Source: Takakia lepidozioides
Lineage: Eukaryota > Plantae > Bryophyta
Direction: 5' to 3'
Length of the DNA: 64,000 nucleotides
Assembly (NCBI GenBank): GCA_030704615.1
Contig: CM060732.1
Span: 26,474,001-26,538,000 of the forward strand
The translations under genes and the position numbers were made by a program. The notes beneath the pieces were generated by a model, which was not told where the DNA came from, did not search any database, and saw only the letters and a list, made by a program, of their open reading frames with translations. Positions 1 through 64,000 of the stretch are shown one piece after another. The stretch's first letter is position 1. Every line of letters starts with the position of its first letter.

Positions 1-70
1 CAGACCGTCCATTGGGCCCTCGATGGCCTGTGTGTTGGGCAGTAGGCTCTGTAAATTCACTGGACGTTAA

Positions 71-900
71 CCCCTAATGGACGAGGCAGTTTTTGGTGGC
101 CCCCTCCAATACAGGACATACCCTCACTAATGAGGGTATATCTCTCAAGAAACTAACATCCACAGGGATGAACCGTATGAATGGGAGGCTACCTACTTCA
201 TCCAGCTTCTACGAAAATTTCAGCTCATTCCACCGAATCGTTTGGAAGATTATAAGAAATTTGCAAGCCCAAAATTTGGGGTACACTCCAAATTTAGAGT
301 GGAAAAATGGTTTGACCAGGAAATTGGATCGACAAAATATTTTTTCCTCGCAAGACCCCATCCAGATTCCAATTATGTGGCACCTAAAGCATGTTGCCCC
401 AAAATTTCAATCTTGATAATGTTGCTTTGTATGGAAAAACAGGGGGGTCAAAACACACCATGAAGCTCAAATGACATGTAATTCCGGCTTAGGAGGTCGA
501 AATTTCTTTGGAATCATAGTTGCTGCGGTGAAAGTGTTCCTTGAATGATGAACTACTACCTCCAAAAAGAAATTCAGAATCCTAACAAAAATTCAGGCAG
601 AGATTTGCATTTGTTTCCATTTGTATTTTTGCCTCGTTGTCACCCCTTTAGCCTGCCATGTCACTAGTCAAAGCTGCTGGACGACTAATTTTGGGCACCC
701 CTGCACACTAAAAAAATTACTGAAGGCAGGTCTTTCATTATTTTAGGGTGCCATAAAGACGGGCAGGTGCATGACATCAAGGTGCACAACTTTCGTTCAG
801 AAAGTTTTTTCATCCAAGGTCATCCAACGATTTGCCATCGTGGATGATTTCTGACGCGACCCTGACGCGACCCGAAACGGGTCGTCTCGTCCATTAGGGG
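71..900. mobile_element. Non-autonomous TIR element with TTAA target duplication (piggyBac-like MITE)
   Basis: TTAA (67-70) + CCCCTAATGGACGAG ... CTCGTCCATTAGGGG + TTAA (901-904): perfect 15-bp TIR. Subterminal palindrome CGACCCGAAACGGGTCG and tandem CTGACGCGACC near the right end. No transposase ORF. Confidence 0.8.
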
Positions 901-1019
901 TTAAAAAATCTTTATCTTTATCTTTATCTTTATCTCTTGGGTCAAGATTATGTCAATCTCGGCTTCCATGCAGTATCCCCATAAGCCGCGTCCGCTCACC
1001 TTGCGGGTGCAGCAGCCGC

Positions 1020-1460
1020 GGCCCAGCTGCCGCGCTTGCGGCAGCTCCCCCATGCCCGCAGTCCGCCGCGGTCGGTCCGCTGAGCCAGTCCCCTCACGTC
1101 CACTCTGCCAGTCTGCCCGCCAGTCCGCTGCCCATGAGTCCGCTTCCCTCTAGTCTGCCCGTCCACCAGTACGCTGGTGGGCGTTCCCTGAGCCAGTCCG
1201 ACGACGACGCCCGATCTGGGCCATCCATCTCAAAACCCATCCAAGCCCTCCATTTTTAGGGCCTAAACCCTGCGACCAAATCCGGCCTGTCTCTACTGAG
1301 GGCTCGTTGTTGTCCGATGTTGCGGTAGGCGTTTCCATGCACGCCCGTCTTCTTTTTGTGCACGAGCGACGTTCATGATGATGAGGGGTGTGCTTGAACA
1401 TGGCAGGACTGGCGGGGCGGGCTCTACAGTCACCATCATGCATATGCTTCCACTATTTTT
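1020..1460 (+). repeat. GC-rich dispersed repeat, diverged inverted copy of ~13400-13830
   Basis: Blocks such as TCTGCCAGTCTGCCCGCCAGTCCGCT, CCAGTACGCTGGTGG and GCCCTCCA.TTTTAGGGC match the reverse complement of 13605-13780. Confidence 0.7.
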
Positions 1461-1579
1461 GCCTGTTTGTTGTGCTTTACGGAATCTTGGGCTTTGTGAT
1501 ATGGTTGTATGTTAGAAATATGCTACTGCCTTATCTGTCTTCCATATCGTCATCTGCTTCTGATCCCTCATGATACGCT

Positions 1580-1757
1580 TGTCGTGCACATACATATCAC
1601 TACACAACTACATTGCTGTCCAAAACCACACAACACATGTGCACACCACACACTAGTATACCACTAGTCCACCACTAGTCCAGCCATTAGTCCAACCACT
1701 AGGCTGTCACTAGTCAGTCTCTAGGCCGCCCACTATGGCAGTCACTAGTCCACCACA
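1580..1757 (-). repeat. Putative 3' LTR (~178 bp) of the DNMT-carrying Ty3/gypsy element
   Basis: On the minus strand it starts TGTGGTGGAC and ends GTGCACGACA (TG..CA, 8/10 terminal inverted match). It directly follows a purine tract (AGGGGGGCGAT, ~1758-1768) downstream of the pol stop. No second LTR was found in the window. Confidence 0.65.
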
Positions 1758-2009
1758 ATCGCCCCCCTAGCTAGGTGCTTAGGTCCTTCTGGTAGCCACA
1801 AGATGTGATAGTGACTGTAGCCTCACTAAGTCCTCCACCACTGTCCCTACTACACTCAAATTCGATAGATCAAGAGGCCGTACAAGAGTTGCCCCATCGT
1901 TAGTCGTCGTCTTGCAACCGGTGAACTTAAGCCTGTGATCTCGTGTATTGACTCCTATGAGTTTGGCCTCCCATGTCTTGTTAGTTGTCTCTAGTCATGT
2001 CCACTGCCA

Positions 2010-2160
2010 CTATCCCAAGCAATGTGGACACAACCAATCTTCATCAGGAACCTTCTCAAGAGGTGGTGTCAAGCATCCCATGTGCCAACTTCTTGAGCAT
2101 CGATCACACACCAGCATGGTGGCTGCCCCTTTGGCAGACCCACAGAGCATGCACCTCAAA
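2010..2160 (-). pseudogene. PHD finger at the C-terminus of the gypsy integrase
   Basis: CMLC...MLVCDRCSRSWHMGCLTPPLEKVPDEDWLCPHC is a canonical C4-H-C3 PHD; it is frameshifted from the integrase ORF at ~2240. Confidence 0.9.
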
Positions 2161-2233
2161 TCTGGAAGGTAACACTGCCATGTTTGGGTCAAGTACTCTG
2201 CCATCGACATTGGGAAGGTGACATGGCGCACAA

Positions 2234-3330
2234 TTACGCACAATTACGCACATGGTCTTTCCAAGTGATGCCATCCCGACCCTCCAAGATCAGGACTCCT
2301 GAGGGCAACACCTCTCGAACCCTCAAAATAACACGCCCTGCAGTGACATCCAGGGTCGTAGGATCAGTCTGCTGCAAATAAACATAGTCACCAGGGCTAA
2401 GCCTCCGAACCCCATGACGATATCCTCCACCACATATAGTGGCATACCTCAATGTATCACAGTGCTGTGCGATGGCAAGGTTTTCAAAAGATATGGGCAT
2501 GACTTTCTTGAACAACTCTGCACGCTGATCACATGCACGTACCCACACGTCCGGATCGTCAAGGTTAAGGACTTGAGCAATGTCCCTATGAATGGCTACA
2601 GACAAATCCGGCTCTCGGCCAAAGAGAAGAAAATATGGTGAGAAGGAGGCAAGTGATGCTTGCTTGCTGAACCGGTAGCCCATGGCTAACCAAGGTACCT
2701 GAAGATCCCAATCTCCTAGGTGTCCCTTCTGCAAGCCATACTTGCGCAAACCCCTCTTCACCGTCTGAACAACTCTCTCTGCCAAGCCATTGGCCTCAGG
2801 ATGATCCCGAGAAGTGGTGCGGTGGTCTATCAAGGCTTTATCACACAAAGCCTGAAACTCCCCCAAGAACTCTCTTCCTTGGTCCGTGAGTACCTCAGCT
2901 GGAGCACCGAATCGGTTAAGCACACGATCCAAGAATGCATACGCAGCCCCCTCACTAGCTTTGTCAGGCAATGGAACCAACTCAATTCACTTGGAGAAGT
3001 ACTCCACCATCACCAACACATATTTGTGGTGGCGCATAGTCAGTGGCAACGGTCCTGCGAAGTCAAGACTCCACCTGTAGCCCAATCCCATGATTGGTAA
3101 AGGATGCAACTGTGGTATAGGGGTGTTGAATGAAGCACGCACCCTGTCACACACCATGCACCTAGCCACGAACTGTTGCACCTCTGTATGCATACCACGC
3201 CACCAATACTGCCCCTGCAGTAAACTGTGAGTGCGTCGCACTCCAAAATGCCCCAACTCCTCATGGGCATGCCGCACTAACCGTGCACGCTGTGTTGGGT
3301 GAGGCACAATCCTCACCCTACCATCCTCCC
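2234..3330 (-). pseudogene. Gypsy integrase (HHCC zinc finger + DDE core)
   Basis: HEELGHFG...CMVC; WSLDFAGPLP, VLTDQGREF, HPEANGLAER; one in-frame stop at ~2987. Confidence 0.93.
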
Positions 3331-3617
3331 ACACTCGAAGCAGGTGTATCCCCTCCCACTTGAACCTCTTGGCTCGTTGCAGGATCCGATCCCTCTCCCT
3401 GGCAGTCACAGTGGCTGCCGTATCTCCCGTGCGGAGATAGTCCAACACAGCCGAATCCTCATGTATATCTCTAGCACCACCTGGCTCATCACTAGCCTCA
3501 GGGTCCTCAGACACTCCGTCTACAGTCATCCCTGTTGTAGGTCCAACCTGACCTCTCGATGCCAAGATACACAAAAAGACAGATGCATGCTATTCTGACA
3601 CCATCTCCTCGTCCGTC

Positions 3618-4982
3618 TCACCATGCCACCGATCCAGTGTCATCCTGTTGGCTCGTGCATGGATTGCAACTCAATCCATCCGCATCCCTATTGACCAAAC
3701 CCGGTCGATACACAACCTGAAGTATGAGTGCCCACCGTGCAAGCTTCCCTGTAAGTTTGTCTGACTCCATCAACCACTTGAGTGGCTGGTGATCCGTGAC
3801 AAGGGTGAAGAGATTGCCATATAGATAGCACCTGAAGTGTGTCACGGCCCACACTGCAGCTAAGCACTCTCCCTCATATGAGCTGTACTTAGCCTCTGCA
3901 GCGTTGTTTGAGCGGCTAGCATAAGCCACTACGACCTCTCTTCCCTCTTCATCCAGCTGTGTGAACACCGCTCCAAGCCCCAGCATGCTCCAATCCGTAT
4001 GCAGCTGAAAGGGACGCCCCCTGATAGGTCGTCTTAGGATAGACGCCAAGGTCAACCTTGCCTTGAGCTCTTGAAAAGCTCGTTCCTGCTCATCTTCCCA
4101 CTGCCATTCCCGGTCCACCTTGGTCAGCTTGGTTAGAGCCTTTGCGATAACATTAAATCCCTTGACAAACCGTCTATAATAGTTTGCTAACCCCATGAAA
4201 GCTCGAACTCGGCTCACATCCGTGGGGCGTGGAATTTGTGCAATGGCCTCTGCTTTAGTCTGCTGTACCCCCAATCCTCCAGGATATATCATGTGACCCA
4301 GATACTCAATCTGGTTGTGGAAAAACTTGCACTTCCCCGGATGCAACTTCAATCCGTGTGCTCTCAAGCGCTCCAATACCACCTGAAGATCTCTCTCATG
4401 CTCTTCCACCGTAGCACTAAAGATGATGATGTCATATACGTAGCACCGAGCAAAGTCCACCCCTGCTAGAATTCTATCCATGACTCTCTGAAACTCTGCA
4501 GGACCGTTCTTAAGCCCAAATGGTAAGAACCGCCACTGATATAGACAATTTTTGCCGTGCTCATTGATCCCCCAGAATATCGTCTTCTGCTTGTCCGCCT
4601 CCTTGATCGGCAACTGGTGATATCCGGATCGTAAATCCAAAGTGCTAAAGACCTTAGCATCCCCGATGGCATCAAAGATCTCCTCTGGTGTTGGCATGAC
4701 ATACTTATCGGACTTGGTCTGACAATTTACAGGCCGGTAATCACCGCACATACGTCTCTCCATCCAATTGCCATAGACATCCTTCTTGGCTGGCATCACT
4801 GTGGCTGAAGCATACTCTCCACCAGAGAGCTCCACCAAACCAGCCTCCCAGAGATCTTGAGTCCTCATCTGAATCAAAGCCCTCTCCATGTCACTGTATC
4901 TATAGGGTCTCCGAAAGATTGGCGTGTCAGTGGCCAACTCAATACGAATCTCTTGACCCTTCAGTGCTCCCAAGTCCTTCAA
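3618..4982 (-). pseudogene. Gypsy reverse transcriptase + RNase H
   Basis: RMCGDYRPVN, FSTLDLRSGYHQ, LPFGLKNGPAEFQR; the YxDD motif reads YVYD (~4431-4443). RNase H motifs LHTDWS, YEGECLA, TDHQPL. Confidence 0.95.
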
Positions 4983-5453
4983 ACTGAAGGCAAAGCAATT
5001 CCTATAAGCCCTCAGGAACCGCCGTATACGTCGTCTCTCTCCTCCGGTGATAATGGGTCAAATGTCAGGCTCCCAATTGTCCTCCGTAACTGCAACCTTA
5101 AGTCCAGTGGGCTTAGAGGTAGAGGACGCGTCCAGTGGTTGTTATGTTGCAACCTCTTGAGCAGTACTCTCTACCTGCTCAGTCAATGACAAGGCCTCAT
5201 CCTGCCCCATCATCTCATCCTCGAAGACTTCCTCAACCCGAGAAAAATCCCCAACCTCATCCATCACCGCCACCTTGGCTGCCAACTCCCTCTGAACCTC
5301 GAGCACCTCCCAGGTGTGCCATGGATGTCTGCACCCCGTGGTCCTCACATGCTCGCCTCCACTCACTGTCTGTACCGTCTCGGTAGGCAGAGAAACCATC
5401 AAGGGAAGTGTATTCCGCACTCTGCGTTGCTCAGCCATAGCCAAGCTGATAAT

Positions 5454-7700
5454 CTAGGTCAAGCAATTGAGATCCATTGCTTGCCCCAACACCTGATGAC
5501 GTGATGCCTCAGAAAGAGACGGCACTGCCGTGGTACCAGTGGTAAAACCCATCGCCCGCTCACGCTCGTCAGCATTAGGCTCCACTAATTGCTGTAACTG
5601 AGCATCCCACAGGAGGTCAGGTCCACTATCCCGGAAAGCATGCGATCCTGGGAAGCTGAGCAGTGTGGGTAATGCTGCTCGTGGTTGATCCACCTTGTTG
5701 ACCACTGCCAAAAGCGAACGGTCATTGTGTCTTACACGCTGAGACTGTCTCCCTGTGTCCAAAATGCTATCCACTGTGAGGTGTGCTGGCCGTTGCATCC
5801 CATCAAATGCACGCTTGAGTAGTGCGGGTGGCATCAAGTTACTCCACCATAGCCGTGGACGATGAGCCCGTGATCCCACTACAGCTACATCCAACAACAC
5901 TGCACCCAAGCCACGACCGGACTTGATGCACACTAGCGATAACCCTGGCCCGAGAATCGCCCATCAGTGACACATTCTCTAAGATGTATGCTGGAGATAC
6001 AGCTTGATGAAGCTACAACGCAAAACCCGCACCATCTCCCAAAACAGACCCGACCTTGAGTCTCGCAATCCATTGTCATGCCCGGCTGATGAATGCCCTT
6101 GGCAGGGCCAACCTGCCACTATCAGATCAATGGAGCCAACCCGCTCCAAATCCTGCGCCCCCAGCAATGAAATGTCTGCTAGTAAGGCCTGCTGATATCC
6201 ACGAACCGCAGACACCGGCAACAACTCAGGGTACTGCTAGTCCGTGAGTGACTCACGTGAGCGGAAAGATGCATAAGCGGGAAGATGTCAATCCGTGAGC
6301 GGGAAGATGCTCACGTAATAGGGTGCATAGGCCTACAATCGCGGATGAGGAGGCCCCGTGAGACCTATTTCCGCGGGAATGAGTGTACATATCATGCGTA
6401 CTTGGATGAATGTTGGATGAATGATGGATAAATAATTCATGAATGGTTGAATGCGAGATGGCTGATGGATAGACATATGCTTCGCAATGCATGAACAATG
6501 GATAAGTGGATGGTTAAAGACTGGATGTATTATCGAGGGTCATCGCTCAGGTACTTCCCCGAAATGAGGATATGGTAGATGTACCTGAACCATACATTCA
6601 GAAAACACAGATGCAGCGGGTGCTTGTTAATTCCCATTAAACCCCCTTGTAATCAATGTCGCGTTGATGCAAGGTTGATCCATGAACTTCCCAAAAGACT
6701 AGAAGACACGAAACACTAAGCAAGACGAAGATTTATTTCCCGAAAGAGACGATTGAAATCCATAGCATAATCAAGGTTGCGTAAACGCAACCTTGATTGT
6801 GTCCCATACAAAATGCAAAAAATAGTGTCAAAATGATGCTTTCATTTCTCAAATCAAGGTTGCGTCAACGCAAGGTTGATTTGCCCATACAAAATGCAAA
6901 AAACAGTGCAAAAATGATGTTTTTTTTTTTTTTTTTTTGGAAAAATGATGCTTTCATTTCTCATATCAACCTTGCGTTGACGCAAGGTTGATTTGCATGA
7001 CCCCAAAATATAATAATAATAATAATAATAAAAACCGCGAAAAAAAAAAATCGTAGGATGCAAATCAACTTTGCGTTGACACAACCTTGATTTGAGAAAT
7101 GAAAGCATCCTTTAATAAATTTTATAAATAAAAAAATAAAAATAAAAATAAAAACCATAATCATCCACTTCCACTCGGAAATCAACCTCGCGTTGACACA
7201 ATGTTGATTTCAAGTTCTCCGAAATTAACCTCATGTTGCTGTCATCCATGCTTTATTCATCTATCTTTTATCATCCTGCATTCATCCTACATTCATCCAT
7301 TCCACATAGCCATTAATCCTTAAGAATTTCGTCACACATTCCTCTCAAATTTTCATGCATGGAACTCGACGTCTTAGGTCCCATGCATCGTATGTTACCC
7401 TCCGTTCCACTCAACATTGCCCCAACGACAATAAGTCCTGCTTTTCCCACGGCTATAGGCTCCGCTTCCCTTATGTGCTCATGCTTAAGAAATCTGCTCA
7501 CGCTTAAGGGATCTGCTCACGCTTAGTGCGCTAAGCGTGAGCGCGCTCACACGCTAGCTTCCCTCTGGAGCAATATGACAAAGTGAAACGCGTCGTGCAG
7601 TCTCATCCCTCTCCACATACAGGTAACGCCGAACTCGCACACCTGCCTGTAACACCGCAACTAACCGCCAAACAAGTCCAGAAGACAAATGCCTTCATCC
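5454..7700 (-). pseudogene. DNMT3-like C5 cytosine DNA methyltransferase domain inside pol, split by the insertion at 6240-7554
   Basis: Motif I LLDLFGG (~7664-7684), II RYLYVERD, IV DLIVAGWPCQG (GWPCQ 6099-6113), VI YILENV (ENV 5971-5979), VIII AHRPRLWWSN, IX ERERAMGF, X LGQAMD, all in canonical order. Confidence 0.9.
6240..7554. mobile_element. Non-autonomous insertion at GCTAGC (TA duplicated) with an internal palindrome array
   Basis: Flanks read gcTA|GTCCGTGAG ... CTCACACGC|TAgc. Removing it rejoins the DNMT coding sequence. It holds about six ~30-bp palindromes of type AATCAAGGTTGCGTnnACGCAACCTTGATT (6650-7210). Confidence 0.8.
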
Positions 7701-8039
7701 GGATACTGCCATACAATAGGTGTGGTGTCCAATGGAGACAATTGAGGTGGTCCTGGTGCAATCCCCGCACTCTCCTCCTCTCCTGATGGTACAAAAGCCT
7801 CTACCCAGGCTTGTTGCACCCATCGATCAGCAACCTGCTGCAAATCCTTGCTCGTGCCCCACAATGGAGTCTGAGCAATTATGGCAGACGACTCCGCCAT
7901 ATCATATATATCATCCTGCTCTCCCGGAGGTGACACATCCTCTGAATGAGCGTTGCCCTCAAGCAACTCTCTAGGCCAACTCACTGCAGCTGTGAATGCT
8001 ACTAGTGTCGACATCTTACCTCGCTGGGCAATCACAACT

Positions 8040-8470
8040 CCTCATATGAATGTCACAGGGAGCTGCACACGCCGGCCCTCCCCTGACTGCCATCCAGGCA
8101 TATATGAAGCTGACTCCTCCCAAAAATCCAGGGTGAAGCCCATGGGGTACAACACTACCCCACCAACCAGGACACTGCGTCTGTCACAATGGCCTTGGCT
8201 CGCATCACTGAGCCATCTGTAGGGTGATCCGGCCGTAGTCTAATAGCCAACTCACGCCGTGTCATGCCCCGAGCCTGCTCCGATCCTCCCAGAGATGTAT
8301 GTATCTGGAAATGACAAGGCTCCATATCCGCCTCCGTGAAGCCCAAGCCTGCAATAGCAGCTCTGCCCAGCATCAATGGCTGAGCTATCGAGTCCAACAA
8401 GACTCATAGTGGCAAGTATCTCTTGCCTGCCGGTCCACTCAAACAGAAAATGTCATCCTGGTTGTCTAAC
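8040..8470 (-). pseudogene. Retroviral-type aspartic protease of the gypsy element
   Basis: VLLDSIAQPLMLG (second copy VLLDSRAQPLMLG, a degenerate DSG) followed by the D.L.G..LYPMGF C-terminal motif. Confidence 0.75.
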
Positions 8471-8879
8471 ATGACAACCCCAGGTATCACCATGGCGCGC
8501 TCAATGGCTGGCCTAGTTGGCAGCTCCGCCAACCTGGCAGCTGCAGCTTGCCATGGCGCCGCCGTGGCAGTCTTGATCCTCACATCCGAGGATCCCTCCG
8601 TCACTACACCTCCCACTATCTCCGCAGAAGATGAAGTAACCTCCCCACTCTCACAGAGTGTAACTGCCAGCCTGAACACCTCAGCTGGTCTTACCCCCAG
8701 CGTCGCAATCATGATAGCCGAGAACAATGGAGCCTGACACACAGATATGGCCGCCCCCAGCAGTACACTAGCTGCCGTAGCCTTGGCAGCAGGTAGTGGT
8801 GCTGCCCGTGTGGCTCTCCCCAATGGCACAGTAATCTCCGCCTCGGTAGCAGTCGGGCGAGAACTAGGTACCATGGATT

Positions 8880-11000
8880 CTCCTTGCAACCCACCGAAGC
8901 GCTCTTTTTGGGTGGCGTGGTCCACCTCTACAGTACATGAGATCTCCCATATCCTTCAACAAGTTTGCAGCGGTGGTAGGATCCTTTGTTTTCTTGCATG
9001 ATTACTTTGCCCAAGCCTTGCGGACATGCCAAAGGCACATGAATATGAGTACTCTGTCAAAAACAATTATGCACAATACATATGTGCATATTAGACTCTT
9101 GAGAGGGGACTGCACCAGTGGACTGTACCTGCGGCGGCGAGTATGAGTGGACTGGACCAGCGGACAGACAGAATGGAGTGTCTTACTAGACAGTACCATG
9201 CAATGACCTTCACAGGACGACTAAGCAGGAGGAGTATCGAGGACCTCTGTCCAGTGTACTTCCCCGACAGACTGTATCGGCGAACTGTATCAGTAGACTG
9301 TACCAGCGGACTGCAGCAGTGGACTAACTTTCTGCACTATCCAGTGGACTGACCCAGTGGACAATACAATGCACTCCAATGCACATCCACTACAAGGATG
9401 GCTGACCCATTTCCCATTACCAAAAGAACTTCTCAGTGGACTTCCGCGTTAGGATGTTCCAGCAGACTGTATGAGCGGACTGCGAGCAAACTGCCACTGG
9501 ACTGCCAGCGGACTAGTCTATAGCAATGGACTGGCATTGTGGACTTCAACAATGGACCGGCGTTGTGAGACAGCAGACTTACCGAATTGCGTTAATTTCT
9601 GCTTCGGCATCGTCCACAATGAAGGCATTGGGTCGTCAGTTAGGCATAGCTCCGAGGAGTGAATCGCGCAAGGCTACCATCCACGGCACCAGGTCAGTGG
9701 TCCGATTCCTTGCGGATATGATATAGGCAACTGGTATACCGTTCAACCACTCATCAAACACCATCAACGTGTACAATGGGAACTGTTCGAATGACAGATG
9801 GTCAGAGCATGCAAAGTCTGACAAATTGTGCACGACAAGACTCGGTTTTTCGCAGAGTACACATGAAAACATACATAGAGGATCAGCGATGGCACACACA
9901 ATTTCTACGCCAATGTTGCATGGTACTATGCTATGCTGCTCCCACAAGTCCATGGAATCGAATGAATAATACGTCATGATTTGTTCCAAAGGTTGCATCG
10001 CATGCAACGATGCGGGCATGTCCTAATTCCAACATTCGTCGTTTTTGCCAAGGAGTCTGAATGCGGCCTATTGTGAAGGTCAAATCACCATCAAAATGCT
10101 TGTATGTTGGCGCCAAAGTTTCTTCTTGATAGAAGAAGACGGACTTCGGATTTTGGTCTTTCCACATACGTACACTCTCGGCATCATCGGCGTGCTTTTT
10201 GAAGGTTAACCACGCCCGCTTCTCGGCTAGGTTGCGGACATCTTGCTCCAAAATGAAATCATCTCGTGTCCATGCATCTCCCAACCCAGTGTTGTTCATG
10301 ACGTGCTCTTTATGTTCCATCATGATTTGGGCGACAGACAGGCCTCGGCACAAACATTCGACGACCCAGGCTTTCAATTCCTCACTAATGTGTGGTGCAT
10401 AGGCGTGGCGGGTGTTCCTGAATTCCGCCGACTTCCCATGCGAGGCTTTCTCTTTGGTGTCTGTATGCTCCATGTTGTTGTACACATATGTCGAGGACGA
10501 GGTAGCTTTGCTAGACCTTGAAACAGCATTGGCAACCACGCTTGTAAGACTCTCCATACTCCGACTTTTTTCTCTTTGGGCCTTTATGAGGGTGAGATGT
10601 TCCAGCACCCACAAGAGATCCTCCTCGCTTCACTTTTAGATCCTCCACTATTGCAATGTTGGTGCGCTTGTCATCCGGACCGTAGCAGCATTGATAAGTG
10701 GACATAAAATTCGAAATCGGTATCCATCCACTTCTGCAAGCATGAAATCACATGCGAAACAAAAATGGCAACACACATGCAATGATTGTACAAAAGGACG
10801 TGAGGATGGTGCACACATGGTACTGTTCAGGAATGTGTTGCCTCTGGGCTCTTTTCGCATGCCGGGTTCCACTTTAGTATGGACACTAACCCAAAACTGA
10901 GTGGGGTAGTCTACCAAACTCTCATCTCCAAGGATAAAGTGATCAACTCTATCCCAAGGTAAGCAGACCTTCTAAACATTCACTCGCACACCCATATACC
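8880..11000 (-). pseudogene. MULE-type transposase of the At1g60560 / SWIM-protein class, intron-containing, 3' truncated
   Basis: YQCCYGPDD, APHISEELK, RDDFILEQDVRN, IQTPWQ...IVACDATFGTN, PLYTLMVFD..NGIPVAYII, PNAFIVDDAEAEINAIR, CLWHVRKAW; contains stops and frameshifts. Confidence 0.8.
9105..9560 (+). repeat. Degenerate short-motif repeat (CAGTGGACT/CAGCGGACT) within an intron of the MULE gene
   Basis: Many irregularly spaced copies of (C)AG(T/C)GGACT between the GT donor at ~9580 and the next exon at ~9065. Confidence 0.65.
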
Positions 11001-11055
11001 CATATTGCGTGTCATTTTTCCAATGGAGGTCCTTCCTATTGAAGTAGCGTAGCTA

Positions 11056-12367
11056 CGGCGTGAGCCCAGCCCCGTGAGCCTGGGATCTAAGCTCACGCTT
11101 GGCTCACGTGGCGTCAGCCCAGGCTCCATATGCATGATGTGGCGTTCACGCCACGTAAGCGTGAGCGTCCGCCACGTCAGCAAATGTCATAACACATTTG
11201 ACGAAAGATAAGATACCTATACCCGAGGGACCTATAACCGTAGGAATACGCATTTACAATATGCCGACTTGTGCTGCATATTCCAAACAAACCGACAATG
11301 AAAAGAGACTCATTGACTACAACGATGTGCAGTCTGCCAACTTGAGCTGCATATTGCAAACAAACCGACATTTAAACGACACCCGTCTGGGTTCACTTCC
11401 CCTTCCCTTTTCCTTTGCCTCTCCCCTCATCTGCAAGTCCATTTTTATCTTTCGAGGAGAGCCGGTGTACTTGTCAGGTTGCGTGTGTGAGATGCAGCTG
11501 CAGAAAAAAAAAAAAACCATGTGCGGGATGGGCAGCTGCAAAAAAAAAAATGCACCGCAGGTACCCTAAAAGTAGTGTGCGGCACCGCACACTACTTTCA
11601 GGGCATCTGCGTGGGAAGGAAAAAAAAACAAAACGTGTGTGGGATGGGCAGCTGCATAGAAACAAAAACACCGCAAATGCCCTGAAAACAGTGTGCGGTG
11701 CCGCACACTGTTTTTCGGGCATCAGCGTGGGACAGAAAAATAAAAATAATAAAAATAATAAAACCGTGTGTGGGATGGGCATATGTAGAGAAAACGTGCT
11801 CCGCAGATGTCCTGAAAACAGTGTGCGGGTGCGCCACACTATTTTCCGGGCAGCTGTGAAGGAACGAAAAAACGAAAAAATGAAAAAAAAACTCCTGTGG
11901 GATGGCCATTTGCACAGAAAACATGCTCCGCAGAAGCCCTGGAAACACCGCACACTATTTTCCAAGCATCTGCGAGGGAACGAAAAAACCAAAAAAAAAA
12001 AACAAAACGTGTGTGGGATGGGCAGCTGCATAGAAACAAAAACACCGCAAATGCCCTGAAAACAGTGTGCGGTGCCGCACACTATTTTCCGGGCATCTGT
12101 GTGGAAAAAAAAAAAAAAAAAAAAACCTTATCTGGGATGGGCATCTGCAGAGAAAACGTTCACCACGATGCCCTGAAAACAGTGTGCGGTGCCCGCACAC
12201 TATTTTTCGGGCATCAGCGTGGGAAAGAAAAATAAAAATAAATAAATAAATAAATAACCGTGTGTAGGATGGGCATATGTAGAGAAAACGTGCTCCGCAG
12301 ATGCCCTGAAAACAGTGTGCAGTGCGCCACACTGTTTTCCGGGCAGCTGTGAAAGAACGAAAAAATG

Positions 12368-12402
<35 letters not shown>

Positions 12403-13343
12403 CTGTGGGATGGCCATTTGCACAGAAAACATGCTCCGCAGAAGCCCTGGAAACACCGCACACTGTTCTCCAGGCATCTGCGAGGGAACGTCAAAAAAAA
12501 AAAAAAAAAAAAAAAAAACTTTTGTGTGGGTTGGGCATTTGCAGAGAAAATGTGCTCCGCAGATGCCCTAAAAACAGTGTGCGGTGCCGCACACTGTTTT
12601 CAGGGTATCTGCGTGGGATCGAAAAAAATATAAAAATAAAATGTGTGGGGTGGGCAGCTGCAGAGAAAACGTGCACCGCAGATGCCCCGAAAGGAGTGTG
12701 CGGTGCCGCACACTACTTTCATGACATCTTCGTGGGAACAAAAAAAACAAAACGTGTGTGGGTGCCACAAACTACTTTTCAGGCATCTGCGGGGGAACCT
12801 GCCAAAAGTGCATTCGCTTGTGTCAAGTCAAAACGCATACATTGATTTCATCCCGACCATCCCGCAGAATGTTTCATTCAAATACAATGACATTCATCCA
12901 TTTCCAAACATGCAAGGGCTTAGTATGTACACCACATCTAAATTACACTATTCCATGTGGGCGATTTTCACATGTCCAAGCCTCAACTCTACTCCGCTAA
13001 CTTTTGGGTCTGGGGATCTGCACTGTAAGCTGCTGTTACGTTTGGATTGGTAAGAAAGCTTCATGTAACCAACACCCTCATTCTCTCTCACTTCGGCAAT
13101 TGAACACTAATCAAATCGTTGTTTTATGACATGAGGGCCGGGGGGTGGGATGGATAGGCATTCATGGGGCGACGTTTGATGGATTCGTAAAAAGACGTTA
13201 TCTGCAATGACTGAAAATGGTACGTCAATGCACGGCTATAGGCGCCTCCCGCGGAAATACGCCCTGTAAGTTCGGAATTCATAGATGACGTGGCGTGCGC
13301 CTATGCTGGGCTCATGGGCTCCTGGGCTCACAGGCTCACGATG
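11056..13343. mobile_element. Non-autonomous insertion at GCTAGC (TA duplicated) carrying a tandem hairpin array
   Basis: Flanks read gcTA|CGGCGTGAGCC ... GGCTCACGATG|TAgc, with GTGAGCC subterminal repeats inverted at both ends. Confidence 0.7.
11490..12795. repeat. Tandem array of ~11 units (~110-130 bp), each with a ~55-bp palindrome and poly-A spacer
   Basis: Unit core GCAGATGCCCTGAAAACAGTGTGCGG-TG-CCGCACACTGTTTTCAGGGCATCTGC; variant units recur at 11631/12004, 11764/12258 and 11891/12399. Confidence 0.9.
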
Positions 13344-14097
13344 TAGCAACCCCCTTATTAAAGGGTCGTGGTTTTGGTGTTTGCAAACATTGTCGAAGAG
13401 GCTGTATTAGCGGGCTTTCCGTTTCCAGTATGTCATGGCCTTCTGCTTGCATGTCCATGCCCTGTACAGTACAGAGGACACGCTTCAAAACCTGCAAGAA
13501 ACGCGCCGCAGTACCCTGGACACGATCGACAACGTGCAAGGAGCAACAATGCGCACATTTGCGGCTGCTGGCAAGTGCCAGGCGGCAGGGATAAGGTTTC
13601 AATTCATGCCCTAAAATTGGAGGGCTCAGATGGGATTTAGGCAGGGACGGTCCAGATCCGGCCTTGTTAGCGGACTGGAAGTTGGGGGACTGGCGCAGCG
13701 GACTGGCCACCAGCGTACTGGCCGGCAGACTGGCGGACGGGCAGACTGGAGGGAAGCGGACTGGCGGGCAGGCTGGCAGAGTGGACATGAGGGGATGGCT
13801 TAGCGGACCGGCCGCGGCGGACTGGGGGCGCGGGGGGAGCTGCCGCGGGCGCGGCGGGGGGGGGGGGGGGAGCCGGGCGTCCATGCGCGGGGCCCACCGC
13901 TCAGCTTGCACGTGCGCCATAACAACGCTAATATTATAAAATGAGAGGCATTTTTTCCATGTCCTTTTAATGCAAACTCCAAGGCTTCCTTTCTGGGGCT
14001 TGGTGCTTGATACCGTTGGAAAGCCTTGGACGAGGAGGGGTGCATGGGCTTGGTCTCATAATTTTTGGACCTGCGGTGTGGAAGATGTGGAATAATT

Positions 14098-14353
14098 CAC
14101 TTTGGCCAACTTGATGCGTAGTCCTGTGAAGTGTAATATGTGCCCAACTAGGAACTAAAAACTTTCATGTTCCCATTAAGTCTCATGGGAACAACCCATG
14201 ATATATGGTTAAGGTCACTTTGGCCAACTTGATGCGTAGTCCCGTGATAGCTGCCCAACTAGGAACTAAAAACTTTCATGTTCCCATTAAGTCTCATGGG
14301 AACAACCCATGATATAAGGTTAAGGTCACTTTGGCCAACTTGATGCGTAGTCC
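14098..14353 (+). repeat. Tandem duplication, ~110-119 bp period, two full copies plus a partial third
   Basis: CACTTTGGCCAACTTGATGCGTAGTCC at ~14098, ~14216 and ~14327. Confidence 0.85.
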
Positions 14354-17300
14354 CTACCTTGTCGGGCTGGGCAATGGGGCCTTGACATGGCAGATGTATA
14401 ACTTGGATAGGTACGTAGGAGATTGCACATTGGGCTTAGATGGACGGTGTGAGCACAACCCGCGGTCATAGGGGTTAAATGTTTTCAAACCGCAGTCATA
14501 GGAATTACGTGTTAACAGGCACGGTGCATATGAGTACCTTCAAATTTATTTTCTCAGTGCGAAAATAACTTTTCTAGGGCTTAAACTGCTGATACCCGGA
14601 CTGAAAACCACGATTTTTGTTTTTCTGGGGTATTCGGTTCGCATGATAACGTGAGGAAACCCCACGCCTATAGGGTAATATGTTCATCGTGTATAGGTGT
14701 TACTTGTTTCTTAAGTGATGCTGCGAGGGCTATGTGAGCAGTTAAAAATAGTTTCGCAAAGTTTTTAGTTTCTCAATTTTATTTCGCTGGAGAATACTCA
14801 AAAGGCATCTAGGGAATATCTTGAATATTCGCTTGTGCTCACGTGAGCATGCTCACACAATACCCAACCTCGGGCTTAGATGGGCCTCGACATAGGAGAC
14901 GCCCTTGGATACATAGGAGATTGCACTTGGGCTTTAGATGACATTGGACACTTGGGGCAACGGCACATGCTACCCTAGAGGTCGCACTTGGGCCTTGACA
15001 TAGGAGACGCACTGGACATTGGAGTTCAGACTTGGGCCTCTATATGGGAGAAGCACATGGATACATAGGAGAGTGCACTTGGGCTTAGATTTCAATTCTT
15101 CATATATGGGCCAATGGCACAAGCTATCCTAGATCTCCCAAACTGTAGGGTCTCTGGATACATAGGGGATTGTACTTGGACTTAGATGACACTTGGGCCA
15201 ATGGCACAGGCTACCCTAGTACATATATATATATGGTAGACTGTGTAATAAAATAAATAAGGGTCCCCTTTTGGGGGGCTATTCCTGAAGGTCGAAAAAT
15301 GGAGAGGATTGGAGCGGCCAATGGGAAGGGAAGGCAGGGGTGTTGGAATGGGTGATTTGTGAGGCCATGTGTAGAGCCTAGCATAGAAGTAGGATATGTG
15401 AGACGGTGGGCCCTCCTTCTAGTTCTAGAGCTTCCAAAGAATTCCAAAGGAGAGAAGATACATAATTGAAATGAGATAAGAACTTAATGCACGTGTGCAA
15501 CCTCCGACAATGGTACGCCGGTTTTCGGCATGTCATATCTTCCCCACCCTCTCTTGAGAGTGACATGGACTGAAGGAGTGTAAATTCCAGTCGGGATTAT
15601 GCTGGGTTACACAATGGGGAGTTTAACTCCACTCGGGAGTTACACTGAATGGAGTGTAACTCCACTCCATGTAACTTGGTCTCGAGTTGGTTAAGTATAA
15701 AATGGACTAAGAAGAGTTACATACGAGACCAGGGTTACAACAATTGGGATACTGGTGCCGGATTACACTACAATAGCCTCCCATCAAGAAGTGAACCCAG
15801 GATCTTGCCGCACTGCAATCACCTCACCAACACGATACCCACCACATCATGAAACCCTCTTGGATTCTGAAGTATTTAAAAGTGAAACCGAGGTAAGAAG
15901 GGGTGGGGAGGATTTGACCCAACATCCCAGGCTGGGGAATGGGGCAAAAATACAGTCAGATGGCACGAGTGCATTAAGTTCTTACCTCATTGTCTTCCCC
16001 ATAGAAATAGGATGAGGTGGCGGGCCCTTTATTGAAGGCTCCAGCACGCCCTTCAAATAGATAGTATATAAAGAGGGTGAGGGCTATGTTCTAGAGTGTT
16101 TCTTGGGCCTCCACCTTACTTTGGTGGGCTTTGCAAGCAAGGCCCCCTTAAAAAACTAAAATTTGGAACCTGAACCACCTTCAAATGAATAGAAATGTCA
16201 ATATGTAGAGCAGTTTCATTCGGGCCTGATTCTAGAGTGGTCCAGGAATTACTGTGGCCCAAGAATTAGAGTGAGGCGCCTATGTAAGAAGGCCACGTGT
16301 ATTAAAGAATGAGATGAGGGGGTCCAAAAGAAGAAGGGAGGAATTGGCTAAATTTAGAATAGGGAGTCTTGTAGGGTTGACATGTGTCCAAGGCCTTCTA
16401 GAAGGTCCCAGGTCGGTGGGCTTCTAGAAGGGTCCCACCGCTCTGAGAGGCTATATAAGGGACCCCCTCTTACTACCTACTAAATCAGTAAATCGTGGGC
16501 TCCAAAGGTAGGGCCCCCAATAAAAAACAGCAAACAGTAAACATGAATAGAAATGTCAATAAAAATAAAAGGGTAGACTGTAGTAAGCACTTACATGGAA
16601 TGTAGATTCAAACGAGACACAGCAAAGAACGCCGTCAACGATACCCAGCAATGCCTACAACGATGTTGAGAGGCTGGAAAGCTACTGACAACAAGTGTCT
16701 GCCGTGTTGTGCACCAAATCAACTCCAGAGTTCCGCACTATCACGCAACGTTTGTGGGCTTTTCTCATAACAACTTACTAACCTGGGCTTCCGGAAGGTT
16801 TTAGTTTCCCTTGCACTTTGCTCTTTGTCTTCACCCTTCTTAAATAAGAAACTGAGCATATAGAATATGATATCATGTTTTGGCTACTCATGAGCTTGCT
16901 TGGTATGCTGTCAAACTGCGGTAAGTTACTGCTGGTTTCGGAGATTCACCCAGTTGCTGGAATCTGAAGGGCTGCCCATAAAAAAAAGCAACAGACAAGA
17001 CCTGCGCCCAGGAAGTACTAATCAGGCAGCGCTGATCGAGGTTAGCAGTTAAAGCGACCTTGTATACTCAGCTGTGTCTTCTTCCTCCGGAATAGATGCA
17101 ATGCAAAGTTTTCGCTGTCCAAGAGCTTATTCACCGAATTACAACGTGGAGAGCGGCTTTCTGTGGTGTTGCGCTTCGAGCGACCAGAGGCGGTCGCCCT
17201 TTGAGGCCTCAAGCAGTTTGTGGCCAGGGACCTGGTCCACCCAACGTATTCACATTTGATAGATGACTTGTAGAGGCTGCTGGACGACCTGGATCTGTGG

Positions 17301-17918
17301 TTGCAGACACCTACTTCCCCTGGCCTTTCAATAACTTCTATCCTTATCAATTGAGTGTCCTCATCACCACCCTTTCTTATTTACATACTGTAGAATCCCA
17401 GGCAGTAATCAACTTCCAACTGTCTGTCTGTTTGAAGTGTCGGAGTCAAATTTTGTTCCGCATCATTTTCTAATTGGGTCTCTTCTCTCTCTCTCTCTCT
17501 CTCTCTCAAGCATCCATGAAGGAGGATGTGAGCTTTCGGTCTTTTGAAGTCCCAGGGCAAGGAAATTTGAGTGTTTTTTGCCATGATAGGGGAGATTGAA
17601 TTGTTGGGTAAAGTCTGCTGGAAGAAAGAATCAGGGAAGACAAGAGGGCGAGAGAAAAGACAAAGTTACAGAGAGAAAACCTGAGATGTGACCTGGCGTT
17701 GTTAGAATTCCCCAAGAAAAATCTTCGATGTTTATTCGGCTGCAATCGAATGCATGCAACAGAAGCTAAGACTCCACGATCAGCACAAAACCTATGCAAT
17801 CTCATCTTCCTGGGTTTCAATGGGTTCATGTAAGTAATTTGGATTTGAGACGACCAGAAGAGCAGAATTCAGGGTTGTTTTGCTCTTCCGGATCGAGCTG
17901 GTGACGGCGCCGCGAGAC

Positions 17919-19697
17919 ATGGGCAGCTTGGTGGGATCGCCTATGCCAGATTCTCCTTCCCCCATTTATCGTCATCGGACGCATCCCAGGATAACACGAA
18001 CGTTCGGAGGTAGTTTTTGTGCTTCAAATCACATCACACGGTTGAAGGAATAAAGAGGAAGAAGAAGGGAGCCTCTGACTGTTGAGTTTGGATGGGAAAA
18101 GTTTACTGAAATCCAATTTGTAATCAAATTCTATGTATGTGAGAGAGACAGAGTATTTGGGGGATATAAATTCATCGCGCTAGGGAGGATTTTTGGTCTT
18201 CGTTGACAGGGAAAAGGCCTATGATTTCGAACCCCTTTTTATGCTTAGATCTTTGCTGTTAGAGCTATGGTGAGATGAATGGCAAGAAATTTGGGGGGAT
18301 TGAGAGTGCATAGGTCAAGAAAGAAAGAAACTTTATCTGTCCATAAGGGTGCATGAGTGCGCATAGGACAAGGAAAGGAGAAGACCAGGTGTCATGTTTA
18401 CCAACTTTGGGTGCTGGAGTTAGAAGAAAGAGATGTCCTTGGTTTGTCTCCCACATTGCATGAAAGGAGGGTCATTGAACATGGTGTTTGGCTAGTCAGG
18501 GGTTTTCACTGCTTTGGAAGATACTCAAGGTAGATTTTGGAGAAGGAAACTGTGGATCTTACTGGAGAAATGTATTACTCACTGTTCCATCTTGAAACAT
18601 CGGTAGAACAAATTTTCCTTGTGTTCCTCCATACCCTCCTGTGCATTTGCCATGTTGAAGCTAATTGTATTGGTGTAATCTGGCCTGAGTATATTGGGAC
18701 CCCTCCTTTAACTCAAACAATCTTTTGCAGACATTCATTTGTGACAGGTACATCTCCTTCACCTATGTTCATAGGAGGCTTGGCCATGGGGCTATGTTAA
18801 AAAATCTGCAACCATAGGCTTTATGTGTAATAAATAAACTGACGTTTCTGGAGTGGATAGGCAGGGAAACTTGGCAAGCTGACGTTTCAAGGTGTCTTCT
18901 CCACTAAATGTACCACTTTAGAATGGATTTGACAGCCAGATCTCAACTCAGTGGTAATTTTAACCCTCCAGTTTCATCACATATGACACAGATTGCTGTG
19001 GGATCTCAGTACAGGACTGTTGTGAAACAAGTATCTAGCCAGTGGTGACATTGAAAGGTTTATTGAGGTAAGGCCCCTCAGTAAAATAGACAGTATAAGT
19101 TAGAATATTGAAAAGCTTCTTGAAAACTCTCCACCCAAAGTAGGAGGCACCTAATTATACACCCCTGGTATGACGGGTTGTACTGCCCAGTTGAATTAGC
19201 AGTGATAGTTTAGTTTTCAGTTCAGGGGTATTGCATACCAAATTATTTTGGGTGGTAAGCGCAGCATTTGAAAAATTAGTCTTGCCTTTGCAGGTATCGA
19301 GTGCTCAGCCATGCAGCCTCGATTACAATTCGTGCTGAAGATGGTGGTGGCAGCATCGTTTACTGGCACTTGCATGGTCATTCTTCGTCAATCATCTCAT
19401 GGCTCCATTGATTCAGTAAGTGCTCCCTCTGTGTTCCTATCTGTCTGGCAGATATGCCAAGTAGAATGATGAGATTTTTGTGGTCTTCACGGATTTTCTG
19501 TCTTTCTTCTTTCTAGTTCATGTTCTCAACCTACTGTTGTAAGAGTACCAAAGAGACTCGGTGAATGAAATGTGGCGTTGCAGTTTTCAAAGCGCGAAGA
19601 GGGGGTAATACACATGTTGGTGACAGGTGGGGCAGGCTATATTGGATCGCATGCTACGTTACACCTGCTAGAAGATGGCCACCGAGTTACTATTGTG
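17919..19697 (+). pseudogene. UDP-arabinose 4-epimerase (MUR4/UXE-like), first three exons only
   Basis: Exons 17919-18009, 19294-19415 and 19584-19697 splice in phase at GT-AG. They give an N-terminal TM segment then [38 protein letters not shown]. The expected next exon (DNLSRGN-type) was not seen; a gypsy fragment starts ~70 bp into intron 3. Confidence 0.85.
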
Positions 19698-19769
19698 GTT
19701 TGCTACTTAGCTCTTCTCACTTTCTGAAAGAAATTACAAGCATTTTCTTCGAGGAGAACTAGAAATATA

Positions 19770-22700
19770 CCCCCAATGAATGTCACAGTGAGCTGTACAC
19801 GACGACCATCCCTTGACTGCCATCCAGGCCTGTAGGATGCTGACTCCTCCCAAAAATCCAGGGTGAAGCCCATGGGATACAACATTGCCCTACCAACGAG
19901 GACATCGTAAGAGACTGCGTCTGTTACAATGGCCTTGGCTCGCATCACTGAGCCATCTATATGATGATCCGGCTGTAGTCTAATGGCCAACTCACGCCGT
20001 GTCATGCCCCGAGCCTGCTCTGATCCTCCCAGAGATGTCTGTATCTGGAAAAGACAAGGTTCCATATCCACCTCTATGAGGTCCAAACCTGCAATAGCAG
20101 CTCTGCCCAACATCAGTGGCTGAGCTCTTGAGTCCAACAAGACCCGTAGTGGCCGGTGCCTCTTGCATGCCGATCCACTCAAAGAGAAAATGTCATCCTG
20201 GTTGTCTAACAAGACAACTCCAGGTGTCACCATGGCGCGCTCAAAGGCTGGCCTAGCTGGCAGCTCCGTCAACCTGGCAGCTGTAGCTTACCAGGGCGCA
20301 GCCGTGGCAGTCTTGACTTTCAAATCCGAGGATCCCTTTGCCACTACACCTTCTACTAACTCCGCAGAAGATGAAATGACATCCCCACTCTCACAGAGTG
20401 TTGCTGCTAGTCTGAACACTGCAGCTGGTCTTACCCCCGGCGTCGCAATCATGGTTGCTGAGAACAGTGGGGCCTGACACACAAAACTGGCCGCCCCCAA
20501 TAACACACTGGCTGCACTAGCCTTGGCAGCAGGTGTCAGTGCTGCACGTGTAGCTCTCCTCAATGACACAATAACGGCCTTTGCTTCGGTATCCGTCGGG
20601 TGAGAACTAGGTACCATGGATGTCGTCGACCCTGTCTCCGTCAAGATGAATGATTGAGGCAACCTAGCCTGACAGCTTGCCTCCCCACGCTGTGGATCCA
20701 ACTCCACCTCTGCACCTCGTGGCTCAGGAACTCGTGTTGTTCCTCGAGTGACGGCTGCAGCAGACTCCACCTACACTAGTGGTAGTGCTGCCCCACACAT
20801 AAATCTCATGTCTCATATGTCTCCTCCGTCAAGATGACGCTGCTGAGGAGGAACATGAGGTGGACCCTCAGGTTTTGGAGCTGGTACCACCTGAGTTATG
20901 GCCATGGCAGCAAGCCTTTGCTCTAGCTGCTGAAGCCGGTTGGCCATGCCTTGGTCAACGCCCTGACCTCTACGTCCTTGGCCACACTGTGCTTGGCTTC
21001 GTCCTGCACCTTGTGCCTGACCACCTCGTGCTCTTTGAGGTGCTCCACCTCGCCCCCGGCCACCATTATTCCATTGGAACTGGCCTCGCCGCAACGCCCA
21101 TACTTGCCACAATGCCCACACTGCAACTGTGCAGGCTATGCTTGTGCCGGCCCTTTGCCACTCTCTGGGCAATCTTTCTTGACATGGGATCCTCTACATG
21201 TCCAATATACCACCCCTGGTTGCTGTTGGTCTGCCAAAGAAGCTATTGGCATCTGCACCTGAGGTCCCCTTTAAGCTCCATGGAATTTGGGTTGGGCAAC
21301 CTTGCCCCCCTGACCATGTTGTTGGGCAGTCCCTTGTGCCTGTTAGCTGGCAGCTGCGCCTCGTGCAGGCATCTCCTTGCCAAATCCAATGGTAACAACT
21401 CGCTCCTCCACCATGTTGAGCTCAATCCGCTCAGCCAGCAGAAACACATCTGCTAATGTGGGTTGGGCCGCTTGTAACAGGATTGCATCCCGCATCCTTC
21501 TCCTGAGCTCCTTGTCCAAAATTCCATACCAGAACTGGACTACCTGAGCTTCAGTAACCCCTTGGGTTACACTTATCAAGCGCCTCATACGAGTGTAGCT
21601 AGGCCTCTCGCAAGCTCTCACTGGATTTGCGCTGGAAGTCTTGCAAACTTCGCACCTTCTCTGTCCGTATGCCTTGGTAGTTCCTCCGCAACTCCTGGAA
21701 GAACTCCACCACCGGGTTGAATCTAGGCACATGTGTTGTAGTCGTGGCAGGAGAAGTGGTAGCACCTTTCGAACTGATATCACCTGCAGAAGTACCGGCA
21801 CACCTTGTTCCACTACTAGTACTGGCAGTGGAGATATTGGTGCTGATGCAGCTACTGGTCGCGTCGTGCCTCGAGTAATGGAGACGTAGTCAGGTGACCA
21901 ATATATCCTCCACTCCTCAATCTCTGCTTCATGTCCTCGCCCGAACTCGTGGTAATCGTCCATAGGCGGACATTCCAAATGCTGGAACAGTCCGTTCCAC
22001 TCCATGAATGGCCCGGTGAACAGCTGTGGATTGCGCATCTACTGCAAATCACACCAACTGTCGAATTTTTGGATAACATCCATCTCGATTGTGCCCACAG
22101 CTCCAGAGTACCTACGAGGCCCCTTGGTAGCTCCATACATCTCCTCCATGTCGTCCCACAACAATGGTGAAGAAAACTGCACACCGTAGCTGCGTGTGGC
22201 CATCAACACTCCTACTTTGCCGTGTCATCTTCTCTTGTAATATGAACTGACACAATACGAGACTTTGCAATCAACTGCTCACGTGCGGCAAAATGGAAAC
22301 TTGCCTTGCCTTGCCTATACCCATGCCAGTACCGTGTTTATCCGCTGGCTCACAGTGCAATGTGGCATGGTAGACCTGCATCCTCTCATGCCCATCCTCT
22401 CGGCGTCCTTGCCAAGCTAACCCATAAGCACGATAACCGCTTCTCATTCGGCCTTCACTACTCGCACACCATACATATGTTCAGAATAAGTTTGAGTTCC
22501 TACTGTCACCACCAACCAAAACTAGGAGCCCTCAACCAAAACTAGAAGCCCTCCTCTCATCGCTATGCTTCCCATGACCATCTATATACCCAAAAACCAG
22601 AGATGATCGAAACCTGCATGTTTTTTTTTTGTTTTTTTTTTAAAAAGCTTTTCAAACTAAGCACTACTTACACACATGTAATCATACAAGTGCTAACCCT

Positions 22701-22950
22701 CAACTCCTACCTTGCACTCACAGGTAAGAGAGCATCTCTCTCCAGTGATATGAAAACTAAACTCACACTGTCTAATGACATAGAAACACAACACAAGCAC
22801 TCGTTAAAATAAGAGTCTAGCCAGAGGCACCCCAAACTATGGGGACTCCACCCCACAACACTCTCCCTCCATAAGTACACTCAAATGCTAAGCAGCGAGG
22901 AAGCTCGGTCGTGCAGGCTCAACTCGAGAGAGATGAGCCGCACGACTGAC
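19770..22950 (-). mobile_element. Second, degenerate copy of the same gypsy family: leader, gag with zinc-knuckle remnants, protease; cut off before the DNMT domain
   Basis: 19775-20620 aligns with 8045-8879. Gag-like FWYGILDKELRRRMRD..PTLADVFLLAERIE; knuckle remnants xWTCRGSHVKKDC and CGHCGKYG. Confidence 0.85.
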
Positions 22951-23139
22951 GGGCTCGTGAAGATAAGATGGTTCAGGTGTCAAGCTAAACTTGACACTTG
23001 ACTTAACACTTGAACTCATTCCAAGTGTTAAATACAAATAACTAGATTTATTCTAGTTAGTTTCACACTGTATATATTTAACTTGACAGGATGATGTTGG
23101 GTGATTTAGCTCATCCACATCTATAATTTGTAGCTCCTC

Positions 23140-23450
23140 CTTATGGGCCAAGTAGCATCAATGTGTTTCCAAGCCTTTGAATCAGCTGCATGGCTCACAA
23201 GGCCATCGTTGCTTGCAATCAGGTCATTAATTCTGCAATAGAAGAGCATCTATACATACGCAAAAAGCGTGGTATCAATGGAAAATGTCGAAGCACCTTA
23301 ATAGGTACATTGGATCTCCCCACATTTTTTAATCGGGCGCTTTGACACTTGGGGCAACTCTCTGAAGTTTTCAAGTCCCCCCTAAACAACGCACACCCCT
23401 TTGGGCAAGCATCGATCTTCTCATAAGCAAGCCCATGTACAAAAAACAAG
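23140..23450 (-). pseudogene. CACTA/En-Spm TnpD transposase fragment
   Basis: YEKIDACPKGCALFRG...CPKCQSAR...KVLRHFPLIPRFLRMY...SHAADSKAWKHID, the motifs just upstream of the Transposase_21 domain. Confidence 0.85.
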
Positions 23451-26400
23451 CAGCTCCGCCACAAGAGGCTTTGTCCTTGCTCTTTCGGTGATTTTGGGGT
23501 TGTTGTTTTATACTTTTCCAACTGCTTCATGAATCATGCCCCTCAAACCTCCATAGACTAGGCTTAATGGATAGGCCTAGTTCTCTGTTCTCCGCCTGGG
23601 CAAGATGTCTCCACAATGCCCCTATCCCTTGCGGGAAATAGCCAACAAACACAATATTTTTGCTGAAACATGTTCTTTGTGTCGTGGCAGAAGTTGATCT
23701 GTTGGCCAAGGTGCATACTCTCCTCAAAGCAATTTTCCTGGATCTCAACCAAGATTCTAAATTATTAGTGGACAAAGTTGTACAAGAAATATAAAGAAGA
23801 TAATGATGTCAAACAATTGATGTGGTTTGGGAACATCTATCAAATGTAGAGGGTGGAATGAGATGGAACCGTGGTTGGAACATGATTCAAATTCATATCT
23901 TTTCTCATGGTCAAAATCTGTTATCTTCCCTTCAAGATCCCAAATGTTTTTTCCGCAGCCATCCGAGTGTTGGAGTGCACTCAATTAGCAGTCGAATTCC
24001 ATCAGTCATAAGTTGATTTTTTTTCTTTCAATCTGCCCCACGAAAATGTGAAAAGCCCTAATGACCGGAAACACAACAAGGCAAAAGAACTCCCATTGAA
24101 AGATGACCATGACTGCATCTTCAGCTCCCAAAAGTGTCAAGTGCCTACCTTTTCAAATGATTTGATCAAATCCATGCAATAATTTGTGTCGATACTGCTA
24201 TTTTTGAAGGAGCATCATCGGCTCCAAAAATAATTAACATGTTATATGCTTTATACGCAATTCAGCCTGCAGTGTTTTTTTTTCACTTTTCCAAAATCGC
24301 CACAAAGGCTACATGTCAATTCTATCAAGTGCCCATGTGGCGAGAGTAAGAGAAAAGTGGCTATATAACAGGTGTCACAATTTAACAGATCCACGTAGGA
24401 CAATTCTGGCTCCTGATATTTAACCGTTGGCGCTTTCTGGCGAATTTTTTGATTTTTACTCCGAAAAAAAACTCCCAAAATTCCTTTATAAAAGTAGCCG
24501 ACCCATTTTCCAGGTCGAAATCCAGATTTAAAAACACTGAAATTTGCCCGCATTTGGCCACTTTAGATTTCTATATATATATATATATATTCTCAAAGAA
24601 ACAGGGGACTTGGCCCTGGTTGGTAACTTTATTGCTGAATTATTGGAGGGAAAAAAAACCCTCCAGGCTGCCATAAGGCATATCGCATGAGAGCCATGCA
24701 AGATAACTGAAGTTCGTTACTGAGGATTCTTCCCGGATATTCCGTAAGAAGAAGTAGTGCTCTATCGGCGTGCTGCCTATTTAATATTCTATTGTCAATT
24801 AATATGTCATACCTGTTAGGTTTCTTGGACCATTTTAAATTTTGGGCAGCCCGCAGTTTTCTTAAATACCTAAGGTCAAAATTCCCGGACGTTTGACAAA
24901 TTTTCATTTGGTCGCGTACTCCAACTGCCAATGGCTGATGCTCATATTTTAGCAACACCCCTTGCAATAATACTTGCGTTGCGACAAACTTGTCACTTTT
25001 GTTTGGAGCCTTTGTAAGGGGGGTAACTTCCTACTATAACTGCCAGTTCCGGATATTACACGACTTGCAAATCTCATACCCACCGGTGATGTTTATTAAA
25101 CAAATTATAAAATCCTCATAACCTTGTGTATACCGGATCAGTGCCAGGAAGGACGGCTAGGGAAGACACAGAGAACGCAGGGATCCTCAGCTCATAACGC
25201 CAGGGAATACACCCCCAGGGATGACCCTGCCAGCCACGACCTACCCGAGTACAAGAAAGTTGGAATAGTATAGATGAATCACATTTCACATTGAAAGACA
25301 TTTCCAGCTTGGATCATTCAATTTCAGCTTGGCCGAGAAGGATATAACTTTGGACACACTGAATCAAGTACATGGAAAACGCTTCGGCCAGACACACTTA
25401 ATCACCATGTGCTTTTCAATGTAAAGGTGCTTTATGTGGCTACATGGCTTTGATGTTGTGGTGGGGTTTACACTTGCCAGGTCAGAGCCTGACAACTTAC
25501 ACCCAGTCCTCGACCAAAGTTTTAAATGCTTTAGGATGGTCTCAATCAACTGATGAATTAAGGGCTGTCACTGTCCTTCCCTAAATTTTTGGACAGAAAC
25601 TTCCCAAAGCCTAAGAACTCAATCTTGCAAATCAGTGAACAGCCACACACTTGATCACACTTTCTCTATCTCACAACATTAAAACTTGCCAGCTCTCTTA
25701 TACTGTGACACCAGCAACAAGACACGAGTATGCATCTTCCTAACATGCAGCCTTCAAAAGGCTTTACTGTGCGACAATTCGGTCACTCTAGCTCCTACAC
25801 CAGAGCATCTCTCCCAACCCTAGACACAAGCACACATGTGACTAATACATCCCTCTCTAAAGCTTTAACTCCCATCCTGCTTACCCCTGCAAAAATTTCG
25901 TTGGGCCACCACAGCCTTGTACCATTACTCGTCAGTAACATGCAGAGACCATGGCGTTCACTTGCTCCTTTCACAGGTTGTATGCCATAGGTTTCTTCAA
26001 CGGCAACTCTAGATAAGAAAGGGTTCTTCTATGCGGTAGATATGGGAAGTGGTTATTCCACTATGGACTAATCACTCTCCTGAAACAAAGTTGAAGGCTG
26101 AAGCTTGGAAAGACAAGGTTTTGCAGCTTAAATGACAGCCACGAGCTGTTGGAGAGATTAGTCTTCACATGGACAAAGGAAGGATCCCATGATGGTTCTT
26201 GGAGGTTGGTGAAGAAATTTATGCTTTTGCATCCTTGACATACTTTTTGTTCTTTAGCTCGTCAGCGTTTATCACATCCTTGATTCCTGGAAAATCAACC
26301 AAGTCATCATCCCTTAAACAAATGCATGCATGCAACAAGGAGATGCAAATACAAAACACTTCAGATGATACATTATTACTGTTCCCTTTCAAGCCATGCA

Positions 26401-26597
26401 CTGCAAATTTTGATTAGTAGCTACTTGAGTAGTACATTCTGCATAAACCTGCTCAACTTTCAAAAATTTGAAATTTGGTGGCCCCACAACTTCAATCTGT
26501 TCAAAAAGCAAAAACATGCACCCAGATAGGAAGACGCGAAGTACCACAGGCAGTAGAATCATCAGAAAGGGGGCGAAGCACATCAAAAGTGCTGGCG

Positions 26598-29500
26598 TCA
26601 GTTCTGTATGCTGCTGCTCCTGGGGAAGTTCACCACCTTCCCAATCGCTACCGTCTTCCCTGCGAGACCGAAAAGCTTGCCAATCATCACATGGTCCTCC
26701 AGAAAACCCATAGTGACATTCAAATCCTATAACCTCTGATTCAAGTGGAAACTAACTAAAAGCAAATAAGAAGCTTCAATCAGTGGCCACGACAGGCAAG
26801 AGTAATTTCTGTAGTTTCGTAAACAACACACCCAGTAAAATCATGGAGTACCTTCGTCACGCAGAGTGAACCGCCCAAGCTGAGGGAAATCTTCAAATTT
26901 CTCCACACATATCAGTTCATTGACCTGCAAGTAGGGAATACGAAATGAGATCCTCTCAACTTGCTGCTCATCGAACATCAACCCTGCGAAAACATTCACC
27001 CATGTAAAGTTGAGACATGCATGCTGGAACTAACTGCATGGCTTGTTAAGAAAAACAGGGTTTAGAAATGACATGTAAGTGTTACATCAATATTCCACAT
27101 GTACAAGGGGAAAATGTGAAGGAAACAAACAAGAGCCCAACCTAGCTGTTCTCCGACGAGGTACCCCCCAGAAATGATGAGCAGGTCAAAGTATCAGACA
27201 GGACTAGCTAGTGCTGCCTCAGTGGTGGAAAATACCCACCTGGATACGAACAACCACAACAGCTCCACTTTTCACAAACAAAATCTTTTTCTTTAAGGGT
27301 TTCTTGGTCTTTGGATCAATTTGATGCAGTAGGCCCATGATCTCACATTCTTCAACAACAGAATGTATGTGCAGCACAGCCTTGTACCCTGCCGTGAATA
27401 TAGCCTGTCCCAAACCAGTCATTCAATCAGTTCAAGTCCCACAAGAACAGGAATAACCGTCCGCCATTCGCATACCCAGAACTGAGGCTTGCCTTTCATG
27501 ACAGACTCAGTTTCACGCCCCTTGACAAGGGACTGTGTTGGTCACCTGTTGCTTGTCACAAGTGATCATTATTTGAGATGGAGGCCTCGGCACAATGCAA
27601 CCTGCAAATGGAGCACTACATAGTAGGCCTGCATTTGTAACCATACCTTTGGGGGAAGAGAAGACAAGGATCTGCGACCAACATACAGTCCACTCATTTT
27701 CGCTCTCATAAATCCCACTTCGCCCTTGAAGATTTTAGCCTCAAGCACTCCACCAGATGTACTAGCAACATAAACAACAAACACAGCACACTAGCCCTGA
27801 AAGCTTGGTATAGAAAAGGCCTAGCATTTTCAGTTTATCCAGAGTGCAAGACCAAGAAGGATTCTTGTTAGTGTGCGAGTCTTCTTTGCACCAGATAACC
27901 CTACACTCTCTTTGTGCCAGACCGTTACTTGCTACAGAAGGATGTGCTACCTTGTGGTCAAGAAGCTCCAGTATTTGCAGCTGCGCATCGAACTCCAGAA
28001 CAGCGGGGATTGGCCTGTCTGCAAACTCAGCAAACCTGTGTCAAAGGTCTGACAGGGAGTCTCCACAGAATAGGCCACTAATTACCCGAGTCCAAGGGAA
28101 AGTAAGAACCACTTATCCACAAGAATAACACCATAAATGAACCTCAACTAGCAGCAGACCATCTAAATTGACAATATATTGGGAGGCGATAGATGGAAAG
28201 TTAGTAAAGTACTTACTCACGCTTGATAGCACAAACCCTGAAGAAATTTCTTCCTCCTCAACTCCAGATAGCCGGATGCGCAAATTCTCACCAGGCCTAG
28301 CATAGTTTACCTCATCGTTGTCACGATAAACTGTCACTACTTTCACCGTCGCCTGCTTCACCACTTAGGAGTAGTCAGAGTATGCAGTTGTATGCACTCA
28401 TCGATAAAATTGTACAGATGAAGTTCAATGCACCCACAAGGGCAAGAAGAAACCAAGCTTGACCATATACTTGGAGAAGGTCAAGGTATTGTTTACCTTA
28501 TTTGGCATAATGATAAGATTGTCCCCTCGTCGCACACTACCAGACTCAATCTTGCCCATCACTACTGTTCCCATGTCCCTGAACTTATCAATCAATGGCA
28601 TCCTGCAGAGACATCCCAGGCACACCATTCTGAGGGAATGAAACAGTGGGGAACAAAAGAGATGAAATCCTATTAGATGCATCTGTTTATTGTTCAAAGG
28701 TAGACAAACTCAACCTACAGTCACCAACAAACTCAACCTATAGTTTGGACAATTATCTGCAATCCACTTGTTACAGACGCCCAAAGCTCTCATAACCTTG
28801 ACTCCTTGAGAACAGCAGGAAACAGGTAAGAGGCCTGTGTACAAATCATCAAATCCAAAACAAAGAGAACATTGGACTCTGTTGTTAAGTACAGAATGTC
28901 TGGCGCAAAATCACAGGAGTTAAAAGAGAGACCTGAAAGGTCCAGTAGGGTCTCGGTCAGGAAGCTCCACAGCATCAAGGGCATCAAACAGGCAGGGTCC
29001 ATCCCACCATGGGCACATAGTTTTTGGAATTCTAGACTTCATGTTATGTCCGTACAACCCTGAGATTGGCAAAAACTGCACATCTGCAGCTCACACACCG
29101 CAGTCAGCAGCTACCACTCCCTCCCTGTCGCAAACATCCCTTCCTTTCTCCCACAGTGACAAAGGAATAGCCCATAGTGACAATAACACGCATATCATGC
29201 TCTCCACCGAAACGCTATGAAGATGATGTCTCTGCGGTAAAAACTATCAACTGGATTACCAGATTGCACACCCATACACTGCTCAACACAAACAGTTGGC
29301 TAGAAATTAGACAAAGGATACACACCTTTCTTCACATTGTAACCACATGTCTTCAGAAAGGGAACCATCTTCTTCTCAATCTCATCAAACCTGTCAACCA
29401 AGATATGCCAATGCTCTGTCAGCAAACTAACTGTTTCAGCGAGAATATATCCATGCTTGACTGGTTGCAGCTCATTCATGCTTACTGCAACAAATTCACG

Positions 29501-31360
29501 TCTAATTCTCACCTCTAGAAAACCAACAAAATAGTGGCACTGTTCTCTCATAGGTTTGTTTAGCACTTCCACCTACTCTGGCACCACCAAACCTGGCGGT
29601 GATAAGCACGATGACGAACAGAAGTGTAGTATTGCTCCTCAAAATTGTAATTAGAACTTTAGAATGCTCTAGCACAACCATCGTGGTCTAACAGCAAAAG
29701 CACTACAGCTGGACTTTATACTAAATACCTATGGATGCATTTGCATTCCTAGGAGCAGTTGAGAGAGTACAGGATGGTGCCAGGGCGAACTCACCTTTCC
29801 TTTGACCATTCGACAGACGGATCATCCATCTTGTTTACAACCACCAGCAGCTTTGAGACACCTAATGTTTTGGCAAGCTGTGCATGCTCCCGAGTCTGCC
29901 CTCCTCTCTCAAACCCAGTCTCAAACTCTCCTTTTCGTGCTGCTATCACCTGAATTAAGAAAGCCAGCAGAGCAGGGGGCAGGGTGAAGACCTGGATCAT
30001 GTTTAGAATTTAAAATGCTGATCCCTCTACGAAAACCAGACCCAGAACAACATCGTCTAAATCATATGGGTCTCTCTTTCTCGCACATGAAAAGTTGCTA
30101 CAATTTCAGTAAGCTTCGAGGATAAACTTACCAAAACTCCAACGTCAGCCTGAGATGCACCACTAATCATGTTGGGCACGTAATTTTTGTGGCCCTGCAA
30201 CACACACCAAACACAAGAATTGCAACCATGCTCATCATCACAGAACATTCATATCAACTATGCCCACCATGTCATAACTCCAAGAAATAAACATGAGCCA
30301 GAAAAATTGTGCAAGGTTGTCTATCCCGAATCAATGAATTTTTATGACTAACAAGTTCCCATATTATGAAGTGAAAAATCTAATAAACATGACCCCACAT
30401 GCCAGCCAACCCCATCTCATACGTTGCCCATTCCAATGCACCCAAAATACAGGATGATTACAGAGTAGGTAATCCAGGGTATATTGCTAGTCATTTGTGT
30501 TCTACATGGTCCTTTCAAAGTATAATGAAACCACATCACATGAGCCACAAGACGCAAAGGATGGAGTGCTTACAGGGGCATCCAGGATGGTGAAACGTGT
30601 TTTCAAAGTTTCAAAATGCGCTCTGCCAACTTCCACTGTCTTGCCCTGCAACGATCACCAAGAAAACTTGTTATTGAGAAAATACATTTAGCAAACACCA
30701 GTTCTACCAGAAAACACCAGAGATACAGCAGAGGCTTTTTACTGCAGAAATATCCAAACAGTGATCTACTTCTCCTGACATTTCCTCAACTGCTGTAGGG
30801 TAGACCTCAGCACCTAGGGCCAGAATACGGAACTCAAAACTTGACAACAAGACAAACTGATCTACCCAGCTTTTTTGAGCTGCTAACTCTACTCACTGAC
30901 AACTGGCAAATCTCTTGGAAGCTGACTGCTCCATACACATCATGGTAGAGCATGAAAATCTCCACTAAGTAGTCGAAGGTCTTAGCATCTACAAATTAAG
31001 GTCTGTATGGTCCTCCACATTCACAGACAGTGCCCCTAAGGAGAATGTACTAACTTTTAGATCTGAAATTGAGCTGCTGATATACTCAGTACATAAAACA
31101 GAGAAAAGGTTACCTTAGCTCGCTCCTCTTCATTGGTATCCATAATGTAGGCCATATACCTGATCATGATGCAAAACCATCAAAACGCATATTCTCTTAA
31201 GACTCTTGAAGAATAACAAGAGTTGCCTAAACATTGCCTTCTATCTGCTCAAAAGCACTACCACTGATCATCCCTGCACAAATTGCTACACTGCACACTT
31301 GCTCCCTTCCCATCCTCAATCGTAGTCACAAGACCATGGCCTTTGTTTCTTCTTCCATTC

Positions 31361-31415
<55 letters not shown>

Positions 31416-34294
31416 TCACTCGCACAAGGAAAAGAGCATGAAAAAGCAGCCCCACCCACCTGCCCTCTGCAAACAGGCAACATGATCCACATATTTGGAT
31501 GTCCAAAAGGCAGAGAAGTGATCCCAACATGACAAGCAGCATAGATTTCCTTAATTTGCATCATCCATAATCAGACCTATTGCATCATCTAATGTAACAC
31601 AATTACCCTAAGAGGGTCATGCTTAGGGCTGAGGTTGCAACAGCAGGGAATAAGATTGAAGAGCTATAACTTGTCTTACGCTCCTCCATCGAACTCCAGC
31701 TCTTGGTTTACCATGGGTCCTCTACATCCTGGCCAGTTTGTGCTTAACCTTCCTGGTAGTTAATAGAACTGACCCTGAGCTGCTGCATAACACCTCTGGT
31801 GAAGAGCATAGAAATTAAGGATATAAAAGGTAACGACTCTGAACTCACCAACTCTCCCTGTTCTTATCTTTTGCCTCACGCTCGTACTTCTGAATAGTGC
31901 GTTCATCCACCATGTTGCTCAAATACAGGATCTGACCTCCAATGGTTGACTTCCCAGCATCTGCAGTGCAGCCAATTGCATATCAGGTACTTCCCTTAGC
32001 AAGAAATTCTGCAGCTCTACAACAACAGGTTGGGTCAAGTCCATCTTGCAGTAACCTCCACACATCCACAATAACATGGTAAGACCTGAACCAATGGTTT
32101 TTATGTCTTTAGGATACCACTCTGTCATTTTGTGGGGAAAGAATTGGCCTGCTACAAGGAAGCACTTTGAATAAGACCCCTGGTCAAGTGGGTATGTTGG
32201 TCACGATCATCATCATCCCGAGCAAACAAATTCCATGAACCATGCGCAATGGGGAATCTGCTTACCAACATGCCCGATAAACACAACATTGAGGTGTTGC
32301 CGCGTATCAATATCTTCCTCCAATGCCTCAGCAGGCTTGTCCCTTGAATCCAATTCATGACCTCGATCCTCAAGCTCTTCATCTGCACTCCCAACTATTC
32401 AGGATGTGAAGAAAAATCAGGATACCAACTGCAAGTGCAATCTACAATGAGCTCCAGCAGACAGCTCTGTTTGCTGACACTTCATAATCTCTCCTTCTAG
32501 ACTCTTTTAGGATACATAACATGCTTTACTTCCAATGATATCGTAACAAAATAATCGTGCCTCATGTCTGCAACTAAACATGCTCGCCAACTTCAACTTC
32601 AAACGCTTTGTAAAGCATTGGATGCAGGTACCTTGACAAAATCTATGCAAAAACTGAACATCCAAACATTCAGTGTGTTGATCAGAAAATCAAAATACAA
32701 CCTTGAAATGCAATCTATGATGAGCCCCAGAGGACACGCATGTTTATTGATCATTTTGATCTCTAGACTTATGTTACTCAAACTTTGTCGGGGTAAATTG
32801 TATGCTTTACTTTCAATGTTGTCTGGAACTAAACAACCGTGCCTGATGTCCACAACGAAACACCTGCGCCGCCTTGCAAAGCATTGGAAGTAAAGCTCTG
32901 ACAGAAGCCAGTACAACTCCGAGAATGATAGCTAGTAGTTGAGGTAAACTGTTAGTCATATAATCAGTTGTAAGAGCAAGAGCTGGCTCAAGTGTTCCTC
33001 AACTGTGCCATAGTCCATTGATCCACTAATACTAAGGTCCAAGTACACATCCACTGCAAGACTTCACCAGATGTGCCGGTAAGGTATGGACTCCAATTAC
33101 CTTGGACAGGCTTGGGATCTTTAATCTCCAGTGCAGCCAATTCAGCCACGCTGTCAACCTCATGGTCTGCATCAAAAGCAGACTACTCAGATACTAATCA
33201 GCAAAAGTCAATTACATCATCAACGTATGCTGGTCACAATCTCAAATCCTCTCGTAATTGGAACCATACACAGTCTCCATTGCTCTCAAGTAGTTTGGCA
33301 AACATCTTTCCTAGAAGATAGCAAGCAAGTCATTTACCCGTATAATTTTCAAAATATCTCCGTACTTACAATTAAAGGTAACCAATAGAAAAGTACTGAG
33401 AAGATCTGATCCATGGTTAGAGGGATATTCAGCAGAGAAACCAGAAACAAACAGCAAATGAAAGAAAAACAGAGACAAGAAGTAAGCAAATCAGCACATT
33501 CAGAGTTCCATCCGATAGAGACCTAGGCAAATAGAACGCAAAGAATTTTCTTAGAGAAGCAACTCACAAACTAGCAACGATATCTTTCACCTCCAAACAA
33601 CAGCATGATGTGCCGAATTCAACAGCTGCTAAGCGGTGAATGACGGACTCCATCACGCAGAGCCCGATGTTTGGACATCACTCTCTCAGATCAAAGCCTA
33701 TCCCCTCATTCACACCATACATAAAAAACAGAACTGTCGGTTGTCGCCAAGGGTAAACACCGTAAGTCAGTACATACCCTCAACGGGGCCGTTATTCTGC
33801 GATGCGTCCTCCGCCTCGATCTTATCCTCTGCCTCCTTCTCAACTTCAATAGCATCCTCCTTTTGGGAATCTATAATCAGGACCTTATCCTCCACCTTAT
33901 GAGATGCAAGAGGCTCAGAAACAGCAATGGAGGATCCTACAGCCGCAGGCGGGGCATTCGAGTTCACACCACCCATAGCCGCCAAGGCTGATGCACCCGA
34001 AACAAATGGAGTATCGAAAGCAGGGCGATTCCCTGAACCAGGGTTTGCCGCAAGAAATGGGGGGACAGTGGCTGGTGCAGCGTGCACAGCCAAAGGGGCT
34101 GGACAGTCAGGTATATCTGCAGATGCGATGTCATGCACAGGTTTAGGGTGGAAGGGAGTGAAAGATGCTGCCGATGGATTAAATCTAAAGGAAGGCGCAT
34201 TTGCATTCAGCTTTGCTCCTGCAGCCGGAGCCGCATCCGTCCGTACTGGTGCCCCTCCCTCTTCCATGTCCTCCCAGGAATCTGGCTCCGCCAT
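26598..34294 (-). CDS. eRF3: Eukaryotic peptide chain release factor GTP-binding subunit eRF3 (SUP35/GSPT), about 16 coding exons
   Basis: Exons encode HLNVVFIGHVD/AGKSTIGG, YMAYIMDTNEEERAK, GKTVEVGRAHFET..FTILDAP, GHKNYVPNMISGASQAD, GEFETGFERGGQTREH, VVNKMDD, FPQLGRFTLRDE and GKTVAIGKV. ATG at 34294, TGA at 26598-26600. Confidence 0.95.
31365..31415. repeat. Compound (CT)n(CA)n microsatellite in an eRF3 intron
   Basis: Read directly from the sequence. Confidence 0.95.
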
Positions 34295-34899
34295 GGCGTG
34301 CCCGTGTGCAATCGATGGCAAGCAGCAGCAGCGATCGCTAGCGCTCTTGAAGAAGAAGGGAACTACTTACGCCTTGAGCTTCTCTTCCCTTTAGGGTTTA
34401 CTCCTTGTCCCCTCTTCTCTCTACCTTCTCATATTAGATGTACCCTATTCTTGTACCTATTGCCTATATAGGTGTCAAGAGCTATTTTATTTTTTATTTT
34501 TTTAAACGATTAAAATCTATATAAATGTAGTAACACCGTCCTAGACGGACATAGGACGATCAGTAACTGAAATAGAAAAATAGAAAACAATTATGGGTGA
34601 AGGCTATTTTTTCCTTGCTCTTTTTGTTGGCTCCTCAAAAAGGGAGAGACCACGCATTGGTGCCAAAAATGAGTAAGATCCTGATATACCTCCACTAGAT
34701 AGTACCTACATGAAGCACATAACCCTCCCCCACTTAAATATTAACTTGAATGTACCTTGACTGGATAAGACCCAAACATGAATCTTACATATGTAAATAT
34801 TCATAAATAAAGACCCATAAATAAAGGGTATATAGTATAGGTATATGGATAGACATACAGTATTTATATTTTCCTATGTTTCTACGTTTCTACCTCTGT

Positions 34900-35510
34900 C
34901 TGCTCAGCGGCAGCGTGGTGGTTCTCACAGACCAATCCGACATTACCTGACGACAGACACAAGCAGCACACACAAGAGGTCTTTTTGGGTTGATGGTCGA
35001 TCAAATCCTTCATGGGTCATGACACAAGGTCAAGGACAATGTGGTGAGGCACCTTCTTTTTCGACCTATTTCAGCCTGTTTTGCCCTCTCATCAGACTCG
35101 GCCCTGAGATGCATATCGAATTTTGTAAGTATCTCGTTGGGTGGATCTGTGGTGGTTAGACTCGGCCCTGAGATGCATATCGAATTCTGTAAGTAGCTCG
35201 TTGGGTGGATCTGTGGTGGTTAGAGCATGCCGTGTTTCTATCTCTGCCGCTCAGCGGCACCGTGGTGGTTCTCCCAGACCAATCCGGCATTACTTGACTA
35301 CAGACACAAGCAGCACACACAAGAGGTCATCTTGGGTTCTTGGTCAGTCAAATCCTCCATGGGTCATGACACAAGGTCGAGGACAATGTGGTGAGGCACC
35401 TTCTTCTTCGACCTATTTCAGCCTGTTTTGCCCTCTCATCAGACTCGGCCCTGAATGTGCATATCGAATTCTGTAAGTAGCTCATTGGGTGGATCTGTGG
35501 TGGTTTGGAG
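34900..35510 (+). repeat. ~260-bp direct duplication with an internal ~62-bp duplication
   Basis: GCTCAGCGGCA.CGTGGTGGTTCTC...GGATCTGTGGTGGTT at ~34901 and ~35249; AGACTCGGCCCTGAGATGCATATCGAATT repeated at ~35094 and ~35158. Confidence 0.85.
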
Positions 35511-38030
35511 TGACTTTGACAAGTTGCTGCCGATGTGACAGCAGGAAAGTACCCAAAAACAGATAACAGAGATTTGCAGTACCTGTGTGAAATGGTCAGG
35601 TAGTTTAGGTTGATGGTGATCTCCAGTTTGCATCATTTGTCAAACAAGGGTGCATGTCCATAAATGGAAAATGGTGAGTATGGGGGGTGAGGAGATGGCT
35701 GTGAAGGTGTGGAATGTTGTCCCCTGTTGCGTTAAGATGAGGTATGAAGTTTGTGAAAGAGAGACTGCTTGCAAGTTTGTTGTTCAACTCTTGTTTTTCT
35801 TACTGCAGGAAGCTTTGTGGAGGGATGAAGGCCGGAGTTATCAGTGAGATAATGATCAGTTGTTTGAGAGGTGGCAATCCAGGGAAGAAATAGATGGGCT
35901 AGATCAGGATGGCCCCCCAATACTTGGAGACAAATGCAACACGACCACCACAAGGAAATAAAGTAAGATAAGATGCGATGTCATTTTGAAGGTTGATGTC
36001 AAGATCAGGAGAGTCTGGAATGGTGCTTTTACAAGAAAATATGTTTGTTTGGGAACATGTTTCAAACTGATGAAATGTCAACAGTGGGGTTCAACCAAAA
36101 GTCACATTCTTTGCCTTCATTGCTAGCCTCGGTGGACCTATGCAGTGAGTTGTAACAGCATTACCAAAACCACCTTGTTCTAGTTGTACGCCATTTCACA
36201 CTTATGACCACATGCTGGGTGGGTGGATGGGCGGGTGCATATAAACACTACATGGGACTGGTGTGATATGAGTTGGGCATTGACCCAGAATTAGCCATTG
36301 GGAGCCCAGCGGCTTAACCAGGGTGTCTGCTCTGTTGGGCAGACTACAGGAGCAATTTGCGGACAGAAGGAAATGCTGAAGCATTGAAGAGGTATCAGCT
36401 CTGGAACCTTTGAACTGAGATGTGTTCATTAATGTTAATGTCAGAAGATGCAAGGAAGTGAACATGCAAGAGAGGCTCAGAAACAAAGTGAGAAAATCGC
36501 AGACCCTGCAAATGCTGGCTATGTGGTATCTTGGCATGGTTTTCGTAGGTCATGCACCTTCCTGCTACATTACCATTCTAAAATTTCTCTTGTTTAATTT
36601 TACATCAAAGCTTTTACTCAGCTTTAGAATGAACACTTTTCCAACCCCAGTCAATGGTGGGACAATGGAGGCAAAAAGGTGCATGCCTGTTGGATTACAG
36701 AAAAGCTGATGCAATTTAGAATTGGACTCTACTGTAATAAGTAGGGTTGGGGTGTTTGCTGGAAGAACTTCACGTCGTGCTGAAGGAGCGGGGATAGAGT
36801 GTGGGTCCAGATTCATCCAAGAGGGCCGGATTTGAAGCTCCAGATTATCTATGATTCCCTGTGGAAGGATAGCTACAAGAAACCTACATGGGTAGATGTG
36901 TCAACTGGAAGCCACAGCAGCAGCGGCACAATTGATGAAATCAGGCACTGCTACTCAAGGCACCTTCTTCAACACATTTCACTATGTTTTCCCCTCTTAT
37001 CAGATATCAGAGTCGGCCTTAAATTTTCATGTTGAATTCTGCAAGTTAGCTAGTTGAGTGAATCTTTGATAGTTTGGAGTGATTTTTACATCATACTGCC
37101 AATGTGGTCAGGAAAGTATCCAAAAACAGGTAAGAGAGACGAGAAGCTGTGGAATGAATATTTTTCTGACCCCAATCAATGGTGGGACAATCGAGGCAAA
37201 AAGGTGAATGCCTGTTGGAAGCAATGCAAGTAGCATAGGAACTAGTGTGATATATAGGGTTTGGGTGTTTCCTAGAAAAAATCTAGGCTGTTATTGTCAA
37301 CTGCTAGCAGCACGGCAAGGATGTATGCATGATTTGTGCAGAGGCATTGATAGCTGAAGATAAAGGGATAGAGTGTGGGTCCCAATTCATCCAAGAGGGC
37401 CAGATTTCAAGCACAAGATTACCTATGAATCCCTGTGGATCAATCGCTACAAGAAAGCTGCATGGGTAGATAGTCAACTGGAAGCCACAGCAGCAGCGGC
37501 ACAATTGATAAAATCAGGCACTGCTAATGAAGACACCTTCTTCAACACATTTGACCCTGTTTCCCCTCTTAGCAGAATTGGTCTAAATTTCCATTTTGAA
37601 TTCTTCAAGTTAGCTGGTTGAGTGAATCTAGTTTGGAGTGACTTTGACATGATACTGCCAATGTGACAACAGGAAAGTATCCAAAAACAGGTAACAGAAT
37701 TGAGGAGAAGCTGTGGAATGAATACTTTTCTGACCCCAGTAAATGGTGGGACAACCCAGACAAAAAGGTGAATGCCCGTCAGATTACCAGATGTCATTCT
37801 GAACACTGTCCTGGTGGATATGTATGCCAAATGTGGGGGCATCAAGGATGCAAAAGGAGTGTTCAACACTATGCAGGCTGAACAAGATGTGGTGTCGTGG
37901 AGTGCGATGCTTGCAGGGTATGCAGAGCAGGAGCGCGAAATTGAGGCTTTAGAGACCCATGAGCAAATGATGGGGGGAAGGGGTGAAGCCCGACCTCATA
38001 ACGTTTGTATGCGTTTGCAATGCTGAGAGC
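34900..38030 (+). pseudogene. Degenerate gene with repeated OSB-type PDF ssDNA-binding motifs followed by PLS-class PPR repeats
   Basis: LWNEYFSDPNQWWDNRGKK / IHPRGPDFKHKITYESLWINRYKKAAWVDSQL in several copies, then DVILNTVLVDMYAKCGGIKDAKGVFNTM..DVVSWSAMLAGYA...GVKPDLITF; multiple stops and frameshifts. Confidence 0.7.
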
Positions 38031-39171
38031 CATGGTGGCGCCCCTGACTGCATTGTAAGTGCTGCAACGGTTCGACTCTCTTCCATTTGTTTCTCAAGTG
38101 TCCATCTTTTGTCATCATAAAAACAGTCTGGACTTGCCAGGTTACTCAAGCTTCCCTTCATTACGTCTTATGAGTACATTCTCTCTCCCTCTCTTGTATC
38201 TTACTTTACATTGTCTGGTTGATGTCATGAAGCCAATGCATATTATTTAGACAAGGTTTTCTGTGATCTGATCCAGCAAGTGGATGTGCAGCATGAAATC
38301 TTAGGAACGTTCCCTGGGACTCTATTTTAGTATCTATTTCAGTATTTCAATATTTCAATCAAGATTTTCAGTATTTCAGCGAGTTTTTTTTTAGCAAGTA
38401 TTTCAGTATTTCAGGCATTTTTCAGCAAGTATATTGATATTTCAGCCAGTTCTTCAACAAGTATTTTAATATTTCAATGAGTATTTCAACAAGCATTTCA
38501 ATATTTTAATAACTAGTAAATTGGAAGATCAGTTTTGTAATATCATACATCAATATTTAATTCACACATCAATAAAGTTGTGCCCGGACCTCTGTCCCCG
38601 AATTTTAAATAAATAAATTTTCCTCTATGCAGAACATATTTGACATATAATTCGAATATAAAGTAAACGGCCAACGCCCTTACAAAAAAGATAAAAATAA
38701 AATAAATCGAATATGTGATATTCAATATGATATATTTCAATATAATATTTTTTGGGAAATTTTCAACTTAAGAGTTGTAGGGTGGAGCCATTACGCCACT
38801 AGCCGCTTGTTTTTAATAAAACCCTTTCTTTTGGGGCGGGGGGATGGAAGAAAACGACGCCTTGCTGTCCACGCAGCCACTTGGCGCACAAAGTACTGTG
38901 ACACGTGTCAGACAAGGTGTTATTCACTCTAAAATTACAATAATATCTCGTTCATATGAGTCTCATCATCCGTGTGGTATATTTATTTCATTTCACTGGT
39001 AAAGACTAAAGACGGGAAAACATGAAGTTTTCATGTATTCACTGCACGCATAAAACCCATTGTATTCATCCACATCCATGCTTCATCCATTGTTGCGAGC
39101 CCTAAAAGCACAGAGCTGATGGAGCGTGTGAGGAGTGAGAGGGAGAGAGAGAGAGAGAGGAAGGAAGGGCG

Positions 39172-42100
39172 ATGAGGAGCAGACTCGGAGCAGGAGTGGG
39201 TGTGTTGCTTGCTGTTGCTGCCGTTTTGTCGTCCATAATCTCCTTGCGCAGGTGGTGCACTGCTGGAGGCGCAGGCTCATGGATTCTGCAGAGATTACAG
39301 TTCGTCAGGTCCGAGGATGCTTGCATAAGAATGGAACAAGGTAGCAGAAAGGAGAGAGGGATGGATGGAGTGGACGGATTTGGGGTCGGACAGGGCTTGA
39401 TGGGTGCCATAGGGAACACGCCCTTGATTAGAATTCACAGCCTATCTGATGCCACTGGCTGCGAGGTAGCTTTCTGTTTCATATGCATTTTTGGCAGACT
39501 TTTGATTAAATTGCATTGCTAACCTTCGCGGATATAGGGGAAAAAAGAAATTGGGTGCTTGTGTCTGGGTGTGTGAAAAGGCTTGGTTAACCTTGGTTAA
39601 AGTCTTTTGATAAACTGGGAAGTTGTCGCTGGACTGCTACCATGTTGCAGTTGACCGATGCTGACTGTTTTTGTTGGTGTCAGTATATCCAGTGCTGAAA
39701 ATTGTTGAAACCCTGAATGCCCTCTAATTAAGAATTCTCAATTGCTCTGTGCAGGTTCTTGGAAAGGCCGAGTTTCTGAATCCAGGTGGAAGTGTCAAGG
39801 ACAGAGTGGCAGCCCAAATTGTTGAAGAAGTTAGTTTCTCTGTGGCCACAAGCTACTTCATTTGTGCAACAGTGTCATACCAAGCTTCTGGGTCAGAGAT
39901 GGTCTTGGATGAGCCAATCTTTCATATCCTGTTGGTAGTGATTTATCACAACGTCTAGGCCGATTCTCATAGGTGCACCTGATATGGCATGAGAGAGCGT
40001 ATTAATGCCTAAACACATAGTGTACAATATATTGCAGGCGCTACAAACTGGGGCCCTGCGTGTTGGGGGCATGATAACAGAGGGAAGTGCCGGCAGCACT
40101 GGAGTAAGCTTGGCTATGGTGGCTGCTGCCCATGGCTGTAGGTGCCATGTTGTCCTCCCTGATGATGCTGCTATTGAAAAGGTGAAAATCTAACATCCCT
40201 CACGCTGTTTTCTCTCTCTCTGCTGTTTTTTCCATCTCCTGCTCTGGTAGATCAGATTAATTCGATGGTAGACATTTTTGAATGAATTTGGAGAGTTTAC
40301 TTCATTTGGCAAGGTAGGTGCCTATTACTGTGATTTTATTGGTCTCCTTCTGCTGTCCCTCTGTTCCTTTTATCTGCCGACCCCCCGTTCTGCTGTCCAA
40401 ATTGGATGCAGGGTTCAGGTTCTGTATCTCTGTCTCTCTGTCTCCTCTCTTCCATTACGTCCATAAGGAGAGTCTTTTGGCAGAAGTCTTTTGGCAATTG
40501 AGGGTTTCTGTGTAAATTCCTCCCTCTCTCTCCTCTCCATCGCGAAGTAGGACACATTTTTTCAGTTCATTAACCGCTTAACAGAACAGTATGCCACAAT
40601 GATTGCTCTGTGTTTCCACCTTAGGAGCATGATCACCTGCATGTGTTTCTTCACCTTTTGCCTTCCTCTATATTTACTTTGTGTTGCTCTTTTTAGCATC
40701 TTCTGATTTGGAACCTTTGTGCACTCAGTCCCTGAGGGAGAGGGTGGCTATGGTTGCAACAACGTCAATATGTTGTGAGTCTCTTACCATCCTTTCCCGG
40801 CTCTCTCTTTCCCACCTTGCCTTTTCTTTACATGTCTAAAAACATGACATGCGTGATGAATGGGTTTATCAAGGCTTATGAACAGAGGAGGTCTACCTGC
40901 TATGTATCAGACCTACCTAGTTAATCAGACAGCAGGCATTCTTCGAGTCTATGAGCCGCGATTTTGTCTTGCTTTCCAAAGTCAGGAAGAGTTGCACCTC
41001 CATGTCTATCGAATTTTCTGAATATTTTTCACTTATCCCTTCCCAATGAAGGAGCAAGCTTGCCTTTGGCTGGGACGCATGGCTTTTGAGTCTCAAGATG
41101 GGCAAATGGATCTGTCTTGCTAACAAGCAGTGCCTGGCTGGTGAAGTGGGCATTTTATGATGATGTCTATATATGGATTTCGGATTTCAGATTTCATGAT
41201 TCATCAAGAAGAAGATGCCTCGATCAGACATTACGGGTTTTATTCTGCTTGTTCTTTTCTGCATCATTTCATAGCTTTTCTAACTGAGCTTCCAGGCGAA
41301 ACATTGCTCTTCTCAACACCATTGCCTTCGCCCAAAAATGCTGGTTGAGATTGCTGTTGTATTCTGAGCTATCTGTTGCTGTCTGCCTGTCTGCAGGCCC
41401 AGATCTTGCAAGCGTTGGGTGCAACTGTTGAGAGGGTTCGGCCTGTGTCCATCGCTCACAAGGATCATTTTGTCAATGTTGCACGTCGGCGGGCAATGGA
41501 GGCGGAGGAGCTTTTTAGTCATAACCTCTTGCCTGAACCACACCTCTCTATCCCTATCACAGAAAATCCAGAATTGGGACAAGACACAAGGGGGAACCTT
41601 GAAGCAATGAAGCAAGTAGATGTGGTGCCAAAGCGTGCCCACATGCTCACCAGGCATTCTTCAAAAGAATTGGACACTGGCTTTCTAAAGGAAGACAGCC
41701 TTTTTAGAGATTCCAGTGGTATGGGAGAAACACGGTGCACATCTCAAAGTGGTTTGGAAGAGCAGAGTCCCAGAGGCGAAAGGTGGAGGGAGTGCTCATT
41801 TCGATCTGGGTTAGAAACATATTTTCAGGTTGACCACACTCTGGTGAAGGAAGGGCTCGACGGTAAGTCCCCAAATGGGTGCAACCGATTGAAAGATGAA
41901 TCTGGTGTCGAGCAGAGACTTTGTGCATCACAGACTGATGTTAGAAGGGATGGCGAGGAGTGCCAGAGGCAAATTCGGGGTGGTTTCTTTGCAGACCAGT
42001 TTGAAAACCTGGCAAACTTTCGGGCACATTATGGGGGCACTGCGCCAGAAATATGGAAGCAGACCGGTGGGAAGGTCGATGCATTTGTTGCAGCTGCTGG

Positions 42101-43111
42101 CACTGGAGGAACGATTGCCGGCATTTCGCGGTATCTTAAGGTACATACATTTTTCTCACTTTACCAAGGTTGCATTTCCATGGCCCCATGTGCTTACTTT
42201 GCTTAGTCATGGTGGACTATCAACATCTTTACAAGGCTCCCAACCAGATTTGTTGTTTTAGTCACAAATATGATAAACATAATTTCCAGGCACAGTTGGG
42301 TGCTAGGACTTCCCTTTGACAAATATCAGGGGATAGACTGATCAGTATTGAGCCCCCAATACATGGCTGGATCAGAGCTCTTGTGTTAACACATGCTTGC
42401 TCAATTTTGTTGCAGGAGCAAAATCGAGATCTGAAATGCTACTTGATAGACCCCCCAGGCTCTGGACTATTCAACCGTGTGACTAGGGGTGTTATGTATA
42501 CTCGCGAGGAGGCAGAGGGCAAGCGCATGAAGAACCCTTTTGACACTATTACAGAAGGCATTGGCATCAACCGCATCACACAAAATTTCAAGCAAGCACA
42601 ACTGGATGGTGCATTTCGGGGCACTGATAGGGAGGCTGTCGAAATGGCACGGTAGAACTTGAACCCCCTCTCTTTCTCTCCTTGACCACTGCAAGAATTC
42701 CATGGAGCATTCAATGTTACAGATGTAGAAGAAATGGGAGGGGGAAAGGGTGTGAGAGAGTGTGAGGGTCTATCCATTTTCACCTCTTCAGATGTCTATA
42801 TTGGTTATTTGTATGTTCATTATTTGCACTATACACCGGCAAGTGTCTTTGTGTATACCAGATTTCTGCTGAAGAACGATGGGCTTTTTTTGGGGAGTTC
42901 ATCGGCAATGAATTGTGTAGGTGCAGTACGTGTGGCACGGCTGCTGGGTCCCGGGCAAACAATTGTGACCATTCTTTGTGATGGAGGAGCTCGCCACTTG
43001 AGCAAGTTCCACAACCCGGGGTACTTGGCTACACACGGGCTGATACCCACTGCAACAGGCCTTGAGTTTCTAGATGAGTCAAGCTCAGCACTTTCTGTTG
43101 CCAAGGTATGA
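39172..43111 (+). CDS. Cysteine synthase-like PLP-dependent enzyme (At1g55880 / fungal cysteine synthase 2 type), 6 exons, 580 aa
   Basis: Exons 39172-39465, 39755-39829, 40038-40181, 41397-42140, 42416-42651 and 42862-43111 splice in phase. Motifs IGNTPLI, NPGGSVKDR (PLP lysine), EGSAGSTG, DQFEN, AGTGGT, EGIG, LGSSS, TILCDGG; hydrophobic N-terminus. Confidence 0.93.
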
Positions 43112-43619
43112 TAAGGCATGTGTCAAAATAAAGTGAACCTTCACAATGTTCTCAAACCAGATCGCTACTGTCATACGTGTTAATCCAGTATGGGTCATGC
43201 CAATATCTCATGATAGGTTTGCTGTCAGTTTGCAGCCATGTAAATCTAACAGGCAGAGAAATTAGTTCTGGCACTTGTGGGTTCACAAAAGGGCCTTTCA
43301 CAACCAATTTTGGAGCCAATCAGACAACTAGTGCGAAAACCCCACCGTTGCGTGTGGGGTCCATTTTTGGAAATTTGTGCAGCCAAAAAAAACCAAAATG
43401 GAGATTTGTGGTCGGGATGGAAAAAAATCGGCCTATTGTACCCGAAAACGTGGTGGCCGTCCGGCACGATTTAGGCAATCGATCTCGCATGGACCATCCT
43501 GATGCAGATACGAAGTGCACCCACCAAAAAAAACAAGAAAAGCCAAAATCTGCTCCTGACATAACTATTTGTGTAAAAAAAAACGACCAATTTTGGGCCG
43601 GCGGGCATTTAGGGGTTAA

Positions 43620-45507
43620 GTATATTCACACCCCTCCTCTCCCCAAATATCTCGAACGGAAGGAACCCACCCTAACCCTGATTCTACACATCCAAAACCC
43701 TCGGCATATAGACATACCGCCATATTTCTTTTCTCAGCTCGAACAATTGCTCACCATCACTCATAAAATAAAGGCCACCATCCATTATCCAACCATCCTC
43801 TCCCACACCCATACACCCACCACATTGTCCTGGATCAAAACCAACAAAGCCCGGAACATTGCGATATCACGCCCCTCCCAGGTCGCGCCAACAACACCTC
43901 TACCCCCAATCCCTGCAATATATCAACAAAACACCATCCCCAAATACCCATTGGCCAATTAACATTACACTGACGGATCCCTCACCAAACCTAACGCAGG
44001 CTATGGAATCTATCACGCCGGCACCAGTCAAGTTGTTGCCCTCAGGCTCCCTGGCCCTGCCACCATCCTCCAGGCTAAACTCATGGCCATTCATGACGCC
44101 CTCTCTCTACTTGACACCTCCCCCCCCCCCCCCCCCCACACTACATCTTCACCGATAGCCTTACCTCACTATTCCTCATTCGCAACCACATCTCCACCCC
44201 TCTATCCATCATCATCACCCCGACCGCAACCTCATTGCCGCTATTGTCCAGAGGGCCATCTCCCTAGGCCACCCAGTCCATATACTCAAAGTCCATTCAT
44301 ATACTGGCATCCATGGTAATGAAGAAGCAGACCTACTCGCCCAACTCGGCGCCTCCCAACCGTTATTTGAACCCTCGAACGACCCTATGCACACCGCCCA
44401 CACCCATCCTTTCTGGTTCATATACCTTGTTCCGGACCCCCCTGCACCCAGACCAATCCGAAACCTCCTGACCCCCCTGACCAGAGAAGCAAATAAACAA
44501 GCGGCAACCTCCATCAGCCATACCAAAGTACACATCCAAAAATGGACTCAATCCAATGTATTGCACCATAAACTCTCCAATCATTTCTGGCTAACCAAAG
44601 CCACCACCGACGCACAAATCCGACAAACACTCAAATTCCGATATGCCCAATACATGGGCCACCAGCGCAAACACATCTTCTGGCCACACCTGTTCCCATC
44701 CCTATACTGCCCGTTATGTGCAACCATTCACTAAGCTCGTGACATTTGGCCACATCTCCTCGGCCAATGTATACACCCAATTATACATGGCATGCATATC
44801 ACGCGTCATAACCAAGCAGTCTGGCACCTCCACAAGCTCTTTCTAAAACGTGCCGAAACCCGTTGGTTCTCGCTCATGAATGTAGGCACCTACCAAGGAC
44901 GGCCACCCGACCACACAGTACCACCGTGGCTACTACCATGCATATGTACCCGATCACCATGCTCATGCCCAGCCCGACTTTGCACGGACATATTCCTCGT
45001 CCAAGGTCTACCTATCAACACTTCACCTCCCACCTCACCATCCATTTCATTGAATTCACATTTTGCCATGATCGTTATCCAAACGATTCAATCTTAGAAA
45101 AACGTCAGAAATATGCCCCGCTTATCCTTGCACTCCGAAGGCGTGGCTGGAAAACTGTCATCACAGCCGGCACTCGAGGATGCATTCATAATGCCAGTAT
45201 TCCATACACGATAACTTCCAAATTCCCATTCTTCCCATCCACAAATGTTTCAAAGAAATCCATCTCACGGCACTCCGTTCACTCACAGCTATTATCACCA
45301 AAAAACGCCAACTGGAATCCGGCACTTCAAACGCACCTTAGGTCCCCCAGGATACCCCTGGGTACCCAGGAGTACCCTCGCCCCCTCTATTCTCAGCGGT
45401 CACCTGGTGTCCCCCTAGACATTTTTCTATTATAGGGCCCACCTCCGAAAGGGGGCAGTAGCCGCAAGGCGAAGTGGCTCTTAGTTACGCCGGCCTCGGC
45501 CGGAGTC
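43620..45507 (+). mobile_element. 5'-truncated Dualen/RandI-like non-LTR retrotransposon (RNase H, zinc knuckle, restriction-like endonuclease, 3' structure)
   Basis: YTDGSL RNase H, IHGNEEAD, CPLC...TWPHLLGQC...RHNQ, RLCTDIFLV...IHFIEFTFCHDR...KYAPL...GW; 3' end homologous to 47261-47335. Confidence 0.8.
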
Positions 45508-45555
45508 TTCTCTCTGAAATTTAGTAGTCATTGGTGAGGGGTCAGCTTGGATGGC

Positions 45556-45780
45556 CTACCAGTGCAGTTTTTCTTCACCTGTCAATCGAGCATTTGAGAT
45601 GATAGTCGGCACTACCAATGCAACTAGCTCCTCAAACTCTTCTACGCTGAAATTAGTGAGCTGCTTGAAAAGTGTAGGTGTGGCTTGCATCGTGGCAAGC
45701 ACATCCCGGACTCCAACCTCTCGGTTCACATATTGCCCATAGCCCTCCTCCATCTTGTTAGAATTGAACAAATCTGTCGA
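45556..45780 (-). pseudogene. Probable PIF/Harbinger-ISL2EU-type transposase N-terminal fragment
   Basis: LFKQLTNFSVEEFEELVALVVPTIISNARLTG resembles the helix-turn-helix region preceding the DDE domain; cut by the LINE 3' end. Confidence 0.45.
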
Positions 45781-46501
45781 ACTAGAAGCAACTACACAGC
45801 TTGAAGAAAAATGGAAGCATCTCTCTCCATGTCGTCGAACAGATCATCATCACTTGAAGAAGATGAACTATCATCACTTGAGGAAGATGACGAGGAGTCC
45901 ATGTCGCATGATCGGCACAAAGCCTCTCAGCCCTTAAACCCTATCACTCAAAAGTCATGAGATGAAGCAGCCGTTGCCCTCATCCTCAGTTTTTGATTTC
46001 AAGATGCCTTCTTTCCTGACTTCGTGTTGAGTTTTCTAAACTTTGCGGAAGTCTTACTCAAACTCAAGATGAAACAAGAAACGCAGGTTCAAACTGCATA
46101 TCAGACTCAAGCTCACTTTATGGATAATTATAATTTCTTTGTACAAGTCACTAGCTCAGTCATTATCTAGGTCGAAATCTGGAGATAAATTGCCCAAAGA
46201 AAAAACATTGTTCATGACACAACATTGAAGCCTGTGAGCATAATGCAACAAGCCTTAACGGCCATGGGCTCTCTTGCTTTGGAGAAACATAAGAGGAAGG
46301 TGAGAGTATAAGGGGCATGACTCAACATAACACACCAATCGGAGCCTTGACACGTCCTTTGACCACATTTTCTCCATTGACTTGAACTTGTTGCAAAGTC
46401 TCTCTCTACATGAGAGCCAACAAATATGCAATAGAATCAAGCAAAGCATGATCAGTTGCACGGAGCTTTGATTCCGCCTCAAATCCCCGGCAGGTCCCAA
46501 C

Positions 46502-47230
46502 CAGTGTCGTGCGGTATTTGATTTTTTTCATATCAGCCGGTTACGGATATTTAACTTTAACTTTGTGTTCATATCCTTCGGTTCCGGGGTTTTGGAGCTT
46601 TCCCGATTCTGATATCTTGCCAGTTGGCAACAAATACAAAATTTAACCCTATGCGGTTATGGACAAATGGAGTTTATGTCAGGATGGCCTCCGGCGGTTG
46701 AATATCCGGTTATCAAACCAAACCAAGTTTATTTTAAAATAAATTAAGATAACCCAAACTTAAAAATCTAATGTATTAAAAGTACTAATGAAAAAATAGT
46801 TACAAGTATTCGGGTAGATAGAAGATCCACAATTGCTGCCTTTTCATGAATCCAACGCCACCCTTAAGAATGTGATGAGTAGAAATGAAATGAAGACAAG
46901 ACCAACTCATGACTATGACCTACCTCGTTTATGTCGAGTGAACGCAATAACTGGCTATTATCTAGATTATAACCTCCGGTTTTAAATGCCGGATATATGG
47001 GTTCATAACCTACTTCTTTTGGACCACTAGTTCCGGTTCACATCAAAAAAATTTAAAAAATACAAAACCACCGGTTCTTAACCGGATCCGGTTATCCCAT
47101 CTCTTCATATTCGGCGGTTCTTAACGGAGGCGGTTATTTGATTTTGTGACCTCCGGCAGATCCACATATATATATCCGGGTTGGGGTCTACCGGGGGTTT
47201 GAGGCTGAATCAAATATCCGTGCAACACTG
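46502..47230. mobile_element. hAT-type MITE
   Basis: 8-bp TSD GTCCCAAC (46494-46501 and 47231-47238). Imperfect TIR CAGTGTCGTGCGG-TATTTGATT / AATCAAATATCCGTGCAACACTG, plus CCGGTT subterminal repeats. Confidence 0.88.
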
Positions 47231-47260
47231 GTCCCAACCCGAGAATATATATATATATAT

Positions 47261-50200
47261 GACGCCAACCAAAGCTAGCGTAAATAAGAGCCTCTTCCCC
47301 TTGCGGGTACTGCCCCCTTTCAGGATTGGGCTCTATCCGAACCGTAACCTGTCACACAATGGCTAGCTGGCCACTTTCAATCTTACGTTTATTGAGGATT
47401 AGGGATGTGAGTGATGAAATAGCCGTGAAATGCAAGGCTCGTAGTAGAGGTGTAGTGTATTTGGGTGGTAGGTTAAGATTATCTTTTAAACCTTGGATAT
47501 TATGGGTATGAGCACCGCCCCTGACACCCGCGGTGATGACGGTCAGAGGTGCCGTGTTCCAGCCTCTGTGACATAGGGCATGTATGATTGGGTCATATTT
47601 TTCATGTTTGTACATAATTGATTGATCTGGATTTCGATCATGGCAGAATGCAACCATTTGGATTTCGGATGTGAAGTGAGAATTTTGTGGAGTTGTCTAA
47701 CCCCTTGGTTATGTCTGGTTACCCGCAATCCATGTATTATGGGGTGGTTGCAGTGGAGAAGTAAGTGTGGCCATGTATCTATTTGGGGATTTTGGGATGA
47801 ACATAACACGCAATATTTATTGGGGTATAATAATGGCCAGAACAAGTTCCGTCGTTGATTGCCCATGTATTGACCATACCGAAATTTCAAAGTTTGTTTG
47901 ATTTGTGCATCGGTAACCCTGGGGGATGAACAAAAATGATTGGACATACTATGTAGCAGGTGTGGGGACAAAACCCACTTAAATATGTACGAATTTCTGT
48001 AGGTGCGGGATTCTTGTATGAGTAGTTTGGTCTCGCCTTGAATGTGTGTGTGCAGATTCCGTATAGGTGCTATGGTCGGGAATCTAGCCCTTGTTGAGAT
48101 GAGCCAAAACGGGTATGTGTGCGACCGGTGGATAGGGCTGGTCGAGGGGTTGATGATTGGTTGAATAGCACCAAGTTGGGCAAGATGGTCTGCTATGTCA
48201 TTACCTATTATGTTTGTGTGAGATCGAACTTTGTGTATATGGATTTGCAGCGGTAAAGATGATACAACATCGACGATTCCTTTTATAAGTGTAATATCAG
48301 GATGGTGAATCTGTGATGCTGGCATGCAAATTTGGTTGGTGAGAAGGTATAGGGAGACCAAGCTGTCTGTAAATAAATAGTATGTTGAAGTAGGTTGGTA
48401 GGGGAGAGACTTGAGAGCATCATGTATAGCCATAAGCTCCGCTCGTAGGATATGCTGGCGACCAGGGAGACGGCTATATATTTTGGTATTGGTGCCAACC
48501 AAATATATACCATAACCCGCTTGGGCATCTTTTAAGGAGCCATCAGTGTATATGCATTTTTGTGGTTGGAATTTTAAGGTTGTGGGTTCCGTGAAATCTG
48601 GGAGTGGTATAGCAAAGGTTTTTGGTCTCGCTGCCCAAAGAGGCCTAGGGGTCACATGTCTCCATGGTTTGTCCGGATTGATTCGGGGATATTTGTTGGG
48701 AATTTGGGTAGGCAGGTGAACCGTGGCTGTGTGACCAAATAAATGTCTTAGAATCCGGTCCAGTTGATGGTAGAAAGTGATAGGTATTTGCGGGTCTTGT
48801 GAGTGGTGTACACATACCAGTTTAGTTACTAATGGTTCTGGATATTTCATGTAATTGCGCCACGGCGGTGGGGGTTGATAAATGATTGAGTGAGGCTCAA
48901 ATGTAGCTAACGTGAGTACTCCAGGGTGCAGCAATGCGCGCCCAATGAAGCGCTTCACTGGCAGAAGCGACATTAGGGGGGTGTGCAAACCCTCGCCCTT
49001 GCCATTGGTGGGACCTTGCAGCCCCCAGGGATCCAAAGTGCTGATCAATGTTGTGTAAGCTCGAGTAAGTAGATAAACCCAATGGGCATGTGAGAGGGTT
49101 AGAGTAGTATGAGTGAGTGAGTTGCAGCTCAGTGGTGAGGAAGTCTAGAAGGAGTGCGGGGAGGGTCGAGTGGGAGTGTGCAAGTGAAAGTTTGTTTGTT
49201 GCTTAGTATTGGGTGTTTAGAGTTGGTATGGTTAGTATTAGGAATAAATAAGATGGTGAATGATTCTGGTGACGGTGTCTTGGGTGGTAGGTCTTGGGCG
49301 TAGCATTGGATGAGTCTGGAGACTTGTACTGCAAATGCTGACGGCGTATGCATGTCTGTGAGGTTGGGTGGGTTGGAATGAAATCTTTTCCATAACCACT
49401 CCAATCTTTGGAGTGTTATGTTACCAATGTAGTACCCTAGTGGTCCATATATGTGTGCCAAGTTATTGTGAGTGTGAATGTGGGCCTGGGACTTCAAGAT
49501 GTCTTTATCTGGGTTACATTCAGCTATAGAGATGTGTAGATTTGGGATACTTCGTGGCGGGCTGATGAAACGTCTATCGTTGGCTTGTGGTTTATCCGCA
49601 TGTTGGGTATGAATATGCGATAAGTAGTGGGTGTTGGTTCGTCGGTGGTATTCGGTAACCATTTGAATATTATGGTGTAGATTTGGGTTACCATGGGTGC
49701 TAAAAAGTTGGTCATTGTTTTCCCAGGTGTTATGTTTGGGGGATGATCCCTTCCATTGACAATTGTATAGAGTTTTGACATATGTGGCTCCATATTGATC
49801 CAAGGACATTTTTTGAGTTATGCCTTGTATTTCCTCTAATGTATGGGCGGGTGTTACGGGGTGTCCTGTGGGTTGGATAGCAAGTGGGGACGATATAGTA
49901 TTTGGTTGTGGGGGCTGTGGTTGGGGTGTTTGAGCTGATTGTGTGGGGTGGACGCTTGTTGGGTTTGGGACGAAGCCATGGAATAGTGATTGGATTTGGT
50001 TTTGCATCGGGCTCGATGAATAGCAAGGGAGTAGCTCCCATGGGTGATGGGGCGAAGAGTTACATTGTCTTGGATATGTGTGGGTTAGACAAGCATGAGT
50101 GGGAAAACATAGTAGTGTTTGGAGGTGTTGCAAATGAACATGTTGGGAGCGCGATGATGGTTTAGGGTATTTTAGTCAAAAAGCCTGTGGGTCAATAAGT

Positions 50201-53200
50201 CTGGTGCCATTAGCATCTGTAAGTTGTCTGACTGTGGTGATGTTAAATTGCATAAAGAATTTTAGAGTGGTTTGTTTATAAGGTATGTTGTCTAGGTTGA
50301 AGAGATGAATTTGTGGGCTTGTGTCCCAAGCATTTTCTAGGGATGTGTAATGAAGTTGGATTGTGGGCATAGTAGTGTCCAGAGTAATGTGCATATGTTT
50401 GAGTATGAAGAGGGTCCTGGTGATAGGGGAGTGGGTGCATGCAATGGGGTTGATAGCCAGTAAATTTGCTAAGCCACCAAATTTCGAGGCGACATGCTTA
50501 AGGAGTCCTTGATAAATATTCCCCAGTTTACCAATATCGTTTAGAGCTTCCTGCAGCTGCGTTCCCAACGTTCTAGCGTAAGCCTCAGCTAAAGTTGTAG
50601 TACCGATACCATAGAGGCTCCTGGGTAACTGCACTAGTGCATTGGGGGTGCTATTTGGGAGTCCATATATTTGTTTCGATAAGCGTATAATGATTCTATC
50701 CAGTGCGTTTATGTCCGGGATAGAGAATGGTGCTGCATGAAAAGGATATTCTATAGAAGTTCTGAGTACTGTGTCGAGAATAAATAATTTCTGGCGCATT
50801 GTGGCTGGCGAGTTCAATAAAGCAGATGCTTGTGAGATGAGTTTTTTCTGGGTTATGTCTTTTTGAGCACTCCACTTAAGAGATGGTGTCAATTGTATAC
50901 CCAAATATGTGTATGGGTCGTCTTGGTCCAAATATGGGAAGGGTTGGGTATTATATAGCACCGTGTTATTTAGTATTCTTGAGTGGGCTTGTGTGTTGTG
51001 TTTGGTATGATGGCTGATCGCCGTGATAGCACATTTATGTAAACTTAGTTCCATTGCTGCCCATTTATTGAATCTTTCTAGTTTTTTCACTTGTCGATTG
51101 AGATGACTGGATTTGTTGGATAGCAATACAAGATCATCTGCATAGGCAGCTGCTGGGAGACGTAATGTATTGGTATCCTATGTTACCTCGAGCGAGCTAG
51201 CGAAGTAGGGGTTCTAGAAAGACAATAAAAAAATATGGGCTAAATGTGTCCCCTTGTATGGTACCTCTATGAATTGGTATAGGTGATGTATTGCCAAATG
51301 AAGGCCCGGAGTATGTGGTGGTGGCTTCAGTATAAATATTGCCAATGAGCATGACTGCATCTTGCGGGTATCCTAGATCAGTCATAACGGCTAGTAGACG
51401 CGCATGGTCAATTGAGCCAAATGCATTTTTAAAGTCAATGTATAGCAAAAATATGTCTTGTTGAGTAAAACGTGCATCTTCTAAGGCCGAAATAATGAGT
51501 TGGATTTGCCGGTTTGTGCTTCTGGCAATTCGAAATCCCTCTTGCGAGTCACTAAGAATATGATGTTGTTCTCTGAAGGATGTGAGTGGGTGGTCAACGT
51601 GCTAGTAAATAGCTTGTAAAGGGTGTTAGTAAGAGCTATAGGTCTGTAGTTCTCTAATTGGGTAGGGTCATCTTTTTTGTAAATTAGTATTGTACGACTG
51701 TTTTTCCAGCCTTTGGGAATTCTATGGAGCTGATAGCACATCACAAAGAAGCGATGGATCAATCGAAGTGTGGGTCCAATGCCTTGAGTATTTCATTAGG
51801 TATGTTGTCTGGGCCTGGTGCTTTGGAGTTGGAGAGAGATTTGAGGCATGAATGGTAGACCTCTAGAGTGAGGTAAGTGCTTAGGTCGAGTTGTAAGGGT
51901 CCCCTTTGCTTGAGTTTAAATCCGTCTATATCATGCCAAGGATAATGTCTGGCTTGGCATGCACAGTGTTGTATGTGATGCGATGGCTGGAAACAAGCAT
52001 GTGCTTGTGGTTGGTATGTGGTCTTAGCTTGCTGAAAGACAATTTTATTGATAAAGGCTGGAGAGGTGTGTAGAATTCCTGCGCTGTCACGTATTGCATC
52101 TAAAGGAAGAGAGGGGGAAGGGTTGAAGATTGATTTATGTATGAGGCGAGGTTTGTCTTGTAGCATCTTACAGTATGATTGAACAAATTTCTTCTGGTTG
52201 TCTTTGGATTGTTGTTTGGTGATATTATAAGCATTTTTCTTTGCATCTCGACCAATTCGGGAGAGAGATATGAGCCATGTATGTATATCTGCATCATTCT
52301 GGGGTATCGGGAAATCTGTGCTGCAAGCTACTATTGTGTTTAGGTCTATAATAGATGGGGTATTTCTCCATTGGGGGTCTCGTGGGTCAGAAGAGAGGAT
52401 TGTAATAGCTTTGCGGATTTTGTGGTGGATATTCAATTGTGCTTGCCATTTTCTCTGTTGTGTTATTGTCAAGTATCCTCCGTTTATTTTTTATCGTTCA
52501 GTTTGTACTGGAGCAGGGAACTTTGTGCATGTATGTAGCATGGATTCTGTAATTTGAGTGAATATTTGCTCTAGCTTGGAGCTTGCGTCTTCCCAAATTT
52601 GAAGGGTGGGGTTTGCTGAATATCGATCTAGTATTGTTTCAAAATCAGATATAACTGTACCGGAAATGGATCGAAACTTGGCTTGGAATGCCATAATAGA
52701 GGAGGGGGGAATAGGAGTGGGAATACGTGGCCTTGTGTCTAGCGAGGGGCCATTTTAGGACTGGACCTATAGGTACTATATGCGTGGGGATGCGGAGAAT
52801 AACTTGGTAATGGTCAGAGTTATATATGGGATCATACAGGATTGTACTGTACAGCTGTGTGGGATTATTTCTAGACATTTTGAGGTAGTACCCATCAATG
52901 AGGCTATGCAAGGTATAGTTTAGTCCTCCTTGCCTAAAGAAAGGTAAAAGTTGTCCATTCTATGTTTTTTGGAGAGGGAGGGAAGTGTACACCATCATGT
53001 AATCTGCCCAGCATAGATAGGTCTCTGTTGAAGTCACCTGCGAGGAGGATTGTGGATAAGGAGTGGAGTGGGTTGTTAGCAAAGCTCACAATTTGTTGTA
53101 GAATATCAGGGGTAAGGGCTATATCGTCCGGGTGTGAGGGCATATATAAATGAATGATAAGTAGTTTTGGATAAGGGCTGATGTGAATCTCAACAATTTG

Positions 53201-56200
53201 GAGGTGAGTTTTAAGGTGCGTGGGGATGCGTGCATTTGTAGTTGTTTCTTGTGAGTGCATGGATTTGTGTATACCAATGGCTAGGCCTCCACGAGTTGGC
53301 TGATATGGTAGTGAGCGTCGTCTATTATATTTTCCTGGCGATGGGGGGCTCCCATAGATGATGTGGTGGTCAAGTAGTATTCTGTTGATATATGTGTTGG
53401 GCGAGTGCGAGTTGAGTTTGGTTTCTTGTAGTAGAATAATATGGGGAGGGTTTGAGTTTTGAAGAATAAGTGAAAGGGTTGGCAAGCTGGAGGCAATGGA
53501 TCCCACATTCCACGTAAGGCATATTAAGGATTGGTCTATAAGGTTGTCTTTTGGGTTGTCTGGGGTATAAGAGAATGGCGGTGGTGTAGGTTGGTGTACA
53601 GTGGGCACTGCATTGTCACACTGTGATGTGTTGTCACATTGTGGCGTGTGTTTGGTCGTTTGGTAACCGGGTAGATATGTAAGGGTATTTAGCATGGCAG
53701 ATAAAATGTCATGCGAGATAAAAGGAAATGCTGCAGAAATATCCTGAATAGTAGGGTGGATTGTTGGAGGTAGAGATTTGATATATGTCGTAAGTAGCTG
53801 GTGTATATGACCCGGTGGGGCTTGAAGAAGGTGAAGGGAATCTTGAACAGAATTGAGGGGGTGCGGTTTGGCTTTGTACTGGGAGGAGTTATTTGGTAAC
53901 CCTTGGAGTTTTGTTAGCGTGGTTATTATTCGGGTCTCCAAGCTTTCGGATAACATGATATTACAAGATTTAGGCTTTGGAGATACACAAATAATGTATA
54001 CAAATAGTACATGATCTATAGAGTGGGATCGCAGTTTGTAGCTATTATGGGCAAGGATTGGGTATTCAGAGGTGGTTATACCGTATGGCGGTGCTTCTGG
54101 GGCATCCAGAGCCAAAACATAAGTGGCTTTGGGTAGATATGGACTGAAGAGGTTGTGTAGATGAATGTACTCCAATTTTAGAGAGATTGTGTTGAGATAA
54201 AAGTATAAAGTGTACCTAGCTTTTGCCGCCTTAGGGAGATGATTTACAACAGTTTGTATTGGATTATGTGTGTTCTGTTGGGTATGACGGCGGTTGTTTC
54301 GGGGGCCCGGGTTCTGGTGGATGTCCCCACATCGCATGAGCATTAGATGAAGTGCGCGTGTTTGTGGATGTGCATCCATTTTTGCAATTTGCGTCTAGCT
54401 TGTTTGGAGATTTTTGGGGCATAATACAGTCTGCCTGAGGGTATTTGTGGGATTTGTTGTGGCTTGTTGAATAAAAAATAAATATGTTTGTGGGGTGTTT
54501 TTCTTTGATGGTGATTGTATGTTTTCCTCGGTCTTCCCCAAATGCCATGTCTATGATGGAAATTATCGTAGGATGTTGCACCGATGGTGTAGTTAAAGGA
54601 TTGGCATGGCAATGAGGAGTGGGAGAGATGTGGGATTGGCTCAGATAGCAAGAGAGGTTGTGGAGGAATACTGGGGTGAGGAGCTAGTGTTTTTAGATTG
54701 TGAAGTGGATGTTCGTATACATGTGGAGGGCGATTACTAAAAAGCGTTGTAGAAGGGTTTCGATGTTATATTGATGGGTGTGTGGCTCTAGGTGAATGGA
54801 TATTTTTTGGCATTTGTGATACATTGAGGTCAATCCACTCAGTATGGTGTAGTTGGTGGAAGACGTAGTTATTAATAGTGTTGGGCGAGCAATGGTTTGC
54901 GTTAATTTTGACGGCCAAACGATATTTGGTGGTCTTATTCTAGAAGGGGCCCATTTTTGTAGAGATTGTGATTTTATGAGGGTATGTTCGTTAACCGTTG
55001 TAGGCCAAATGTCAGCTGGTCTGGGTTGCGTTAAGGACACATCAAGTTTCTGTTCCTGTAGCCAGCAGTTAAGCTTTTTGCGAGGTGAAGGATACTGCAG
55101 CAGCTTGCATTTGGGCCTGCAAGTTCGATAAAAGATTAAAATGCGGAAGACTTCTTTAGGGTTTGTGGAGTGAGGGGGGAGGTGTTTCTGTAGATGGCAT
55201 ATGGTTATGAGGGGCTAGTGTTGGTTAGTTATGAAAGTAGTTATTTCTAGGAATATTTGTGGCCTTGGTACTAGAAAGTCAGCTGGGCATTTCCATATAG
55301 GATGTTGGTTCAGTGTTCGATGTATATTTAGGGCCTTATCCTGAGTATGTGTGGTGTGTTTGAATTTGAGAGAGCATGGAATGGGACCTGTAGCGCGCGG
55401 GATGCCCAATTCACAGAGGCGATGTGTTTTTATATGGCTTTTACTTTGAAGGGAGTTGAGTGGCAAATGTTTTGTTTTGGCGGCTGTGGGACAGTAAGAA
55501 AATTTGGTTACATGCCTTGGTTCCGTCAATACAACATCTGTACAATAATAGGCGAGCTTGGATTTATGTTTTGGTATTGTGATTGCAGTGCTAATATTAT
55601 GAAGAGGGGGGAGTAATTTTAATTTGGGGTTCCGGTGGCAGCTACAATGGGGGCAGGAGACTCTTGGCTTGCAAAGCAGGATGTGGGTTTGTATTTTCAA
55701 CAGAAGGAATTTGTTGGGGAGGAGCAGTAGGAGAGTGTTGGCGGTTATATATCCTAATTCAGAATCATATTCAGTTCCTCTTACAGTCCGTGTTGACCTA
55801 TTTTTCCTACTTTGAAAAGGGCTGTTAACTGTTGGTAGTTGTTTGTTGTAGTCATAGCAGGGAGTGAGTATTTGGCATTCAGTCTGTTTTAATTGTGTAG
55901 TATATAGGTATGCGGCTGTTTTTGTAGTAGTTATTGGCATAGAGGATGGAGCAGTCTTTGTTGAGGTATGTGCTGTTCTGAGGGTTGTGTACGGGGGCCA
56001 GTAAATGGAGTTCCAGGAAGTAGATTGATTGTGCCAGATAATGGTAATGGGTGGCATATAGTTGTTCATGGATTTGCAGTTATTGCGATTTTGCAGAGCA
56101 TTGTGGGGGTAGGACGACAAGTCCAGAGTAGCAGAGGTGGGCCAGTAACAAGGTATCCAACATTGGGGTTTTATATTATGGTCAGTGGATGTAGCAAGCC

Positions 56201-56416
56201 GTACATATGATTTTTGAAGGGGCATGTGATTGTATCCAATTTGTTTTGTAGTGGAATTTTGGAATTGGAGTATCCATTTTTTGTATGGATAGGGGAATGG
56301 GGGGGCAAGCGGGGTTAGTACAGCGTGATGCATATCAGACAGAGAGGCTCCAGTAGCCGAGTAATGTTGTCCATGTGGCCAACCAGAGAGGTCGGGGGTG
56401 CTGTTATGGTATGAGA
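47261..56416 (-). mobile_element. Long (>9 kb) degenerate Dualen/RandI-like non-LTR retrotransposon: long N-terminal region, 2A-like motif, APE, RT, RNase H, CCHC, partial REL
   Basis: APE: LTWNVGS, LLQETKL, LAGDFN, SDH. RT: NYRPIAL, IDFKNAFGSI, IQGDTFSP, AYADDL, YLG. RNase H: IYTDGS, RAEL, FTDS, KVRSH..GNDIADHLA. Then CVLC..HLLLHC..RHN and FCHDR..KYDP. Ends at (TA)n; strong C/A bias on the coding strand up to 56416. Confidence 0.85.
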
Positions 56417-57481
56417 CACTACAACAGATGAGCGTTTTTATGACTTCACATATGACTATTTTTTCAGTCTTATATGCGTTCATGACTACATCACTCTGTA
56501 GTGAAAAAAACCCTGTCATAGCGACTAGTCTTTAGGACTGCGTTTTGCAAGTCATATCCGTGACTGCTTGCATGGCACCTGGAGTCCTGCTGCAGAGAGG
56601 GTTGCAGTCACAACTATATGACTAATATATGACTACATTGTCTGTTGAGCGCTGCCTACATGGAGAGGCTTCAGCAGGACACGTGCGCCACTGCGCAAGC
56701 GACACGTCATGCATTCGTCAGGGGATCATATGACTATATGTCTGCAAAGTGATGCCTACATGGAGAGGCGCTAGCGAGACACGTGTGCTATGGCAGATTT
56801 CACACGTGGTGACTACATGACTCGCTCATATGACTACAGGGATGTCTACATGGAGAGTTGTTAGCGGGACACCTGTTGCACTTGAGATGTGACATGTGGC
56901 ACACAGACAAAATATATGACTAGCATATATGACTACGGATCTTTACACGTGGTGAAAATATGGATAAAGAATGTCGTGTCATATACTGCCACGTGTTCTG
57001 GTTTGAGCAAGAGTGATGTCATGTGTCATCAAGATTGTTTTCCGAAATAGTTTATATTTTTAATGTTCATATTTTATTTTTTATTTTTAATTTAATATTT
57101 AAAGGAACAGGGAGATTGCAGCCTTGGATTTTTTTTTAATGGTATTATTATTTAAAATGAAAGTGAATTAAATGATTTAAAATCTTCATTACATGGTGAA
57201 ATTCCAACATGAAAACATAATGGATCCCTCCTGCATACTATCAACCACAAGGAGAATGAAAATAGTCAACTACAGGGCAATACAAGCCCTATAAATCACA
57301 TTACAAAAATCCAAATGAGACCAATGTCCCAATGGACACCTCAAAAGCCACAAGGTCAAAAAATCCATGCCTCAAAAGGCCCAGCCAAAAACAAGCAAGC
57401 CCACACATGGGCTGAATTGTTGTAGCTAGTATGTTCTAGTGCTATTAGAATCAAGAACTTTGTTAAACAGTGCAATACTGA

Positions 57482-60400
57482 CTATCCCTTCCGCAGCTCC
57501 ATAAGTTTCAGTAACTTTAGACTCCAAAGTGTTGTCTGGCCAACCACCTGCCCCAACTCGGTCTGTTTCCTAACACCATTCACATATGGTAGAGGGGTGT
57601 TACTGACACATGCCTCTTTGATGTACACACAGGCATAATCAAGGGGCACAGCAGGGTACCCGTAACCCACCACAGCACCTTGAAGAGCAATAATCAGCCC
57701 TACTCCACATTTCTTGCGTTTGGAGTTCACATCCAACAGCCGAACCTCGTCACCCACCCTAAACTGTGATCCCAACTCCACACAAAAAAGAACACGATGT
57801 GAAAACCCATGACATACACACGACTAGGACACTCAATATTTGCGAATTAAAGAGAGCCCCAAGGTTGGAAAAAATAAAACAAACAAGACAACGGTCTGGA
57901 CTTACTCCATTTGCAGTCTCCAGTGGTGGTGAGACCTCTTTTGGGGGGCTACTCGCCGGGTCGACACTCTTGCCCCTCGTCTGTACCGGCTTGTCGACAA
58001 TATCACCTTCGTTTGTCACAAGTTCCTGTGTCACAGACCAGAAAACAACCAAGAAAGCAATGAGCAAACATGAATAGTGAATAGAAACAAAATCCAAGTA
58101 TGAATCAAACAAAAAAAGCCAACATGAAAAGCTGCAAAGAAAACCTAGCATTAATCAAGCAACCGAGGAGAAGCATCCAGGAAAGCAATGCAATGAATGA
58201 ACCCACAAAATTGTAGCCTCTGGAGCACTGTCAAAATGTTTGTACCTTCACAGTAGCAGTGTTGTATGGTTGTTGTCCGAAAACAGGCTGAGACTCCAAA
58301 AACTTGGGAATACTGGCAGCTTTCGATGCCTTCCACAAGAAAGGCAACAACACCTCTATTAGATACTCATCAGTTGGTGAATCTGGTTGCACCTTCCATG
58401 GCTCTGGAAAAATCCCACTGAAGGGAGGATTGTTTGCCGCCTTTCTTGGTGTGTCGTCAACAAGAACAGTGTCCTCATAAGTCCATTCTGGCCAGTCTGC
58501 CCACACTGTAGACAAGTTCTTGAAATATAATGGCTTTGAATCAGACCCCTTACGGCATGGGAGGACTGGATCCTCGTCGCAGTGAAGGGCATCCCACTGG
58601 AAAACCAGGTTAGTGTGGGCTGCAAAAATATAGTCCACCATTGGGAAGAAGTTGCGAGCTTGGCAACAAGACCACACCGCCACCTCAAAGTGTTCAAAAC
58701 ACTTTTGCAAAAAGTCATAACAGCGTGGTCTCAAAACTACCATCTTCTTGCCATACATCTTCCCCACAAAACCTTTGGGAAGGGATGCAGGCCTATTAGC
58801 AGAATGAAAAGATTCACATAACAGACTATTTAAGTCCAGAATTAGTAAATGCTTCTTTGTTGGTCCAGGAAGTAAACTGACATTTGGCTTCAACATGTGA
58901 GCAGGAGAAATTAAAGCAACCTGCTTGTTTGTTTTGTCCCCGTCTGCATCTTCCTCCCCATTTAAACTCCCACATACCTGCATACCAGAATCCGGTGTGC
59001 CCGGCGGCTCTGTCACCATTGCCCCCTGGACTGCTACTGCCTTTGTACGTGGCAAGGGCTGAATTTCCACGTGTACCTCACAGCTGGCCTTCCCTGTATC
59101 CTGCTGCTGCTCGGTCAAATTCAAAAGATCATCAGTGACAGGAAGACATAAGGGCTTAGAGTGAGCACCAGTTACCGTCTGAAATTGGGATTCCAAACAT
59201 TTTGATACTGTCACAGCAGACGTATCTATCGTAGATGTCACTGGTCCTGCGCCTGGTAGATTAATCCCCAATCTGGTCACAATGGCTTTCTGGTACTCAA
59301 TCATACTCTGCATCTGTAATTTTAATTCTGCCATGTCACGTCCTTGTGATTCCACCAGTTTGTCCAAGCCATCCATCCTGCCAACTACTGTAGAATATGC
59401 GAGACTTCCCTCCTGCCAATCCATGAAAACTTGCCCAATGAATCAAACCAAAAAAACCTAGCATGAGCAACCATTGGAAAGAAAACCCAGGCCAAAAGCC
59501 GTGAAAAAAACCCTAGCAACCTATGATGCAGCAACCACTCTAGCAAACGTGGAAAACACACTTACCCGCCTGTCACTCCCAGCTGACAACCGTGACACTG
59601 AACCCTCTTGAATTTCATATAATGTAGGAGGGCACCCTGATAGTGTTTCCTACAAATTAATCCATGCCCAAACAAACCCATGCCACAAGTCAGTAAGCAA
59701 TGTGAGGGCTGACTATATACACATAGCAATTCAATGAGGAACAAAATACAGAGTCGTGATGATGCCACTTACCAAGCGTGCTTCCACCATTGCCTTCCCA
59801 CCACGGCCAGTCTTGGTAGGATTCAGAGTTGCACCATTTGCCTTCTTCATGTTGTCCGACACTTTGTGGAACACCTCTGTCTGCTAGTAACTTACAAGCT
59901 TGTTCCATACCTCGTCAGATACAGTAATGGGTTTCCCCTTACCACCCAACCACACAGTGTGTGCTTCATAACGCTGGCTCTTCATTATTCTGCCAATTGT
60001 TTGTTTTAGGTGGAAGTCTTTTAACTTGTGTGGCGTATATGAAAATAGCTTAGCCAGGTGATCTCTGATTTCGTATACAACTTCATCAGGTTGGTTGTTG
60101 ATGGCAAGAGAACAATCTAGCTTGCGATAAGCCTGTCCTTTAAGGACAGCGTGCCATACATTCCGGGTCTGACCATACGGGGCTCCTTTGAAGTTCGTCA
60201 AAATCACCGTGGGAGGAAGACCTGCAGCTATTCTCTCTTCCTTCACCTTGGCAGCTTCAATTTTGGCTGAACTATTAGCCCTCCTTAAAGCATTGGTTCT
60301 ATCATTCTTTGAAATGGCACCCTTCCCTCCTTCAAAGACCTCCGTGCGCTCAGGAGAATTCAAAGCAGGATCCTGCCAAGTAGGGACTGGTGGCCATGGC

Positions 60401-62075
60401 TGTTGGCCAGAAGGCCGAGGACCATACTGGCCATACTGTCCATAAGCAGGAGGATATTCCGGTAGCCTGCCACCCCCATAGCTATTAGGGGGTGGCAAAT
60501 ATGGTGGAGGAGGATACTGGCCATACTGCCCATATGGAGGAGCACCATATTGACCCTGACCATACTGAGTGCCAGACTGTGGGTACTGAGGCATACCATA
60601 ATAAGGTGGGGGTACTGGTGGCACAGAACCCACAATGATGGGAGAGTTAGGGCCACCTTCTGCGTTCTTGTGGGCGTCATCTCCATTGCTAGCAGCATGG
60701 ATCGTGGATCCAGTGCGCTTGTGCTGGCCCTGAAAAGAAATTCCCCCAGTACAATGTGGGTGATTACACATACATATAGGCAGCAAGCAGCAAATCCTTG
60801 AATTTAATATAACAAGCTGGAAGCACATATCATTTGTAAAGACAAGATTACCCAAAACTCAGTATGATCTTGGGCAGTAAATCTCCCAAATTTGATTGGC
60901 CCCAATGATGTCCTCCCAGTACATTTTCGAGCCCTCTTAGGTATGGGGTGTTCCTGAAATCCATAGTAAGAATTCAAATGGACAAACCTGATGGGTCCAT
61001 GAGAAGTATTCCTCCAAGTTTTACTGATATTCTGGGTGCATAAGTAACCCAAGTATCTCTATAAGTAGCCATTGTAGCTTAGTACCAGGACATTGGTTTC
61101 ATGGGGCAAAGAATTTGAACACACCTGAAGTCTACATTGGCTTGACATCATGCCTTTGGCACTTCAACTTGTCTAGTGGAAATCATTTGTGATTGTGCCT
61201 TTGCTGACCCCTGCATTGTCCAACTTCCCTGTCTTGACAGACATACCCTATCTCTTCATGATCTTACCATACCCTATCTCTTCGTGATTTGACCAAAAAC
61301 ATACATAATTTGAATCATGGTCATTGTGAAGAACTATAACTCACAGACGGAGAAGGTGTTTGTAGTGTAGTTGATGGGCGTTTTTGTCCTGCGACATGAG
61401 TATGGGCATGTTCTCCTCGGCTTGCCGTGGCATCCGCCGACGACGCACTCACCTCACACTGGCGTGGGAGGAGTGGATCGTCCTCATCATCCTCAGAAGA
61501 GCCCTCATGCAGAATCGTAGTCTTCATGGTCTTCAATCTGGCACTTTGCCTTGCAGGACCTTGATCCCTAGCTTTTTCCTTCGGAGCGCGTGGCTTGCGA
61601 GGGCGGTTCGCTCCCGCAAGCTTGCACAAACACCTCCATGACCTCCCTCTCAAACAATCACAAACAAATGCAAGCATACATACCCTAATACTCTTAAGCC
61701 TACGCTGAACCACAGCCGCACCCTACCAGGACGTAATGGCTGCCCACGAATGACGGCAGACATTTCCCGCCTAATGACACACCCTCCTCAAACCTAATCG
61801 TCACTCACTGCATGTTGTTTGCCTCTCTGTTTGCACAAGTCGCAACTACTCGTCCCCATTTGTGCTATGAAGCTTATGATCGCTGTAGGAAGGTTAGAGG
61901 ATAAGGCGAATCACAAGTTTAGTGGGTGGGTATCCAAAGTCAGGAACTAAACTCACCCATCTATCGACTGCTTGAACGTTGCTTCCACCTCCTTTATGGC
62001 AGCAATCCGGCGCTCTCGGAACTTCTCGTACTCAGTGAGAGGGACTGTCACTTCGAAGACCTTCCCCTTCACCAT
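57482..62075 (-). pseudogene. Spliced CACTA TnpA/ORF2-like gene with an embedded FCP1/NIF (HAD) phosphatase-like domain; at least one premature stop
   Basis: Exon 1 LTEYEKFRERRI; Ptta-like WNKLVSY*..KVSDNMK; exon ~58247-59412 with HLLILDLNSLL..RP..FL..FEVAVWS..FQWD..KNLSTVW..DTVLVDDTPRKA..NP; last exon PLDYACVYI..PLPY..ELGQVVGQTTLW (Tnp1/Transposase_23-like). Downstream junctions splice in phase 0. Confidence 0.7.
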
Positions 62076-62225
62076 GGACACTCAGAAACGATACTTATAG
62101 TATACTATAGATATAGAAATAGCACATTGGCAGCTGGTGCAAAACTAGAGACAATGCACTGTGCGTAGCATGCAAAGAGGGAAGGGGTGACGTTCAAAGC
62201 ATGTACAGTGCAGGTGGCGAACGGA

Positions 62226-62400
62226 TGCGTAGGCGTAGAATAGATGACCGTCTATGGCGAATGGAAGAAGCTTATGCCACAAGGAATGGGCATACAAAAA
62301 TGCTATGCAACTGCGATGAGTGTCATGGAGGAAAAGTACTGTTGTTGGAAACAGTGAGGAATCATTACATGATACACGGGAGGGATCCTCTTCTCCAACG
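62226..62400 (+). pseudogene. CACTA TnpD N-terminal transposase-associated domain fragment
   Basis: KMLCNCDECHGG...ETVRNHYMIHG matches the C.C..C...V..H...G pattern; the rest of TnpD is absent. Confidence 0.6.
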
Positions 62401-64000
62401 CTGTTCTCTTCCAGTAAGATCGTCACTTTCCCTTCAGCACTTTAGTTTGAATTTTGAATGCAACGATCCTCTTCTCCACATGTCGACATTTCGTTGGGTG
62501 ATTGTAGTCAAGAAGTCATAAGATACAGACGTGACTATGACTACGCCACTTCCGTTATCACTTTAATTAATGCACATGTCGTGTGAATCTCACAAAATCT
62601 GCCGCCATCTCTAGGCTACGCGCATTGATACCTGAACGGCGATACCACCAACCGAGTTCCAGTGGAAAAAAACAAGTAACACCATCAACAAAGGTGAGCC
62701 GAGACCAGTTGGCTAGGGTATCGGCCTCCCCGAAATCCTAATCATACCCTACAGGCCTACAGGTAGGTTACTCTACGCATTTCCTTTCTATCTGGAACCG
62801 GCTGGTAGGGGCTTCCATACCCGGGTGCATAACCGGGTTGATACCCGTATTTTTGTACATACCAGACCAACACTGGTACAGTCTGAGAGATATTGAGTTT
62901 CAAGTATTTTGTCACTAGAAATTCATAAATAAATAGCAAAAGATCTTTTTTTTCAAAAAGAATATAAGAACCTAATGCACATTAGCAATCTTTGACAGGA
63001 TGGTACGTTTGTTCTGGCATGTCATCTTTCCCACCCTCTCTCTCGGGAAGTGAAGAAAATGTCATTCCAATTGGGGTGACATTGGCTAACCTAGATCTTG
63101 AAAAACTATATTTAATATTATTTTTAAAATAAAAACAATTCTAATTTAAAAAATACAATCATAGTGAATCAATTGACGACACTGTTGATGAAAAACATTT
63201 TGGATAGAGCTGACAAGCTGACATAATTAAGAGCTATAGTCTTAGTTGTCTAAAATATAGACAAGAGATAAAAATCTAACTTTAAGAGGTTTAACATTTC
63301 ATTTGCTATGACCATTACCATATTTATTTTTATATGTATGTACTATTGTAATATATTAGTAATCTGAAACTTGCTCATTGTAAAACCAAAGGGTTGAACT
63401 TGTGAGGTTTCGATAAATGGGTAAACCATTGATTTATGTTTCATGGTTATATTCTAATTAATATATGGAAGTGTTGTAACATCTACATTGGATGTGTGAA
63501 GAAACAAAAGAAAGGAATAAATAATATTAGAGCACATTCATAAAAGAAAAACTAAATACAATCTGTTTTTCCCCTTCCTGGGCAGCTTAAGAAATGACGA
63601 CGATGACGGTTTTTAAAAATCAGTTTTGTTTTTGTTTTTGTTTGTTTTTGTGGGGGGTTGGGGGGGGGGGGGGCAGTCTGGGCAGATTTACAAAAATAAT
63701 GATGATGACTTGGCGACCATGATCTTGCAGTACTATGACACACTATTTCTGCTCTACACTAAAACTAGTCTCCGACATCCAGTCTTCAGTAGAACTAGGG
63801 CTACGCATTGCTCTGCAGTACTAGAGTCTAGATTGGAGGGGGGTTCTTGAGGTGTGGGGAGGTCATTTTTACAAGCTATAGCCGAAGAGGGAGCTTGGGA
63901 AGAGACGGAGGCTCTAGTAGGGAGCGCAGAAGAGGCAGGATGTGGGAGGGCAAGAGGAGAGGGAGGGATCGATTAGTTGGTGGCAATTAGTTGGGCAGGC

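Follow-up and report, generated by a model that had tools for sequence, protein, structure and literature searches.

A Ty3/gypsy retrotransposon family of bryophytes with a predicted DNMT3-type methylase domain and a conserved, likely leaky stop codon

The element described here, from a window of 64,000 nucleotides (the whole stretch of DNA that was analysed), is a dead member of a Ty3/gypsy retrotransposon family that occurs in high copy number in mosses and liverworts. Between protease and reverse transcriptase (RT) the family carries a C5 DNA methyltransferase (DNMT) domain that is of the DNMT3 type by sequence and predicted fold, and a stop codon that is conserved and likely leaky separates this domain from RT. 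The reading that we favour, at somewhat better than even chances, is that Gag, protease and methylase form one frame, that readthrough provides RT, RNase H, integrase and a PHD finger, and that the methylase is packaged in Gag-like amounts and likely methylates the cDNA before integration.

Results

Layout and state of the window copy

The element runs on the minus strand from 8890 down to 1580 in the order protease, linker, DNMT, RT, RNase H, integrase, PHD finger and terminal repeat (Table 1). Protease, RT, RNase H and integrase in this order, together with an RT of the gypsy type, place it in Ty3/gypsy (Pfam E-values: RT 6e-28, RNase H 1e-34, integrase 9e-17, PHD 2e-12). On its 5' side the copy breaks off at about 8890; contig depth drops from 8872 upward. 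Its 3' end is likely at 1580, where the terminal letters and the context of the purine run match Sphagnum-type loci and beyond which depth falls. Decay is evident in the truncated gag, in an RT motif that reads YVYD and in additional stops and frameshifts; of these stops, the one at 5060-5058 is peculiar to this copy. The second, partial copy in the window is 88-90% identical to 8046-8470 of the first. A 5' repeat A was sought for both window copies, and none was found.

Table 1. Features of the element and of a second partial copy, in positions of the window
Feature	Position	Strand	Basis
gag C-terminal part and aspartic protease	8150..8890	-	tblastn of relatives; LLDSIAQ at 8400-8380
Protease-methylase linker	7690..8150	-	collinear with relatives, 44-49% identity
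DNMT motifs I and II, frameshift past motif I	7558..7690	-	motif positions
Motif I, LDLFGG	7681-7664	-	
Motif II, YVERD	7619-7605	-	
Secondary non-coding insert, flanked by GCTAG direct repeats, palindromic repeats inside	6241..7552	.	
DNMT motifs IV (catalytic Cys), VI, VIII, target-recognition region, IX, X	5454..6236	-	PF00145, E 9e-12
Motif IV, GWPCQG	6113-6096	-	
Motif VI, ILENV	5985-5971	-	
Motif VIII, AHRPRLWWSN	5867-5838	-	
Motif IX, ERERAMGF	5567-5544	-	
Motif X, GQAMD	5486-5472	-	
In-frame stop and CAA CCA, likely readthrough signal	5136..5144	-	conserved in relatives
RT and RNase H, Ty3/gypsy type	3618..5135	-	Pfam; Ty3 RT best PDB match, E 8e-64
Integrase: H2C2 zinc finger and DDE core	2234..3589	-	Pfam
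PHD finger 3' of integrase	2019..2174	-	PF00628, E 2e-12
Purine run and terminal repeat B, ending ...GCACGACA	1580..1790	-	context shared with Sphagnum-type loci
Second, separate partial copy: gag, protease, linker start; stops short of methylase	19775..22150	-	

The methylase is interrupted by an insert of 1,312 bp lying between GCTAG copies at 6236-6240 and 7553-7557. In the summed depth of same-species contigs the insert lies about 100-fold below the element and, among the joints listed, a contig of run X2 joins 6235 to 7568 and bypasses it. An earlier note on this DNA had named 6240-7556 for excision; the insert stands, and its borders were off by a few bases. A Helitron reading of the insert (5' TC, 3' hairpin, CTAG) was set aside because a 5-bp direct repeat flanks it on both sides.

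The window also holds an intron-rich cysteine synthase gene, of which an 80-residue exon shares 89% identity with Sphagnum balticum and 88% with Physcomitrium. In a 23-row tree of this protein the window groups with Sphagnum and Physcomitrium at 89/74, below the starred support level. On these sequences the host is a land plant, as the earlier note had supposed, and probably a moss.

A methylase domain of the DNMT3 type

The earlier note had claimed that C5-methyltransferase motifs lie in order on the pol strand between protease and RT, in a domain broken by frameshifts and a 1.3-kb insert. All of them could be positioned, from 7681 to 5472, and the frame changes three times, after motif I and on either side of motif VI. 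None of 2000 dinucleotide-block shuffles of the domain DNA reached three of the four motif patterns, which were picked after the sequence was seen; the domain itself has all four. The PF00145 match that the note had foreseen was found at 5979-6236 (E 9e-12), and the DNMT-bearing ORFs 5454-5963 and 7661-8041, scanned singly, gave no Pfam match.

The note's assignment of the domain to DNMT3 and not to DRM was borne out with P0003, a close intact relative whose structure was predicted in place of the broken frame of the window. A PDB sequence search ranked DNMT3A first (E 6e-12), followed by DNMT3B, DRM (1e-8 to 2e-4) and M.HhaI (4e-3). With the predicted model of P0003 (pLDDT 89), the Foldseek matches listed were DNMT3 chains only, and the wide structural search (VIA) gave DNMT3B at Z 27.8 (rmsd 2.7, 278 aligned), M.MpeI at 24.5, M.HhaI at 21.6, DNMT2 at about 20-21 and DNMT1 at 17.5. 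DRM2 scored Z 9.2 (rmsd 2.2) with only 133 residues aligned; this short alignment and the unpermuted order of motifs I to X rule out a DRM.

The catalytic Cys is conserved in 68 of 72 loci and the Glu of motif VI in 74 of 77; the arginines of motif VIII are more eroded (37 and 49 loci, among the four commonest states listed). The SAM-binding and catalytic residues FxG, PC, ENV and RxR are retained in bryophytes, Klebsormidium, Closterium and chlorophytes. Such conservation from bryophytes to chlorophytes speaks against the view that the methylase serves the particle as a binding or structural module, holding cDNA or RNA or shielding cytosines, or else a methylase of the genomic RNA, with DNA methylation secondary. 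That view could account for a Gag-level dose, which would be far above the need of two cDNA strands, and for the CpG content of the element: depletion, sought as a sign of self-methylation, was not in excess (o/e 0.53-0.62 in the element vs 0.56 in a neighbouring LINE and 0.52 in the whole window). It also agrees with the lack of methylation by the Klebsormidium gypsy DNMT domain in yeast, a test that its authors deem inconclusive (PMC5890265); in the same study, however, the DNMT3 domains of Symbiodinium DIRS elements methylated CG in yeast. The view is further disfavoured by a predicted fold closer to DNMT3 (Z 27.8) than to DNMT2 (Z 20-21). Taken together, we judge a binding or RNA-directed role to be quite unlikely, and we favour an active DNA methylase.

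The methylase is a regular part of the family

With a 169-residue C-terminal piece as query, 81 longer proteins were matched, and relatives come from Calypogeia fissa, Marchantia polymorpha (15 rows), Riccia sorocarpa and two Sphagnum species. Over 5454-5963 Calypogeia matches at 75% identity, and most Marchantia proteins do so at 56-70%. Relatives of the methylase (E up to 0.001) form 698 clusters at 50% identity. A metagenome scan yielded 160 relatives, of which the best 80 show up to 97% identity to a Sphagnum jensenii protein. Among these 80, a protease lies upstream in 48, RT downstream in 57 and both in 33, and 13 have a complete run from gag to PHD. No protease was found in 11 of the 57 loci with upstream room, and among the loci listed at least five with downstream room have no RT. 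Since the 80 loci were selected by their methylase, they are unable to reveal family members that lack it. In run X1, which bears the species label of the window, 60,264 Logan contigs (whose depth is not a copy number) map to 1200-9400, with similar cover over methylase and RT. Annotated genes of Marchantia polymorpha, Mp4g09160 among them, are members of the family that have a Gag-protease-DNMT frame and every motif intact. Scans of GTDB with P0041 and of IMG/VR with P0214 gave no match, and a scan of IMG/VR with alignment A1 gave just three distant matches (27-33%).

The earlier note had taken the domain for a regular part of a family rather than a one-off insertion, and the collinear loci and same-species contigs agree with it. 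The window copy, broken at several places, might by itself suggest a one-off captured fragment of a host DNMT3 or a neutral passenger. This is refuted by the position and spacing of the DNMT, which are fixed across dozens of loci, by selection, by the 698 clusters and by the absence of the host domain DUF3444 from all 13 long matches without RT or integrase, and we give it almost no weight. A Pfam match to DUF3444 was likewise absent from the window ORFs and the relatives scanned; lacking this domain and not standing alone, the methylase is ruled out as a host plant DNMT3 gene.

The sequences also argue for purifying selection on the methylase between lineages. For the window against 64 Sphagnum-type loci, dN of the DNMT is 0.275 and dS is near saturation, giving a dN/dS of about 0.1 that is approximate because dS is saturated; the value lies below 1, as the earlier note had expected of a functional domain. 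Differences amount to 0.57 at third codon positions and to 0.21 at second ones. In the same comparison dN is 0.206 for RT, 0.146 for RNase H, 0.190 for integrase, 0.381 for the linker and 0.427 for the protease. Between closely related, decayed copies the DNMT has a dN/dS of 0.56, RT one of 0.38, integrase 0.53 and the linker 0.72; the 0.56 fits decay after insertion, as expected.

A conserved stop between methylase and RT

A single open frame from protease through DNMT, RT, RNase H and integrase to PHD, which the earlier note had put forward as a sign of function, is not what the family has: a stop follows the methylase in 54 of 56 loci. Of the polyprotein that the note had inferred, the methylase does share a frame with Gag and protease, as seen in Marchantia P0005, and RT lies beyond the conserved stop. 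The stop of the window, at 5144-5142, had been overlooked.

This stop is a family feature rather than decay. At this site the alignment has TAG in 41 of 56 loci, TAA in 13 and GAG in one, leaves one uncovered, and continues with CAACCCATG in 51. In 42 of 53 rows the stop precedes the RT probe by 83 codons (the other rows are frameshifted, deleted or diverged), and it has 44 distinct contexts in 52 loci; decay stops elsewhere are shared by at most 11 of 31. The window reads TAA CAA CCA at 5144-5136, the same-species contigs have TAG in 99% of their depth (in the rows listed), and the context of the family is TAG-CAA-CCN. Calypogeia and five Marchantia proteins terminate 80-84 residues past the DNMT domain, and a more distant group of proteins does so after 87-146 residues. 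The nine most diverged loci are too heavily decayed to display the stop. P0202, P0240 and P0316, of other lineages, have no stop and one continuous frame. In run X12, guessed only to be RNA, a contig over 3361-5516 crosses the stop site and 5584-6131 is uncovered; we do not take this as evidence.

With a conserved stop, the first frame is Gag-protease-DNMT, and RT-RNase H-integrase-PHD likely requires readthrough. The TMV-type readthrough consensus is CARYYA after UAG (PMC7026636), and CAA following UAG is required for readthrough in plant cells (PMC2754532). The CAA CCA of the window's family conforms to this consensus; the CAA CCC ATG of Sphagnum-type loci misses its last base, brings an in-frame ATG and is preceded by a U-rich stretch ahead of the TAG. 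It is these Sphagnum-type loci that suggest another route, in which the methylase has the same role and RT-integrase is expressed through a splice with the AG of the TAG as acceptor, by re-initiation or from a second transcript at the nearby ATG. They read TTTTTGC(A/G)TAG and then CAACCCATGG, which is acceptor-like, and the in-frame ATG is present in 53 of 56; moreover, gene models of Marchantia and Riccia (P0016, P0011, P0006 and P0014) bridge the stop region. The junctions of these models, however, differ from one another, as predictor work-arounds would, and the sequence past the stop stays in the same frame, with a gap of 507 or 570 nt. In the window's family there is no pyrimidine-rich context upstream, CTG or CGG stands in place of ATG as the third codon past the stop, and the first Met downstream falls within RT. 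Since no ATG follows the stop there, readthrough is favoured, and we consider splicing or re-initiation unlikely.

Element ends and PHD finger

In relatives, the 5' end carries a repeat A of about 340 bp and the 3' end carries B-A-B, B being about 115 bp; the window copy keeps only the 3' end (repeat B), and the split-repeat pattern is read from relatives. The complete A...B-A-B arrangement is present in L019, L060 and L062/L064, and the 3' B-A-B alone in L017, L029 and L059. Ten further loci terminate after the first B, the outcome that recombination between the two B repeats would be expected to leave. Two equal LTRs were not seen among the relatives, which show A...B-A-B or A...B. Most of these elements start with TGTCATG and finish with CACGACA, and a 4-bp target site duplication (TSD) flanks six of seven full-length relative loci, which makes five of six independent sites. 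The duplications are TACA, TGTG, TCTC, CATA and TGTT, none of which is NCGN, the target preference of the Phygy lineage of REXdb (PMC6317226). A DIRS/PAT retrotransposon is ruled out by the DDE integrase and the 4-bp duplication. Split repeats combined with integrase-type ends raise a separate question, that of the mode of cDNA synthesis.

The best PDB matches of the PHD finger are CHD4, KDM5B/5A, UHRF1, ATXR5 and PHF21A. None of the 57 element PHD fingers that fit the search pattern has a Trp two positions before the zinc-binding His. PHD fingers of the CHD4/KDM5/UHRF1/ATXR5/PHF21A type read unmethylated H3K4.

Discussion

With its conserved stop, the family is predicted to be expressed in an unusual way: methylase at the level of Gag, and RT and integrase only rarely. 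Occasional readthrough would yield a minority of long polyproteins carrying RT, RNase H, integrase and PHD finger, and the methylase would be packaged in Gag-like numbers, far above the copying enzymes. The protease may free the methylase inside the particle, where, if catalytically active, it would mark the new cDNA before integration, and copies would enter the genome already methylated. Such copies might either pass as host DNA or arrive silenced, and the PHD finger may steer integration to silent chromatin. A methylase produced in excess and released by the protease could also be imagined to work in trans in the nucleus, with the integration site, other copies or host chromatin as its target, thereby limiting the element itself or modifying the host. 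In Marchantia met mutants, transposable elements are de-repressed and their non-CG methylation goes up in a manner unexplained by known regulators (bioRxiv 10.1101/363937). The authors of that study, however, prefer an RdDM-like pathway, and in Physcomitrium the methylation of transposable elements is accounted for by host DNMT3 and CMT (PMC6453930). We find action in trans improbable, and methylation of the cDNA within the particle remains our preferred reading.

The layout of the bryophyte family (type A, with the methylase between protease and RT) is also that of Klebsormidium nitens KFL_013780020 and of Closterium, whose proteins are partial and without RT. In Haematococcus, Scenedesmus and Hariotina the methylase lies between RNase H and integrase (type B). 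Most rows of the comparison are metagenome proteins. In a midpoint-rooted RT-RNase H tree of 40 rows, 26 of type B are apart from 14 of type A at 100/98. A DNMT tree of 54 chosen rows (midpoint root, without host DNMT3) shows the same split (89/93 and 90/93); two long rows fall outside it, and one Dam-bearing row is on the A side. Within it, the window groups with liverwort and Sphagnum-like rows at 100/100, and the Klebsormidium row P0355 lies on the side of all bryophyte rows at 89/93, again with a midpoint root and no host DNMT3 outgroup. It is tempting to picture one ancient gypsy lineage in which an active DNMT3-type methylase predates the split of chlorophytes and streptophytes and moved its slot once, with a leaky stop setting a Gag-level dose, with new copies pre-methylated and steered by the PHD finger, and perhaps with a part in the non-CG methylation of the Marchantia host. 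As a whole this broader picture is possible but doubtful.

Why a transposon should bear an enzyme of the class that silences transposons has been an open question since 2018, and Symbiodinium and Klebsormidium are hard to manipulate. The intact Gag-protease-DNMT genes of Marchantia make this question testable in a land plant that is tractable by CRISPR. In addition, the DNMT frames of the elements risk being miscounted as host methyltransferase genes in annotations of bryophyte genomes.

Since a gypsy element with DNMT3 is published for a streptophyte alga (KnitGypsy-Dnmt3 of K. nitens; PMC5890265), the kind itself is already known, and such elements are mentioned for streptophytes in later papers (PMC12344493; bioRxiv 10.64898/2026.05.21.726589). 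Physcomitrella and Selaginella are present in the species table of PMC5890265, in which Marchantia and Sphagnum found no match. A literature search, with most subscription papers, Repbase reports and theses outside it, gave no description of such elements for land plants or chlorophytes, nor of the stop. The bryophyte element shares with KnitGypsy-Dnmt3, as described in PMC5890265, the gypsy domains, an unpermuted and intronless Dnmt3-related domain with key residues intact, purifying selection and DIRS-like A-coding-B-A-B repeats (Fig. 4c legend); K. nitens KFL_013780020 (P0355) has the order zinc knuckle-protease-DNMT, as here. Unlike KnitGypsy-Dnmt3, it has a land-plant host, an apparently very high copy number and a stop that separates DNMT from RT, where PMC5890265 puts the domain in the Pol ORF; the PHD finger after the integrase is unmentioned for KnitGypsy-Dnmt3 in the text of that paper. 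That paper regards KnitGypsy-Dnmt3 as acquired independently by the lineage of K. nitens. We predict that the bryophyte element works like it, and the two may share their descent.

Other known systems are more remote. SymbioDIRS-Dnmt3 and SymbioLINE-Dnmt (PMC5890265) are also retroelements that carry a C5 methylase, and the DIRS forms share the A-coding-B-A-B repeats; they use a tyrosine recombinase or LINE machinery, unlike the DDE integrase, TG...CA ends and 4-bp duplication found here. The EpiLTRs and DAM-LTRs (bioRxiv 10.64898/2026.05.21.726589) are Gypsy-like elements, found in green algae among others, that likewise combine a DNA methylase with a chromatin reader, but their DNMT is the sister group of DNMT4 and is accompanied by Dam and a chromodomain, and the authors separate it from the streptophyte Gypsy-DNMT3. 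The host DNMT3 of Physcomitrium (PMC6453930) is of the same catalytic type and, unlike the element, a stand-alone gene with a C-terminal DUF3444. As in TMV (PMC7026636, PMC2754532), an in-frame amber stop is followed by CAA and pyrimidines; here the stop sits after protease and methylase, not after gag, Sphagnum-type loci have CAA CCC, and readthrough is predicted only. To these systems the present analysis adds the conserved stop, the split repeats with integrase-type ends in relatives and the chlorophyte layout of RNase H, DNMT and integrase.

Genomic surroundings of the gypsy copy

The dead gypsy copy shares the window with several other features, among them host genes, a LINE-like element and repeats (Table). 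The non-coding 1.3-kb insertion that interrupts its methylase domain is also repeated elsewhere in the genome, at low depth, as judged from contigs of the species' sequencing runs.

Table. Features of the window other than the gypsy copy
Feature	Position	Strand	Remarks
Broken ORFs with DATFGTN motif	9636-10629, with 1029-1262 and 13608-13855	- (9636-10629)	
Palindromic repeats	6650-7210		six, 32 bp, within the 1.3-kb insertion
Repeat array	11500-12810		units of ~120-130 bp that contain inverted repeats and poly-A tracts
Presumed host gene exon	~19615-19700	+	nucleotide-sugar epimerase-like
Presumed host gene	33767-34366	-	eRF3-like N-terminus
Cysteine synthase 2, host gene	39200-43100	+	
Fragment related to LINE-like element	43900-45400	+	
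Degenerate LINE-like element	47500-56500	-	endonuclease-, RT- and RNase H-like ORFs, recognised by eye

The DATFGTN-motif ORFs resemble a Mutator-type transposase, though a Pfam scan gave no match. An inverted match of 250 bp at 75% identity could represent the terminal repeats of such a Mutator-like element, in which case the gypsy copy would sit within that element.

Related methylase-bearing proteins

Three annotated Marchantia genes, Mp4g09160 (P0005), Mp8g17980 (P0010) and Mp6g11220 (P0006), are really ORF1 of the gypsy-DNMT element, and all methylase motifs are intact in Mp4g09160. Among the results reported for Mpmet mutants is de-repression of TEs alongside non-CG hypermethylation (bioRxiv 10.1101/363937).

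One further protein, P0264, has a Dam adenine methylase in addition to RT and a related DNMT domain, and is possibly a DIRS-like element carrying both methylases. Others (P0259, P0351, P0414 and P0265) are chlorophyte gypsy polyproteins, from Haematococcus, Scenedesmus and Hariotina, with the DNMT3-like domain placed after RNase H.
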